A DNA stretch of 64,000 nucleotides from Heterodontus francisci. Its lineage: Eukaryota. The notes under the pieces were generated by a model. It saw only the letters and a list, made by a program, of their open reading frames with translations. It was not told where the DNA came from and did not search any database. The DNA is taken from contig NC_090400.1 of the NCBI RefSeq assembly GCF_036365525.1, forward strand, positions 59,425,633 to 59,489,632. Reading direction: 5' to 3'. The position numbers and the translations under genes are program-made. Numbering within the stretch: position 1 is the stretch's first letter; each line of letters begins with the position of its first letter. Of the stretch, positions 1-64,000 are shown in pieces.

Positions 1-1085
1 CCCTTTTCTCCTTGTGTGGTACTCAATATGTTCCCGCACTTGAGTGCTGTGTGTTAAGTTGGCGATACTGACAGCCGGTTATGAACTGTGCCCACAGCAC
101 AAGTTGGCCTTTGGTGGGAAGGGGGTGATGGGGTAATAATTTGATTTGATTTTTTAAAACCCACACATAAGGAAAGCAATGGATCCTACATTGTAATCCT
201 TCAGTAATAAGCTGTTGGATGATCTGTACTCTGGTGTTAAATTCTTCTACATTGCTTTAAGAGACAGCTTGTTGGAGCAGTTACCGGGGATACTGAATCT
301 CTGCCAAGGTCTTGATGTTGAGTCATGCACAGAATCTGTGGTGTGAAACTCTTGACGTGTTCTGTCCACATTTTTCCTTTATTGGAAGCTAAATGATATT
401 AAATGTTTCTGATGTGACGGATGAAGTTCTGCTCGAGATGTCTGCTGCTACTATTGATTGCAGCCAGTACCTGATCATCAGATTATACTCCAAATAGCAT
501 TTCGAGCCTGACCCTAGTCCTGAAGCTCAGTTTGAAATGTGCAGCACCTCCCTGCAGCCTGAACTGTCCCCAGATCCAGACATCTGATCCACAACTCCTC
601 ACTGTTGGAGTTTAACCCCTGTTGTGCCTGTCTCTGCCATTTATGTTACTGCTTTTCTGATTCTATCCCCTCCTCAATTTAATTTTTTTTGTTTTCTCTG
701 CCCTGAAGCAAGGACAGTTCCACAGAAAAAGGACCTCTTCCTAGATTAACATTCTTGTGTGAGGGATTTAATTGGGTGGACGCAGAGAAGGTGAACAACA
801 AAGGGTCAGAGTCTTAAAATTCAAGCCAGGCCATTCAGGGTGATGTCAGGAAGCACTTCACACAAAGGGAGTGGAAATGTGGAACACACTCCTCCAGAAA
901 GCTGTTGATGTTCGGGGTCAATTAAAATGTTCAAGACTGAGATGGATCAGTTTTGTTGGATAAGGGTATTAAGGGAAATGGAACAATGGCGGGACAGGCT
1001 TGAGGGGCTTAATGGCCAACTCCTGTTTGTATTTAACCCTTGACTGTGAATGTCAGAATGCTATTGAACTGTGGAGTGCACCAAC

Positions 1086-2243
1086 ATAAGGTCCTGCATG
1101 GGAGCTTGGTTAAGAAGGTAAGAGCCCATGGGATCCAAGGCAATTTGGCAAATTGGATCCAAAATTGGCTGAGTGTCAGGAGGCAGAGGGTGATGGTCGA
1201 GGGTTGTTTTTGCGATTGGGAGCCTGTGACCAGTGGTGTACCACAGGGATCAGTGCTGGGACCTTTGCTGTTTGTAGTGTACCATAATGACTTAGACGTG
1301 AATACAGGAGGTATGATCAGTAAGTTCACAGATGACACGAAAATTGGTGGTGTTGTAAATAGTGAGGAGGAAAGCCGTAGATTACAGGACAATATAGATG
1401 GGCTGGTAAGATGGGCAGAGCAGTGGCAAATGGAATTTAATCCTGAGAAGTGTGAGGTGATGCATTTTTGGAGGACTAACAAGGCAAGGGAATATACAGT
1501 GGATGGTAGGACCCTAGGAAGTGCAAATGGTCAGAAGGACCTTGGTGTACTTGTCCATAGATCACTGAAGGCAGCAGCACAGGTAGAGAAGGTGGTTAGG
1601 AAGGCCAACGGGATACTTGCCTTTATTAGCCGAGGCATAGAATATAAGAGCAGGGAGGTTATGATGGAGCTGTATAAAATGCTAGTTAGGCCACCGCTGG
1701 AGTATTGTGTACAGTTCTGGTCACTACACTATAGGAAGGACGTGATTGCACTGGAGAGGGTGCAGAGGAGATTCCCTAGGATGTTGCCTGGGCTGGAGCA
1801 TTTCAGCTATGAAGAGAGATTGGATAGGCTAGAGTTGTTTTCCTTTGAGCAGAGAAGGCTGAGGGGGGACCTGATTGAGGTATACAAAATTATGAGGGGC
1901 ATTGATAGGTTAGATAGGAAGAAACTTTTTCCCTTAATGGAGATGTCAATAACCAGGGGTATAGATTTAAGGCAAGGGGCAGGAGGTTTAGAGGGAATTT
2001 GAGGAAAAAAATTTTCATCTGGAGGGTGGTTGGAATCTGGAAGACACTGCCTGAAGGGGTGGTAGAGACAAGAACCCTCACACCATTGAAGAAGTATTTA
2101 GATGAGCACTTGAAACGCCATAGCATACAAGGCTATGGGCCAAGTGCTGGAAACTGGGATTAGAATAGATAGGTGCTGTATGGCCGGCACAAACCTGATG
2201 GGCTGAAGGGCCTGTTTCTATGCTGTATAACTCTGACTCTATG
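1086..2243 (+). mobile_element. CR1 LINE 3' portion (RT C-terminal half + 3' UTR)
   Basis: GVPQGSVLGP, KFTDDTK, RRLRGDLIEVYKI; tail GGGCTGAAGGGCCTGTTTCTATGCTG. Confidence 0.93.
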
Positions 2244-2964
2244 AACCCCAAGATGTCCACGCAAACCTTAATAATCTTAACAGGGTCACTCTTTCCCCTG
2301 AGTGGAACCTCAGGACATCATTAAAGGAGCCAGGAAGTGAAATTTTGAAATGACCTTGTCGGAGATTTGCCAATGGCTGTGTTGTTTGTTGGAAAACTAA
2401 CAATCAGTTCTGCATTTTCTTTTTTTTAAAATCTTATCTGGCTGGAAAATGGGAAGGACAGTTTTCAGGACGAATACACTGTGTTCTGGGAGTAGCTCAT
2501 TATGGATGATTAATGACCAGATGTGGGTCGAACCAGCTTTCCGAGATCCTGACAGTTTCAATCTATCAAGCTTTAACAGCATTATTGTAAAATTCTTGCA
2601 CACAAATAGTGAATAATGACGTGATTGTTGCAAAGCGCCACTGTTAATGAGAGGAAGGAAAGCAAATGGATCTCGACTTAAAAAGGAGGAATTTGCAGGG
2701 CTATGGAGAACAGTGGAGCTAATTGGACAGCTCCTGTAGAGAGCTGGCACTGGCATGTTGGGCTGAATGGCCTCTACCTGTGTCATTCTGAGAGTCTTCT
2801 CATTAGCTCATAGTGCATTGTGTTGGGAACAGTTTTAATCCTGCTCAAGGTGTCTCAAGCTATGGCATTCTTATCGCAGTCTTTCAAATGTCTTTTGAAC
2901 AACTGGTGCTTGGAAATGTCATAAGTACAGCAGTACAGCTTTTCTCAGAATCAAAAGAGCTTTC

Positions 2965-4200
2965 ACCTGTGTCTTACCTGTCCTGGGAGTGTTTGATGGG
3001 GACAGTGTAGAGGGAGCTTTACTCTGTATCTAACCCCGTACTGTACCTGTCCTGGGAGTGTTTGATGGGGACAGTGTAGAGGGAGCTTTACTCTGTATCT
3101 AACCCGGTACTGTACCTGTCCTGGGAGTGTTTGATGGGGACAGTGTAGAGGGAGCTTTACTCTGTATCTAACCCCGTACTGTACCTGTCCTGGGAGTGTT
3201 TGATGGGGACAGTGTAGAGGGAGCTTTACTCTGTATCTAACCCGGTACTGTACCTGTCCTGGGAGTGTTTGATGGGGACAGTGTAGAGGGAGCTTTACTC
3301 TGTATCTAACCCCGTACTGTACCTGTCCTGGGAGTGTTTGATGGGGACAGTGTAGAGGGAGCTTTACTCTGTATCTAACCCCGTACTGTACCTGTCCTGG
3401 GAGTGTTTGATGGGGACAGTGTAGAGGGAGATTTACTCTGTATCTAACCCCATTTATTTTTCTTTTTTTATCACAATGTGTGAAATCAAACAACCCCATG
3501 TAAGGACAGCATAACCTATCTGATGAGAAAGCAATTGACTCTGCTCAGGAATTATGTTAGTCTCCCAGGAGCAGACCCTATCATCATATCATTACCCACG
3601 CCATTCTTGTTACCTCTCAAGCTGAAGCATTAAATTTGGTCTGACCAGGGAGTGCTGAATAGAGAACAGCAGAAAGAGCTTTACTCTGCAACAAATCTGT
3701 TTTTTTTTTAAATGTAGAAGGAGCTTTACTCTGTGCTGAGTAACCTTTTTTTTTCTTTCCAGGCTCCTTTTATATCTTTTATGTCGAGTGAGCCTTTATT
3801 CCTCAGGCCCCTGTTATATACGTATTTTTAAAATAACTTTATTAAAAACAGATAAATAAGCAAAAAAAATGCAACGAATCTGTGTTGTAACTGTTCTGGG
3901 AGTGTTAGGACAGTGTCGATGGAGCTTTACTCTGTATCTAAACCCGTTTTGTTTTGTCGACAGCTTTACTCTAACCCCTTTTTTTTTCTGTGTAATCTGA
4001 ATTTAGACAGTTTTACCCTGTATTTAACCCCGTGCTCTACCTGTCCTGGGAGTGTTTGATGGGGACAGTGTAAAGGGAGCTTTAAAATGAGAACAGAAAG
4101 TGCTGGAAATACTCAGCAGGTCTGGCCGCATCTGTGTAGAGAGGGATCTTTATCTAACCCTGTGCTCTACAAGCCCTGGAGTGTTTGATAGGACATTATA
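2965..4200 (-). repeat. 69-bp tandem repeat array: ~7 clean units to 3451, then degenerate units interrupted by A-tailed inserts
   Basis: Unit CTGTACCTGTCCTGGGAGTGTTTGATGGGGACAGTGTAGAGGGAGCTTTACTCTGTATCTAACCCCGTA. Confidence 0.95.
3775..3872 (-). mobile_element. 3'-UTR stub of the same Tx1 family
   Basis: Reverse complement matches 27450-27540 (TTATTTATCTG..GGGGCCTGAGGAATAAAGGC..TCGACATAA). Confidence 0.85.
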
Positions 4201-6721
4201 GAGTGATATAAAATTCTTAAGGGGCTTGCTCGGGTAGAGGCTGTTTTCCCTGACTGAAGAGTTTAGAACTAGGGGGTCTTAGTTTCTGGATAAGTGGTCG
4301 GCCATTTAGGTACGGAGAATGTCTTCACTGAGGGTTGTGGATCTTTGGAATTCTCTACCTCAGAGAGCTGTGGATGCTCAGTCATTGAATATATTCAAGA
4401 CAGGAATCGATAGATTTTTGGATTTAAGGAAATTAATGGATATGGTGAAAGTGGAGTTGTGGTAGAAGATCAGCTGTGACCCTATTGAATGATAGAACAG
4501 GCTTGAAGGGCCGAATGGGCTAATCCAGCTCCTATTTGTGATTGTGTAGTTGGCCTTCAGCCGAGTGTTAAACTTCACAGACTTGCTGAGGTCAACATTA
4601 CTGCAGGATCCTGTTTGTATTTTCTCGTAAATAAAAAAAGGTGGGTCTTCCAGCAGCTGAGAAACACTGTTTATGTATGAACAATGTGAATTCTTCTGTC
4701 AGAGTTTTACTTTCGGAGGGGCTGTTCCGCTTTTGGAGTTGGTGTGTCACGCTGTACTGTCCTCACAAAGCACCATTCTGTTTCAGGCAGTGGCCAGAGA
4801 TCGAAACAGCAGATCTGGCCTGCAGAGTATTGGCTGTCTGATTCTGCTGTTGATATATCTTGGGTGCAGGTGTAGCCCCTCAATCTTGAGATGACCTATC
4901 CTTCTATACACCGTGCAGACTGGCTGTGGGTCATCAGATTATAAGTTTGTTCCTTACTTTGTCAGGAGTAGTGAGGGGCATCTCCAGACTGGTACAAGGA
5001 CAAGGTCACCCAGTCCCATGGAAATACTGCACAATGCACTCTCTGTGGCATTGATAAAACAGTCTGAGGCTGCGGTTAGGGTTCGGGGTAGCAGACCTGA
5101 TCTTCAAACAGGAATGCACGTTTATATTTATCTATTATTTACATACACAATTGTGACTATTTTTGGAAGAATCTGCACTCTTCCGTCGTCTCTCCTTCCT
5201 GTTTCTTCTGTTATCAGAGTTGTCTGGTGCAATACCAGCTTCTGAGTAAAGCGCTAAGTTCCCTGAGTGAAGCTGCCACACAGCAGAGGTGACATTTACA
5301 CCCATGCTGCAGTGATATTAAATGTCACAGCCTAGTGTGGTCCAATAGAAATTGCTGGCGAGCTCCAGGTGAGGTGACGGCGACACTGTTTTAACCACAA
5401 GTATTAATTTTAGTAGAGAACGTCTGTGCTCTGGAGCTTAAATGTCCTTCATGTGTTTATTTACTTAACAAACATCTTTCACCATTCAGTAACCAAGGAA
5501 ATAAACCACACCCAACAAAGAAAGACTTGCATTTCTGTAGCACCTTTCACGGCCTCTGCATTTCAAAGAGTTTCAGTTAATGAAGCCTTTTTTTTTTGAA
5601 GTGTAGTCATTGTTGCAATGTAGGAAACACAGCAGCCAGTTTGCGCACAGCAAGCTCCCACAAACAGCAATGTGATAAATGACCAGATAATTTAGGTGTT
5701 AGTTGAAGAGTAAATCTTGGCCAGGACTCTGAGGAGCGCACCCCTGCACCTCTTTGGAAAATAGTGACCGTGGGATCGTGTTGGGCCGCCAGAGAGGCAG
5801 ACTAGTCTCAGTTTACCGTCTCATGAGAAAGACGGTACTTGTGACCGTGCAGCATTCCCTCAGTACTGGGACTGTCAGGCCCAGATTATGTGCTCAGGTC
5901 TCGAGTGAGGCTTGAACCCACGGCTTTGAGACTTGTGTGAGACTGCCACGCACTGAAACACAGCTGATGCCTAAGAAATCAGAGAAAAAAGCTCGGTCTA
6001 TTTTACGTTTACCAACAAACGTACGGCAAGGTTAAAGTTCGGATGCATACGCCGTGGGGATGAGTATATTATGCGTATAGGGATCACATGTCCCTATTGC
6101 CAGTGTTGTGTGTGAAGTGGGGTGATACCTGAGGGTACATCGACCTTGTTTTAGAGGGTGGGGTTCACCCAGAGACATCTCTGTTCCCTCTGCACTTGCT
6201 TTCCTGGAATACTTCCTGATACTAAAGAAATGATGCACAATGGTTTGACTAGCTAGGAGCAAGTTTATAAATTAGGAAGGCGGGAGCACAGTCAGGTGAA
6301 ACCATTCCTGCTAACTGGCAATCTTGTTGTGCCCTGCAACATCCCAGGTTTTTGAGTGTGTTATAGAGTGATTATAGACCAGGAGGTCCTCAGTGACTGT
6401 AGATTAGGGAGTGGAAAATTGACTGATTCCTGTTCCTGATTGCTATTGCATAATACTCTGCTGGCAAATTCTCAGACTGTATGGGCAGACTGGGTGAGAG
6501 CTAGATTGAACTTGGCATGTGATGCTTCCCACAGTCAAATAGCCTGCTTGACAGTTACTTTCCAGACACACTCATCAATAAGGCCATTTGAGCAACGTGC
6601 TGGAGGGCAGCTGCAGCCTGCAGAGACTGCACCCCCCAACACCGTCCTAGAGGATAGGTGACTGGAATGAGAGGGAGTTTACCTCACCTCTGCTGGGGCT
6701 CTTTATTCTAAAAAAGGGGAG

Positions 6722-7235
6722 ATGGAGGGGATGACCTGATAGAGGTCCTTTAAAATTATGAAGGGGTTTGATAGGCTAGATGTAGAGAAGATGTTCCCAC
6801 TTGTGGGGGAATCCAAAACTAGCGGTCATAAAAATAACACAAAAGCAAAGTACTGTAGATGCTGGAAATCTGAAATTAAAGTGCTGGAGACGCTGAGCAG
6901 GTCTGGCAGCATCTGTGGAGAGAGAAACAGTTAATATTTCAGGTCTGCGACCTTTCATCAGAACTGATGAATATAAGATAGTCACTAATAAATCCAGTGG
7001 GGAATTCAGGAGAAATTTCTTTCCCCAGAGAGTGGTGAGCATGTGGAACTCACTACCACAGGGAGTGGTTGAGGTGAATAGTATTGATCCATTTAAAGGG
7101 AAGCTGGATAAACACATGAGGGAGAAAGGAATAGAAGGGTATGCTGATAGGGTGAGATGAAGTAGGGTGGGAGGAGGCTCATGTAGAGCATAAACAGTAG
7201 CACGGAGGAGATGGGCCGAATGGCCTGATATAACA
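6722..7235 (+). mobile_element. CR1 3' fragment interrupted by a Penelope-like terminal piece (~6835-6968)
   Basis: GDDLIEV.. and RNFFPQRVV..WNSLP flank the insert. Confidence 0.82.
6928..6966 (-). ncRNA. Minimal type I hammerhead ribozyme motif of a Penelope-like element
   Basis: Minus strand CAGTT-CTGATGA-A-AGGTC gca GACCT-GAAA-TATT-AACTG: core boxes, stems I and II, palindromic minimal stem III. Confidence 0.7.
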
Positions 7236-7520
7236 CCTTGGTCGGCTGTACTGCCATGGAGCACTTTCCTCTCCTCCCCCCGGTTGCCAGGTGTGCTCCC
7301 TTAAGATGGGGTGGGAAGAAAAATACTTTAACTGGGTAAGCCATGGAAGTGGGTTCGAGAGGGAATTTGAGTTGTCAGAATGAAGGATATGGTGAGAGGG
7401 TGAGTATGTGGGTTAAAAAGGAATCTTGTTTGATCTAACAGCTTTTTCCTGCTCTTAAAAAAAAATCTGAGACTGAATAGTGAGGCGGGGGAGGGTGTGA
7501 AAATTTGCAAAGTGTTGTGA

Positions 7521-7523
<3 letters not shown>

Positions 7524-7558
<35 letters not shown>

Positions 7559-7561
7559 TGT
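7524..7561 (+). repeat. (TG)n microsatellite 50 nt upstream of exon 2
   Basis: Direct reading. Confidence 0.95.
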
Positions 7562-7610
7562 CTGTTGGAGCTCCAGATATTTATTTGTTTATTTATTCCT
7601 TCTCTTTCAG

Positions 7611-7641
7611 TCGGATACTCCTGCCAATCTCTGTGGAAGAG
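7611..7641 (+). CDS. PITPNA: Phosphatidylinositol transfer protein alpha, exon 2 (xRILLPISVEE)
   Basis: Pyrimidine tract + CAG acceptor, 31-nt exon, GTGAGT donor; matches PITP N-terminal YRVILPVSVDE; phase joins the 31418 exon. Confidence 0.85.
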
Positions 7642-10600
7642 GTGAGTGATCTCTTTCCCTGCAGGTTTGTTCTTTTTAAACTGGAGTTTGACTTCATTAA
7701 ATAGTAGTTATTGCCCAGGGTGGAGTTTCCTGTGTGTTATCCGCTGTGCAGCTAATTCACTCTCATTAGCTAATCACCTTCTGTGCTCACTGACCTACAT
7801 TGGCTTCCAGTTTGGTAGTGCCTCAATTTTGAAATTCTCATCATGTGTCATGACCTCGCCCCCTTCCTATCTCTAATTTCCTCAGCCCTACAACCCTCCC
7901 ATGATGTCTGTGCTCCTCCAATTCTGGCTCTTGAGCATTACCCCCCCCCCCCCCCCCCACTTCCTTTATCCCACCATTGGCAGCCATGCCTTTAGCCATC
8001 CAGGCCCCAAGCTCTGGAATTCCCTCCCTAAACTTCTTTCATTTAAGATGCTCCCTAAAACCTACCTCCTTAGCCAAGCCTATGGTCACCTTTTCCAGTG
8101 TCTCCTTGTGTTACTCAGTGTCATGCTTGGGATGTTTTACTGCATTAAAAGTGCTATATCAATGTAGGCTGCTATTGTCCTGATTTTGTTTGCATTGGGT
8201 GTCTTGCTCATACTGTTGGCTACCAAAATGTAGCTTCTGCACAATTGGTAGTGCGATCAAAGTCAAGTGTCAGTCAGTGAAAGTCTGGCATGCTTACATT
8301 TGGTGTTGCCACTGGCACTGACAGGGTACTTAGTCTGATAGAACAGCTTTAATATTGAAAAAGCAGTTTTAGTATATAGGGAAGTGCTTTTTCAGACTCC
8401 ATTTGGACTCTTAAACCAGAGAAACAGTGTTTCAGCAAGATATCTAATCTTATCCTTGTTTTATCTGCACTTAACAATGGGTCTATTGCCTCCCTTGTTT
8501 TCTGATTTCCTGATAGCTTGGGTGCAGTCATGCTGCATCCCTGTTGTGCTGACGAAACATTTAAAAAAACAATTAACCCTATATTACAACAGTGACTATA
8601 TTTCAAAAGTACTTCATTGGCTGTAAAACTCTTTGGGAAGTCCTGAGGTTGTGAAAGGCGCTATAGAAATGCAAGACATTGTTTTCTTCTTCTAAACCCA
8701 TCCTTTGAATTCTGATTCTCTTATTTGCACTGAATTATATTTTGTAAAGTCCAGTACCTTTGCATCTACCTATCCTGGGAGGTAGGTACTTGAAAAAAAT
8801 TGAGCAATGTTTAGAATATCATTTTGTTCCTGATATCTGTTCTAAGTTTACTTGTCACTAACTTCCATTTCTATCCTTTGCTTCTACGTTTGAAGTAATA
8901 TTCACAGTTTATCTTGTCGATAAAATTTTAATATCTCAATGAAGTGCTCCTAACCACCTTCTCTACCGATTCTAAACTTTCCTGATCTTTCTTCGTGGGT
9001 CATCCTTTTCACTTCACCCTCTTTGCTCATGTATTTTAATGCAGTGCTCTGGGATTCTACCTCCGTAATACAAGCAGAGGTGATTTGGACAGCATCTATG
9101 ACTAATGACACCCTGGTACAGTGTAAACATGGGCTTTAACTTGTTGCACACTTCCTGGAGGATGAGCAATAAGACATAACTCCCAGGCTTGTGCCATGAT
9201 AGTTGTGAAACTCTGCACCTATAATGATGGCAAGAGCACCCCCATCTGACCTCTAGTTACTACCCTAAAGTGAGGTATTACTAGCCTCTAGCTAGTGCAG
9301 TGCCATGGCATTCTAGCCGAACTCAGGAGCTCATGTTGATGACCTCTATTTTTAATGTATGAGTTTTTAAAATTTTTTAAAGAAATCCTGAAATAGCAAC
9401 CTGCAACTTTGATGGAAAGCAAAGGTAAAATAGCCAAAGAACCACTTCAACTGTGACTGCACATAACAGAACAGTGAGTGGAGCGTTACACAAACTAAAT
9501 ACCCAAAAGAATTAAAAGGCATAATCCGATCCTGAGTTTATCTGATTAGATTACTGCCTTCTAATACTTTCCCAGGGCCCCATCGTTCTATTCTCCGTGT
9601 ATTACAGTTTGTATCACCAACTTATTTTTGGTTGTTCAGCTGATTGCAGTGACCACCAGCACAAAGCTGGATTTGTTTGCTGTTTGCCTCGACCCTTTGT
9701 ATTATAATATGAAATTCCCACATGCTGTAATTGTGGGAGTTGCGTGGTGGTGGTGGTTTCGGTAATACAGATGTATGTTCTCTCATTCTCTTGCTCTCCT
9801 TTTCAGTCTTCCCTTCCCATTTTCAAACTGTGATTGGAGCTTAGATGGTGAAGGTTGACAAACTTTTCAGCTGTCGAGCACAGTCCTAATGTCCGCACAC
9901 TTGCACTTCCCTGCTAGGGGCAACGGGCAGTTAACACGAGAAGTTCAGCAAAATGACTCCTGACAACACAGCGCCTGCTGATATCATCGGAGCGCACATG
10001 CGCAGTGTACATCTGGCTAGGACTAAGTGGCGCATGTGCGGGATGATGTCATCGTGCAGCACTAATGTCATTGCATATCCGCACCTGGCCCATCTTCGCA
10101 CATGCACAATAAAGCATCATCAGGTAGCCAGCCCCCCACTTGGCTGGAGGGAGCAGCTGAATGGGAAACTTTCAGGCTGAAGCTCTCCCCCCTTCGGCAA
10201 CTTTCTCCAGGCCTTGATGCTTCCTTCCCTCAGCCGCTCACTCCAGACCTCGCTGCTCCACCCCCCCCACTCCCCTGCCAATTGTTCCTCGCTTCACGCC
10301 ACACTGCTCTCCGGCCACTCACTCCCGCTTCCCCACTCCCCTTACCACCCCGCTGTCCAGCCGCTCGCTCCCCGCTTCCCCACCCCTCCCTCCAGCCGCT
10401 AGTTCTGGGCTGCGCCACATCCCTCCTCTCAGCCACTCACTCCTACGTCGCCCCGTCACCCCTTGTGGCCCGCCTTCCATCTTCGGGTGGTGCGTGGAGA
10501 GGTGGCGCGGCCTATAACTTGGGGGGCGGGGGGGAGCGAGCGAGCGATTGGAGACGGAGTGACGCGAGTGAGGAACAATCGGCCAGGGAAGTGAGGAGGA

Positions 10601-12796
10601 GCAACGAGGTCTGGGGCGAGCGGCGGTGGGGGGGGCGGGAAAGCAGCAAGTGGGTAGGAGGGGGAGAAAGCGAGTTGCCAAGGGGGGAGAGCAGCCAGTG
10701 GGGTGGGAGCTAGTAGCTGCGTTTGGGTGAAATCGCAACGAATTGGTGGCACATTTTATACTCTGCCTGATTTTCTTTTCCATCGATCAGGGTGCCAATT
10801 TGCTATCACCAATGGGAATTCAATCATAAAATTCCTTTTGTATTTAATAGGATTACTGGAATATTAAATGGATCTGAGGATTACAGTTAGTATCCTCTAA
10901 CTACATAGCATGTTACTGGGCTTCCATCCAACTTAATGTAAGGTTAGTTTGCTGCATCGATCTAGCCATAAGCATTTCCTGTGATAAATTGAGCAGTGCC
11001 ATCTTTAATCCTAGCAGCTGTCTGAACGTCTCAGACACTGACATTCCAGTTGAAGAGGCTGCATTTGCACTTGTGCAAGTACTGTGCCACCTAGTGGTTG
11101 TGTGGTCAGCAAACTCAGCCTAAAATAAAAGGCTGGCAGGTGGCTATGATTAAGAACCCATCATACATCGTGCCTTATGTAAAAGATCCCACGGTCACTG
11201 TTTTGAAGAGAAGCAGGGGAATTCTTCCTGGTGTCCTGGGACAATATTCATCCCTCAATCAACATCACTAAAAGCAGATTATCTGGTCATTTATTAGATT
11301 TCTTTATGTGGGATCTTGCTGTGTGCAAATTGTCTGCTACATTTCCTACGTTACAACAGTGACAACACTTCAAAATACTTCATTGGTTGTGATGTATTTA
11401 GGGCATCCTGAGATTGTGAAAGGTGCTAAATAAATGTAAATCTTTTAAAAAAAAATAATGAATTAATTTGAATTGCAGTGACTTATTTAGATAACCTTCA
11501 ACTGCTGGTGCAGGGGTTGTGATACTGGGCTGGCAGTCCAGCGATTGTGGCTTCAAATCCCACTGTGCAATGTTGTGAAATTGAATTCAATAAATCAGTT
11601 ATTTTTGGGTATTAAGCGATATGGGGATAGTACAGAAAGGTGGAATTGAAGTAGATCAGATTATTGAATGACAAAGCAGGCTCAAAGGATCAAATGGCCT
11701 ACTCCAGCTCCTAGTTCTCTGTATGAGCGCAGCAAGATCCCATATAACTAATGTATCTACTTTTGATGATGAGTTGAGGAAGGAGTGTTAGTCAGGAAGG
11801 ACACCAGGAGACTGACCAGTTCCTCCTTTGAATCGTGGCAAGATCTCTAAAACATTGACCTGAACCCTTTCACCCAGAGTGTAATTGAGGGGTAGGAACT
11901 CACTGGCTGAAGAGGTGGTAGAGGCAGAAACCCTGATCACATTTTTTAAAAAAACTTATGAAGTGCCGTAACCTACAGGGCCATGGTCAGAGCTGGGAAG
12001 TGGGGTTAGGCTGGGTAGCTTTTCCTTGGCAGTCAAAGACATGATGGGCCGAATGGCCACCTTCTGTGGTATAAATATGTTTCAATGCCCCAGAACAGGC
12101 AGATACAGCCTGGATCAGCACTTTCAGGAGAGGAGGGCAGTGAGAACCTTCATGCAGGTTAATGTCTGACTGCAGATATATTCAATCACTTTGGTTGCTA
12201 AAGTGTTGGTGTGTTCTACCAAGTGTATTGGAGGACTACAGGGAGATGAGAGAGTGTTACCAGCACCTGCTGTATGCTGAGTACCTAGAAACCTAGAACA
12301 TAGTGGGATGGGAGACAGAGAGTCCAACATTAAGCAACAGAACCAGGAGGTCATTGAATGTTGTGCTAGAGTCTGGTCTGGGCTTCCCAACAATCTCCTT
12401 ATCTTGATGTGCACTGGTGGAATTCTTAACCAGCCTCAACTTAGACACAAGCATCTTGCAAAACCTCTCACCTTGTTTATAAATCAAGGAATTCAGGAGG
12501 TGCAAAGTGACTTTGTGTCATTGATTGTGTGTTTTTTTCCCATGACCTGATACCTCAGTGGCCAAAACTGAGGTCACTTAAACCGCTGCTGGTGCCTCCC
12601 CCTCAGTGAATGTCTGCTCGCAGCTGCCAGGAACATGGCTCTCTCTTCTAGCTTTCCCGCCGCCTTGGTGGGCTACACAGTCACTATTTTTCACACCTCA
12701 GATCAGGAACTAGTGGAACAGGATTTGAGGCTGAGTCTGTCCCCATTCTATTGCCCCAGCTATAATAAAAACAAAGTGCTGGAAATGCTCAGCAGG

Positions 12797-13240
12797 CGCT
12801 AGCTATGAAGAGAGGTTGAGCAGATTAGGATTATTTTCATTAGAAAGACGGAGGTTGAGGGGGGACCTGATTGAGGTGTACAAAATCATGAGAGGTATAG
12901 ACAGGGTGGATAGCAAGAGGCTTTTTCCCAGAGTGGGGGTTTCAATTACTAGAGGACACGAGTTCAAAGTGAAAGGGGAAAAGTTTAGGGGGGATATGCG
13001 TGGAAAGTTCTTTACGCAGAGGGTGGTGGGCACCTGGAACGCATTGCCAGCGGAGGTGGTAGATGCGGGCACGATGGATTCTTTTAAGATGTATCTAGAC
13101 AGATACATGAATGGGCAGGAAGAAAAGAGATACAGAACCTTAGAAAATAGGCGACATGTTTAGAGAGAGGATCTGGATCGGCGCAGGCTTGGAGGGCCGA
13201 AGGGCCTGTTCCTGTGCTGTAATTATCTTTGTTTATCTTT
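12797..13240 (+). mobile_element. CR1 3' fragment nested in a Penelope-like terminal sequence
   Basis: LERRRLRGDLIEVYKIM; host motif CTCAGCAGG|TCTGGCAGCATCTG is split around it. Confidence 0.88.
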
Positions 13241-14144
13241 GTCTGGCAGCATCTGAAGAGAGGAGCAGAGTTAACGTTTCAGGTCAGTGACACTTCTCCG
13301 GAACTACCAAAGGTTAAAAATGTAATAGATTTTAAGCAAGTGAAGCGGGCGTGGGGGGGGGGTGGGAAAGAGACAAAAGGGAAGGTGTGTGATAGGGCAG
13401 AGGGCAGGAGAGATTAACGGACAAGGAGGTCATGGGGCAAAGGTAGTGTGCTAATGGTGTGGTGAAAGACAAAGCATTAGTGCAGAGACAGTGATAATGA
13501 CAGATTAATGAAAAGCTCTGTCCAAAAGCACAAACATGAAAAAACAAATTTAAGGCAGGCACATGGTACAAAAAAATGATAAAACAAATTAAAATAAAAC
13601 AATAATTAAAAAAGGGCCAGTCATGCTCCTGCACAAACTGTTGGCACCTCGCACTTAGGATCAACAATGATCAAACTTGTGCCATGAATTGGTATCCTAT
13701 CATCCTGTGTCGCTACCAGCTTTTGGACATCGGAAGGTAGGCAAGGATGAAGAAGGTCTATTCAGCCCATCCAAATTTCATCCATGTAAAAAGATCCACT
13801 GTTTCCCTATTGCAGCATCCAATTATTTCTTAAATGCTCTATCCTCCACTGTCTAACCGTAGGTCTTATGCCATATATTGATCACTGCGTGAAGAAGGAG
13901 GACAGCCAAAGCAATAACTATGAATTCCATTTCAATTCGGAAAGTTACTAATCTGCCCCTCCCATAACCTGCCTGTGTGGCTCTCACTATCTTGGCACTG
14001 AAGCTAATAACTGTGGTGTAATCTGCATCACCACAATCACTGTATATTTAAGATTGATCCAGTCATCACCACTCGCTTGTCACTGCTGCCTGTAGACATG
14101 TTCGATGCTTATTTGGAATTTGGCTAACCGGTTTATTTTTGTAA

Positions 14145-15380
14145 AAGTTTGCAGCACTGAAGGAGGCCATTCAGCCCATCGTTTGTGGGCAGGTTTTATA
14201 AAAGAACTATCCAATTAGTCCCACTCCCTCTGCTCTTTTCCCCATAGCCCTGCAAAAGTTTTCTTTTCAACTATATATCCTGTTTGCTTTTGAAAGTTAC
14301 TGTTGAATTGGCATCCACCACCCTTTCAGATCACAAGTCAATGCATAAAAAAATTTCACCACATCTCCCCGCAGGTTCCTTGGCCAATTACCTTAAATCT
14401 GTGTCCGATGAGCATACCAATTCGGAGCAGGTGTGGGCCACTCGGCCCTTCGAGCCTGTTACGCCGTTCAATAAGTTCACGGCTGAACTGATTACTCCAC
14501 ATTTCCACCTACCCCCAATAACCTTCCACCCCCTTGCTTATCAAGAATCTATCTACCTCTGCCTTAAAATATTCAAAGACTCTGCTTCCACCGCTTTTGA
14601 GGAAGAGAATTCCAAAAACTCGACCCTCTGAGGGGAAAAAATTTCTCCTCATCTCTGTCTTAAATGAGCGACCCCTTATTTTTAAACAGTGACCCCTAGT
14701 TCGAGATTGTCCCACAAGGGGAAACATCCTTTCCACATCCACCCTGTCAAGACCCCTCAGGATTTTATATGTTTCAATCAAGTTGCCTCTTACACTTCTA
14801 AATTCCAGTGGATACAAGCTTAGCCTGTCCAATCTTTCCTCGTACAACAGCCTGCCCATTTCAGGTATTAGTCGAGTAAATCTTCTCTGTACTGCCTGCA
14901 AAGCATTTACTGTCCTCTGATCACTTGACCCTCCTGTGACTAAAAACAGTTTCTCGCTATCTGTTATCAAAACCCCTCATGATTTCAAACCTCAATTAAA
15001 TCTCCCTTTAACATTTCTGCTGTAAGGAGGACAATCCCAGCTTCACCTGTCTCTCTACATAACTGAAGTGCCTCACCCCGGTACCATTCTGGTAAATCTC
15101 CTCCGCACCCTCTCCAAGATCTTGACATCCTTCCCAGAATTGAACACAGTCTGAGGCCTAACCACTGTTTTTATAAAGGTTTAACATAACTTCCTTGGTT
15201 TTGTACTCTATGCCTCTATATATAAAGCTCAGGATCCCATTTGCTTTTTAATCGCCTGCTCAACTTGTTTTGCCACCTTCAAAAGAATGTGTGTGTGAAT
15301 GCTCAGGTGTGTCTGTTCCTCCCCTACCTTTAAAGTGTGCCATTTAGTTTATATTGCCTTTCTCCATTCTACTCTGAAAA
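14145..15380 (-). mobile_element. CR1 fragment containing a nested second CR1 3' fragment (~14410-14910)
   Basis: Two CR1 3' tails; VQRRFTRLIP..GNLIETYKIL on the minus strand. Confidence 0.8.
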
Positions 15381-16204
15381 GGCATCATCTATTACTGACA
15401 CTCGTCGTTAATCGGCCACATCAATGAATGTTTAACCAGTTTAAAAATAGAATCATTCCCCTTTGATTTCTCCTTCAGCCCTGCATACAATCCCTCACTC
15501 TCATTGAGATGATCTTTGCTAGTGCTACCCAATCAGTCCATTTTAAGCAGCACAGGGTGATTGATTCACTCCCAGCTGGGGTCGAGCTACTCCTAGCCTC
15601 TTCGCTCTCTGTTCCATCTTCCTCCCTACCTTTAGCGTTGTGGGAGAGGGGCTAGGAAGCACTACCTCCCCTGCACTCTTTGAGGACGACCATATGACTA
15701 GCCCCTTGAGCCTGCCACTAAATCAGTAGACTGATCTGTATCTCAACTCCACGTACCTGCCTTTTCTCACATTCCTCGATAACCTTATGCAGCAAAAGTC
15801 CGTTGATCTCAGGCTTGAAATCTCCAATTGACACCCACCATCTACAATCTTTTGTGGAAGAGAGTTCCTGTATTTCCACTACCCTTTTTGTGACTAAGTA
15901 CTTCCTGATTTCACTCCTGAACAACCTGGTTCTAATTTTAAGCTTACCTCCCCTTGTTCTGGAGTTCCCTACCTGAGGAAATAGATTCTCTTTATCTACC
16001 CTATCAAATCCTTCAGAACATAGTAAATGTTTTGATTAGATTATTCCTTAACTTTCTAATTTCAAGGGAATACAATCCAAGTCTATGCAACCTGTCCTCA
16101 TAATTTAACCCTTTTAGCCCTGGTATCTTTCTAGTGAACCTGTGCTGCACCACCTCCAAGGATATCCTTCCTGAATGCATAGCCTAGAACTAAGTGCAAT
16201 TACT

Positions 16205-16775
16205 CCACAAAAGCCAAAGCACTGCAGATGGTGAAAATCTGAAATAAAGACACGCAATGCTGGAAATACTCAGTAGGTCTGGTAGAGTCTGTTGAGAGAG
16301 AGAAACAAGGTTAATGTTTAAGGACGATGACCTTTAGTCAGAATTTTTGTCAGAACAACTACTTTAATTCAACTCTCTCCCTCCAAATAAAAGGTGTTGC
16401 TATGGGAACCAGTATGGATCCCAGCTATGTCTGCCTTTTCTTAGGATATGTGGAACATTTTTTGTTCTAGTCCTACTCTGGTCCCCTCCCTCACCTTTTT
16501 TTCCAGTACATTGATTGTATTTGTGCCGATTCTTGCTCTAACCCTGAACTGGAAAATTTCATCAACTTTTCTTCCAATTTCCACCCTCCCTCACCTTCAC
16601 ATGATCCATCTCCAACTCTTTCCTTCTCATCCTCAACTTCTCTGTCTCCATTTCTGGAGCTAGGGCATTGACCAATATTCACTAAGCCCAGTGACCCCCA
16701 TTGCTACCTTGACTACACTTGTCCCCACTTCCCCACTCTTACCATAAAGACTCCATTCCATTCTCTGTGATTCCA
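16205..16775 (+). mobile_element. Penelope-like element: inverted terminal piece followed by an RT fragment
   Basis: LQIKGVAMGTSMDPSYVCLFLGYVEH and decayed F(R)YIDD region; terminal repeat on the opposite strand at 16205-16345. Confidence 0.75.
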
Positions 16776-19580
16776 GATAGAGTCTAACCAGAGCTTGGAG
16801 TAACTAAAGCATAACTGGTTCCCTGTTCATTGTCTATTCTGGGTCTTCCAACCCCATTATGATGAGGATAAATGTTTATCTGGGAGGGAATCTTGAGGAG
16901 TGGATTGGTGAAAGAAAAGGAACTTTTTGAAGCCAAAACTCGATGGTATGTTTAATCTAGGGGACAGGAGACAGCTTATTTTCCCTGCTGGTAATCCTTT
17001 ATCTTTATATAACCCAAGAAACATTCCAGTGTCTGAGTTATATAATAAACTATCCCCTTCTGAGCATGCTTGTGTGGTATTTATGATTAGAGCTCTGCTC
17101 TTTTCCTTGCTGTATCACAAGCCTGTAATGAGTCCACAGTCCACTGTATAATGTCAAAACCTTACAGTGTAGTAAAATTGTAGGAGTGAGTATAGCACAG
17201 GACTCACTGACCCACTTTGAGACCAGCCTGTGGCAGCTGGGCTGAGTTAGTAGCTCATCTTGTCCATTCTGAGCATCTGTAATTCTCCTTCAACGTGCCG
17301 ATTGTTCAGTCGTTCTGCACTGGGAGATTTCAACCTGCTTTCCTACCCGTCCAGTAATAATACAGGCTATTGGCATCTCATGAAATATTTGAGCCAATCA
17401 AGTAGAAGTGTGATGGGCACTAGACGGGAAGCTGATTTAAAGACGCAGGTTTTATTTAAATAATCATGAAATTGTCACCTGAGGGTGTGGGGGTGTGGAA
17501 CTGAATCATAGAATGTTACAGCACTGACTCTGGCCATTCGGCCCATTGTGGTTGCACTGGCTGTTTGAAAGAGCTATCTAATTAGCCCCACTGCCCTGCT
17601 CTTTCCCCATAGCCCTGGAAATCTTTGATAGTCTGGAGATAGCGTGAGGGGTGATCCAGTCATAACTTCTGAGATGTCAATGACCTTTTACAACAGTAAG
17701 TGTGAGCAAGCTTCTATACAGCATCTTATCCTGTCCTCCAGACATCCCAATTAGTTTGACATTTATTGAATTATTTTTGAAGTCCAGATATCATTGTTAT
17801 GTACTGGCCAATTTGCACACCAAGGTTCCACAAAACAGCCGATTAGATCAATGAGCAGTTCATTTGTTCTTGGTGGTAATGAGAGATGGTTATTGGCCAG
17901 GACACAGATGGGCTAACTCGGCTATTACCTCTAGTTAGGGCAGTATCATTCTACAGCCTGGTGCTCATTGCATTGGAATCAAGAAGGACTTGTGAAATTT
18001 ACACACATTCGCCACTAAAATCCTTGACTTCATCAGAATGGATATAAAGGCTGAGTCCAATCCCTCCAACAGTGTCCACTCCTGTTTGGACGAGTGTGTA
18101 TATACACATTTCCCTACATTGCAATAGTGACTACTCTTCAAAAAGTTCTTCATTGGATGTAAAGTGCTTTGAGACATCTTGAGATTGTGAAAGACGTAGA
18201 CGTTTGTTCTTGGTGTACAGGTGGATGCACCTATGCCTGACTAGGCAAAATCGTCACCCAAAGCTGATGGTGAGGGAGGAAATGTAAATCCATCCCTCTG
18301 TCTAAAGCACTGCCTGTCTGGTCAACCGACATAATGCATTGTGGTGTTTACTATCTTTAGAGATGCAGTCTATGTTTCCCGTGTTGCGTGTATTGTATTA
18401 CTCAGACTGACTGACGGAGTGCACGTCCCTGATTTTAATTGCTCTAGCCTTAATGATCATGACTTCAACCACCTAGCCTCTAAACTCAACTTCCTTCCCA
18501 CACCCCACCCCTCCAATAAGTTGCTTCTTAAAATCTTCCTCATTATCCAAGCTTTTGGTCACCTTCCCTGATATCAGTTAATCGTATATCTATGGCCCCT
18601 CAGTCATGACTGCTCGCCAATGGAAACAGTCTGCTATCTTCCCTGTTCCATCCTGTCATAATTTAAAACACTTCCATCCTATCGCCCCATGATCTGCATT
18701 ATTCTGACAGAAAAAAGATGCAATCTTTCAGGTCTCTCTTCAGAGTTGTATTTCCACTTATCAGACAGCATCCTAGTGGATCTGTGCTGCACCCTCTCTA
18801 AAGCTTCTATATCCATCCTGTAGTGTAGGGCCCAGTCCTGCAAGTTACTTACTGACATGGGTGTGGAATGTAACTCATCCAGTGAAATGGACAATATTTA
18901 GCACTTTTGAGAGACCAAATTATTGTTCTTCCTGCCCTGAAAATGCTTTCTACTTCAAACGTTGAATGACTGCTAGCACTTCAGTCACTTTGTATTACCT
19001 TAGACAGTGAATGTCACCAGGCTATTTAAGTGAGGGTGGCATCACAACTAAACTCCTTTTTGTCCTTGCTCAACACGTACACTTTCCAGTTCGGATCACT
19101 GGATGGGGTTCAGGAGAGGGCACTGTCCTTTACAGCACTCCTTTGGCCTCCAAAAGATTTTGCACAGTAATTTGGTTTGGTGCTTAAGAAATAGCTCCTC
19201 CATACATCATATTACCAGGTTGAATGCCCCTGTTTCCAGTTGTGGTAAATAGTTCTTTGTTCTGAGCCATGTGTGTACAACAAACAAATCAGTCCTGCCT
19301 TATTCGAGCAGAGAGCCGTCATCTAATATGGATATTGGATCAAACTTCCTCTGCCTCTAATACCATTGGCACTGAAATGGAGAGTTCAGACTGTGGCTGT
19401 GGGGACATGTGACAAATACATGTTTTTCTGTTTTAAGAAACCGTTGTGATTCTCACTGATTAAATGACATGTCAGTTATATGTGCTGAAAAAGCAGAGGT
19501 TTTGTTTTGCTCTGTGCCTGTCAAGGTGATTGAACACTCCCAGGTTGGGTTCAGCATGGGTTAGATACAGAGCAGTGATT

Positions 19581-19875
19581 GGCGGTGCCGAGGGAGCGCC
19601 GCGCTGTCGGGGGGGGGGGGGGGCGGTGCCGAGGGAGCGCCGCGCTGTCGGGGGGGGGGGGGCGGTGCCGAGGGAGCGCCGCGCTGTCGGGGGGGGGGGG
19701 GGGGGCGGTGCCGAGGGAGCGCCGCGCTGTCGGGGGGGGGCGGTGCCGAGGGAGCGCCGCGCTGTCGGGGGGGGCGGTGCCGAGGGAGCGCCACGCTGTC
19801 GGGGGGGGCGGTGCCGAGGGAGCGCCGCGCTGTCGGGGGGGGCGGTGCCAAGGGAGCGCTGCACTGTCGGGGGGG
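19581..19875 (+). repeat. GC-rich minisatellite (8 units of GGCGGTGCCGAGGGAGCGCCGCGCTGTC + variable G-run)
   Basis: Direct tandem units, continuing into DeuSINE sequence. Confidence 0.92.
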
Positions 19876-21160
19876 CCATATTTCAGATGAGATGTTAAAG
19901 CCTGGTACCATCTTCCTGTTCAGGAGGACATACAAGATCCCATACAGAAGCAACATACTGCGGATGCTAGAAATCTGAAATAAAAACTGAAAATGTTGGG
20001 AATACTCAGCAAATCAACAGATGAATGATCAGCAACCTGACACGTTAATTCTGTTTCTTTCTCAATAGTGCTTCCAGACCTGCTGAATATTTCCATCATT
20101 TTGTTATTTTATTTTATATAAGATCCCATGGTGTTTTTTGAAGAGCATTGGAGTTCTCCCCAGTGTCCTAGCCCACCCATATCCTCAGCCATCATCACCA
20201 AAACAGATTATCTAGTCCTTTACTTCTGTTTGTGCAAATTGCCTGCCATCTTTGTCTGTTAACAGTGGCTTTAACTGGCTGTGAAACACTTGGGAATATC
20301 CCGAGGCCACAAAATTGATATATATATATATATATGTGTGTGTGTGTCTAATATGTTTTTCTGTGAGTCTGTCTTGTCTTTAGAAGTGTAATATAAGAAG
20401 CTTTCAGCAGTTAAACACATTGCCTGGGAGGGGAGGGCACGGAGAGGAGGTTGGTGGGGCTGGAGATTCCCCGCTAATTGCTGCAGTATCACTAGATGAA
20501 TCAGGATCCGTCTAAGCTGTGATGCCCTCTGTGGTTGAATAGCCTGCTGATCCTCACTGTCGAGATTTGCACATAAAGAAAGGTGATTCTGTTGAGATGT
20601 GACGGGCAGTCTGTGCCTGTGGGGCTAAATGCTTTGCCCCCCCCCCGGGGACTGCACCTTCAGTCAGGGCAGGAAAGGGCCAGCCAGAGAGGAGAAAACA
20701 TTACAATATCAGGCCAACAGTTTGCTCTTGATATTTACTGAATGCCATGACTTTACTCTAAGGAAAACATCGGTCCACATGTCAGCAATCTAATGTTGGT
20801 CCTGGGGGTATCTGTGATCCTTCAGAATGCAGACTGATTGTAATTAAACAGGCCAGCTCAGGGAACAAGGAGAGGAATAACCCTGCTGGCTTCCAATCGC
20901 TGGAGGGATCTCTGATTTATAAATGTTGCAGGCAATCTGCATTTTCTCTCTCTGATCATGTCAAATCCCAGCTTGAGATCAGCTGACTGTTTAAACAGAG
21001 AAGCTGCTTCCAGCAATCTGCTGCTGAAAGCTGACTGACCTTCCGGATAGTTCCAACCACTTCAAGGTAATGGACGCCAGTGTTGTGGGATGCTTACTGC
21101 AATATGTATTCCACCCAGTATCGGCATTAATTCCCACTCCGTAGATCGGATCCATCTCCA

Positions 21161-21602
21161 GTTAGATACAGAGTAAAGCTCCCTCTACACTGTCCCATCA
21201 AACACTCCCAGGACAGGTACAGCACGGGGTTAGATACAGAGTAAAGCTCCCTCTACACTGTCCCCATCAAACACTCCCAGGACAGGTACAGTACGGGGTT
21301 AGATACAGAGTAAAGCTCCCTCTACACTGTCCCCATCAAACACTCCCAGGACAGGTACAGCACGGGGTTAGATACAGAGTAAAGCTCCCTCTACACTGTC
21401 CCCATCAAACACTCCCAGGACAGGTACAGCACGGGGTTAGATACAGAGTAAAGCTCCCTCTACACTGTCCCATCAAACACTCCCAGGACAGGTACAGCAC
21501 GGGGTTAGATACAGAGTAAAGCTCCCTCTACACTGTCCCCATCAAACACTCCCAGGACAGGTACAGCACGGGGTTAGATACAGAGTAAAGCTCCCTCTAC
21601 AC
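21161..21602 (+). repeat. 68/69-bp repeat array (~6.5 units) upstream of Tx1
   Basis: Same unit, opposite orientation to the 3 kb array. Confidence 0.95.
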
Positions 21603-21621
21603 AAGAGAAAAGGAAAAAAAA

Positions 21622-24600
21622 CGGGGGTTGGCTGCTCTCTGGGAATCCTGAGTGCCTCAACAAGATGCAGCTGACAGTGCTGCAGACAGTTGCTGGAGGT
21701 GCTGCTGGATAGGGAGAGCTGAGGAAAGAACTGCAACATTTTCAGCAACTTTTGCTGCAGAGGAGGAAAAGACTTTGGAATAAGGCTGTGTTTCAAGTTG
21801 GGTGTTGAGCACCAGACTTTTATTTCATTTGGACTGTTGTGGGAGGTAGAAGAGGCCGGAACAACAAGGGATGGGGACTGTACAATTCTACAGGGAGCTG
21901 TGCAATTGCATTGACTACACAAGGAAGCTCCCTCCCCACCCCTATAGCCCAGCCTGGGTCAGCTGAAGCTGCCTGGCTATAGAGACCGAAGGATCTAGCT
22001 AGTGCCTGGGCAGTTTTCGGCTGACCCAGATGAAGACCTCTCTCACAACCAGAAGACCAGGAGTGTTTACAGTGCTCTGTGTACCACCCTTCAAGGAAAA
22101 TAGCGTAGCAAAGTCATCGCTTGCAGCCTGTCTTTCCCCTTTCCTGTATACCCTCAGCCTCTCCCCAAACCTACTACTTGTTTGGACATTATTTCTTGGA
22201 AAATTTTGTTTTTGCCTGCAATTTGGTGGTGGGTTTGGCTCTTGAACCCGTGGCAAACCCATCATCACCGGTCGCAGTCCCGCTCAGTCTTTGGAAAAAC
22301 AGCCTCCGGTACGTCTATTCCTTCCACCACCAGCTATTTATGCAGCTGGCGCGGGAGGAGGTCACAGATGGCCATTTCATGATGGTCTACCGCGTCTTCT
22401 GGACCTCGGACGGGGTGCGGTGCCATGTCTGCAAGGGGAGGGGTACGTTAGTAAGAACTGCCCAAACCTCCCAGCTGCCAACTCCACCTCGATGGTCCAG
22501 GGTGGTGCCACTACACCACCTCCCATTCCCCCTACACCTTCAACAGACACCATTCTGTAGGTTCCAGAGGCTGTGGTTTTCACTGCCTCCGGCGGGGAGG
22601 GAAGTGCCCGTCCGAGTGGAAGGAGGACGCGGAAGAAAAATAGACCACAAGAGGCACGTCCCCTGGACACCATGGCACAGCCTGAGCTCAGCCCAAGGCC
22701 CGCTCCTGGGGAATCCACCTGCCCCAAGGCTGGGCTCAGGCCCAGGGTGACCGGGCAAAAGGATGGTGCAGAGGCCCCTGATGACATGAAGGTCTCTGAG
22801 CCTCCACGCCCCTCCCGAAATAAGAGGAGACGTCCCTGTTCTGAAGAAGGCCCTAAACCATGTGGTCCATCTCCTAGCATGGGTCCGCAACTCCCCTGCC
22901 ACCAGCACGAGCAGGGCCTCGAGCCCTGGGCGGGAACCCTCCACCTCTCGGAGCGGAGTGGGGGGGAGATGCCCCTGTAATCTTGTCAACTGGGGACCCG
23001 CCCTTGGTGGGGGGAGCTTGTGGACTCCACGGAAAAAATCATTCCTTTTGCCGATGGGTCGGGTGGCCTGGGTGGGGGTGAGACCTGTGAGGGTCTGCCC
23101 TCCCAGCAGCCTGACGCTACCGCCCAGGCTGTACCTGACCCGGAGGCCAATTTGTGTAATTCCCTGTCTGCTGGGTCTGTGGGCACTGATGGGGCAGGAG
23201 ATGGCATCCTTTCTCCGCCTCAGGTCCCAGCTCCGGCTGGATTTCCAGAGTCGGGTACTTCCATCTCCCCTGGACTGCTCATTGACCTGGGGACGGAAAT
23301 GGAGGGAGTTCCTGAACCGCTGGCGCCCATAGGCTCCAGTTCCATTCTAGAACCTAGAGAGGACTCTGCCATCGATCCTGGGGGTGGGAACGTGACGGAG
23401 GCGGGACCAGCTGGGGCGTCTGCCCACAGTGTGTGGTGGGTGTGTCAGCCGCTGGCGGTGACGACCCGGAGGAGGATGGGGACTCAGTGTGGGGCACGGA
23501 GGACGATCTTGATTCCATCGTCAGTGAGGTGGTGGAGTCCCTCGTGCCTCCCACCGAGTCTCCTTTCAAACCCACAGCAGAACTCCGGGATTTCCTCGTG
23601 GCATGCAGGGGTTGCCACAGTAAAGCTCAGCTGGCCCTCGACCGTTGGTCGAATCTGGCGCTGATCATCCAGTCCGTCCATGCCGCCCTCAAGGAAGCGG
23701 GCAAGGGTGCGGGCGTGAAACTGGTTGAGAGGCACTGATTTAGTGCGTTCCTCAATGGGTTGCTGGGGGGAGTGGAGGGCCAGGTGCACTTCCACTCCCT
23801 CCTCACAGTGAGGTGTTAGTGACGGTTTTTAAGTACCTTTGACGTGAAGATAACCATAGCCAGCCTCAACATCAATGGCAGCAGGGGGTCTCACCGCAGA
23901 TTTCACAATCTCTCAGTCCTCGGGGAAGGGAGATATGCAGTGAACTTTCTGCAGGAAATCCACACTGTTCCAGGAGATGAAGCCACCTGGCTCCTGGAGT
24001 GGCAGGGTAGGGTCTACATGAGTCACCTCACTCCGATTTCTAGTGGGATGGCTATCTTGTTGGCCCTGACTTTTCAGCCGGAGATCTTTGGGGTCAAGGA
24101 GCTCGTGCCGAGCGGCTTGCTCCACCTCGCCGTTCGCCTGGGTAGCGTGCCGCTCCACTTTGTGAACGTGTACATGCCCAGGTCCAGCGCGTTGCAAGCG
24201 CACTTCTTTGAAGAAGTGTCCACTCTCTTGAGCTCCATCGATAGCGGCGAGTGCATCATCCTTGGGGGAGATTTTAACTGTACCCTCGAGATGGGGGATT
24301 GTTCCGGTCCCCAGCGCGGCCAAGCGTTGGTGGAGAAGTTGAGGGAACTGATCAGCTCCCTTAGCGTGATGGACGTCTGGCGGAATCTCCATCCCGACTC
24401 CAGCGCCTTTACATGGAGGTCTGGAAGAGGAGGGTCCCGAATCGACCGCCTCTCCATTTTGCAGGCGCACGTCTCCCACGTCCTGGCAACCTCCATGTGG
24501 CTGGTGCCGTGCTCGGACCACCATTTGAAATGCGTGGCGTTTACTCCGCTCCGCACGCGGGCGGGGTCCGCATACTGGTACTTTAACAACCGGCTGCTGG

Positions 24601-27542
24601 AGGACGAGCGATTCTGGGACTCGTTCTTACGATGCTGGGCTGACTGGAGAAGGAAGCAGGGGGGCTTCCCCTCCTTGAGGCTATGGTAGGATGTTGGCAA
24701 GACTGACATCCGTGTCTTCTGTCAGGAGTGCACAAGGGGGTTGACCAAGAGGTGGGAGGCCGTGATCGGGCGCCCAGAGAGGGAGGTGCTTGACTTGGAG
24801 TCCCGCCTCAGTCATGCCGTCGCGGACCCGGCCCTGTGGCAGGCATATAAAGAGAAGAAGGGCATGCTGAGGGACCTGCAGCTCATAGGGTCCCGAGGCA
24901 CATACGTGAGGTCGTGGATCCAGATCCTGGAAGATTTGGACCGCGCCTCACCCTTCAACTCGCTGGAAACATGGCGGGGGGTCCGTGAGCAGCTCGTTGA
25001 GCTGCTGGACGACAACGGATTCTCCATCATGCATCCAGAGGGAATGGACCTCCTGGTCCGTACTTATTACAGTGCATTGTTCTCTCCGGATCCGTTCACG
25101 TTGGCGGAGCTGACCGGCGCCCTCCACCAGCTCTCGAGGGGCAAATCTCCGGGGCTGGAAGGGCTGACTGTGGAGTTCGTCAGGGCATTCTGGGACGTCC
25201 TGGGGGACGATTTGGCGTGGGTCCTGGGGGAACGAACGCCTGGCGCCCGGGGAGATGCCCCTCTCGTGGCGCAGGGCGGTCATCATCTTGCTGCCGAAGA
25301 GGGGTGATCTCCGCTTGCTTAAAAACTGGCGTTCGGTCTCCTACCTCAGTATGGATTATAAGATCTTTGCCCGGGCTATGTCTACCCGCCTGGGCTCTGT
25401 GCTGGCCCACATGATCCACCCCGACCAGTCCTACATGTTCCCGGGCTGGTCCATCAAGGACAACATTCACCTGGTCTGGGACGTGATCCATCTTTCTCGA
25501 TCAGGAGAAGGCGTTCGACAGGGAGAATCATGAATACCTTCTCGGGACTCTGCGCGCTTTCGGACTTGGGCAGCATTTTGTGGCCCGGGTCTGACTTTTA
25601 TACGCCGCCGCAGAGTATCTAGTCGAAGTTAACGGGTCCTTGATGGCGCCAATTTGCTTTGGGAGAGGAGTGTTTCAGGGGTGCGCCATATCCGGCCAAT
25701 CGTATACCATCTGCGTGGAGCTGTTCCTGTGCCTGCTTCGCAGGAGGTTGACTGGATTGGCTCTGCGCGAGCTGGCCATGCGGGTCATCCTCTCGGCTTA
25801 CGTAGATGACGTGCTCCTCGCAATCACAGATCCTGTTGACTTGTGGAGAATGCGCGACTGCTAGCAGACCTTTTCTTCTGCGTCCTCAGCGAGGATCAGT
25901 AGGGAGAAATGTTCTGGTCTCCTGGTGGGTCAGTGGCGGGTGCACTCCCTACTGGAGGGGTTAAGACGTTTTGCGTGGAACACCACGCACCTCCTCTATA
26001 TGAGAGTCCACCTTAGCCCTGCTGAGGAAGCCTGGCCGGCAAACTGGCAGGAGTTGGAGATGAAAGTCACCACTTGGCTGGGGAGCTGGACAGGACTGCT
26101 CTGAGTGCTTTACTACAGGGGCCGAGCGCTGGTCATAAACCAACTGATGGCCTCCATGCTGTGGTACCGGTTGGTCACTTTGGCCCCGCCCCCTGCATTG
26201 GCCACCAAGATCCAGAAGAAGCTCGTTAATTTCTTTTGGAGCAAGAGGAAACACTGGGTCTCTGCCGCAGTCCTGAGTCTCCCGGTTGAGGAGGGCGGCC
26301 AGTCGCTGGTGTGCGTCCGCACCCAGGCTGCAACTCTCAATCTTCGGACCCTGCAGAGATACCTGTACATCGAGTGTCCTCCCAGATGGTGTGCACTGGC
26401 GACTTATTTCTTCCACCAGTGTCACTGCCTTCAAGACGACACGCAGCTCGAGGCAGTGAACGTTAGCCGTGCCTCTCTGAGGCAGTTGCCTGCCTCTTAC
26501 TGGGATCTATTCTGGAGTCTGGAACATGGTCGCCTCCAGTCAGGGCGCTCCCCCGCCAGCGGAGGAGAGTGCCTCAGCTGTCCAGGTGGCTGGCTCCGGG
26601 GACGGACTGGCGGGCGGAGGAGTAGCCGAAGCCCCCGGAACGCCCCTCACTGTGGGTGACGAGGGGGCTCGGGAGCACAGAGTGCTCCCAGCCAAGCTGA
26701 CCCCCCGCTCGGCCGCAACTACTCTTTGGACTCAGGCCCTGAAACCCTCCTCTGAAGCCGGTCCCGTACAACCCGAACAGCCTCTCGGAAATGCCCTCCG
26801 TGCCGTTCCAAACAGCGCGGAGGGGTTTCCTGTACGGGCTGCTCCTGCACACTCTCCACTTCCTCGCCCTTGTCAGCCGGCTGGACATGCCCGGGGGTCC
26901 GTGTCACCATCTGGCGGCGAAGGGAAACCCTGATGGAGGTCTCTCTATGCGGGAGTCCTCCCCCTTTGCATCAGGGACCTGGGGTGGAGGGTGCTGCACG
27001 GTGCAGTCCAGGGCAATAGAATTTTAAGCAGGTTCATGGACTCCCAGGCCACCTGTAACTTCTGCGGCCTGGACGAGTCCGTGTTACATGTGTGTATGGA
27101 GCGTGTGTGGTTGCAGCCCCTCTTTGAGTATTTGAAGGGGCTGCACTCCAGCCCCACGCTCTTGATCTTTGGGCACCCGGTGCGGAGGGGCGTGGGCCGG
27201 GAGGAGGATCTCCTCGTTGGTCTGCTCCTGGGCCTGTCCAAGGTGGCAATTCACAGGACCAGGCTGCGGGGCCATCGTGGGGTATGACCTGCCTGTTTGC
27301 CTGCCCCTCTTCCGAGGTTACGTTCATGCCCAAGTGTCCCTGGAGAAGGAGCATGCGGTGTCCACTGGTACGCTTGAGTCCTTTCGCGACTGGTGGGCAC
27401 CGCAGGGACTGGAGTGCATAATTGACGCCGAGAAAGCAGTTTTAATTTGAGTTTTTGATTTATTTATCTGTTTAATAAATTTATTTAAAAATGTATATAA
27501 AGGGGGCCTGAGGAATAAAGGCCCCCTCGACATAAGAAAAAA
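21622..27542 (+). mobile_element. Near full-length decayed Tx1-clade non-LTR retrotransposon inserted in the 69-bp repeat
   Basis: ORF1 remnant with zinc knuckle CHVCKG..YVSKNC; ORF2 APE endonuclease from 23844 (SLNING, GGDFN, SRIDR, SDH), RT (KSPGLEG, DYKIFA, QEKAFD, AYVDD), C-terminal CNFC..H; stops and frameshifts; 3' UTR and A-tail. Confidence 0.92.
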
Positions 27543-28230
27543 CAGGGTTAGACACAGAGTAAAGCTCCCGCTACACTGTCCCCATCAAACACTCCCAGGA
27601 CAGGTACAGTACGGGGGTTAAATACAGAGTAAAGCTCCCTCTACACTGTCTCCAACAAACACTCCCAGAAAGAGAAAAAAAAAACGGGGTTAGATACAGA
27701 GTAAAGTTCCCTCTACACTGTCCCCATCAAACACTCCCAGGACAGGTACAGTACGGGGGTTAAATACAGAGTAAAGCTCCCTCTACACTGTCTCCAACAA
27801 ACACTCCCAGAAAGAGAAAAAAAAAACAGGGTTAGATACAGAGTAAAATTCCCTCTACACTGTCCCCATCAAACACTCCCAGGACAGGTACAGTACAGAG
27901 GTTAGATACAGAGAAAAAAAAACGGGATTAGATACAGAGTAAAGCTCCCTCTACACTGTCCCCCATCAAACACTCCCAGGGCAGGTACAGTACGGGGGTT
28001 AGATAAAGAGTAAAGCTCCCTCTACACTGTCCCCCATCAAACACTCCCAAGACAGGTAGAGTATGGGGGTTAGATACAGAGTAAAGCTCCCTCCACACTG
28101 TCCCCATCAAACACTCCCAGGACAGGTACAGCACAGGGTTAGATACAGAGTAAAGCTCCCTCTACACTGTCCCCCATCAAACACTAAAAAAAAAACGGGT
28201 TAGATACAGAGTAAAGCTCCCGCTACACTG
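27543..28230 (+). repeat. 69-bp repeat array downstream of Tx1 with four A-tract scars
   Basis: Units interrupted by A-tracts directly before C(G/A)GG..TTAGATAC. Confidence 0.95.
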
Positions 28231-28920
28231 CATAGCAGTTCCAACATGTGAAATTTTATTGAAATTGCTTTTCCCAGTCTGCAGTGCCTGTATGCAAGTG
28301 ATAACATTTTTTGGTGGGTGAATTAATAATGACTGATTGGGATTAGAGTTGTCTCATATGCTGGCCTGTATGATTGTGTTCATCAGGTACTCTCCGTAAA
28401 GCTAGTTATGTTGCCACCTTGAAATCCGTTTTTCTGATTAGTGTAGCTCCAGTTGCAAGTCTGGCTTTAGCTTCTAATAACATTAACCTGATCCCTAAAC
28501 CCCTCCGACTTACTGCAGCTCAGTCCCTAAATAGAACCATTGTCAGAGGTCGCAATTGATTGTATAATTTATATTTCATTGCACAGTGAACCAAATTTCC
28601 CTTGCATTTGCTATTAAGTGTGTATGGTTAGTCTGCTGGCTGTCTAATCTGAACTGCAGTGAGCTGGGATTGTAGTTCCCAGTGGGAATCAGCACACTGC
28701 ATTGCCCTGAATCTGATACTGAATCACTAACTTGTTCAGAAAGCATTCATGATGGGTCATGAAAATGTCACCCAGGAGCAGTAATAGTGCTTTTCAAGGT
28801 TAGGGTTGGGCCTCATTAAGATCGCGTAGAGTTCTCCCAACTCTATCTAACCCGTGCTGTGCCTACCCTGGGAGTGTTTGGAGACAGTGTAGAGGGAGCT
28901 TTATTCTGTATCTAACCCTG

Positions 28921-29290
<370 letters not shown>

Positions 29291-29449
29291 TTACTCTGTA
29301 TCTAACCCTGTGCTGTACCTGTCCTGGGAGTGTTTGATGGGGACAGTGTAGAGGGAGCTTTACTCTGTATCTAATCCCCGTGCTGTACCTGTCCTGGGAG
29401 TGTTTGATGGGGACAGTGTAGCGGGAGCTTAGCTCTGTATCTAACCCCG

Positions 29450-29739
29450 TTTTTTTTTAACTTTGCAAAACCTAGCTTTATTTGTCGTGTAGATACACCG
29501 ACAGTTTATGCAGTGCTGGAGGAAGCCATTGCGGCGCGTCTGGGCTTCGGGGTGGTCCCTTCACGGAATCCATTCCTGAATCTGCGATACACCACCTTCA
29601 GGTGCCTCATGCGGCCTGTACCAGTTGTGTTTCTCCTTTTGGCTTTAGTACTCCAGTTGTACTTCCTCTTTCTCTCGGCAGGGTAGGCATATTTACCACA
29701 GGTCGATTTCTGCAGGTGAAATGCTTTGGCCCCACACCG
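29450..29739 (-). pseudogene. RPL37: 5'-truncated processed pseudogene of 60S ribosomal protein L37 (eL37)
   Basis: Minus strand reads [77 protein letters not shown]; intronless, AATAAA 29477-82, A-tail. Confidence 0.96.
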
Positions 29740-31354
29740 TGCTGTACCTGTCCTGGGGAGTGTTTGATGGGGACAGTGTAGAGGGAGCTTAACTCTCTAT
29801 CTAACCCAGTGCTGTACCTGTCCTGGGAGTGGGAATTTCAGTGGGCAAAATATGCCTATTTAAGGAAAGAATTATATTTCACCGTGAGAAAATGTTATCT
29901 AGTCTTGAATGTAAGCCTGAATGTGTTTCCCAGGATTTCCACAGTGCCTTTTCCTGACTCTCCTGAAAGGGAGAGCTTGGCCTGGCACTACTTTCGGCAA
30001 AATATCTAAACCTGCAGTAGACAGGCCTCTGGTCCTGAAAGCGAAGATCTGGATTTATATGGGACCTTAACCCAAAACAATCCAAACCTTGTTGGATGGA
30101 GAATTCCTTTGCTCTGTGGTCACTGTTATGTAAGTGAGATCCCACAAACAGCAACACATCAGTTGATCTCTTTTGCTCTTCCTTGGTGATGTGGTTGAGG
30201 GACAAATATTTGGGTAGTGGGAGAACTCCCTACTTCTCTTTGAATCATGTCACATAATCTTTACTTCCCACTGACGGATCCTGGATTTACTGTCCAATCT
30301 GAAGGATGATTGGAGTTCTTTGGGTACAGTGTTTTTCCGTGAATTCAGTAGCTATAAATATTTCCTTTGTACCTGGTTGACCTTGCAGTATCGCGATGCT
30401 GTCACAAACTCCTGCAGCTTAAGGATCACTCCTTACGACCAGCTGTGCACCGACCATATTCCAATACTGTGGAATCCCACTGGATTATAAGTACTTTCTG
30501 CTTTCCGAGTCGCTTATCTTTTCTTTCTCACCTGATGGCACCCTGCCGTTGCTGGGGTGCCTTTTCATGGGGACCAGCCCTGACCCAAGAGGCTATTCTT
30601 TGGATCTAGCTGTTGAAGCTCAGTCCAGTGCTATCTTGCCCAGTGCTTCCACTTGCATGCACCGGTGCTTGCCCAAAGATTGAACTTTCTGATGTATTTT
30701 GATGTGGGTAATGTATTTACTGAGGCTTTGGGGAAGTTGGCTATATAATATTGATATCTTGCAGGTTATGAGCAGCTCCTGCTGGCTAGCTAACGTCAAC
30801 CATGGATTTGGGGGCAGCGCTCTCTTTCCCGTCTGTCAGAAGCCCCACTCCAGAGACTTGAGTACATAAGCCAGGTTGACACTCCCAGCACCAGTACTGA
30901 GGGACTGCTGCATTATAGGAGGCACTGTCCTTAGGATGAGATGTTAAACCGAGATCCCGTCTGCCCTGTCAGTTGGAAATAAAAATAAATTCTGTGGCAG
31001 CATTTAAAGAATAGGGGAGTTCTTCCTGGTGTCCTGACCAATGTTTATCCAACAACCAAAATCACAAACAGATAATCTGGTCATTATCACATTGGTGTTC
31101 ATGGGAGCTTGCTGTGCACAAATTGGTTGCCACATTTCCTAATTACAACAGTGATTTCAAAAAGTACTTCATTTGCTGTAAAGCACTTTGGGACATTCTG
31201 AAATAGCAAAAGACGCTACAGAAATAAGAGTTATTTTTTTCTTTAGCCCAATGCAAAATATCAGTCTTGTTGCGTGGTCTATTGACCTCTGAATGTTTCT
31301 GTACAAGGCAGTGGTGTGTGTGCTGGGGAGCCCAGGAATCTTAAGTCAAAGTAG

Positions 31355-31564
<210 letters not shown>

Positions 31565-31846
31565 TAAGAGGGAGGGGAGTGGGGGGCAGGGTGGTTTCTG
31601 ATGAGCACCGACCTGGAACTGCAATAAGTAGGGATGCGGTTAGCATCGTAGTTATGTTACTCGATTAGTAACCCAGAGACCTGGACTGCTGATCCAGAAA
31701 CATGAGTTCAAAGTCCCACCAGTAGCTGGGGAATTTAAATTCAATTAATTAATAAATCTGGAATAAAAAGCTAGTCTCAGTAGTAGTGGCCATGCAACTA
31801 CTGGATTGTCGTAAAAATCCAATTACTTCACTAATGTCCTTTAAAG

Positions 31847-33007
31847 CAGCAGCTGTCTCACTTTTCCGTCCGTGGACCACTTTGGTGGGGCAAAAGACCC
31901 CGTGGACCACCTACTGGTCCAACCCCACCCACCTCGTTGGTCACTATAAAAAATACACATCAGAATTAATGGGAAGGCTGCTGCTGCTTTTAATGAGATA
32001 CCAGTGAGGTGACGTAGAGTTCCAAGCTGGAAAGTTTCAGTCTCATGTCGGACTCCGCATTCAGCCTGTAACTAGGCGAGTCATTCACATCGAACGCACC
32101 TTACACTTCATTGTACACTGCACTTGTTACCTTATTGACAGCAGAATCCAAGCATCGTGGTTGTGGTTCACAAATCATCTCACTCGCATTGTCACCAATT
32201 TTGTACCTTGCTCACACTCTCACTATCTCAAACCTCACTGGATTTGTGTTTCCGAGTAGCAGATTTCAGCCAACGATCCATATATACCCTTTTAATTGAG
32301 TTTTTTGAAAAAATTAAAAATAATAAGCTTCAAACCAGTGCATTCTGGAACTGGCAGTCCCAAAGTGTCAATTTGCCCAAAAATTTACAACTGTCAAAGC
32401 ACAGTCAAAAACAAAAACGTAGACTAAACAATTTAACACTGCTGACCAAAGCACTGGTGCCACAAGCATGCTCGGCCACATTGCCCAAACTGTGACAAGG
32501 CCACGAGGGAACAGGCTGGACTCATCGCTAGGTGACGCCACACACCCCAACCGACTAGTGTATACACTTATGGAAACTGTACATTTTTTGCTGGTTTTCG
32601 GCAACTAAATGTAATAAATTTATGTGCATTCATTTTTTAATTAAATATCAAGTAAATTATGAATTCATGCCAGAAACAAAAATAGAAATGTTTTCATATT
32701 CTAAGCATTCAAGATGTTCGAGAACATGTTTATTTGAAACAGTTATAAAATAATCCTCTGAGTAACGAACATTTATCTTGCATCTATATCAATCAAGCAA
32801 AGTTAACAGCAACATTAATCTTGCTTATAAAATTACATTGTTGTTTGCACTTATGACAACTCATGCCGCACACGCAGGAGCCAGACGGGTTGTGTGATGT
32901 CACGAGAGTGGTGGGGTTGGTGGTTCTGGCCTGTTCTCGCGTGCAATGCCACGGCTGAGGCTATGTCAGTTTGGCCCAGCCTGCAGATCACACTTTGGAA
33001 ACCACTG
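31847..33007 (-). mobile_element. Internally deleted hAT (Charlie/Buster-type) DNA transposon inserted into a SINE
   Basis: End CAGTGGTTTCCAAAG (minus), degenerate 8-bp TSD (CTTTAAAG/CTTAAGGG), transposase remnants MDRWLKS.. and RLNAESDMRLKLSSLE..KQQQPSH*. Confidence 0.78.
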
Positions 33008-34064
33008 CTTAAGGGAAATAAATTGCCATCCTTACCCCGTCTGTCCTATATGTGACTGCAGACCCACAGCAGAGTGGTTGACTCCTAACTCTTCTGCAAT
33101 GGCCTCACCACTCAGTTGTGTTTAACAAAGTGGCTCGCCATTTAGGCATGGGAAGTAAATGCTGACCTTGTCAGTAATGTCCACATCTTATGAATTAAAA
33201 AAAAAAGCCCCAACTCTGAGGCTGGGGCTAGAGTAGACTTAGTTAATATCTATCTGTGTGACATCTGCAGTAAGCTGCAAGAGCGCTTAATGTAACTCTT
33301 GTTGGAAACTCCGACGGAGGGGTAGGGCCCATAATAGCACAGCACTAAGGGGAAGGAGTAGGAGGGACGATGCAAAATAGTGATTTAAATGACACCAGAC
33401 TCTGGGTTTTAATAGCCTGTATATTGCAAGTGGAAGTTGAGGCAAGGAGTTCTGTAGTCGGAAAGTTCAGGGATAGGATGATCTGTGACTAACCTGTCAA
33501 AGTTCCAGTTACATGGGTAGCAGCAGTGTTTGTGAAACCCAAGAAGAACATAGGAACAGATAGAGGCCATTCAGCCTCTTGAGCCTGTTCCACTATCCAG
33601 TTAGATCATGGCTCCTCTGTCACTCGACTCCATTTTACATGCCTTGGCTCCATATCCCTTGATACCTTTACCCACAAAAATCTCACAATGTCAGACGTAC
33701 AATCTCCAACTGTGCCACAGCTTTTTGGGGGCCGGGGGTGGGGGAAGTTTTCCAGATTCCCACTCCCCTTTGCATGAAGAAGTGCTTCCTGACATCACCC
33801 ATGAACGGCCTGGCTCAAATTTTAAGGTTCTGCCCCCTTGTTCTGGACTCCCCCCACCAGAGGAAATAGTTTCTCTCTATTGACCGTATCAACTCCTATA
33901 ATCATTAACATCTCAATTAGATCACCTCTTAATTTTCTATACTCAACGGGACACAAACCAAGTTTATTGATCCTGTCCTCAAGCTTTTCATCCTTTAATC
34001 CCAGGTATCAATTTGATGAGTCTGTGCTGCACCTGAAGCTGGTACTGCTCATTAGAATGGAGGA

Positions 34065-34407
34065 ATTTATTTAGAGATACAGCACTGAAACAGACCCTTC
34101 GGCCCACCGAGTCTGTGCCAACCATCAACCACCCATTTATACTAATCCTACACTAATTCCATATTCCTACAACATCCCCACCTGTCCCTATATTTCCCTA
34201 GCTCCTACCTATACTAGGGGCAATTGCTAATGGCCAATTTACCTATCAACCTGCAAGTCTTTTGGCATGTGGGAGGAAACCGGAGCACCCGGAGGAAACC
34301 CACGCGGTCACAGGGAGAATTTGCAAACTCCCCACAGGCAGTACCCAGAATTGAACCCGGGTTGCTGGAGCTGTGAGGCTGCGGTGCTAACCACTGCGCC
34401 ACTGTGC
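34065..34407 (-). mobile_element. HE1-like tRNA-derived V-SINE
   Basis: A/B boxes (TGGCGCAGTGG, GGTTCAATTC), V-domain GGGTTTCCTCCGGGTGCTCCGGTTTCCTCCCAC, CR1-type tail. Confidence 0.88.
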
Positions 34408-35877
34408 ATTGGAGCAGGGATTGGGTGGGATTGTAAAGAAACAAAGCCTTGCATGTGCAAACTGGGTAATATCGCTATCTGAACCTGGCCCAGGGAGGGC
34501 AGTTGGTAGCAGTTTTAACATCAGTTTCCTCAGTGAAGAGAGCTGCTAAGCCTGACAGTGCAGGCAAGAGCTGAGTTACTGTGCAGAGGTGATATTTGAT
34601 GTGAAGAGACCATTGCCTTCAAATAAAAACCACTATCCTCTATGTTTTACAGTGTGAGAGTATGAAATAGTTATTGGTCCATCCAGACGACTTGTTATCC
34701 AGTCTTCAGTAGCCGCCTTGCTGCTGTGAGGGCCTCTGGGCTCCATACACTTCCCACAGCTGAAATTCAGGATTTACAATTCTGTAGAACTATCCATCCC
34801 AGTCAACCATGAATCCCATGGTATGCTTCACACAAGCCTCCTTTCATCCTATTTCATCTCACCTCATCAGAATTTCCTTCTATTCCTTTCTCCCTCATGT
34901 ACTTTCCAGCTCCACCTTAAGTGTATCTGTTCCCCTTAAGAGCTGTGACTAGCCCCACCCTGTTAGCACATAAATAGCCTTTCGAATCAATAGTGCTGCC
35001 TGTTCTGTGACAAACAGAATGGTGTATAAATTCATGACAGAATGCCCTAATTTAGAGTACTCTAGACCCCCCACCCCCAATCAATCTCTGCTGTATTGGG
35101 GAAGTACTGATCTGGACTCGTACTTTCCTGCAGAGGAGGGAGAATAAACTGGAGAGAGATTCATTTCCCATCACAGGCCACGCCATAGCAACCACTTACA
35201 GAGCAGCATTGGCAGAAGGCAAAGAGCTGGGAAGGAAAGATATGTGGGAGAAATAGGCATAGAAATGGTGAGGCATCAAAGCAGTTGCCTTTATATAGTG
35301 CCTTAATGTGTCTCAGTGTCAGTCAGGCTTCTTGTGTATTAATTTGAAGTATAGCTGGTTGCTATGGAGTACCTGAGCTGATGAGTAAAATAAAATGCTG
35401 AGACAGTATTCAGCCGAAAAGACTGAGTACCAAGGAGAACGATGGGTTCCTGTTGTACTGTTCCTACAGTCTGTATTGTGCTTCATTGGTAGGAGAACAA
35501 GATGGCAAGGCCAGAATGAGAATTGGGTAAGGTTAAGTTCTGACCCTGCAAAATACTGATGTAGTTTCAGCGCACCCTTTATAATGTGTTCAGTTAACAC
35601 TCAGACATTGGGCAGGAATGTCAGTGTACTCTCTTCGTGTATGACTGGATTCTGCGATGTCTGTTGGTTGGTAATTCCAAGATGAGACACTAAAGGAGGC
35701 CACGCAATTCACCTTGGCTCGTCCAACCAAAAAGACCCTAGGGCCCTCCCCATGCAACTATTACTGAAGTGATTCCGTGGTCTTCGCCACTTATTCTTTG
35801 TGTTCGGCTGTGTGCGCGAGGCGGTTACTGACATCAGTCCTAAACATCCCTTTTAGCTGAGACTTGAGAGACAGTAA

Positions 35878-36021
<144 letters not shown>

Positions 36022-39000
36022 TAGGACAGGATTGGGCAGCAGCTAAGTGGGTGGCAGGGGGGGGAGAGGAGAAGTCTGCGCTGAAAAATATACTGGTTTC
36101 CAAAACGTATTGTTACAAATTGAGTTGACTTGATGTAAACCAATCCCATTGCTGGTGACATTTCATTTATTTTGACACAGCTGAACATGCAGTTGGTGTA
36201 TTGTCAATGCTGGTGGGCTTCCCACAGAAAGGCACTCCTATCTTTTCTCTCAGCAGGTTTTCTGTTTCTCCTCCCAGTCAATTTCAATACATTCAAGGTT
36301 CCTTCCCTCCAGTTCCTCCCACTAAGATATGAAGCACAAAGCAGCATGTAAAGTAACCGTTGTATAAAAAAAACTAGAAAATCCTTAATTATCCTTTCGT
36401 AAAAAAACTTTATTTGATTTATCGACCACACTAAACTAATGCACCAACGTGGTTTGACTTAACATCCCTCTGGGATGAACTAGCAAGGCACTCCGTTGTA
36501 TTAAACCCGCTGCCAGTGGTTCAAGAAGGCAGCTCACCCCGCCCCCTCAGGGTAACTGGGATGGGCAATAAATGCTGGCATTGCCAGTGATGCTCACATC
36601 CCAAGGAGGAATCGCTTTTCAAATGCATAACTTGGTGTCACTGCTGTTTGTCTGAATTTGAGCTGGTAGTGTTTTCAGCTTTCCCAAAAGCAAGACTTTT
36701 TAAAATTTGCCTCAAGGTGCTGGATCTGATACTCATTCCTGAAATTTTTGCTGTTTCTCACCACTGTAGCACCTGGCCATTTGAGATGTAAGCACAGCCA
36801 GTTTAATCGTAGTCAGCTGCAACAGCAGCTTGCATTTATATAGCACCTTTAACATAGTGAAAACATCCCAAGGCACTTCACAGGAGCATAATCAAACAAA
36901 ATGTGTCAAGGAGCCACAGAGATGCAAGGACAGGTGACCAAAAGCTTGATCAGAGAGGTAGGTTTTAAGGAGTGGCTTAAAGGAGGAGAGAGAGTTGGAG
37001 AGGTTTAGGCAGGGAATTCCAGAGCTTAGGGCCCAGGCAGCTGAAGATACAGGCCCCCAGTTGTGGGACAGTGAACATTGCAGGTGTGCAAGGGGCTAGA
37101 ATTGAAAGGTTTTTGGGCTGGAGATCAGAGATGTTGGGGGGGGGGGAGGTGGGGGTTGATGGTGATGGTGAGGCCAAGGAGGGATTTGAAAGCAAGGATG
37201 AGGATTTTAAAATTGAAGGGTTACTGGACCGGGAGCCGAGGTAGGTCAGCGAGCACGGGGGTGATGGGCAAACGGGACTTGATGCGAGTTGGAATATAGG
37301 CAGCAAAGTTTTCAATGAGCAAGTTTACAGAGGATGGTAGGTGGGAGGACAACCTGGAGTGAGTTGGAATAATCAAGTCTGGAGGCAAGGCAAGGATGAG
37401 GGTTTCAGAAGCAGATGCTAATCTGTTATTCCATTCAAGCACCACCTGGCTAATGAGATATTAGCACATTGTGGCTTCAATTCAATGATCCTACCCTGTG
37501 TAAATGTCCTCTTTCTCTCCTTAGCAGCGCTGCTATGTGAGATCTTGAAACTGACCATAACTGAACAATGTCATTGTGTGTGAAATGATTTGGGGCGTTG
37601 GGAGAGATTGGATGAGATGCTACATCTGAATACAAGCGTTCACAACATTTTACTTTTAAACTGCAACTGATCATTTGCCAAAATTCTGCCAGCTTTGAGC
37701 AGTAGCCCAGTCCTGCCTGTGGCCCCTGTTTGACCTTTCCAGCGAATGCAGTCCCTTTAAGAACATTTGCAAACAAAAGCAAGTTGCAAACAACCTGAGC
37801 TTCTGCTGCTCATTTTAAATGAGAGGTATTTGTTTAAGTGATGAGACGAGCGATAGGGATTAATCTCCCCTCGCCATCTCTTCTCCGAAGTATAATACAG
37901 CAGAAGCACAGCACAGGTAACAAAGATCCCAGGCCTGGAGGTTATCGCTCCTTTTTAATTTATCAGCCTTGGTCCAGTGCTGGTGGAATGTGACATTGCC
38001 ATGGCAGTGAAGTGATACTGGATCCCTGCAGTACGGGATAGTACAGTGTCACTTCAGAATCACGTAAATATTTCATTAAATCCGCAGGCAGATGGGAGCA
38101 AACTAGATTATAACTTGTGAGAAGGAGACTTTTTTTTACAAGGTGAAGGGACATCCTCTCCGCTCCTATAATCTTGTACGCTGAATTATTTTCCAGTGCA
38201 CTGACTATAATGAATGCAAATGCAGCTGGCTTTTTAGTGCACAGCCTGATCCCACAAACAGCTGTGAGTTGTGTCACCTGACCTTCATGTGGTGCTGTGG
38301 AATCTTTTAACATCTGCCTGAGTGGGCAGACGGGGACCTTGATTTAATGTCACCGCCAAGAGCGGCATCGATGATAATGCAGCACGCTCTCACAACTACA
38401 CTGGCGTGACAGCCTATGTTATGAGTTCATGCCCCATAATGAGATGTGGGGTGCTGCTGAGCAGAAGCCCTTGCCCAATGGTATCACCCAATGCTGCAGT
38501 GCCATCAGTGATGGGGTGTGGATTTGAGTTCATGTTTTACCACCTGCCCCACTCCATCCCCCACCACCCCCCCCCCCCCCACCACCGCACCATCCTAATC
38601 CTAATCTCCAAGGAAATACTGAGCATGTATATAATATAGATAATATATTCTGCTGTGAGAGACCCTCCAACCCTTTGATCCCAGAATACATGCCCAAGCA
38701 CACTCCAATTACTGCCATCTGCTGTTGCTTCAAAGTCTCGTGTCCTGGCCTTGTCACTCCCCCAGCCAGCTCCTTCCAGCTGCTCTGTGTATTGGAGGGG
38801 GGGAAATGAATACTTGTTTGTTTATTTCTACATACCGTTCCTGGCTGAGCAAGGGTCAGGGCAGGCCTGTGAGCTGTACCCAAAACTCTGTCCCCCTTCG
38901 TGTGAAGCTTCTCATCGATCTCCTTCCATCTGCAGTCACGGGGGAAGCATGGCCCCTTTATAGCACCAACCCCAGCCATGGCACAGCCTCAGGAAATAGA

Positions 39001-39868
39001 TAGGGGAATAGGCACTTTGTGTTTTCAAGATACTGAGTTGCCTTGTATTTTCACTGGGTCCTTGGCATTGGTGTGTGGAAGCTGGGCTAACCCAACCTTC
39101 TAGTAACGCTCCCTTCCCACCTTTCTCTGGTGGAGAGCAGAAAAGGAAAATGGAGAAAGTCCAAATCGCAGCTCACCCACGTTCAATCATCCAGTTGGAA
39201 TGTGAACGATGCCCAGAGGGACCCAGAGCATCAAATCTGCCATGGGTCTTGGATGAAAAGGAGGCCGGATACAAACCAACCAAAGGCTGTATTACAAGCA
39301 GCACCCTCACCTCTTCAATAAAGTACATTAACCAAGGACTGTGTTAATTCTCTAGTAACTCAGATTGAGAGTTCAAATCCCAACATGGGATATGGAATTC
39401 AGTAACTTTGGTAATTCCTGGATTTGCACTGTATAAAATGACTGACAGCTGTTGGATTGTCATCAAAAAAAACACTGACTGTCCAGTGCCCTTCAGAGAA
39501 GGGAATCTACCACTCCCACATGTGACTCTCTGAGTCATCCCACCCCACGGGTGAATCTTGGGCCCTGGGGCAATATGGGATGGGCAGCAAATGCAGCCAT
39601 GTTATTGTCACCGTATTCTGAAAAATGAAAGAATAAATACACAGCGAAGATGAAATTAATTCTAATTGGTTGGGCTTAATTAGTAATGATGCAATGCAGC
39701 ATACCTGGTGATATTGTGAACTGATCGCAGTACTTGCCAGTGGTGACTGGGTTGTGCAGCCTTGCATGGTTCAAGAGTCAGTCTCTGATGTATAATTCCT
39801 GCTGGTTTTGCAATGTCTTTACACCTCTTTCTTTTCACTCCTATGTCGCTCTGTGCTGCTGACCCCAG

Positions 39869-39876
39869 TCATTACG
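39869..39876 (+). CDS. PITPNA: PITP alpha 8-nt micro-exon 5 (V-I-T)
   Basis: CAG|TCATTACG|GTGAGT; exactly restores frame and the residues RT-VIT-NEY between exons 4 and 6. Confidence 0.9.
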
Positions 39877-39961
39877 GTGAGTGTTCATGGAAGGATCAGT
39901 TTCTTTCAGTTGTAATTTAGTGATATTCCAACTCTAAAAATTATAAATCCTCATCTTATAG

Positions 39962-40036
39962 AACGAATACATGAAGGATGACTTCCTGATCAAAATTGAA
40001 ACCTGGCACAAGCCTGACATGGGCAACATGGACAAT
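39962..40036 (+). CDS. PITPNA: PITP alpha exon 6 ([25 protein letters not shown])
   Basis: TAG acceptor, GTGAGT donor, conserved PITP peptide. Confidence 0.95.
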
Positions 40037-40045
40037 GTGAGTAAT

Positions 40046-40705
40046 AGACCTGTCCCCACCAGTACTGTACCCCAGTCTTGTACAGTGACAGACCTGTCCC
40101 CACCAGTACTGTACCCCAGTCTTGTACAGTGACAGACCTGTCCCCACCAGTACTGTACCCCAGTCTTGTACAGTGACAGACCTGTCCCCACCAGTACTGT
40201 ACCCCAGTGTTATACAGTGACAGACCTGTCCCCACCAGTACTGTACCAGTGTTATACAGTGACAGACCTGTCCCCACCAGTACTGTACCCCAGTGTTATA
40301 CAGTGACAGACCTGTCCCCACCAGTACTGTACCCCAGTGTTATACAGTCAGACCTGTCCCCACCAGTACTGTACCCCAGTGTTACAGTGACAGACCTGTC
40401 CCCACCAGTACTGTACCCCAGTGTTATACAGTGACAGACCTGTCCCCACCAGTACTGTACCCCAGTCTTGTACAGTGACACCTGTCCCCACCAGTACTGT
40501 ACCCCAGTGTTATACAGTGACAGACCTGTCCCCACCAGTACTGTACCAGTGTTATACAGTGACAGACCTGTCCCCACCAGTACTGTACCCCAGTGTTATA
40601 CAGTGACAGACCTGTCCCCACCAGTACTGTACCCCAGTGTTATGCAGTGAAGCACCTGTCCTCACCGGTAGTGTACCCATTTTGCAGTAACCGACCTGTC
40701 CCCCA
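40046..40705 (+). repeat. 44-bp minisatellite (~14 units) in PITP intron 6
   Basis: Unit GACAGACCTGTCCCCACCAGTACTGTACCCCAGTGTTATACAGT. Confidence 0.95.
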
Positions 40706-40924
40706 GTGGCCAGTGAAGGTCAGTTTTTGCCTCCAGGTGAATGGGCACAGTCTAAGAAAAGCTGGCTGTCTTCCCCTCATCTGCCTAGCGGCAGCTTTAA
40801 CAAATGCCCCGTTGATGTGTCAGTGCTGACGGTGTTTGAGCTCTGCAGCACTGAGTGAAAAGGGTCTTTGAGGGAGATGTTCGACTTTCTCTGTTTATCT
40901 CTGTTTCCACTCTGACTCTGGCAG

Positions 40925-41008
40925 GTACACAGCTTGGAACACAACACGTGGAAAAATGTTGAAATTGTTCACCTAGACATTGCTGACCGGACCCAGATCC
41001 ACTCACGG
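40925..41008 (+). CDS. PITPNA: PITP alpha exon 7 (VHSLEHNTWKNVEIVHLDIADRTQIHSR)
   Basis: CAG acceptor, GTGAGT donor, DIADR motif. Confidence 0.93.
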
Positions 41009-43430
41009 GTGAGTTGCTTAGAACTGAAGTGTGGGGCAAGGAGACACAAGGAAAATCTTGTTTCATTGATCTTACCACCAATAAAGGGGAAAGCTAGTGA
41101 TTGGCTAAAATTGTTGTATTTTATTCATTTAACATGAAACTAAAATTACTTCTAGGATTAAACCAATGCTGATTCTGATAATTAGCCTTGCTTTTATAAA
41201 AGAGCTTGTAGTATTGCAGGATGTTGCCCCTTTGACTTTGGTCCTTGAGTTCAAATCCAGCCTTGATGGGTCAGGGTGGAAGTCTTGCTTTAGTTTCCTA
41301 GTTTCATTTTTATTTTAATTTTATTTTCCCCTCTGCATGAAGCGAGTGATTCCAGCTGAAGTGAGTTTGGGATCGTCTCTATTCCCCAGTGGGCAAGGGC
41401 CCAGCCTGTGAGAGCTGTCCATCAACGAGAATTTGGCTCTGGGTTTCAGCACCTCACCCAGGATTCAGCCTCTTCAGCTGTGCGTCTCTCCCTCGTTGCC
41501 ACATTGAGGCGGGTGTGTGGCAGCACAGCAGAGATTCTTTTATTCTGCAAACAACCGGGACACACTTAAAACTGGCGCCCACTGCCTGAAATCAAGAATG
41601 GTTTTGCTACCAAAGCACGTTGTGCCAGGATGGGCAAAAATTCATCTTCAAAAATTAGTTTTTGTTTTGAAGGTTGCAGATTGATGTAGATTCAGGTGTC
41701 CGTTCTGGGCAAACTGTGGCCCATACTGACCCTATCCTCATTCATTTTCAGAAATGTAACTTTCAGTTACAATTTAGAAAACAGCCAATTTGCACACAGC
41801 AAGCTCCCCAAACAGCAATGAAATAAAAGATCAGATAGTTAGGTATATTGATTGAGGGATCAATATTGACCAGGACTGGGGGAGCTCTCTTACTGTTGTC
41901 TGAAATAGTGGCTGTGGGATCTTTTACATCCACCAGAGAGGGCAGACGGAGCCTCAGTTTAACATCTACTTGGAAAGAGGGCACCCCTGACAGGGCTGGG
42001 GCTGTGCCCCCCCGCCCCCCCCAACTTTGCCGTGGTCTCTGACAGGGCTGCACCTCCCCAACCCCCCACCCCGCCCTTGCTGCAGACCCTCCAACAAGGG
42101 CGTGTGCCCTCTGTGCGGCCCTGGGAGCACCAGCCTGGGTTATGGGGTTGAGGCTCTGGGGTGGGGCTTGAGGCCACAGCCTTTTGACTGAGGCGAGAGA
42201 GTGAGTGCTACCTGCAGAGCTGCACCTGGCACCGTGACGGGAGAGATTTCTTGTGGGTGAGGGTGGACTGTCATGTGTTTTGTGAAGTAATTTTGATATT
42301 CACCAGTGAGACCTGATTTTCTGTATATTTCTTGTCAGCCGATGGCCCTGATGAACTTTTCTATTTCAGCAGTGCCGTACCAGAGCCAAGTGGCTCATGT
42401 AACACACTGGCGCACTCTGTGGGTTGGAGTGTGATATTACTTGAATAAACCTTTTTTTTGGACTTGTTTGCATGAGGTTCCAGTTCTTGCTAGGCTGGGG
42501 GTTTGAACTGTAGAACACTGCAGAGGCGCCAGTCAGCCTGTGCGATTTCAGAAACTCTCCTCTCTCCTCGAGGGTTTTCAGCAGCAGTAAAATGAGACTG
42601 CTGTGGCGCCCACAGTCCAGACACTGTCAACAGGGGTCATGTGGGAACGATCAGGAGCAGGCACCCTTCTGCCTGCTCAAACTGGGAGTTGGTGAGGTGG
42701 GCAGCAGCCTCTTAACACCCTCAGGGCAGCCATCATACAATCAGCGAATCTTAAAGTGCAGAAAACCATAAAGAGGAGCAGGGGTAGGCCATTCGGCCCC
42801 TCGAGCCTGCTCCACGAGGCCTTTCAGCATGTCATTCCTGTGCTGGCTCTTTGAAGCAGCCATGCAATTAATCCACACCCCACTCCTCTTCCCCCCCACC
42901 ACCACCCCGCTCAGCCTCCCCCCCCCCCCCCCTTCTCCCCGCCCCCCCCCCCACCGGCGCTCTGCCTCCCCTCCCTTCCCCCGCCCCCCCTTAGAGCAGA
43001 GAAGGTTAAGAGGAGATCCAGTCGAGGTGTTCAAAATCATGAGTGGTTTTGATGGAGTAAATAGTTTCTCTTTGATCACCCAGCCAGCTATCTAGGTAAA
43101 TAGAGGGACACAGATTTAAGATAAATGGAGTTAAACCAAGAGGAGAGATGAGACATTTTTGCACACAGAGTCCAGATCTGGAATGTGCTGCCTGAAGTGG
43201 TGGAAGCAGGTTCAGTAATAACTTTCAAAGGGGAATTGAATAAATACTTGAGGGAAACAAACTACAGGGCTAAGGGGAAAAGCGTACAGTGGGGAAGCTC
43301 TACCAACGAAACAGCACAGGCATGATGGGCTGAATGACCTCCATCTGTGCTGTATTATTCTTTGATTCTGAATATGGGAGTAATACTGGGGCTCAAGTCC
43401 AGCCTAACCATCTCCCTTTCATTACTCCAG

Positions 43431-43508
43431 GATTACAAAGTAGATGAGGATCCTGCAATATACAAATCAATCAAGACGGGTCGTGGGCAACTAGGCCCTA
43501 ATTGGAAG
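43431..43508 (+). CDS. PITPNA: PITP alpha exon 8 ([26 protein letters not shown])
   Basis: CAG/GT boundaries; KSIKTGRG is alpha-like. Confidence 0.95.
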
Positions 43509-43629
43509 GTACATACCCTGTGATCACTTGGATCCGTTATTAAATGACTGTGATTGGCTGAAATATGTACTGGTGTTGTTACGAGGCTTGTTAATGTACA
43601 AATATTCAAATAATATGCAGAGACAGATG

Positions 43630-44008
43630 TGTTAGATGCAGAGTAAAGCTCCCACTACACTGTTCCCATCAAATACTCCCAGGACATGTACAGCACGGGG
43701 TTGGATGCAGAGTGGAACTCCCTCTGCACTGTCCCCATCAAACACTCCCAGGACGGGTATAGCACGGGGGTTAAATACAGAGTAAAGCTCCCTCTACACT
43801 GTCCCCATCAAACACTCCCAGGACAGGTACAGCACTGGGTTAGATACAGAGTAAAGCTCCCTCTACACTGTCCCCATCAAACACTCCCAGGACAGGTACA
43901 GCACGGGGGTTAGATACAGAATAAAGCTCCCTCTACACTGTCCCCATCAAACACTCCCAGGACAGGTACAGCACGGGGTTAGATACAGAGTAAAGCTCCC
44001 TCTACACT
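43630..44008 (+). repeat. Uninterrupted 69-bp repeat array (~5.5 units) in PITP intron 8
   Basis: Same unit, no inserts. Confidence 0.93.
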
Positions 44009-44202
44009 TAACTGCCTTCAACTGCCCTTGGAAATGGCCCTAAGTTGGCACTCAGTTGTTTCAAAGCCCAAGTGGATCAAGAAGACTCACCGACCCCATC
44101 TCAGCCCAACCAGGGATGGGCAATAAATGCCAGACTTGCGAGTGACACCTAATCCCAAGAATGCAGGTCTCACTGGGCACCTCGATCTCCATTTTGTTGC
44201 AG

Positions 44203-44313
44203 AAAGAACTGGCGAAGAGAAGAGATTGGCCGCACATGTGTGCTTACAAACTGGTGACCGTGAAGTTTAAGTGGTGGGGCCTTCAGACTAAAGTGGAGAA
44301 TTTCATACAGAAG
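44203..44313 (+). CDS. PITPNA: PITP alpha exon 9 ([37 protein letters not shown])
   Basis: CAG/GTGAG boundaries; MCAYKLV and membrane-docking WW motif. Confidence 0.95.
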
Positions 44314-44924
44314 GTGAGTGAGTGAGCAAGTGTGGGCCAGGAAGGCAGAGTGCTGATACTTACACTGGGCTGAGAGCAGCTGAGGGGAAAAACAAGGCAC
44401 AAAATGGCAGAGATGATGTGCAGTTACACAGCATCTACAGGCAACTCTCTCAAGTGTTTCAATTGCGAAGTGCAGTAATTTATATAGGGAAAGAGCCCAG
44501 CAGGTATTGTGTTCAGCAAGATCCCACAAATAGTAATGTGGCTAATGACCAGTAAATCTGTTTTTTGTTTTGGTTATATCAGTTCGTAGCCTGAATAGGA
44601 CAGAGGAGGACATTCAGCCCATTATGCCTGTGCTGGCTCTTTGAAAGAGCTATCCATTTAGTCCCACTCCTCCTGCTCTCTCCCCACATCCCTACCAATA
44701 TTTCGTTTTGAAGTATTTATCCAATTCCCTTTTGAAAGTTACTATTGAATCTGCTTCCACCGCCCTTTCAGGCAGCACGTTCCAGATCACAACAACTCAC
44801 TGTGTAAAAAAATCTTTCTCCTCGCCTCCCCTCTGGTTCTTTTGCCAATTATCTTAAATCTCCGTCCTCTGCTTATTAACCCTCCTGCCACTGGAAACTG
44901 TTTCTCATTCACTATTCATAATTT

Positions 44925-45270
44925 GGGGCGGCGCAGTGGTTAGCACCGCAGCCTCACAGCTCCAGCGACCGGGGTTCAATTCTGGGTACTGCCTGTGTGG
45001 AGTTTGCAAGTTCTCCCTGTGTCTGCGTGGGTTTCCTCCGGGTGCTCTGGTTTCCTCCCACATGCTAAAGACTTGCAGGTTGATAGGTGAATTGGCCATT
45101 ATAAATTGCCACTAGTATAGGTAGGTGGTAGGGGAATATAGGGACAGGTGGGGATGTGGTAGGAATATGGGATTAGTGCAGGATTAGTATAAATGGGTGG
45201 TTAATGGTCGGCACAGACTCGGTGGGCCGAAGGGCCTGTTTCAGTGCTGTATCTCTAAATCTAAAAAAAA
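44925..45270 (+). mobile_element. HE1-like V-SINE nested in a CR1 fragment
   Basis: Close match to the 34 kb copy. Confidence 0.88.
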
Positions 45271-46431
45271 ATCTTCATGATTTCGAATGCTTTGACCAAA
45301 TCTCCCCTTAACCACCTCTGTTGGAAAAAAACAACTCAGCTTCTCCAAGTGAGGGAGGAATGTTGGCCAGGACACTGGGAGAACAAAATATTCTGCGCCT
45401 CCGATGTGCAGCACCCCCTCAGTACTGCCCCGAAGAGTTACCCTAGGTGATGTGGCCCAGTCCTGTATAGCAAGGACTGCACCCGCAATCTTCAGGCTTA
45501 GTGTGACCACCTGAACCCAAAAGTAAAGGTGGGGAGGGGTATTAGACTATCAGTGAGTCCATAGAATATGAGCTGATCCAAAATTCTGCCAGTATCCAAA
45601 CTCGTACAGTCCCGTTCCCTATCATCCCTGTGCTCGCTGACCTACATTGGCACCCAGCCAAGCAACACCTCGATTTTAAAATTCTCATCTTTATTTGCAA
45701 TTCCCTCCATGGCCTTGCTCCTCCCTAACTCTGTAACCTCTTCCAGTCCCGCAACGCTCCAAGATATCTGCACTCCAATTCTGGCCTCTTGAGCATCCCC
45801 GATTTTAATTGCTCTGCAATTGGCAGCTGTGCTTTTAGCTGCCCGGGTCCTAAACTCTGGAATTCCTTCACTAATCCTCTCCATCTCTCTGCCTCTCTCC
45901 TCCTTTAAGATGCTCCTCAAAACCTACCTTTTTGACCAAGCTTTTAACCATCTTCCTAATATCACCTTATGTGGCTTGGTGTCCAATTTTGTTTGATCAC
46001 TCCTGTGAAGCACCTTGGGAACATTTTACTCTGTTAAAGATGCTATATAAATGTAATTGTTGTTGTGGCACGAATTGGATAGCTCTTAACAAAGAGCTGG
46101 CACAAACACGATGGGCTAAATGGTCACCTCCAGTGCTGTATGATTCTCTGGTTGGATGATGCCATTAGAATCCAGTCTTGCTGGTGAAAGGGAGGAGATG
46201 GGAATCAAAATTGAGCAGTTATCCCCACTATCCCAGAGGAGTGATGCAAGTGACCGGACCTGGGAATTGTTGCTTCAATGCTGCAACATGCAGACTGAGC
46301 TCTGTAATAACCGCGTACTTTGCTGCGGCTCGTGTCTGGCTCTGAGGTGATGTCGACTTCAGATTTTTTTTAAAAACTTGTGCGGCTGGTGTTGCTGATT
46401 GTTGGGTCTTTTTATGTCTGTTTGAGTGCAG

Positions 46432-46554
46432 CAGGAAAGGCGTTTATTCACAGTTTTCCACCGGCAGCTGTTCTGTTGGATGGACAGGTGGATCGACCTT
46501 ACCATGGATGACATTCGCCGCATGGAAGAGGAGACCAAGAAGGAGCTGGACGAG
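46432..46554 (+). CDS. PITPNA: PITP alpha exon 10 ([41 protein letters not shown])
   Basis: CAGCAG (NAGNAG) acceptor, GT donor, conserved G-helix peptide. Confidence 0.95.
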
Positions 46555-47907
46555 GTACATTGAGCATGGGCTTAGCTGCGTAGTGGGTATCTGGTCACCA
46601 CAGCTCCCTCTGGCACAGCCTGTTAAGACAGAGTTTCTGCAATCCAGGCACACCCCACCCCCACCCCCCCCACCACCCCCCAACTTATCCCCAAACTGTG
46701 CTGAGTTAGCAGAACTCGACTGCGTTTGGCATCATTTCCCCCCGCTCCACCAGATCATGCCAATGCCAAATGGGGGAGCCCCCCCTGCCCCCATAACCGG
46801 GGCCTTGTCAACTGGGGCAGCCCCACTCTGTTGCCAGGCGATTGGGGGCCAAGCTCAGATGGTCCAGTCCTATCTGAATTTCCTGGGCCTGGTGGTTGGA
46901 AAGGGCTGTTTTTGCTGCAGTTGCTTCCAAAATCAGAACACCAGGATCCTGAGAATGAATGGAAAAGGATTGAGTGTTCAGTTCTGTACAACCACTGCAA
47001 TTCCAACCCATGTTGTGGGGGTGCAAAGTCGGGCCCTTCGCCACACTGAGGCCCCTTCTCCGCTCTGATCCCGCATCCATTTCTAGGCCTCCTCAATCTA
47101 TGCTTCGTCTGAGAAGTAACTCAGGAAACTGGTGTTCCTGATCTTCCTGATCTAGGCATGATGTGTTGAATGGCTGCCTGTGTTGTATCATTTACATCAC
47201 TTGTAAATAAAAATGCCCAGTTTTCCCTGTTAAATGATATTGCCTGGGCTCTTGCTGTAGTTTGAGTCTGGGGAGAGAATGCAGCTCCTGTTGGGAGGGG
47301 CTATTGGAAGGCAGCAGATCCAAGGGGCACAGTCTAACTGTCTCAAATAAAATCATTCAGAAAAGCAGAGACTGTGGCCCAATACTCTGCTCACTTGGAA
47401 TATGTTTAATGGAGATCCCAGTTTAAAGAGTCATCGTGGAATGCTGCTTCTGGAACATTCCCCACCTCCCAGTGTGTAAAGGCATGATAAACAGTGAGTG
47501 AGACAGGTTGAGTTAAGGTATTTCCCTCTTTTTGAAGTCAGACAAGTGCAATGTCCATCTACTCGGCCTTGCAGTAATATCCTGTAACAGCCAGAGTTTC
47601 CCGCTGGTGATTGGGACACAGTGGAATCGGCAGTGATGTCACTTTTTGTGTCATTTTAATCTCACTGCTGTCCACAGTCTCTCGCCCATCAAAGCAGAAT
47701 TGTTAGCCACTTCTCCCACGCTCTTCATTCTGTACTTGACAAAGAAAACTAAGGGAAAATTCAACTCGTCACTAGAGGCTGAGGTGTGTTGGGGTTCGGG
47801 TTTAGGGGGGATATTGAAGACATGCTAGGGTTTGGGTCTTGTGGTCAATGTTGGGTGTGTGTTGGGGTCTACAGTGATGTGTACAATGATAATCCTTCTC
47901 CCTGCAG

Positions 47908-47955
47908 ATGATATTGAATGGTCCAGTGAGGGGACTGACAGCTACTGATGATTAG
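47908..47955 (+). CDS. PITPNA: PITP alpha last coding exon (MILNGPVRGLTATDD*); exon runs to 47976
   Basis: CCCTGCAG acceptor; resembles alpha C-terminus MRQKDPVKGMTADD; TAG at 47953-55; GTAAGT donor at 47977. Confidence 0.88.
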   Translation: MILNGPVRGLTATDD

Positions 47956-48424
47956 CACCACTTTCCTGTTTATGCTGTAAGTACAGTGCAGCCTGTTAAC
48001 CTATAGAATGTCTTGGATCTAAGTAAAAAAGCTTGTATTTATATAGCGCCTTTAATATAGTACAACATCCCAAGCACTTGGCAGTCGGTGTTTTGCAGTC
48101 AGCGATGTTAAGAACATTTAGTAATTCTGAAGTTCGTACGCCATTAAAAACCCTCATTCGTTACACCTCATTCAGCAGGATGTATTGTTCAAGGATTTTT
48201 AGGGTAAAAGTAGAAGTTTTCATTAAATGATGATGGCTTGGGGATTGCTGTCTGTGGGATCCTTTACAGCTTGCCCAATGGAGGAGCATGGGCTCCGACA
48301 GGAACTTCTGGGTTTCTGCATTATCCTGCACGTGGCCAGAATCCACGTTGCTGTCAGTTTCAGTGGAGTAATGAGGGCGAATATTGACAGTGACACTGTC
48401 ATTACCACAGCAAAATCCAACCTG

Positions 48425-49105
48425 TCGCCAAACAAAATTTGACAGTGAGTCATATGAGATATTAGGGCAGCTGACCGAAAGCTTGGTCAAAAAGGTAGGT
48501 TTTAAGGAGCATCTTAAAGGAGGAGAGAGGTGGAGAGGTTTAGGGAGGGAATTCCAGAGCTTAGGGCCCAGGCAGCTGAAGGCACGGCCACCAATGGTGG
48601 AGCGATTAAAATCAAGAGGCCAGAATTGGAGGAGTGCAGAGATCTGAGGGATGTGGGGCTGGAGGAGGTTACAGAGATAGGGAGGGGCGAGGGATTTGAA
48701 AATGGGAATGAGAATTTCAGAATTCAAGTGTTGCTTGACCAGGAGCCAGTGTAGGTCAGTGAGCCCAGGAGTTGATGGGTGAAAGGGACTTGGTGCGAGT
48801 TAAGATATGGGCTGCAGAGTTTTGGATGAGTTTAAGATTACAGAGAGTAGGTGATGGAAGGCTGGCCATGAGAACATTGGAATTCTTGAGTCTGGAGATA
48901 ACAAAGGCATGGATGAGGATTTCATCAACCGGTCAGCTGAGGCGGGGTGGAGGTGGGCAATGTTAGAGGTGGAGGTAGGCGGTCTTAATGGCGTTGGAAG
49001 CTCAGCTGAGAGTGGAATAGGAAGTGTGTGAAGCGTCTGGTTCACCCTCAGACAGTGGCCAAGGAGCGGGATGAAGTCCGTGGCTAGGGAACTGAGTTTA
49101 TTGTG
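48425..49105 (-). mobile_element. L2-type LINE 3' fragment; similar pieces near 7780-8170, 36830-37420, 45575-46060, 57730-58510, 59490-59830
   Basis: GGRAFSCLGPKLWNSLPK motif on the minus strand. Confidence 0.8.
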
Positions 49106-49429
49106 TGGCACAGGACGAACACAGCAGCCTGCCCTCTACCTGTAGCGACCCGCGGGCATCGACATCTCGGGTCACGGTCACCTCCAAGGTGTCCATGGCC
49201 AATGCTTCCCTTCTCTCCCGACACCCAGTATATGGAGTGGGACTGCAGATTACTGGCATTCTCACTGCAAGGGGACTAATGAGTGTTGATTAAATCCTGG
49301 GTGAAAAGCCAAATCCCACAGTCCAGGACATCACCGGAGCTGAGAGGATTAGGAGAGATGATGAAAATTGGAGAGCAGTGTCTGGGTGAGATCAAACTTT
49401 AACCAGAGATAAAACATCAGGGTGAGAGA

Positions 49430-52400
49430 TGCTGACCACAAGAGGAACTTGGAGTGGGAGGGGGAGGATCCAGTTGTCGTGGTCCACGTAGGTACCAACG
49501 ACATAGATAGGACTAGGAAAGAGGTTCTGTTGAGGGTCTATGAGCAGCTTGGGGCTAAATTAAAAAGCAGAACCTCAAAGGTAATACTGTCTGGATTACT
49601 ACCTGAGCCATGTGCAAATTGGCATAGGGTAAATAGATTAGAGAGGTAAACGTGACGCTCAAAGATTGTTGTAGGAGAAATGGGTTCCAATTCATGGAGC
49701 ACTGGCACCAGTACTGGGGAAGGAGAGAACTGTTCTGTTGGGACGGGCTTCATTTGAACCATGCTGGGGCCAGTGTCCTGGCGAATCATATAACTAGGGT
49801 TGTAGATAAAGCTTTAAACTAAATAGTGAGGGGGAGGGTTCAATTGAAGGGAAGTTTATAAAATCAAAAAGAAACGAGAGAGCAGAGGTGCAGGGTAGTG
49901 ACGAGGCGAACGTTAATCAAAGTGTGACAGGAAGGGGCAGAAAATATAAGCAGAAGAGTGCAGCAGAAATCAGAACCAGGATGAGTAATAATGGTAAAAA
50001 GTCAAAGCTTCAGGCTCTTTATCTGAATGCACGCAGCATTTGTAACTGGATAGATGAGTTGACAGCACAAATAGAAATAAATGAATATGACTTGATAGCT
50101 ATTACAGAGATGTGGTTGCAGGGTGACCAAGACTGGGAACTCAATATTCCAGGGTATTCGACGTTCTGGAAAAATAAACAAAAAGGAAAAGGAGGTGGGG
50201 TAGCTTTGTTAATAAAGGAAGGTATCAGTGTGTTGGTGAGTAGTGATATAGGTGCAATAGATTGTGATGTGGAATCAATTTGGGTGAAAATAAGGAATAG
50301 CATGGGGGTGGTAGTCACAGGTGGGAGTGGTCTATAGGTCCCTGAAGTGTTGCCTTTCTGTAGGATAAAGTATAAATCAGAAAATAACGGAAGCGTGTAA
50401 GAAGGGCACTACAATTGTCATGGGTGATTTTAATCTGCATATAGACTCGACAATCAGATTGGCAGAGGTAACATGGAAGACAAATTTGTAGAGTGCATCA
50501 GGGATCGTTACTTAGAGCAATACGTTGCAGAACCTACCCAGGAAACAAGCTATTTTAGATCTAGTAGTGTGTAATGAGGTCGGATTAATAAGAGATATCG
50601 TAGTTAAGGATCCTCTAGGTGGTAGCAATCACAACATAGTAGAATATCAAATTCAGTTTGAGGGCGAGCAACTCTGGTCTTAAACCAGTGTCTTCAACTT
50701 AAACAAGGGCAATTACAAAGGTATGAAGAAAGAGTTGTCTAAAGTGGGCTGGGAAAATAGACTAAGGGGAAGGTCAGTGGATGAGCAGTGGCAGACAGTT
50801 AAGCAGATATTTCATAAAGCTCAGCAAAAATTTATCCTGGTCAAAAAGAAGCACTCAATGAGAAGGATGAACCACCCGTGGTTAACAAAGGCGGTCAAGG
50901 AGAGTATCCAATCAAAAACTAAGGCATACAAAGCAGCGAAAACTAGTGGTAGGCCAGAGGATTGGGAATTTTTTAGGAACCAGTAGCGGATGACTAAAAA
51001 GCTAATAAAGAGGGAGAAAATTGATTATGAAAATAAATTGGCAAGAAATATAAAAACAAACAGCAAGAACTTCTACGGGTATATAAAAAGAGAGTAGTTA
51101 AAGTGAGCGTGGGACCCTTGGAGGATGTGACTAGAGAATTGGTAATGGGGAACAGGGAAATGGCAGATAATTTAAACCAATATTTTCCATCAGTCTTCAC
51201 GGTGGAGGACACTATAAACATCCCACATATATCAGATAAGCAAGGAGCTAATGGGAGGAAAGATCTTGTAACAGTCTCTGTCACGAGGGACAAAGTATTT
51301 GACAAACTAATGGGACTAAAGGCAGACAAGTCGCCAGGACCTGATGGCCTACATCCAAGGGTTTTAAAGGAAGTGGCTGCAGAGATAGTGGAGGCATTGG
51401 TCGAAATATTCCAGAACTCACTGGATTCCGGGAGGGTCCCAGCGGATTGGAAAACCGCTAATGTGACACCCCTGTTCAGGAAGGGAGGGAGACTAAAAGC
51501 AGGAAACTATAGGCCAGTCAGCCTAGCATCGGTCGTTGAGAAAATGCTAGAGTCCATTATTAAGGAAAAAATAGCAGGACATTTCGAAAAGCTTAACGCA
51601 ATCGAACAGAGTCAACATGGTTTTGTGAAAGGGAAATCATGTTTGACAAATTTGCTAGAGTTCTTTGAGGATATAACAAGCAGAGTTGATAAAGGGGAAT
51701 CGGTAGATGTCGTGTATTTAGATTTCCAGAAGGCATTCGATAAGGTGCCACATAAAAGATTATTGCGCAAGATGGGAGTTCACGGTATTGGGGGTAATGT
51801 ATTAGCATGGATTGAGGATTGATTAACTCACAGAAGACAGAGTCGGGATTAATGGATCTTTTTCAGGTTGGAAAGATGTAACTAGTGGAGTGCCACAAGG
51901 ATCAGTCCTCGGGCCTCAATTATTTACTATCTATATTAATGACTTGGAGGAGGGGGCAGAGTGTAATATATCCAAATTTGCTGACGATACAAAAATAGGT
52001 GGAAGGGCATGTTGTGATGAGGACATAAGGAATCTGCAAGGGGATATAGATAGGTTGAGTAAGTGGGCAAAAACTTGGCTGATGGAGTTTAATGTAGGAA
52101 AGTGTGAGGTCATGCACTTTGGTAGGAAGAATCAAAAGGCAGACTATTATTTAAATGGAGAGAGACTTCAAATAAGTGCAGCACAGAGGGATCTGGGTGT
52201 TCTTGTGCATAAAACGCAAACAGCATGCAGGTGCAGCAAGTAACTAAGAAGGCAAATGGAATTTTGGCCTTTATTGCTAAGGGGTTGGAGTTTGAAAATA
52301 GGGAAGTCTTGTTACAACTGTACAAGGGTGTTGGTGAGGCTGCACCTGGAGTACTGTGTACAGTTTTAGTCCCCGTATTTATGGAAGGATATACTGGCAT

Positions 52401-52900
52401 TGGAGGCAGTTCAAAAGAGATTCACGAGGCTGATTCCTGGGATGAAGGGGGTTGACTTATCAAGAATGGCTAAACAGGTGAGGCATTTATTCATTAGAGT
52501 TTAGAAGAATGAGGAGTGATCTTATTGAAACGTACAAGATTCTGAGGGGGCTTGACAGGGTAGATGTTGAGAAGATGTTTCCACTAGTGGGGGAATCTCG
52601 AACTAGGGGACATAGTTACAGAATAAGGGGACACTCATTTAAAACTGAGATGCGAAGGAATTTCTTCCCTGAGGGTAGTGAATGTCTGGAATTCTCTACC
52701 CCAGAGAGTTGTGGAGGCTCGATCGCAAAGTATTTAAAGAGGAGGTAGATAGATTTTTGAAATATCAGAGAGTTGAGAGCTTTGAGGAGCTGGAACGAAA
52801 GAGGAGTTGAGGTCTGGGGCAGATCGACCATGATCTTATTGAATGGTGGGGCAGGCTTGAGGGGCTGAATGGCCTACTCCTGCTCCTATTTCTTTTGTTC
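49430..52900 (+). mobile_element. Long decayed CR1 LINE: SGNH-esterase ORF1 end, APE endonuclease and RT
   Basis: VVVHVGTND and DGLHLN; LYLNARS, IAITE, GDFN; KSPGPDG, YLDFQKAFD, PQGSVLGP, KFADD; CR1 3' tail. Confidence 0.94.
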
Positions 52901-53149
52901 ATGTGTTTAAGTGACGATGTTGGATGTCAGGACAAACATGACTGTGTTCCTTCCCCCAAACCACCCCCATGCTCTGGATCCCCAGTGACGTCCATGTAGA
53001 GAGTGGGTGAGGATGGGTTTGGTCTTGGTTGTATTGCCTCCACAGTCAAGCAACCAACCAATTTTGTGCATCAATAGTCATGCACAGCAGCCAGCTTTTG
53101 GAACTACTAAACACTGAAAGGATCCAGTGGAATGCAGCTCACCAAAGGT

Positions 53150-53767
53150 TCAGCACCTTCAGGAGCTGTCCCCCAGTGAGAGTCAGCACCTTCAGGAACT
53201 GTCCCCCAGTGAGAGTCAGCACCTTCAGGAACTGTCCCCCAGTGAGAGTCAGCACCTTCAGGAACTGTCCCCCAGTGAGAGTCAGCACCTTCAGGAACTG
53301 TCCCCCAGTGAGAGTCAGCACCTTCAGGAACTGTCCCCCAGTGAGAGTCAGCACCTTCAGGAATTGTCCCCCAGTGAGAGTCAGCACCTTCAGGAGCTGT
53401 CCCCCAGTGAGAATCAGCACCTTCAGGAACTGTCCCCCAGTGAGAGTCAGCACCTTCAGGAGCTGTCCCCCAGTGAGAGTCAGCACCTTCAGGAACTGTC
53501 CCCCAGTGAGAGTCAGCACCTTCAGGAACTGTCCCCCAGTGAGAGTCAGCACCTTCAGGAACTGTCCCCCAGTGAGAGTCAGCACCTTCAGGAACTGTCC
53601 CTCAGTGAGAGTCAGCACCTTCAGGAACTGTCCCCCAGTGAGAGTCAGCACCTTCAGGAGCTGTCCCCCAGTGAGAGTCAGCACCTTCAGGAACTGTCCC
53701 TCAGTGAGAGTCAGCACCTTCAGGAACTGTCCCTCAGTGAGAGTCAGCACCTTCAGGAGCTGTCCCC
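53150..53767 (+). repeat. 33-bp minisatellite (~18-19 units)
   Basis: Unit CAGCACCTTCAGGAACTGTCCCCCAGTGAGAGT. Confidence 0.96.
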
Positions 53768-53862
53768 GAGCAGGAGGGAGAGGACCGCGAGAAATAAACT
53801 CAGGGATTGACTAATTGAAACTGATTTTGACCTGAATATTTTTTTTCCTCTTTTTGTAAAAG

Positions 53863-54950
53863 CTTCTTGAAGACTGCGTCCGAGGCTATGATGTTGCAGC
53901 CAGTGAGAGGTGTCTCTGCCGCCGTACAAGTCACCCCCATCACTTCATTTACTGGATGATTTCTAACAAATCTTCAGATGTTTCTAGAAGAAATTGATTG
54001 TGAGCAGACCGAGGAATTTCAAACACAAAGCACTAAATTTTATCCATAAAGAATATATTGAGTGTTTGGATTTGCTGTGTAATGTACCTGTTAATGATAT
54101 ACTGTGTCTGGACCAAAAACTGATTGTGGTTTCTAGATGGTGACCAATCTGATCTATCCCAGCAAGTGGCCATGATGTGCTGTTCAGTTATTTCCTCATT
54201 TCCATTCGTGTAACAGTAATCTATTAACTGTTAGTAATTTATTAGTGTATCATTAATTTATTTGGTTGTCTTAAGTGCAATAAAATGCTCCCGAGCTCCC
54301 CTCTCCGGAGCCTGCCTGCATTCCATGTTCTCCAGAAGCACAGGAATATCAGTGAGGAAATAGTTTTTGGGGGGTGGGTGGGCGGGCACATGGAGTGGCA
54401 GGGTGGTGGGGGCTAGTGGGCGAGGATGACACCATCAGAGCCTCTGCTCCCACCTCCGCAGTCGACAGGGAGAGGTCAGAATGGCTTTGGGCAGTGTGAG
54501 GTTGGGTCTTGTAATGTTGATGGCGGAGAATACTTGAAAGCGTTCCTGGGATGTTTGTCATTGCAATGGAGGCTTTAACCCGTTCAGTGCCCCTCTCCTG
54601 CTGAAATGGTCAGTAGGTGTGTCAGAGGATGTGTTTGCCTTTAAGTAATGGGCTTTAATCGTGCTGAGGATATTGATGTCTGGATGTGTTCAACTGTTGC
54701 CCAGACCCAGGAACTTATCTCAGGGCTGCGATTCAGTAATGTCTGTGTCTCTAACCCTCCTGCCCTGTTTTACTTCACCTGTGCTGAGTGTTTCATTCAT
54801 GAGGTCTCTGTCGCATTTTCCGCCTGTATTTTAATACCACCTTGTCTCATATTGTAACCTCTTGTTTTTTTTTTCATTTCTCAAAGAAAGTGTCACTTAT
54901 TTTTTTAATTGTTTCACTCACGGAATAAAAAAAAACTCCAATAGCACCTG
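53863..54950 (+). other. PITPNA: Probable non-coding terminal exon (3' UTR) of the PITP gene
   Basis: Strong T-rich tract + AG at 53861-62, largely repeat-free sequence, AATAAA at 54279 and 54924. Confidence 0.6.
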
Positions 54951-56024
54951 AACTGCTTCTCGTTCTGTCAGTGAGAGTGTGTGTGTAAGCGATGTAACAC
55001 GTCAAGCAGGAATGTGCATGATGGGGTCTCGGTGTACACCTGAACCAGGTACTAATGTGCTTAGTGACAGATAACTCTCAGCACTGCAGTCCTGGGATAA
55101 GCAGTCAGGTATACAGAGCATTGAGATGTTCAATGGCTTGCAAAGGTGTGGAGAAAGGGAAGGTATAGCAGGAACAGGAGGAGGCCATTCAGCCCCTGGA
55201 ATCGATTCAGTCCGCTCATGGCGAATCGGTACCTCGACTCCATTTACTCGTCTTGGCTCCATGTCCCTTGATATCCTTACCAATAAAATTCATCTCCGTC
55301 TTAAAAGCTCCAACTGAACTCCCCACCTGCATTTATTTTAGGGTGGGTGGGGTGCTTCCTGATTTCACTCCTAAATGGCCCCATGCTGATTTTAAGATGG
55401 TGCCCTCTTGTCCTGGACTTCTCCACAATGGGAGATGGTTTCCCCATATCTACCTCATTAAATCATTTTAACAACTAACAGCCCAAAATCTCCTGTACTC
55501 AGGAAATGCAGCCCAAGTTTGGCTGGAATGTGAGTGCTGCGGGTAATAGCTTTTCCCAACCTGGCCCCTCAGTCTAACCATTTAACCTCTGGTATTGACA
55601 TTGACCAACTCCTTTATTCTGGTTCTCACATGGGAATCTCGCAGGGGCCAATGAACAGATGGGAAATTGCACCAGTCTGCAATTTCCTGGATATTTTCTG
55701 TCCCATTTTACATTTACCCCCTTCCCTCCCAAGGCTGCTGTAGTCCTTACTTGGCGCCGCCTGCCTCTCCCCCACACCACTCAACATGTCGGCAGCTGAG
55801 TGAAGAATGGGGTTGAAATCTGCTGGGCCTCATTTGAATTCCTGTAACTGCTAACAAGCCCGAGGAGCTCAGTGCTTTGTAGGGGGGGGGAAATGAATTT
55901 TATAAAGCACCTTTCAGAAGCTCAGGGCCTCTCTAAGTGTTCCACAACCAGTAAAGTTTTTTTTGAAGTGTCGTCAAAGTTGTAATGTCGGAAACCTGGC
56001 AGCCAATTTGCATACAGCAAGGCA

Positions 56025-57220
56025 CTCTGCTCCTGACCTCATTACAGCCTTGGTCCAAACATGGACAAAAGAGTTGAACTCCTGAGGTGAGAGTGACTGC
56101 CCTTGATATCGAGGCAGCATTTGACAAGTATGGCATCAAGGAGCCCCAGCAAAACTCGAGTCAATGGGAATTGGGGAAAACTCTCCACTGGTTGGAGTCT
56201 TACCTAGTGCAAAGGAAGATAATTGTGGTTGTTGGAGGTCAATCATCTCAGTCCCAGGACATCACTGCAGGAGTTCCTCAGGGTAGTGTCCTAGGCCCAA
56301 CCATCTTCAGCTGCTTCATCAATGACCACCTCTCCATCGTAAGGTCAGAAGTTGGGATGTTCACTGCACAATGTTCATCATTCACAACTCCTCAGATACT
56401 GAAGCAGTCCATGCCCACATGCAGTAAGACCGGGACAAGATTCAGGTTTGGGCTGATATGGCAAGTAACATTACAGCCTCACAAATTCCTAGTAATAACC
56501 ATCTCCCCTTGATGTTCAATGGCATTATCATCGTTAAATCCTCTTACCCCTACCCTATCAACATCCTGGGGAACACCGTTGACCAGAAACTGAACTGGAG
56601 TAGCCATATAAATACCGTGGCTACAAGAGCAGGTCAGAGGCTAGGAATCCTGCAGTGAGTAACTCATCTCCTGACTCCCCAAAGCCTGTCCACCATCTAC
56701 AAGGCACAAGTCAGGAGTGTGATGGAATATTCTCCACTTGCCTGGATGGGTGCAGCTCCAACAACACTCCAGAAGCTCGACACCATCCAGGACAAAGTAG
56801 CCCGCTTGATTGGCACTTCATCTACAAACATTCATTCCCTCCACCACCGACGCACAGTGGCAGCAGTGTGTACCATCTACAAGATACACTGCAGCAACGC
56901 ACCAAGGCTCCTTCAACAACATCTTCCAAACCCGGGACTTCTACCAACTAGAAGGGCAAATGCATGGGAACACCACCACCTGCAAGTTCCCGTCCAAGTC
57001 ACACACCATCCTGACTTGGAACTATAATCGCCGTTCCTTCACTGTCGCTGGGTCAAAATCCTGGAACTCCCTTCCTAACAGCACTGTGCGTGTACCTACC
57101 CCACATGGACTGCAGTGGTTCAAGAAGGCAGCTCACCACCACCTTCTCAAGGGAAATTAGGGATGGGCAATAAATGCTGGCCTGGCCAGTGACACCTACA
57201 TCCTGTGAAAATAAAAAAAA
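56025..57220 (+). mobile_element. 5'-truncated LINE (CR1/L2 group) RT fragment with a distinct 3' tail
   Basis: ALDIEAAFD, GVPQGSVLGP, YKAQVRSVMEY; tail GGGATGGGCAATAAATGCTGG also seen in SINE fragments at ~33.1, 36.5 and 44.1 kb. Confidence 0.85.
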
Positions 57221-58749
57221 ACTCTCTCAAACAGCAATGTGATAAAGACTGAACTTTATTTTATTTACTGATATTGGTTGAGGGACAAATGTTGACCAGG
57301 ACACCCGAGAGAACTCCCCTGCTGTAAAATCATGACTTTGAATCTTTTTCTTCCACCTGAGAGGACAGAGGGGGCCTTGGTTTATTGTCTCATTTTAAAG
57401 ACAGCACCTCTGACAGTAAAACACTTCCTCAGTATTGACCTTCCCAATAGAACGATGCTCCCTCAGTACTGCACTAGGAGTGTCTGCCTGGGTTTTATAC
57501 TCCAGTCTCTGGAGTGAGGATTGAACCCACAAATTTCTGGCAAAGAGGTGGGAGCCTCTATGCTCTATATGTGATATCTGAGTCTGGGGAGACCAGGAAA
57601 TGTATCTCGAGTGTTCATTGTGTATCTTGCTTCCCTGCAGGCCAGGCTTTCAGTGTAATTGTGATCCAGACACAGCAGCAATTCCAAACTCCAGCTCCTC
57701 CATCACTGAGAAAGTGCCAGTGCACCAGTTTCAACAACTTGCATTTATATAGCACCGTTAACATAGTAAAACATACCAAGGTGTTTTACAGGAACATTCT
57801 TAAACAAAATTTGACACTAAGATACATAGGCCTGGCAACCACAAGCTTGGTCAAAGAGGTCGGTATTATGGATTGTCTTAAAGGAGGTGAGAGAGGGGTG
57901 GAGAGGTTTGTGGAGGAAGTTCCAGAGCTTCCGTCCCAGGCAGCTGAAGGTACGGCTGCCAATGGTGGAGCGATTGAAATCAGGGATGCCTGGAATTAGA
58001 GAAGCCCAGAGATCTCTCAGGATTGAAGGAGGTTAGAAATAGGGAGAAGCGAGGCCATGGTGGGATTTGAAAACCAGGGTGAGAATTTTAAAATTGAGGG
58101 TGTTGCTGGACTAGGAGCCAATGTAGGTCAGTGAGCACAGGAGTTATGATAGGGCAGTAGACTGTTGGAGGATGTACAACGAAAGATGGGAGATCAGTCA
58201 AGAGAGCGTTGGAATAGTCAAGTCTAGAGGTAACAAAGGCATGGGTGAGGGTTTCAGCAGCAGATGAGCTGAGACAGGTGCGACGTCAGGCAATGGTACG
58301 GTGGTAGAAATAGGCAGTCTCAGTGGTGGCCACGGATATGTGGTCAGAAGTTCATCTCAGGATGAGATATGACACCAAAGTTGTGAACTGTCTGCTTTAG
58401 CCTCAGACAGTTCCTAAGGAGAGAGATGGAGTCGGTGTCTTGGAAACTGAGCTTGTGATGGAGACTGAAGACAATGGCTTCAGTCTTCCCAATGTCTAGT
58501 TGGAAGCAGATAGACAGTCTGACAATCAGAGACAGTAAAGGGGATAAGAGAGGCAGGGGTATACATGTGTAGTACAGAGTGGGTAAAAAGGAACGATTCA
58601 CTCCTGTTTGGTACTCAGTGGGTTTTATTCTGCCTCAATTTCAGCTGAATTGGACAGTGTTGCTGTGTAAGCAACTCAGAATCACTGTAAATATAGAAAC
58701 ATTTTCAAATGCATCTCCACACGTGCTTTTGTTTTATTGGACACACTGA

Positions 58750-59095
58750 GGGTTTTCATTGGCGGAGGCTGGGAGTCAGGTGGCCGCATTCGGCCAATCC
58801 CCAAAAGCCTCCCTGCAGTCACAACAAACAGTGGAATAAAATTCGGCAGCGGGCCTTGCGTTTGTGACCGATCCCTTTAAGGCTCGGCGTGCCCGATCCC
58901 TTTAAGTACGCCGCGTTGTGGCTCTGCGGTTGGTTTTGAACAGGACGGCGGCCCTGAACCAGGTGAAGAACCGAGAGGTTTGGCCGGGGGCAGGAGCCGG
59001 GGTCCGGGACGGAGATCGAGAGCAGGGCAGGACAGGCCGAGGAGCGGATAAAGGCAACATTCGGAGCCGGATCAGGATCTAGTAACAGGTAAATA
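58750..59095 (+). promoter_or_regulatory. CpG-rich promoter with probable non-coding first exon of the next gene
   Basis: Local CpG enrichment without TE similarity, CCAAT boxes on both strands, duplicated CCGATCCCTTTAAG, donor-like CAG|GTAAAT near 59089; no ATG seen in the putative exon. Confidence 0.55.
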
Positions 59096-59133
59096 AAACC
59101 CAGATCTGGCCTCCTGACTCCATCCGCCCAACA

Positions 59134-59268
59134 GTGTCAATTTCTTGCTACTTTGTGTCAATTTCTTGCTACTTTGTGTCAATTTCTTGCTACTCTGTGT
59201 CAATTTCTTGCTACTTTGTGTCAATTTCTTGCTACTTTGTGTCAATGTCTTGCTACTTTGTGTCAATC
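59134..59268 (+). repeat. 21-bp minisatellite (~6 units)
   Basis: Unit TGTGTCAATTTCTTGCTACTT. Confidence 0.93.
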
Positions 59269-60551
59269 TTTTATATTTCCCACTCCTCAGCCAGCCCCCT
59301 GTATCAGGACAGGTTCAACATCCTCAGGGGAGTCCAGCCAGTGTGTAATTCCACTCCCATTGCAACTCCTCCCTCGAGTTCATTAACTCTGATCGTGGTA
59401 TCTAATTGCCCTGTTGCCAACTCTGTGAGTGATTGGCAAATATTCCAAGGTTCTCCTGGTCGGCCCTTCACCTTCCGCCTTCTGCAAACTTCAGCTCTTT
59501 CAACACTCTGCTATCTCGCACCAGGTCCCTTTCATTCAGAACCCCACTGTGTTCGCTGACTTACATTGGCTCCTGGTCCAGAAATGCCTCAAATTTCGAG
59601 TTCATTCTTGTTTTCAAATCTCTCCAAGGCCTCCCTCCCTATCTCTGTAATCTCCTCCAGCCCTACAACCCTCCGAGTTATCTGCACTCCTCTAATTCCA
59701 GACTCTTCAGCATCCCCGATTTTAATCACTCCACCATTGGCGGTTGTGCCTTCAGCTACCTGGGCCCAAAGCTCTGCAATTCCCTCTCTAAACCTCTCCA
59801 CTTTTCTCTCCTCATTTTAAGACGCTCCTTAAATCTGATTCATCTCCTGCGAGCTCTTCCTGGACATTTACCGTGTCCGAGAAGTTCATTGAGCACTTCC
59901 GCATGGCGAATGGCACAGACTCAAACCCAGGACACACAACGAAAGGTTGAGGGAGCTAGGGCTTTTCTCATTGGAGCGAAGAAGGATGAGAGGTGACCTG
60001 ATAGAGGTGTACAAGATAGAGGCATAGATAGAGTGGATAGCCAGAGACTTTTTCCCAGGGTGGAAAGGGCGTAGTATGAAGGGTATGTAGGTAGTTTGAT
60101 CCTCGAGTAGGTTAAAGGTTCGGCACAACATCGTGGGCCAAAGGGCCTGTACTGTGCTGTACTGTTCTATGTAACTCTCACAGTTGATGAAAAATTGGAT
60201 ATAAGTCCAGTAACTGAGGTTCCCGAGGTCCTTTGGTCTCCTGTCCGAACATCTCCTTAATGAGAACAAAAAGTGCCGGAAATACCCAGCTGTCGGACCT
60301 GCTGAGTATTTCCGGCATGTTCTGTTCTCATTTCAGAGTTCCAGCATCCACAGTATTTTGTTCTGACTTCTCCTCCTTTTCTGGCTCAGTATCAATTTGT
60401 GTCAAATAAATCTCCTGTGAAGTGCCTGGGATGTTTTACTATGTGAAAGGTGCTATATAAATACAAGTAATAGTTGTTGTAGAATTCTCATGATGCATAC
60501 AGCTGCATTTTTGAAATCTGCATTTCTACTTCTTGTGGGTGTGATGGGTGC

Positions 60552-60989
60552 CTGCTGGGCTCAGTGGGGAGCTCTTTTGTTGTGGGTTCAAGTCCCACTC
60601 CAGAGACTTGAGCACAAAATCCAGACTGACACTCCCAGTGCAGTACTGAGGGAGTGCTGCACTATCAGAGGTACCACCTTTCAGATGAGACGTTAAATTG
60701 AGGCCCCGTCTGCCCCTCAGGTGGACATAAAGGATCCCACGGCCGCTATTTGGAAGAAGAGCAGAGGAGTTTTCCCCGGTGTCCTGAGACCAATAATTAT
60801 GCCTCAATGCACAGCACTAAAAACAGATTATTTGGTCATTATCACATTGCTGTATGTGGGATCTTGCTGTGCACAAATTGGCTACCGCATTTCCCACATT
60901 ACAACAGTAACTACACTTCAAAAGTGCTTCATTGGCTGTGAAAAGCTTTGGGACGTCCTGAAATGGTGAAAGGCGCCACAGAAATGCAG
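60552..60989 (+). mobile_element. DeuSINE (SacSINE1/AmnSINE-like); further copies near 5525-5970(-), 11165-11440, 30810-31230, 41760-42200(-), 57215-57545(-)
   Basis: tRNA-like head, Deu-domain CAGTACTGAGGGAGTGCTGCACT..GATGAGACGTTAAA..CAGATTATTTGGTCATT, tail GTGAAAGGCGC. Confidence 0.82.
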
Positions 60990-61499
60990 CACACCAGGTC
61001 ATGTGATCTGAAGTTGCTCCCAGTATCAGGCTGGTATTGATTGCTCTGTGTTGAAGGTGTTTCCCAGCCCTGCCCCTGGACTCTGCTGTTCGAGTCAATA
61101 GCACAAGCATTCGACCTGTTGACGGGTAAAAGAAAACTGAGGGGGCAGGGTTGATGCAGATCGATAGAGAGAGGGAATCAGTTTGACAAAAAGTCAGGAA
61201 GTGGTAGCAGATAAAGAGGGCGGAAGAGCTGAGTTCATTGCAATAACTGGGTTCCAATGGCTCAAAGTGTTTCAACAACAACACCAACTTACATTTATAT
61301 AGGACCTTTAACAATGTAAAATCTCCCAAGGTACTTCATAGGAGCGTACATATAATCATAGAATGGTTACACCACAGAAGAGGCCATTCGGCCTATCGCA
61401 TCTGTGCTGACTCATAGGCCAGGTGACCAAACAATTGGTCAAAGAGTTAGACTTTAAGGAGCATCTTAAAGGAGGAGAGGTGGAGAAGCTTACAGTACA

Positions 61500-61670
61500 C
61501 ATCAAACACTCCTGTGCTGTACCTGCCCTGAGGTTAGATACAGAGTAAAGTTCCCTCTACACTGTCCCCATCAAACACTCCCAGGACAGGTACAGTACGG
61601 GGTTAGATACAGAGTAAAGCTCCCTCTACACTGTCCCCATCAAACACTCCCAGGACAGGTACAGCACGGG
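61500..61670 (+). repeat. Short 69-bp repeat array preceding the second Tx1
   Basis: About 2 units plus a rearranged fragment. Confidence 0.9.
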
Positions 61671-64000
61671 ATTGGCTGGGCAATTTGGAGCACTTCCTGC
61701 CAGCAATCAGGGGGCGCGGCTGCATCTGTGCTGCAGCAACTGGAGAGTGGAGAGTGGAGAGTGGAGACTGGAAACTGCAGCAACTGGGGAGAGAGACTGG
61801 AGAAAGGTGAATACAGAGTGGAGACTGCAGCAACTGGGGAGAGGAGAGTGGAATAACTGCAAAGAGGTGACTGTAGAGTGGAGACAGCTGCATTTACTGA
61901 GGAACTGTTGCACTTTTTCAAGGATTAAGAAGACCTGCAAGTCATTTTGGAGAGGTGGGTGTTGGAGCACCAGAGAACTGTTGGTTGTTTGGACTGTTGG
62001 GGGAGGGAGGAGGCACCGGAAGATCCAGGGGTGGGGCTGCCAAATTCGATAGGGCGCCCTTGTATTTGGTCTTGTGTTTATCTGCCATCCTGCACAAAAG
62101 GGGCTCCCTCCCCACCCCCAACTATGTGGCTCGGGACGGCTGGAGCTGCCCGGCTGAAGACTATCTTTATACAACAACAGAAAAGGGAGAGAACCGGACG
62201 GCTCTAGCCGACCCGGGCGAAGAGCCCTCCCCTAACTGGGAGATTGAACTGTAGACTCTGCAGGAAGGTGCTCCAACCACCAAGTGAACTGTAACATCCT
62301 CGCAGCTGTTCTCTCTCTTCCATCACTCGGCCACCTATCCTCTCCTCTCCTTGTCCTTTTCAGCCCTATCCTCCTCTACTCCCATCCCCCCCTCCCCCAT
62401 CATATTGTTTGTGTTTAAGAAAACTGTCGTGTGCTTTGTTTCTTGGGGGTGGGCGTAGCTCTGCGACCCCATGGCAAGCCCCTCTTCGCCGGTGGCGGGG
62501 CCTTCCCATTCATATGCTGCTGCGGCTGCTGCAGCTGCACCTGTTGCCCCGTCACCGTTTGCTTTATTAACATCAAAGCATGGGGTCAAAAGCTACGTCC
62601 ACCCGAACATGACTATCGAGGCATATGTGAAAGCAATGGCCGAGGTTGTCGGCCCTTCGGCCATTGTTGCAGCCTCTAAAATGTATGGGAAGGCAGTGTT
62701 TTTCCTGAAGACCGAGCGGGCGGTGTCCCTGGCTCTGAGCAAGGGGCTCACCGTGGGCGGGACCTTTCTGCCAGTGGACCCCCTGGAGGCCACTACGCAA
62801 AGGCTCATTCTATCCAATGTCCCGCCCTTCATTCCTGGTGAGCTCCTCCTTCCCCACCTGCACCATCTGGGGGAGGTAAAGATGGGACTCACCCCAGTCC
62901 CGCTCGGTCTTCGGGAGAACAGCCTCCGACACGTGTACTCCTTCCGCCGCCAGTTATTCATGCAGCTGGCGAGGGAGGAGGTTACAGAGGGCCACATTAA
63001 TGTCGAGTTCCAGGGGACGGCCTACCGCGTCTTCTGGACCTTGGACGGGGTGCGGTGCCATGTCTGTAAGGGGGTGGGGCATGTTCGTAAGAACTGCCCC
63101 AACCTCCCGGCTGCCAACTCCAACTCGGCGCACCAGGGTGGCGCCGCTGCACCTCCTCCCACCCCCCCCTACACCTCCACCAGATACCATTCAGTCGGTA
63201 CCGGAGGCTGTGGTTTTCACGGCCTCCGGCAGGGAGGGGGGTGACCGTCCAAGTGGAAGGAAGGCGCGGAGGAGGAATAAACATCAAGAGGCGCGTCCCC
63301 TGGACACCGTGACACTACCCGAGCCTGAGCTCAGCACAAAGCCCGATCTCGGGGAGTCAACTTGCCCCAGGGCTGGGCTCAGGCCCAGGGTGAATAAGAA
63401 AAAAGAGAGTGCGGAGGCCTCTGATGACATGGAGGTCTCTGAGCCTCTGCGCCCTGGTGGGAAAAAGAGGAGAAGGCACCCCTCCACAGAGGTAATCAGG
63501 GGCCCTGAGGCGCAGGGCCCATCTGTTGGAGGGGAGCTGTCTCCTGTCTCGGGTCCCCAGGTTTCCCCTACCGCCACCACCAAGGCTACAAAGTCCGGGC
63601 AGGAGCACCCTATTCCTCAGGATGGAGTGGAGGGGAAGGCCCCGGTACATGAGGCCCCTCCTGAAGGAGTAAGTGGGGCCCTGCTTGTGGTGGGGGAGCC
63701 TGGGGGCTCCGCCCATTCTGCCACTGCTACTGGTTCGGGTGCCCTGAGTGAAGGGGAGGGCGAGGCCCCAGAGGGTCGGCCCTCCCAGCCGGAGTCCACC
63801 ACCAACCAAGAGACACCCGACCCGGTTAGAACCGAAAATGCTGCCCCATCTGCTGGGCCTGTGGGTGCTGGCGGAGCAGGAGATGGCCTCCTCTCTCCGC
63901 CTCCAGTCTCGGCTCCGGCTGGTTTTCCGGAGTCGGGAACTTCTGTCTCCCCTGGACCACTCATTGGCCTGGGGACGGAGGTGGAGGGGGGTCCTGAACC
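61671..64000 (+). mobile_element. Second Tx1-clade LINE (5' UTR + ORF1 from 62471), cut by the window end
   Basis: Starts right after CAGCACGGG of the 69-bp repeat; ORF1 has an intact CX2CX4HX4C knuckle (CHVCKGVGHVRKNC); homologous to 22250-23315. Confidence 0.9.

Follow-up and report, generated by a model that had tools for sequence, protein, structure and literature searches.

A Tx1-clade LINE family of the shark Heterodontus francisci that prefers a 69-bp repeat motif appears to plant new landing sites across the genome. The family favours its target without being confined to it, and the boundary between 69-bp units is supported as its preferred insertion site. We consider it probable that this Tx1L-related family and the repeat together form a self-feeding cycle. 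The features of the window, i.e. the whole stretch of 64,000 nucleotides that was analysed, are collected in Table 1.

Table 1. Tx1 copies, 69-bp repeat arrays and mRNA retrocopies in the window
Feature	Position	Strand	Remarks
Array, 6.9 units	2975..3451	-	Begins behind an A-rich tail
Tx1 3' stub	3759..3867	-	Amid degenerate unit fragments
Array upstream of copy 1, 6.4 units	21161..21602	+	Final unit partial
A-rich tail at the copy 1 5' junction	21603..21621	+	Behind a partial unit
Tx1-clade LINE copy 1, degenerate	21622..27533	+	Starts with target-like CGGGGGTTGGCTG
Copy 1 ORF1 remnant	22275..23800	+	5' part absent, frameshifted
Copy 1 ORF2 remnant (AP endonuclease and reverse transcriptase)	23823..27486	+	Stops, frameshifts
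Copy 1 3' UTR hairpin	27501..27527	+	z -4.9
Copy 1 A-tail	27534..27542	+	
Array downstream of copy 1	27543..28230	+	Four interruptions of partial unit plus A-run
Short array downstream of RPL37A retrocopy	28841..28920	-	
RPL37A processed pseudogene, 5'-truncated	28921..29257	-	A-tail, then CAGGGTTAG; repeat on both sides
Array, 2.8 units	29258..29449	-	Separates RPL37A and RPL37 retrocopies
RPL37 processed pseudogene, 5'-truncated	29450..29736	-	At CAGCA/CGG; A-tail, then CGGGGTTAG
Repeat units upstream of RPL37 retrocopy	29737..29831	-	
Array, 5.4 units	43631..44008	+	Without insertion, A-tail or flanking duplication
Two units upstream of copy 2	61532..61666	+	
Tx1 copy 2	61667..64000	+	Leaves the window at its end

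Copy 1 with its A-tail (21622-27542) is sandwiched by two 69-bp arrays (21161-21602 and 27543-28230). As originally noted, the A-tail, which ends at 27542, is followed by CAGGGTTAGA, where the array starts again (27534-27543). This copy had been called complete, which it is not: the first ~125 codons of ORF1 are without alignment, and ORF2 has a ~70-bp gap and is recovered by tblastn in six pieces and three frames. Its 3' UTR hairpin is present in 1-3 tandem copies in other Tx1 copies. Each of the four interruptions in the downstream array restarts at C(A/G)GGG, and two of them are part of a 142-bp DNA-level duplication. A TTGGCTG start directly after the repeat, proposed for both long copies, is found at copy 2, which lies directly behind a 69-bp unit (TTGGCTG at 61672), but not at copy 1, where a partial unit and an A-rich tail precede. 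Since no intact unit stands there, the CGGGGG of copy 1 most likely belongs to the element itself as a target-like start, and we infer that a repeat RNA retroposed earlier into this 5' junction left the tail as its 3' end. Copy 2 matches the Tx1 copy in locus L112 at 94%, and its ORF1 begins at 62471 and has a CX2CX4HX4C knuckle. The two copies are 72% alike across the shared part of ORF1 and have different 5' UTRs, which points to two subfamilies. The third copy is a 3' stub that shares its orientation with the degenerate unit pieces on either side, but the regular array at 2975-3451 is ~260-300 bp away. No further Tx1 match was found anywhere else in the window.

The intact ORF2 of L112 contains PF03372 at residues 13-233 and PF00078 at 518-769. 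Open ORF1 frames of 683 codons, each with one CX2CX4HX4C, are present in L121 and L128; the first 257 residues of ORF1 have no Pfam match. A reverse transcriptase tree of 20 rows, among which Keno, Mutsu, Dewa, Kibi and Koshi are not identifiable, yields a 7-row clade (100/100) that includes Xenopus Tx1 and also holds sturgeon, turtle and ray proteins. The Tx1-clade hallmarks of A-tail, 5' truncation and target-site duplication are all present. The search for ribozymes and catalogued RNA families in the unit and the 5' ends gave none: neither 5' end has an Rfam match near the gathering score (HDV-like and hammerhead ribozymes were sought), and the folds of unit and 5' end do not surpass those of shuffled sequences.

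Targeting of the unit boundary is evident from several sets of junctions. All 100 listed Tx1 5' ends lie at CAGC^ACGGGGTTAG or its regenerated form, 89 of them behind a unit end, 11 behind an A-run plus C/T-GGG and none in unrelated DNA. Copies that are truncated or have lost an internal part, and that have repeat upstream of them, place 21/22 junctions between -6 and +16 relative to the boundary. Of the 30 best-scoring Tx1 3' ends, which were sorted by eye and include the window copy, 25 are followed by the start of a unit or of a Tx1 element. The association exceeds chance given the rarity of the repeat: its 36-mer has 15,073 exact matches in 6.0 Gb, which by this count amounts to about 0.02% of the genome. 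Host transcripts (RPL37, RPL37A) land there as well: 5/16 processed RPL37 copies, the window copy being one, are at the Tx1 target site. The other 11/16 lie off target, and a 15-bp duplication accompanies at least one of them. As an mRNA cannot carry the repeat along, the RPL37 copies in the repeat speak for targeting. Intact 5' ends lie at the site without exception, whereas short copies are mostly elsewhere; among C1 copies with a visible 5' junction, only 7/49 (automatic) to 9/49 (by eye) are at the target site. The intact 5' ends thus behave like those of a strict one-target element of the Tx1L/Keno type, and the C1 copies do not. Of the predicted specificity for a satellite, the preferred site stands, but the preference is loose and not exclusive.

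Insertions in unrelated DNA were sampled from contig C1 and from loci picked by motif. Among position-ordered interior Tx1 3' ends on C1, the repeat is upstream in 0/30, so that the absence of Tx1 outside arrays holds for the window but not for the genome. Duplication scores of at least 9 were obtained for 16/30 of these copies and for 0/124 mismatched controls, with a finder whose score is raised by leading A's and which calls nothing below 9 bp; no duplication was called in the other 14/30. In 10 of the 16, the duplication encloses the Tx1 end, an A-tail, repeat and a second A-tail. A further 18 independent loci from chromosome interiors, chosen through an A-run/repeat motif and with L222, L223 and L224 tallied once as one insertion, include 8 with the same enclosure and 1 on target; 5/18 have their 5' junction outside the stretch and 4/18 are without clear class. 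In all, 18/24 duplication-defined off-target insertions (8 motif-picked) have a flank that is bordered by an A-tail on each side and lies within a single duplication. In locus L231, a 15-bp duplication surrounds some 1.6 units, roughly 95 bases of Tx1 5' UTR and an A-tail, without a Tx1 body, and in L126 a 12-bp duplication surrounds an entire array in which Tx1 copies are nested. Repeat and two A-tails within duplications in unrelated DNA point to read-through RNA as the carrier that brings the target to new sites. It follows that repeat lying 3' of a copy is no proof of targeting. The predicted role of the repeat as a pre-existing target is therefore right in that targeting is real, but pieces of the repeat also travel inside Tx1 insertions. 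The two findings named beforehand as contrary to it, unrelated flanks and a repeat integral to the element, are each half true. A search for the source locus of one transduced unique 30-base tag found none among 40 scored of 290 candidates, and a first tally of A-runs, made with a crude matcher, is indicative only. AGTAAA, a variant polyadenylation signal in the unit, is not supported as the cause of the second A-tail, as the tails are distributed across the unit and a cluster at 9-12 precedes the signal.

The off-target sites resemble a relaxed form of the preferred one. C-A(1-3) stands ahead of the duplication core at 19/24 of them (background 10.6%, P about 1e-14), GCA(1-3) at 8/24 and L1-type TTAA at 0/24. 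The duplications indicate a nick at CAGC^ACGGGG, within one base of the position originally predicted. The duplication is not uniformly as short as predicted along with it: on target, the outcome ranges from the loss of a few bases to a duplication of 16, and off target, callable duplications are 9-17 bp with a mode of 14.

The probable cycle would run as follows. The Tx1 endonuclease, to judge from the observed insertion pattern, would nick preferentially at the unit boundary, and an A-tailed RNA would then be reverse transcribed; the RNA primed at the nick may come from the element, from a host gene as mRNA, or from a transcript that contains the repeat. With its 5' end, C[T/G]GGGATTGGC, Tx1 imitates the right half of the target, so that every full-length insertion restores a site and insertions are seen to stack. 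The structure of the DNA suggests that transcripts often pass the Tx1 A-tail into the downstream array, sometimes reach the first 20-100 bases of the next element, and then gain a second A-tail. Such RNA, landing in unrelated DNA at a loose match (mostly C^A), would plant 9 bp to several units including whole target sites, a structure seen at 18 loci and at L126 and L231. On-target landing of the same RNA would presumably lengthen an array by partial units and A-runs, and DNA-level slippage or unequal exchange, as higher-order repeats suggest, would then homogenise and extend the arrays.

An unlikely alternative is that the Tx1 enzyme does the targeting while another, promiscuous L1-type element seeds the read-through RNAs in trans. 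All 30 interior C1 copies are below 1.3 kb and long copies cluster near chromosome ends, as this would have it, and the off-target RPL37 retrocopies also agree with it; the off-target sites, which resemble relaxed CAGC^A and not TT^AAAA, argue against it. A search for the L1 ORF1 family returned no match, but its control also gave none, which makes it uninformative.

That the family is strictly specific for a host satellite which arose before it and independently of it is very unlikely. The listed 5' ends all at the site, the age of the repeat relative to the subfamily, its near-identity in four organisms and the lack of retroposition marks in most subtelomeric arrays fit it, but the arrays examined are short and dispersed, repeat is absent upstream of the interior copies and the repeat pieces inside duplications at 18 loci contradict the strict form. 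Short SINE-like repeat RNAs that start at CGGGG, with the reverse transcriptase jumping to the A-tail of Tx1 RNA and so producing two tails without read-through, are a reading we judge highly improbable. The carried pieces all begin at one and the same base, L231 is a repeat RNA retroposed without Tx1 body, and end-to-end jumping is described for R2 (cited in PMC4494074). Solo insertions exactly from CGGGG, which this reading expects to be common, were nevertheless found at 0/18 interior loci (for all but 6 of which an upstream A-run had been part of the selection), L231 and L126 begin within a unit, and the carried segments contain nested A-runs, a SINE fragment or the start of a next element, like source arrays. 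That the repeat is Tx1's own UTR monomer and insertion random has next to no probability, for although the biased unit end before Tx1 5' ends (CAGTAC in 3/89, vs 116/256 within arrays) looks as if copied along, mRNA retrocopies (RPL37/RPL37A) and truncated copies flanked by repeat at one junction site contradict it and many Tx1 3' ends are without repeat.

Read-through seeding within a self-feeding cycle explains the interior repeat copies examined, and not most subtelomeric arrays. Tx1-free arrays of at least 100 bp, from the window and subtelomeric C1, have a flanking duplication of at least 9 bp in 0/20, and only 3/38 arrays end in an A-run, so that most subtelomeric arrays are without retroposition marks. 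The arrays examined are scattered and comprise 0.5 to about 17 units, and no common flank was seen by eye around those compared. Near-identical forms of the repeat occur in four organisms; in three of them the Tx1 5' UTR and the bulk of ORF1 are absent at a likeness of 80%. This suggests that the repeat predates this Tx1 subfamily, although missing 5' UTR and ORF1 cover on contigs is a hint only; RNA and metagenome rows with low shares do not enter into the comparison. A translated-repeat search for taxonomic range gave a single, uninformative match. A more tentative reading, which we hold to be possible but doubtful, is that the repeat is a niche built by the parasite and not a host satellite: a Tx1 landing pad and upstream transcription start, spread across the genome by read-through, kept near-identical in several species by the endonuclease and serving as a sink for mRNA retrocopies near chromosome ends.

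The target that Tx1L finds in Tx1D is an internal tandem repeat. Tx1L (Xenopus laevis; UniRef YTX2_X...) is the best full-length named match to the shark ORF2 (49% identity over 98% of ORF2, with 49% in the endonuclease and 65% in the reverse transcriptase part). The two have a repeated non-gene target in common, and presumably also the sequence-specific endonuclease that PMC1950540 describes for Tx1L. Tx1D is a non-autonomous piggyBac (PMC4494074), whereas no common flanks were seen by eye around the shark arrays and pieces of the target spread via retroposition. For crocodilian Tx1-Mar/SINEU, the same source (PMC4494074) describes a preferred repeated target, tandem insertions, RNAs mobilised in trans to the same site and possible co-transcription with the target. 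The crocodilian target is a self-spreading DNA transposon and the passengers are snRNA-derived SINEs, in contrast to a 69-bp repeat with ordinary mRNAs and the target repeat itself as passengers in the shark. The excerpted account of 3' transduction by L1, R1Bm and R7Ag reports read-through flank between two A-tails inside one duplication, as in the shark, and a requirement of R1Bm for downstream target sequence in the RNA for accurate initiation (PMC7265360). The creation of new target loci does not figure in that excerpt (PMC7265360), whereas the transduced flank in the shark is the insertion target itself, planted genome-wide. The legend of Fig. 3 in PMC4494074 marks some Tx1 families of a 2015 phylogeny 'Sat' for satellite targets; the shark family would share this class, which weakens the predicted 'further target class'. 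No description of target self-seeding was found in the literature searched.

Site-specific LINEs are usually viewed as bound by a fixed host target such as rDNA, snRNA genes, telomeres or another transposon. An element that copies its own target elsewhere would escape this limit. A 3' flank that copies have in common can turn out to be cargo instead of target, and this bears on how target specificity is called from genomes. The open ORF2 frame of L112, as read from its sequence, belongs to a machinery that seems to bring unrelated A-tailed RNAs to a defined site, and its comparison with Tx1L (49% identical) provides a test case for site choice by AP endonucleases. The cycle would also offer a concrete path from retrotransposition to a dispersed tandem-repeat family.

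The Tx1-type LINE copies of the window belong to a Tx1-clade family that inserts preferentially at one site of a dispersed 69-bp repeat, where host retrocopies are also found. The repeat unit (CGGGGTTAGATAC...CAGGTACAGCA) occupies ~0.02% of the genome by exact matches and occurs as 12 short stretches in the window, with both strands represented. The original prediction held copy 1 to be complete and to start directly at the repeat; it is instead degenerate, as the start of ORF1 gives no alignment and ORF2 is broken, and its 5' flank is a partial unit plus an A-rich tail with no intact unit there. Copy 2, followed in the fetched locus L113, stops within ORF2 and gives way to unrelated sequence, with no 3' end within the 7 kb fetched. 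The reverse-transcriptase fragments at the two ends of the table are presumably CR1-like.

Features of the window and their coordinates
Feature	Position	Strand	Remark
Reverse-transcriptase fragment	1058-2002		non-Tx1 LINE type
Tx1 3' stub	3759-3867		
Minisatellite, 34 bp units	19581-19875		unrelated to 69-mer (BLAST)
Degenerate Tx1-type LINE, copy 1	21622-27542		arrays of 69-bp unit on both sides
RPL37A processed pseudogene	28921-29257	minus	at Tx1 site
RPL37 processed pseudogene	29450-29736	minus	at Tx1 site
Minisatellite, 44 bp units	40046-40703		unrelated to 69-mer (BLAST)
Minisatellite, 33 bp units	53150-53767		unrelated to 69-mer (BLAST)
Minisatellite, 21 bp units	59134-59267		unrelated to 69-mer (BLAST)
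Inverted unit piece, 18 bp	61513-61530		inside array ahead of copy 2; similar inversion at L092:3024-3070
Second Tx1 copy (copy 2)	from 61667		
Reverse-transcriptase fragment	51145-51822		non-Tx1 LINE type

The family is a bona fide member of the Tx1 clade. ORF2 of the genomic locus L112 (protein P0001) is an open frame in which AP endonuclease and reverse transcriptase domains are detected, and in two other copies ORF1 is open over 683 codons and encodes a CCHC knuckle. The best full-length named match of ORF2 is Xenopus Tx1 ORF2 (49% over 98%); the nearest named protein, labelled Heterodontus francisci, is 92% identical over 28% of ORF2 only, and a protein from a ray shares 74% identity. In a reverse transcriptase tree of 20 rows, the query joins ray, sturgeon, turtle and Xenopus Tx1 with 100/100 support. 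A strong hairpin (z -4.9), occurring one to three times, closes the 3' UTR, and its motif has 3,739 exact matches in the 6.0 Gb genome. Of the first 100 of these matches on contig C1 (288 Mb), 58 map between 5 and 20 Mb and 42 between 42 and 274 Mb, and the family is therefore concentrated near a chromosome end. Long copies and arrays on C1 cluster within ~20 Mb of that end, and none of the 30 interior copies sampled reaches 1.3 kb; tandem repeats are reported to increase generally at the chromosome ends of sharks (bioRxiv 2022.10.17.512540). At least three distinct 5' UTRs were found by comparing L008, L026, L030, L084, L091, L134 and the window copy at 21622. These have only their first 10-11 bases, C[T/G]GG[G/A]TTGGCT, in common, which suggests that the 5' UTR has been replaced more than once while the target mimic at its start was conserved. 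A-tails are often interspersed with single G's or GGGG (L010, L012, L018, L218, L229 and others), and the two tails of an insertion sometimes share one pattern.

The preference for the unit boundary is real. Judged by eye, the sequence after the 30 best-scoring 3' ends is a unit start in 20 cases, another Tx1 start in 5 and unrelated DNA in 5. One 5'-end motif has 652 matches genome-wide; among the first 100 listed, which include some short carried stubs rather than full elements (e.g. L231), a unit end precedes 89, an A-run plus C/T-GGG precedes 11 and unrelated DNA precedes none. Since the first bases of the element resemble the right half of the site, insertion regenerates a target. Of the 22 junctions found in copies that are truncated or deleted internally and have repeat on their upstream side, 15 map to unit positions 1-16, 6 to 63-69 and 1 to 37; the outcome ranges from loss of a few bases to duplication of 16. 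The CAGTAC unit variant is present at 116/256 array junctions versus 3/89 junctions preceding a 5' end, a shortage compatible with a preference of the enzyme as well as with the last unit being transported together with the element.

The RPL37 and RPL37A retrocopies are the strongest evidence of targeting, because such cargo cannot bring the repeat along. A genome-wide RPL37 search returned 20 matches: four are exons belonging to the source gene or to its duplicate, and 16 are processed copies, of which 5, the window's own among them, occupy the site. The two window retrocopies are stacked within one small 69-bp array. Others are found at the site at L102:1995 (minus strand, after an array) and in L043, upstream of a Tx1 5' end; from translated motifs, one may be RPS26-like and the other may be an A-tailed histone H2B end.

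The specificity of the family is nevertheless loose. While the original prediction of a preferred site in the repeat stands, strict specificity for it fails on the C1 interior copies: among all 30 distinct 3' ends listed there, taken in positional order, none has repeat upstream, and 12 (automatic) to 16 (by eye) have it downstream. Duplications scoring at least 9 flank 16/30 of these copies versus 0/124 mismatched control pairs. In the subtelomeric C1 sample, which spans 30 regions and 34 ends and leaves out about ten other listed ends, the 5' junction of 15 ends lies outside the stretch; of the remaining 19, 7 (automatic) to 9 (by eye) are on target. Duplications at 24 off-target sites, each defined by its duplication, are 9-17 bases long, shorter ones not being callable, and measure 14 in 11 sites. 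C-A(1-3) precedes the core in 19 of these sites (background 10.6%) and TTAA in none of the 24, so off-target sites look like a relaxed CAGC^A, and we infer that one enzyme makes both kinds of insertion. The nick would lie near the place first proposed, one base to its left according to the off-target duplications.

The 69-bp repeat has moved to new places inside the family's own insertions. Ten of the 16 interior duplications enclose a Tx1 end, an A-tail, a repeat piece and a second A-tail; the carried repeat begins at the target's first base and spans 9 bp to ~3.5 units. Another 20 interior loci on eight contigs, chosen by an A-run/repeat motif, comprise 18 independent ones, with the same enclosure in 8, an on-target insertion in 1, a junction out of range in 5 and no call in 4. 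L222, L223 and L224 (contig C3, 182-186 Mb) are one insertion present three times by segmental duplication. Nested A-runs, part of a SINE or the opening bases of the following element occur in some carried segments (L161, L164, L180). At L231, a 15-bp duplication surrounds ~1.6 units, ~95 bases of Tx1 5' UTR and an A-tail with the element body absent, which is a complete target planted alone. L126, where a 12-bp duplication surrounds an array containing a Tx1 stub and a full-length copy, is consistent with a seed used later by Tx1. The source locus of one carried tag was not found among the 40 of 290 candidates scored.

Arrays probably also grow in place. The 44 A-run/target junctions within arrays are preceded by a partial unit in 27 cases (7 of them one higher-order repeat), by Tx1 in 12 (in 3 of these a partial unit separates Tx1 from the A-run) and by other RNAs' ends in 5; given the partial units, on-target events probably also add repeat sequence. 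Higher-order tandem repeats (L087:1500-2396 and window 27537-27917; periods ~92 and ~142 bp) contain a partial 69-mer with its A-run and thus reflect DNA-level amplification after retroposition. No flanking duplication was found for 20 Tx1-free arrays of at least 100 bp in the window and subtelomeric C1, only 3/38 arrays end in an A-run, and by eye array edges are often more decayed than middles. Tx1-free arrays may be old eroded seeds or products of recombination or repair.

In four organisms, 93-100% of sampled words of the repeat are present (14 runs). One run per organism was compared with a full-length locus: in each of the four, coverage was deep over the repeat and extended to ORF2 at no less than 80% likeness, but the 5' UTR and the whole of ORF1 were covered in a single organism, which is a hint because the runs are contigs. 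On this distribution, the repeat seems older and more conserved than this Tx1 subfamily, and the other organisms carrying it also have Tx1 relatives. That the element both made and kept the repeat family is a tentative proposal, somewhat on the doubtful side.

Among related elements, Mutsu targets 5S rDNA and Dewa targets tRNA spacers, and the Xenopus target element Tx1D has internal repeats. Target preference is described as typical of the clade, with targets in Tx1D for Tx1L, U2 genes for Keno, microsatellites for Kibi and Koshi, and DNA and LTR transposons for crocodilian families (PMC4494074). The Fig. 3 legend of that paper also includes satellites, U5 and 5S, and its figure or supplements may name satellite-targeting families; the target class alone is a modest addition. 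The paper shows SINEs trans-mobilised to a crocodilian Tx1 target, whereas the shark site holds host retrocopies. A specific endonuclease is described for Tx1L (PMC1950540, PMC6719617), and L1, R1Bm and R7Ag are known to carry out 3' transduction (PMC7265360). Literature search listings outside subscription journals, Repbase and Dfam gave no relevant match, either to a Tx1 of sharks with this kind of target or to a LINE spreading its own target. The Tx1 family and the 69-bp repeat probably form a self-feeding cycle, in which targeting is followed by read-through RNA that plants new target; this seeding is the part that a specialist would notice, and the target class adds less.

Follow-up and report, generated by a model that had tools for sequence, protein, structure and literature searches.

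Several units of a 69-bp minisatellite in the shark Heterodontus francisci are interrupted by short A-rich tracts, and the question raised by this locus is what placed them there. A reading of the DNA made without database searches (the sequence-only reading) had taken them for abortive retro-insertions that copied little more than a poly(A) tail by target-primed reverse transcription (TPRT), resolved with loss of target and so marked the position of the first-strand nick. The A-tracts are real, share one orientation and are not the result of slippage. The sequence evidence makes it likely that the minisatellite is the sequence-specific target of a Tx1-like retrotransposon which inserts its own RNA, mRNAs and tails by TPRT. 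The tail-only scars are a minor product; the notable feature of the locus is the site-exact capture of cellular mRNAs. All counts given here refer to one 64-kb window, the whole stretch of DNA analysed, whose positions are used throughout.

A 69-bp minisatellite on both strands of the window

The minisatellite occurs in about ten array blocks within the window, on both strands, and accounts for ~5% of its length (window G+C ~45%). Units are numbered from the C of C(G/A)GGGTTAG as phase 1, with 21294-21362 as the reference unit, which has AAA runs of its own at phases 19-21 and 45-47. The target junction reads ...ACAG(C/T)A / C(G/A)GGGTTAG and, across the eight well-kept blocks, is intact in 26 cases and occupied by a tail in 9.

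2975..4206, minus strand: array cluster, with a young block at 2975-3451 and degenerate blocks up to 4206
21161..21602, plus strand: array upstream of a retroelement, homogeneous (98% matches)
27543..28230, plus strand: array downstream of the retroelement, with three independent tail-only events inside
28841..29831, minus strand: array in three blocks, split by RPL37 and RPL37A retrocopies
43631..44008, plus strand: array without an insertion, the empty-site reference
61532..61673, plus strand: array upstream of a second element

The arrays beginning at 21161, 43631 and 61532 start at phase 4-5 and those finishing at 28230 and 44008 stop at phase 35-36. Neither a tail nor an evident duplication of the flank is present at those ends, which hints at defined array ends and at a dispersal route for the minisatellite.

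A-tracts share one orientation and one 3' junction

A scan of all ten repeat arrays (3,232 bp, with limits drawn to include edge tracts) returned 13 A-rich tracts on the sense strand of the unit and a single T-run, which lies inside a retroelement 3' UTR fragment and outside the repeat sequence. The tracts described in the sequence-only reading are present at 27669-27684, 27811-27826, 27914-27922, 28186-28195 and 21603-21621 (plus strand) and at 3987-3979, 3955-3947, 3758-3746 and 3709-3700 (minus strand), the one adjustment being that the tract given as 27911-22 starts at 27914, since 27911-27913 are target sequence. The constant 3' junction proposed there is borne out: the next repeat base after the tract is phase 1-4 in 13/13, and all 13 tracts end no more than 5 nt from one minisatellite position, although phases are less certain in the degenerate units at 3700-3987 (tracts 3987, 3758 and 3709).

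Two of the tracts had been misassigned. Those at 27669 and 27811, counted as separate insertions, lie in units that match at all 73 nt and belong to a 142-bp duplication of the array 27543..28230 (3 differences in 142), and so represent one event; the 13 tracts thus correspond to 12 independent events, and the probability that 12 would all land by chance in the same 5 nt of a 69-nt unit is ~3e-13. The tract near 3745, taken for poly(A)-only, ends a 136-bp 3' piece of a retroelement. The tail-only events number seven.

27669..27684, plus strand: tail-only tract with AAGAG-like head; 5' join after phase 56, 13 nt of target missing
27811..27826, plus strand: copy of the 27669 tract made by the 142-bp duplication, no separate event
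27914..27922, plus strand: tail-only tract; 5' join after phase 17, most simply a 17-bp target-site duplication
28186..28195, plus strand: tail-only tract; 5' join after phase 51, 18 nt missing
21603..21621, plus strand: tail-only tract; 5' join after phase 34, 13 nt past AGTAAA, followed by an 8-nt target remnant (21622-21629)
3700..3709, minus strand: tail-only tract, 15 nt past AGTAAA and 36 nt downstream of the tail of the 136-bp fragment
3947..3955, minus strand: tail-only tract in a degenerate unit; 5' join near phase 32
3979..3987, minus strand: tail-only tract in a degenerate unit; 5' join near phase 15, placed by eye

Homopolymers are error-prone and the unit has AAA at 19-21 and 45-47, from which A-runs might have been expanded by replication slippage or sequencing error. 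Such expansion would keep the flanks and resume the repeat at phase 22 or 48, which 0/12 do. Random positions or both orientations within units, the pattern named beforehand as the mark of slippage, were looked for, and the tracts were found on one strand and in one phase window; the repeat sequence contains no T-run, the four other minisatellites of the window have no run of at least 6 A or T, and the same junction carries real mRNA copies (see below). Slippage was rejected on these grounds, and we consider its probability negligible.

A Tx1-like retroelement family occupies the site

Three copies of one non-LTR retroelement family were found in the window.

21630..27542, plus strand: decayed, near full-length Tx1-like non-LTR retrotransposon, 5.9 kb, with ~7-bp target duplication
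61674..64000, plus strand: 5' part of a second element of the family, running off the window; joined after phase 7
3746..3881, minus strand: 136-bp piece of the family's 3' end, A-tailed and joined on its 5' side at phase 1-3

The 5.9-kb element comprises an ORF1 remnant and an ORF2 with an APE endonuclease, a reverse transcriptase (RT) and a weak zf-RVT, all interrupted by stops and frameshifts. In a Pfam scan of 29 ORF queries the endonuclease matched PF03372 (E 2e-11) and the RT pieces PF00078 (RVT_1; E 1e-5 and 2e-6, below cut-off because broken), and in tblastn the element is collinear with two 1,250-aa EN-RT proteins. The 5' end follows phases 1-7 and the A-tail, at 27534-27542, ends at phase 1. 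The closest solved structures to the endonuclease are L1 endonucleases, and its best relatives (4 matches from 3,880 candidates) come from Heterodontus francisci (82%) and Amblyraja radiata (66%), while the 30 matches of the family's ORF1 include Scyliorhinus torazame (63%), sturgeon and turtles. Among the protein matches of the element there is no named Tx1 reference protein, and it is for the endonuclease that relatedness to L1 is evident. ORF1, as retained in the second element, gave a weak zf-CCHC match (E 0.004, 17.6 bits, below the cut-off of 20.8) and no other Pfam match; an ORF1 with a CCHC knuckle, rather than the mammalian L1 ORF1 domain, is a feature of the Tx1 clade. Self-comparison revealed no terminal repeat and hence no LTRs, and A-tails are present at 27534-27542 and 3758-3746. 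The second element is 72% identical to the first over 1,125 bp; the 136-bp fragment is 86.5% identical over 89 bp to the 3' end of the long copy. By its domain content, the family appears to be Tx1-like, that is, L1-related with an APE endonuclease. Since the copies in the window are all decayed and only 72-87% alike, an active donor would lie outside the copies seen.

All three of the copies in the window (3/3) sit at the minisatellite site, compared with the >20% of copies flanked by one repeat type that serves as a criterion of target preference (PMC4494074).

An AATAAA precedes the tail of the long element by 14 nt. In both copies that retain the 3' end (27502-27528, plus strand; 3790-3810, minus strand), this AATAAA forms part of the loop of a G/C hairpin that immediately precedes the tail, with 9 bp, -19.8 kcal/mol and z -3.9 in the long element and a weaker z of -1.8 in the second copy. 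The shorter copy also carries, at 3776-3746 (minus strand), ~23 extra bases that contain TATAAA and lie after a short A4 and before the main tail; these are absent from the long copy and suggest alternative 3' ends within the family. Other RT/endonuclease remnants at 1037-2002, 49810-50337 and 51037-51822, which we take to be CR1-like from their motifs, lie apart from the arrays.

Ribosomal protein mRNA retrocopies at the same junction

The junction also carries sequences unrelated to the element.

29450..29736, minus strand: RPL37 processed pseudogene, 5'-truncated, with residues 21-96, stop, 3' UTR, AATAAA and A-tail; 5' join at phase 3
28921..29257, minus strand: RPL37A processed pseudogene with one internal stop, 3' UTR, AATAAA and A-tail; 5' join after phase 53
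3453..3648, minus strand: 196-bp insert with an A-rich tail at the common junction; 5' join after phase 54

The RPL37 copy matches PF01907 (E 1e-12) and aligns without gaps to residues 21-96 of vertebrate L37 (E 2e-41), with AATAAA 18 nt before its A-tail. The RPL37A copy matches positions 3-29 and 31-85 of PF01780 around its stop (E 8e-25 and 1e-11; protein match E 4e-35), has AATAAA 17 nt before its A-tail and lacks 16 nt of target. The start is absent from both copies. Their matched coding spans run on without introns, which vertebrate RPL37 and RPL37A parent genes would have there. The copies are 192 bp apart, with about three repeat units between them, and each has its own tail and target, indicating two events. 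The encoded L37 and L37a are both small zinc-binding 60S proteins, of similar name and unrelated; the RPL37 copy shows a Cys-to-Tyr change relative to solved vertebrate L37.

The 196-bp insert has no other copy in the window and no clear polyadenylation signal upstream of its A-rich end. No Rfam family was found anywhere in the window at gathering thresholds, and a search of 2900-4300 by E-value returned three chance matches only, so that neither the 69-bp unit nor the 196-bp insert corresponds to a known RNA.

In-register repeat lies on both sides of RPL37, RPL37A, the long element and its 3' piece. This bears on the converse arrangement, in which the repeat is the mobile part and inserts beside existing poly(A) tails, as its dispersal at ~10 places and the array blocks that often begin directly after an A-tract might suggest. 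Two-sided in-register flanks mean that the array preceded the inserts, and on that ground the idea was rejected. Both strands of the window hold 43 runs of at least 7 A, of which 12 are in or at arrays (one being the UTR T-run); the 31 outside have no 69-bp repeat beside them, which also counts against a mobile repeat and leaves it most unlikely, and 2/31 have AATAAA or ATTAAA upstream, so that further retrocopies may lie elsewhere in the window.

A constant 3' junction common to the element and to unrelated mRNAs, together with the in-register flanks, argues for TPRT from a sequence-specific nick. TPRT at one site per unit, as first proposed, is thus upheld by the tail of an APE/RT element and by two mRNA retrocopies; the latter, which the sequence-only reading had not included, are the strongest evidence for it. 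Site-specific capture of cellular mRNA in this window is, we believe, very likely. The shared junction and the 3/3 copies at the site point to this element family as the source of the enzyme. Its endonuclease would nick the bottom strand once per unit, opposite the ...ACAG(C/T)A / C(G/A)GGGTTAG join, and the freed end would prime reverse transcription, beginning at the poly(A) tail, of any RNA bound by the protein. The cargo seen comprises its own RNA (two long copies and one 136-bp 3' piece), RPL37 and RPL37A mRNAs and perhaps the 196-bp insert, the remaining class being events that leave only a tail and no foreign sequence. The tail-only tracts would then be severely 5'-truncated TPRT events. 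The claim that they map the nick precisely holds to about 1 nt: the base before the junction, phase 69, is itself A, so the putative nick is placed to within 1 nt, not exactly.

The 5' joins are variable and clustered

On the 5' side, cargo is joined at phases 7, 7, 3, 1-3, 53 and 54 and the tail-only tracts at phases 34, 56, 17, 51, ~36, 32 and 15, some of them placed by eye where the alignment is poor. Variable as they are, the joins may be grouped into short duplications (phases 1-7), duplications of 15-17 bp, joins at phases 32-36 and deletions of 13-18 nt, and by nearest-neighbour distance they are clustered (p = 0.013 for all 13; 0.09 for tail-only joins alone). Joins at phase 7 or below make up 0/7 of the tail-only and 4/6 of the cargo set (Fisher p = 0.02, post hoc and with small n), and those at phases 10-40 make up 5/7 and 0/6 (Fisher p = 0.02, post hoc), three of the phases in these tests coming from degenerate sites. 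This post hoc difference counts against the tail-only tracts being the same kind of event as the cargo insertions.

The sequence-only reading had all of these tracts resolve with target deletion. That suits 28186 (18 nt) and 27669 (13 nt), whose losses resemble those of 15-16 nt at RPL37A and at the 196-bp insert: their joins at phases 51 and 56 share a band with phases 53 and 54 of that cargo. These two tracts fit abortive TPRT with target deletion. The tracts at 27914 (17 bp) and, probably, 3987 (15 bp) are more simply target-site duplications. Target deletion has no unique reading here, because in a tandem array the loss of 69-n and the duplication of n look the same.

The tail-only tracts might also be remnants of longer insertions, either shortened by deletions that began at varying points of the upstream array and ran into the tail or reduced by unequal exchange. 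Tandem arrays do rearrange, as the 142-bp duplication illustrates, the 136-bp element piece could be an incomplete deletion, and a constant 3' and variable 5' join would be predicted here too. Such deletions would, however, have to end inside a 10-20-nt tail in 7/13 cases without guiding homology, and the 5' joins are clustered (over all 13) and share a band with intact retrocopies, making this origin improbable.

Repeat RNA as a possible cargo

That little more than the tail was copied agrees with the seven tail-only tracts, which contain nothing foreign besides the tail; a cDNA derived from the repeat would not show, and for the three tracts 11-15 nt after AGTAAA the claim is unproven. AGTAAA is a variant polyadenylation signal. 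Some tail-only tracts may accordingly end cDNAs of repeat RNA, polyadenylated after AGTAAA and inserted by the same enzyme at the same nick (3' transduction), the RNA coming from element read-through past the hairpin AATAAA or from transcribed arrays. The cargo would then be target sequence, hiding the real 5' join, and what looks like a deletion endpoint would be the cleavage site of the RNA.

Of the seven tail-only tracts, three have an intact AGTAAA 11, 13 and 15 nt before their start, a spacing near the 14, 17 and 18 nt that follow AATAAA in the element, RPL37A and RPL37, and joins at phases 32-36, 11-15 nt past this signal, are exclusive to tail-only events. Pure poly(T) cDNA gives no joins at the unit's own AAA runs, which counts against joining of a tail-only cDNA. 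Two tails 36 nt apart at 3881-3700 have the layout used as a criterion for L1 3'-transduction candidates (10.1101/2024.08.27.596794), although two independent insertions would look alike. The hairpin around AATAAA could weaken that signal, but it is less stable in the second copy. Tail-only events fall, 7/7, in arrays that also hold an element copy, with none in 43631 or 28841-29831, a distribution confounded by age. Against this, 4/7 tracts misfit (30, 35, 63 and 65 nt after the hexamer), 22/69 phases would fall 9-30 nt after the hexamer by chance, and the tail-only clustering is not significant by itself. Orphan transductions would be needed for the three tracts located upstream of the element, two tracts (21603 and 27669) have an AAGAG head that resembles the start of the element's own tail, and the arrays at 43631 and 61532 have no tail at all, so that repeat RNA alone would not explain array dispersal. 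We regard this account as a real possibility, although we lean against it; it shares enzyme and nick with abortive TPRT, and if true the element copies its own target.

Relation to known systems

Tail-only insertions, Tx1 target specificity and SINE trans-mobilisation are already known. Tx1 families are often target-specific, satellites included, with duplications or truncations of the target, and Tx1-Mar was inferred to trans-mobilise SINEU into its own target, Mariner-N4, with an expected 16-bp duplication for SINEU-3 (PMC4494074). The present family resembles Xenopus Tx1, Keno, Kibi, Koshi and Tx1-Mar in its APE and RT, poly(A) tail and fixed position in a multicopy repeat, and target-specific Tx1 elements in that duplications and truncations of the target both occur; it differs in that the target is an elasmobranch 69-bp minisatellite, and its likeness to Tx1 is one of domain content, not of an RT tree. 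Like SINEU at the Tx1-Mar target, non-cognate poly(A) RNA is found at a Tx1 target, with tandem insertions sandwiching target sequence (PMC4494074). There the cargo is snRNA-derived SINEs with 13-90% target preference, whereas the minisatellite received protein-coding mRNA and bare tails at a single nucleotide position.

Human L1 is similar in its relaxed, tail-based choice of RNA, 5' truncation, poly(A)-only products and target duplications or deletions, but its site is a short degenerate TTTT/A found genome-wide rather than a G/C-rich repeat position. Solitary poly(A) tracts form 2% (157) of somatic L1 events (10.1101/2024.08.27.596794) and target deletions accompany 4% of human insertions (PMC12016303); tail-only events are 7/13 here against that 2%, an excess that weighs against the TPRT account proposed for the minisatellite, and deletions 4/13 against about 4-8%. 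The two tails flanking downstream sequence at 3881-3700, the second just past an alternative signal, recall L1 3' transduction, in which alternative signals set the transduction ends (10.1101/2024.08.27.596794), except that the transduced sequence would be the element's own target, leaving source and junction unreadable from one locus. R2 and SART1 likewise use TPRT at a fixed site in a multicopy repeat but need their own 3' UTR, whereas the minisatellite system took unrelated mRNAs (PMC4176376, PMC3747384); the 'TX1' of PMC4176376 is a construct name, irrelevant to the Tx1 clade.

The comparison also took in 10.1101/2025.06.08.657570, PMC5470649 and PMC2912911. In the accessible literature (most subscription papers and Repbase, in which the family may already have a name, lay outside the search) neither this minisatellite target nor mRNA retrocopies placed exactly at a Tx1 site were described.

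The enzymes behind non-mammalian retrocopies have mostly been argued for by correlation. A survey of 244 genomes counted 14,081 retrocopies in cartilaginous fishes and attributed them by correlation to the CR1 or Tx1 content of the genomes; its accessible portion does not consider insertion sites (10.64898/2026.06.26.734816). A fixed target is a signature by which a retrocopy can be assigned to a single element family. As a product class the tail-only scars are already known, and the neighbouring mRNA copies matter more. A site-specific element taking non-cognate poly(A) RNA would also contrast with R2-type tools that require their own 3' UTR. With the first nick held constant, thousands of identical target sites would make a natural set in which to study how TPRT completes its 5' join, a step still poorly understood. 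A broader picture, of an element exact on DNA and indifferent on RNA, with the repeat as the main sink of shark processed pseudogenes and a target that is lengthened and spread through read-through and re-insertion of repeat RNA, is as a whole doubtful.

Further features of the repeat

An exact 30-nt motif of the repeat had 0 matches in bacterial and archaeal genomes. Protein searches with the repeat's open frame returned 1 match and then 17; of the 8/17 inspected, two (P0006 and P0011) contain the repeat peptide, and no cargo fused to it was seen in those eight. P0011, a receptor-like predicted protein, includes ~30 residues translated from the 69-bp repeat, so that the repeat finds its way into gene predictions elsewhere. 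Joins at 17, 34 and 51 hinted at a 17-nt period within the unit, which was rejected: the best self-match, 25/69, equals the shuffle median.

An in-place inversion at 61513-61530 (plus strand) affects 18 bp of the unit, from phase 54 to phase 2. The ends of the inverted piece match the deletion band (53/54) and the putative nick site, but also short CCC/GGG inverted repeats that are possibly a sufficient cause. A second kind of insertion is seen at 4133-4085 (minus strand), where a 49-bp piece of an abundant dispersed repeat (at least 7 other matches in the window) lies within a 69-bp unit, between duplicated phases 18-34 and without a tail; its ends, at 17/18 and 34/35, are bands of tail-only joins. 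The four other minisatellites of the window, at 40046-40703, 53150-53767, 19581-19875 and 59134-59267 (units of 44, 33, 34 and 21 bp), have no A-tract inserts, and a degenerate 69-bp fragment (19533-19572) immediately precedes the 34-bp one.
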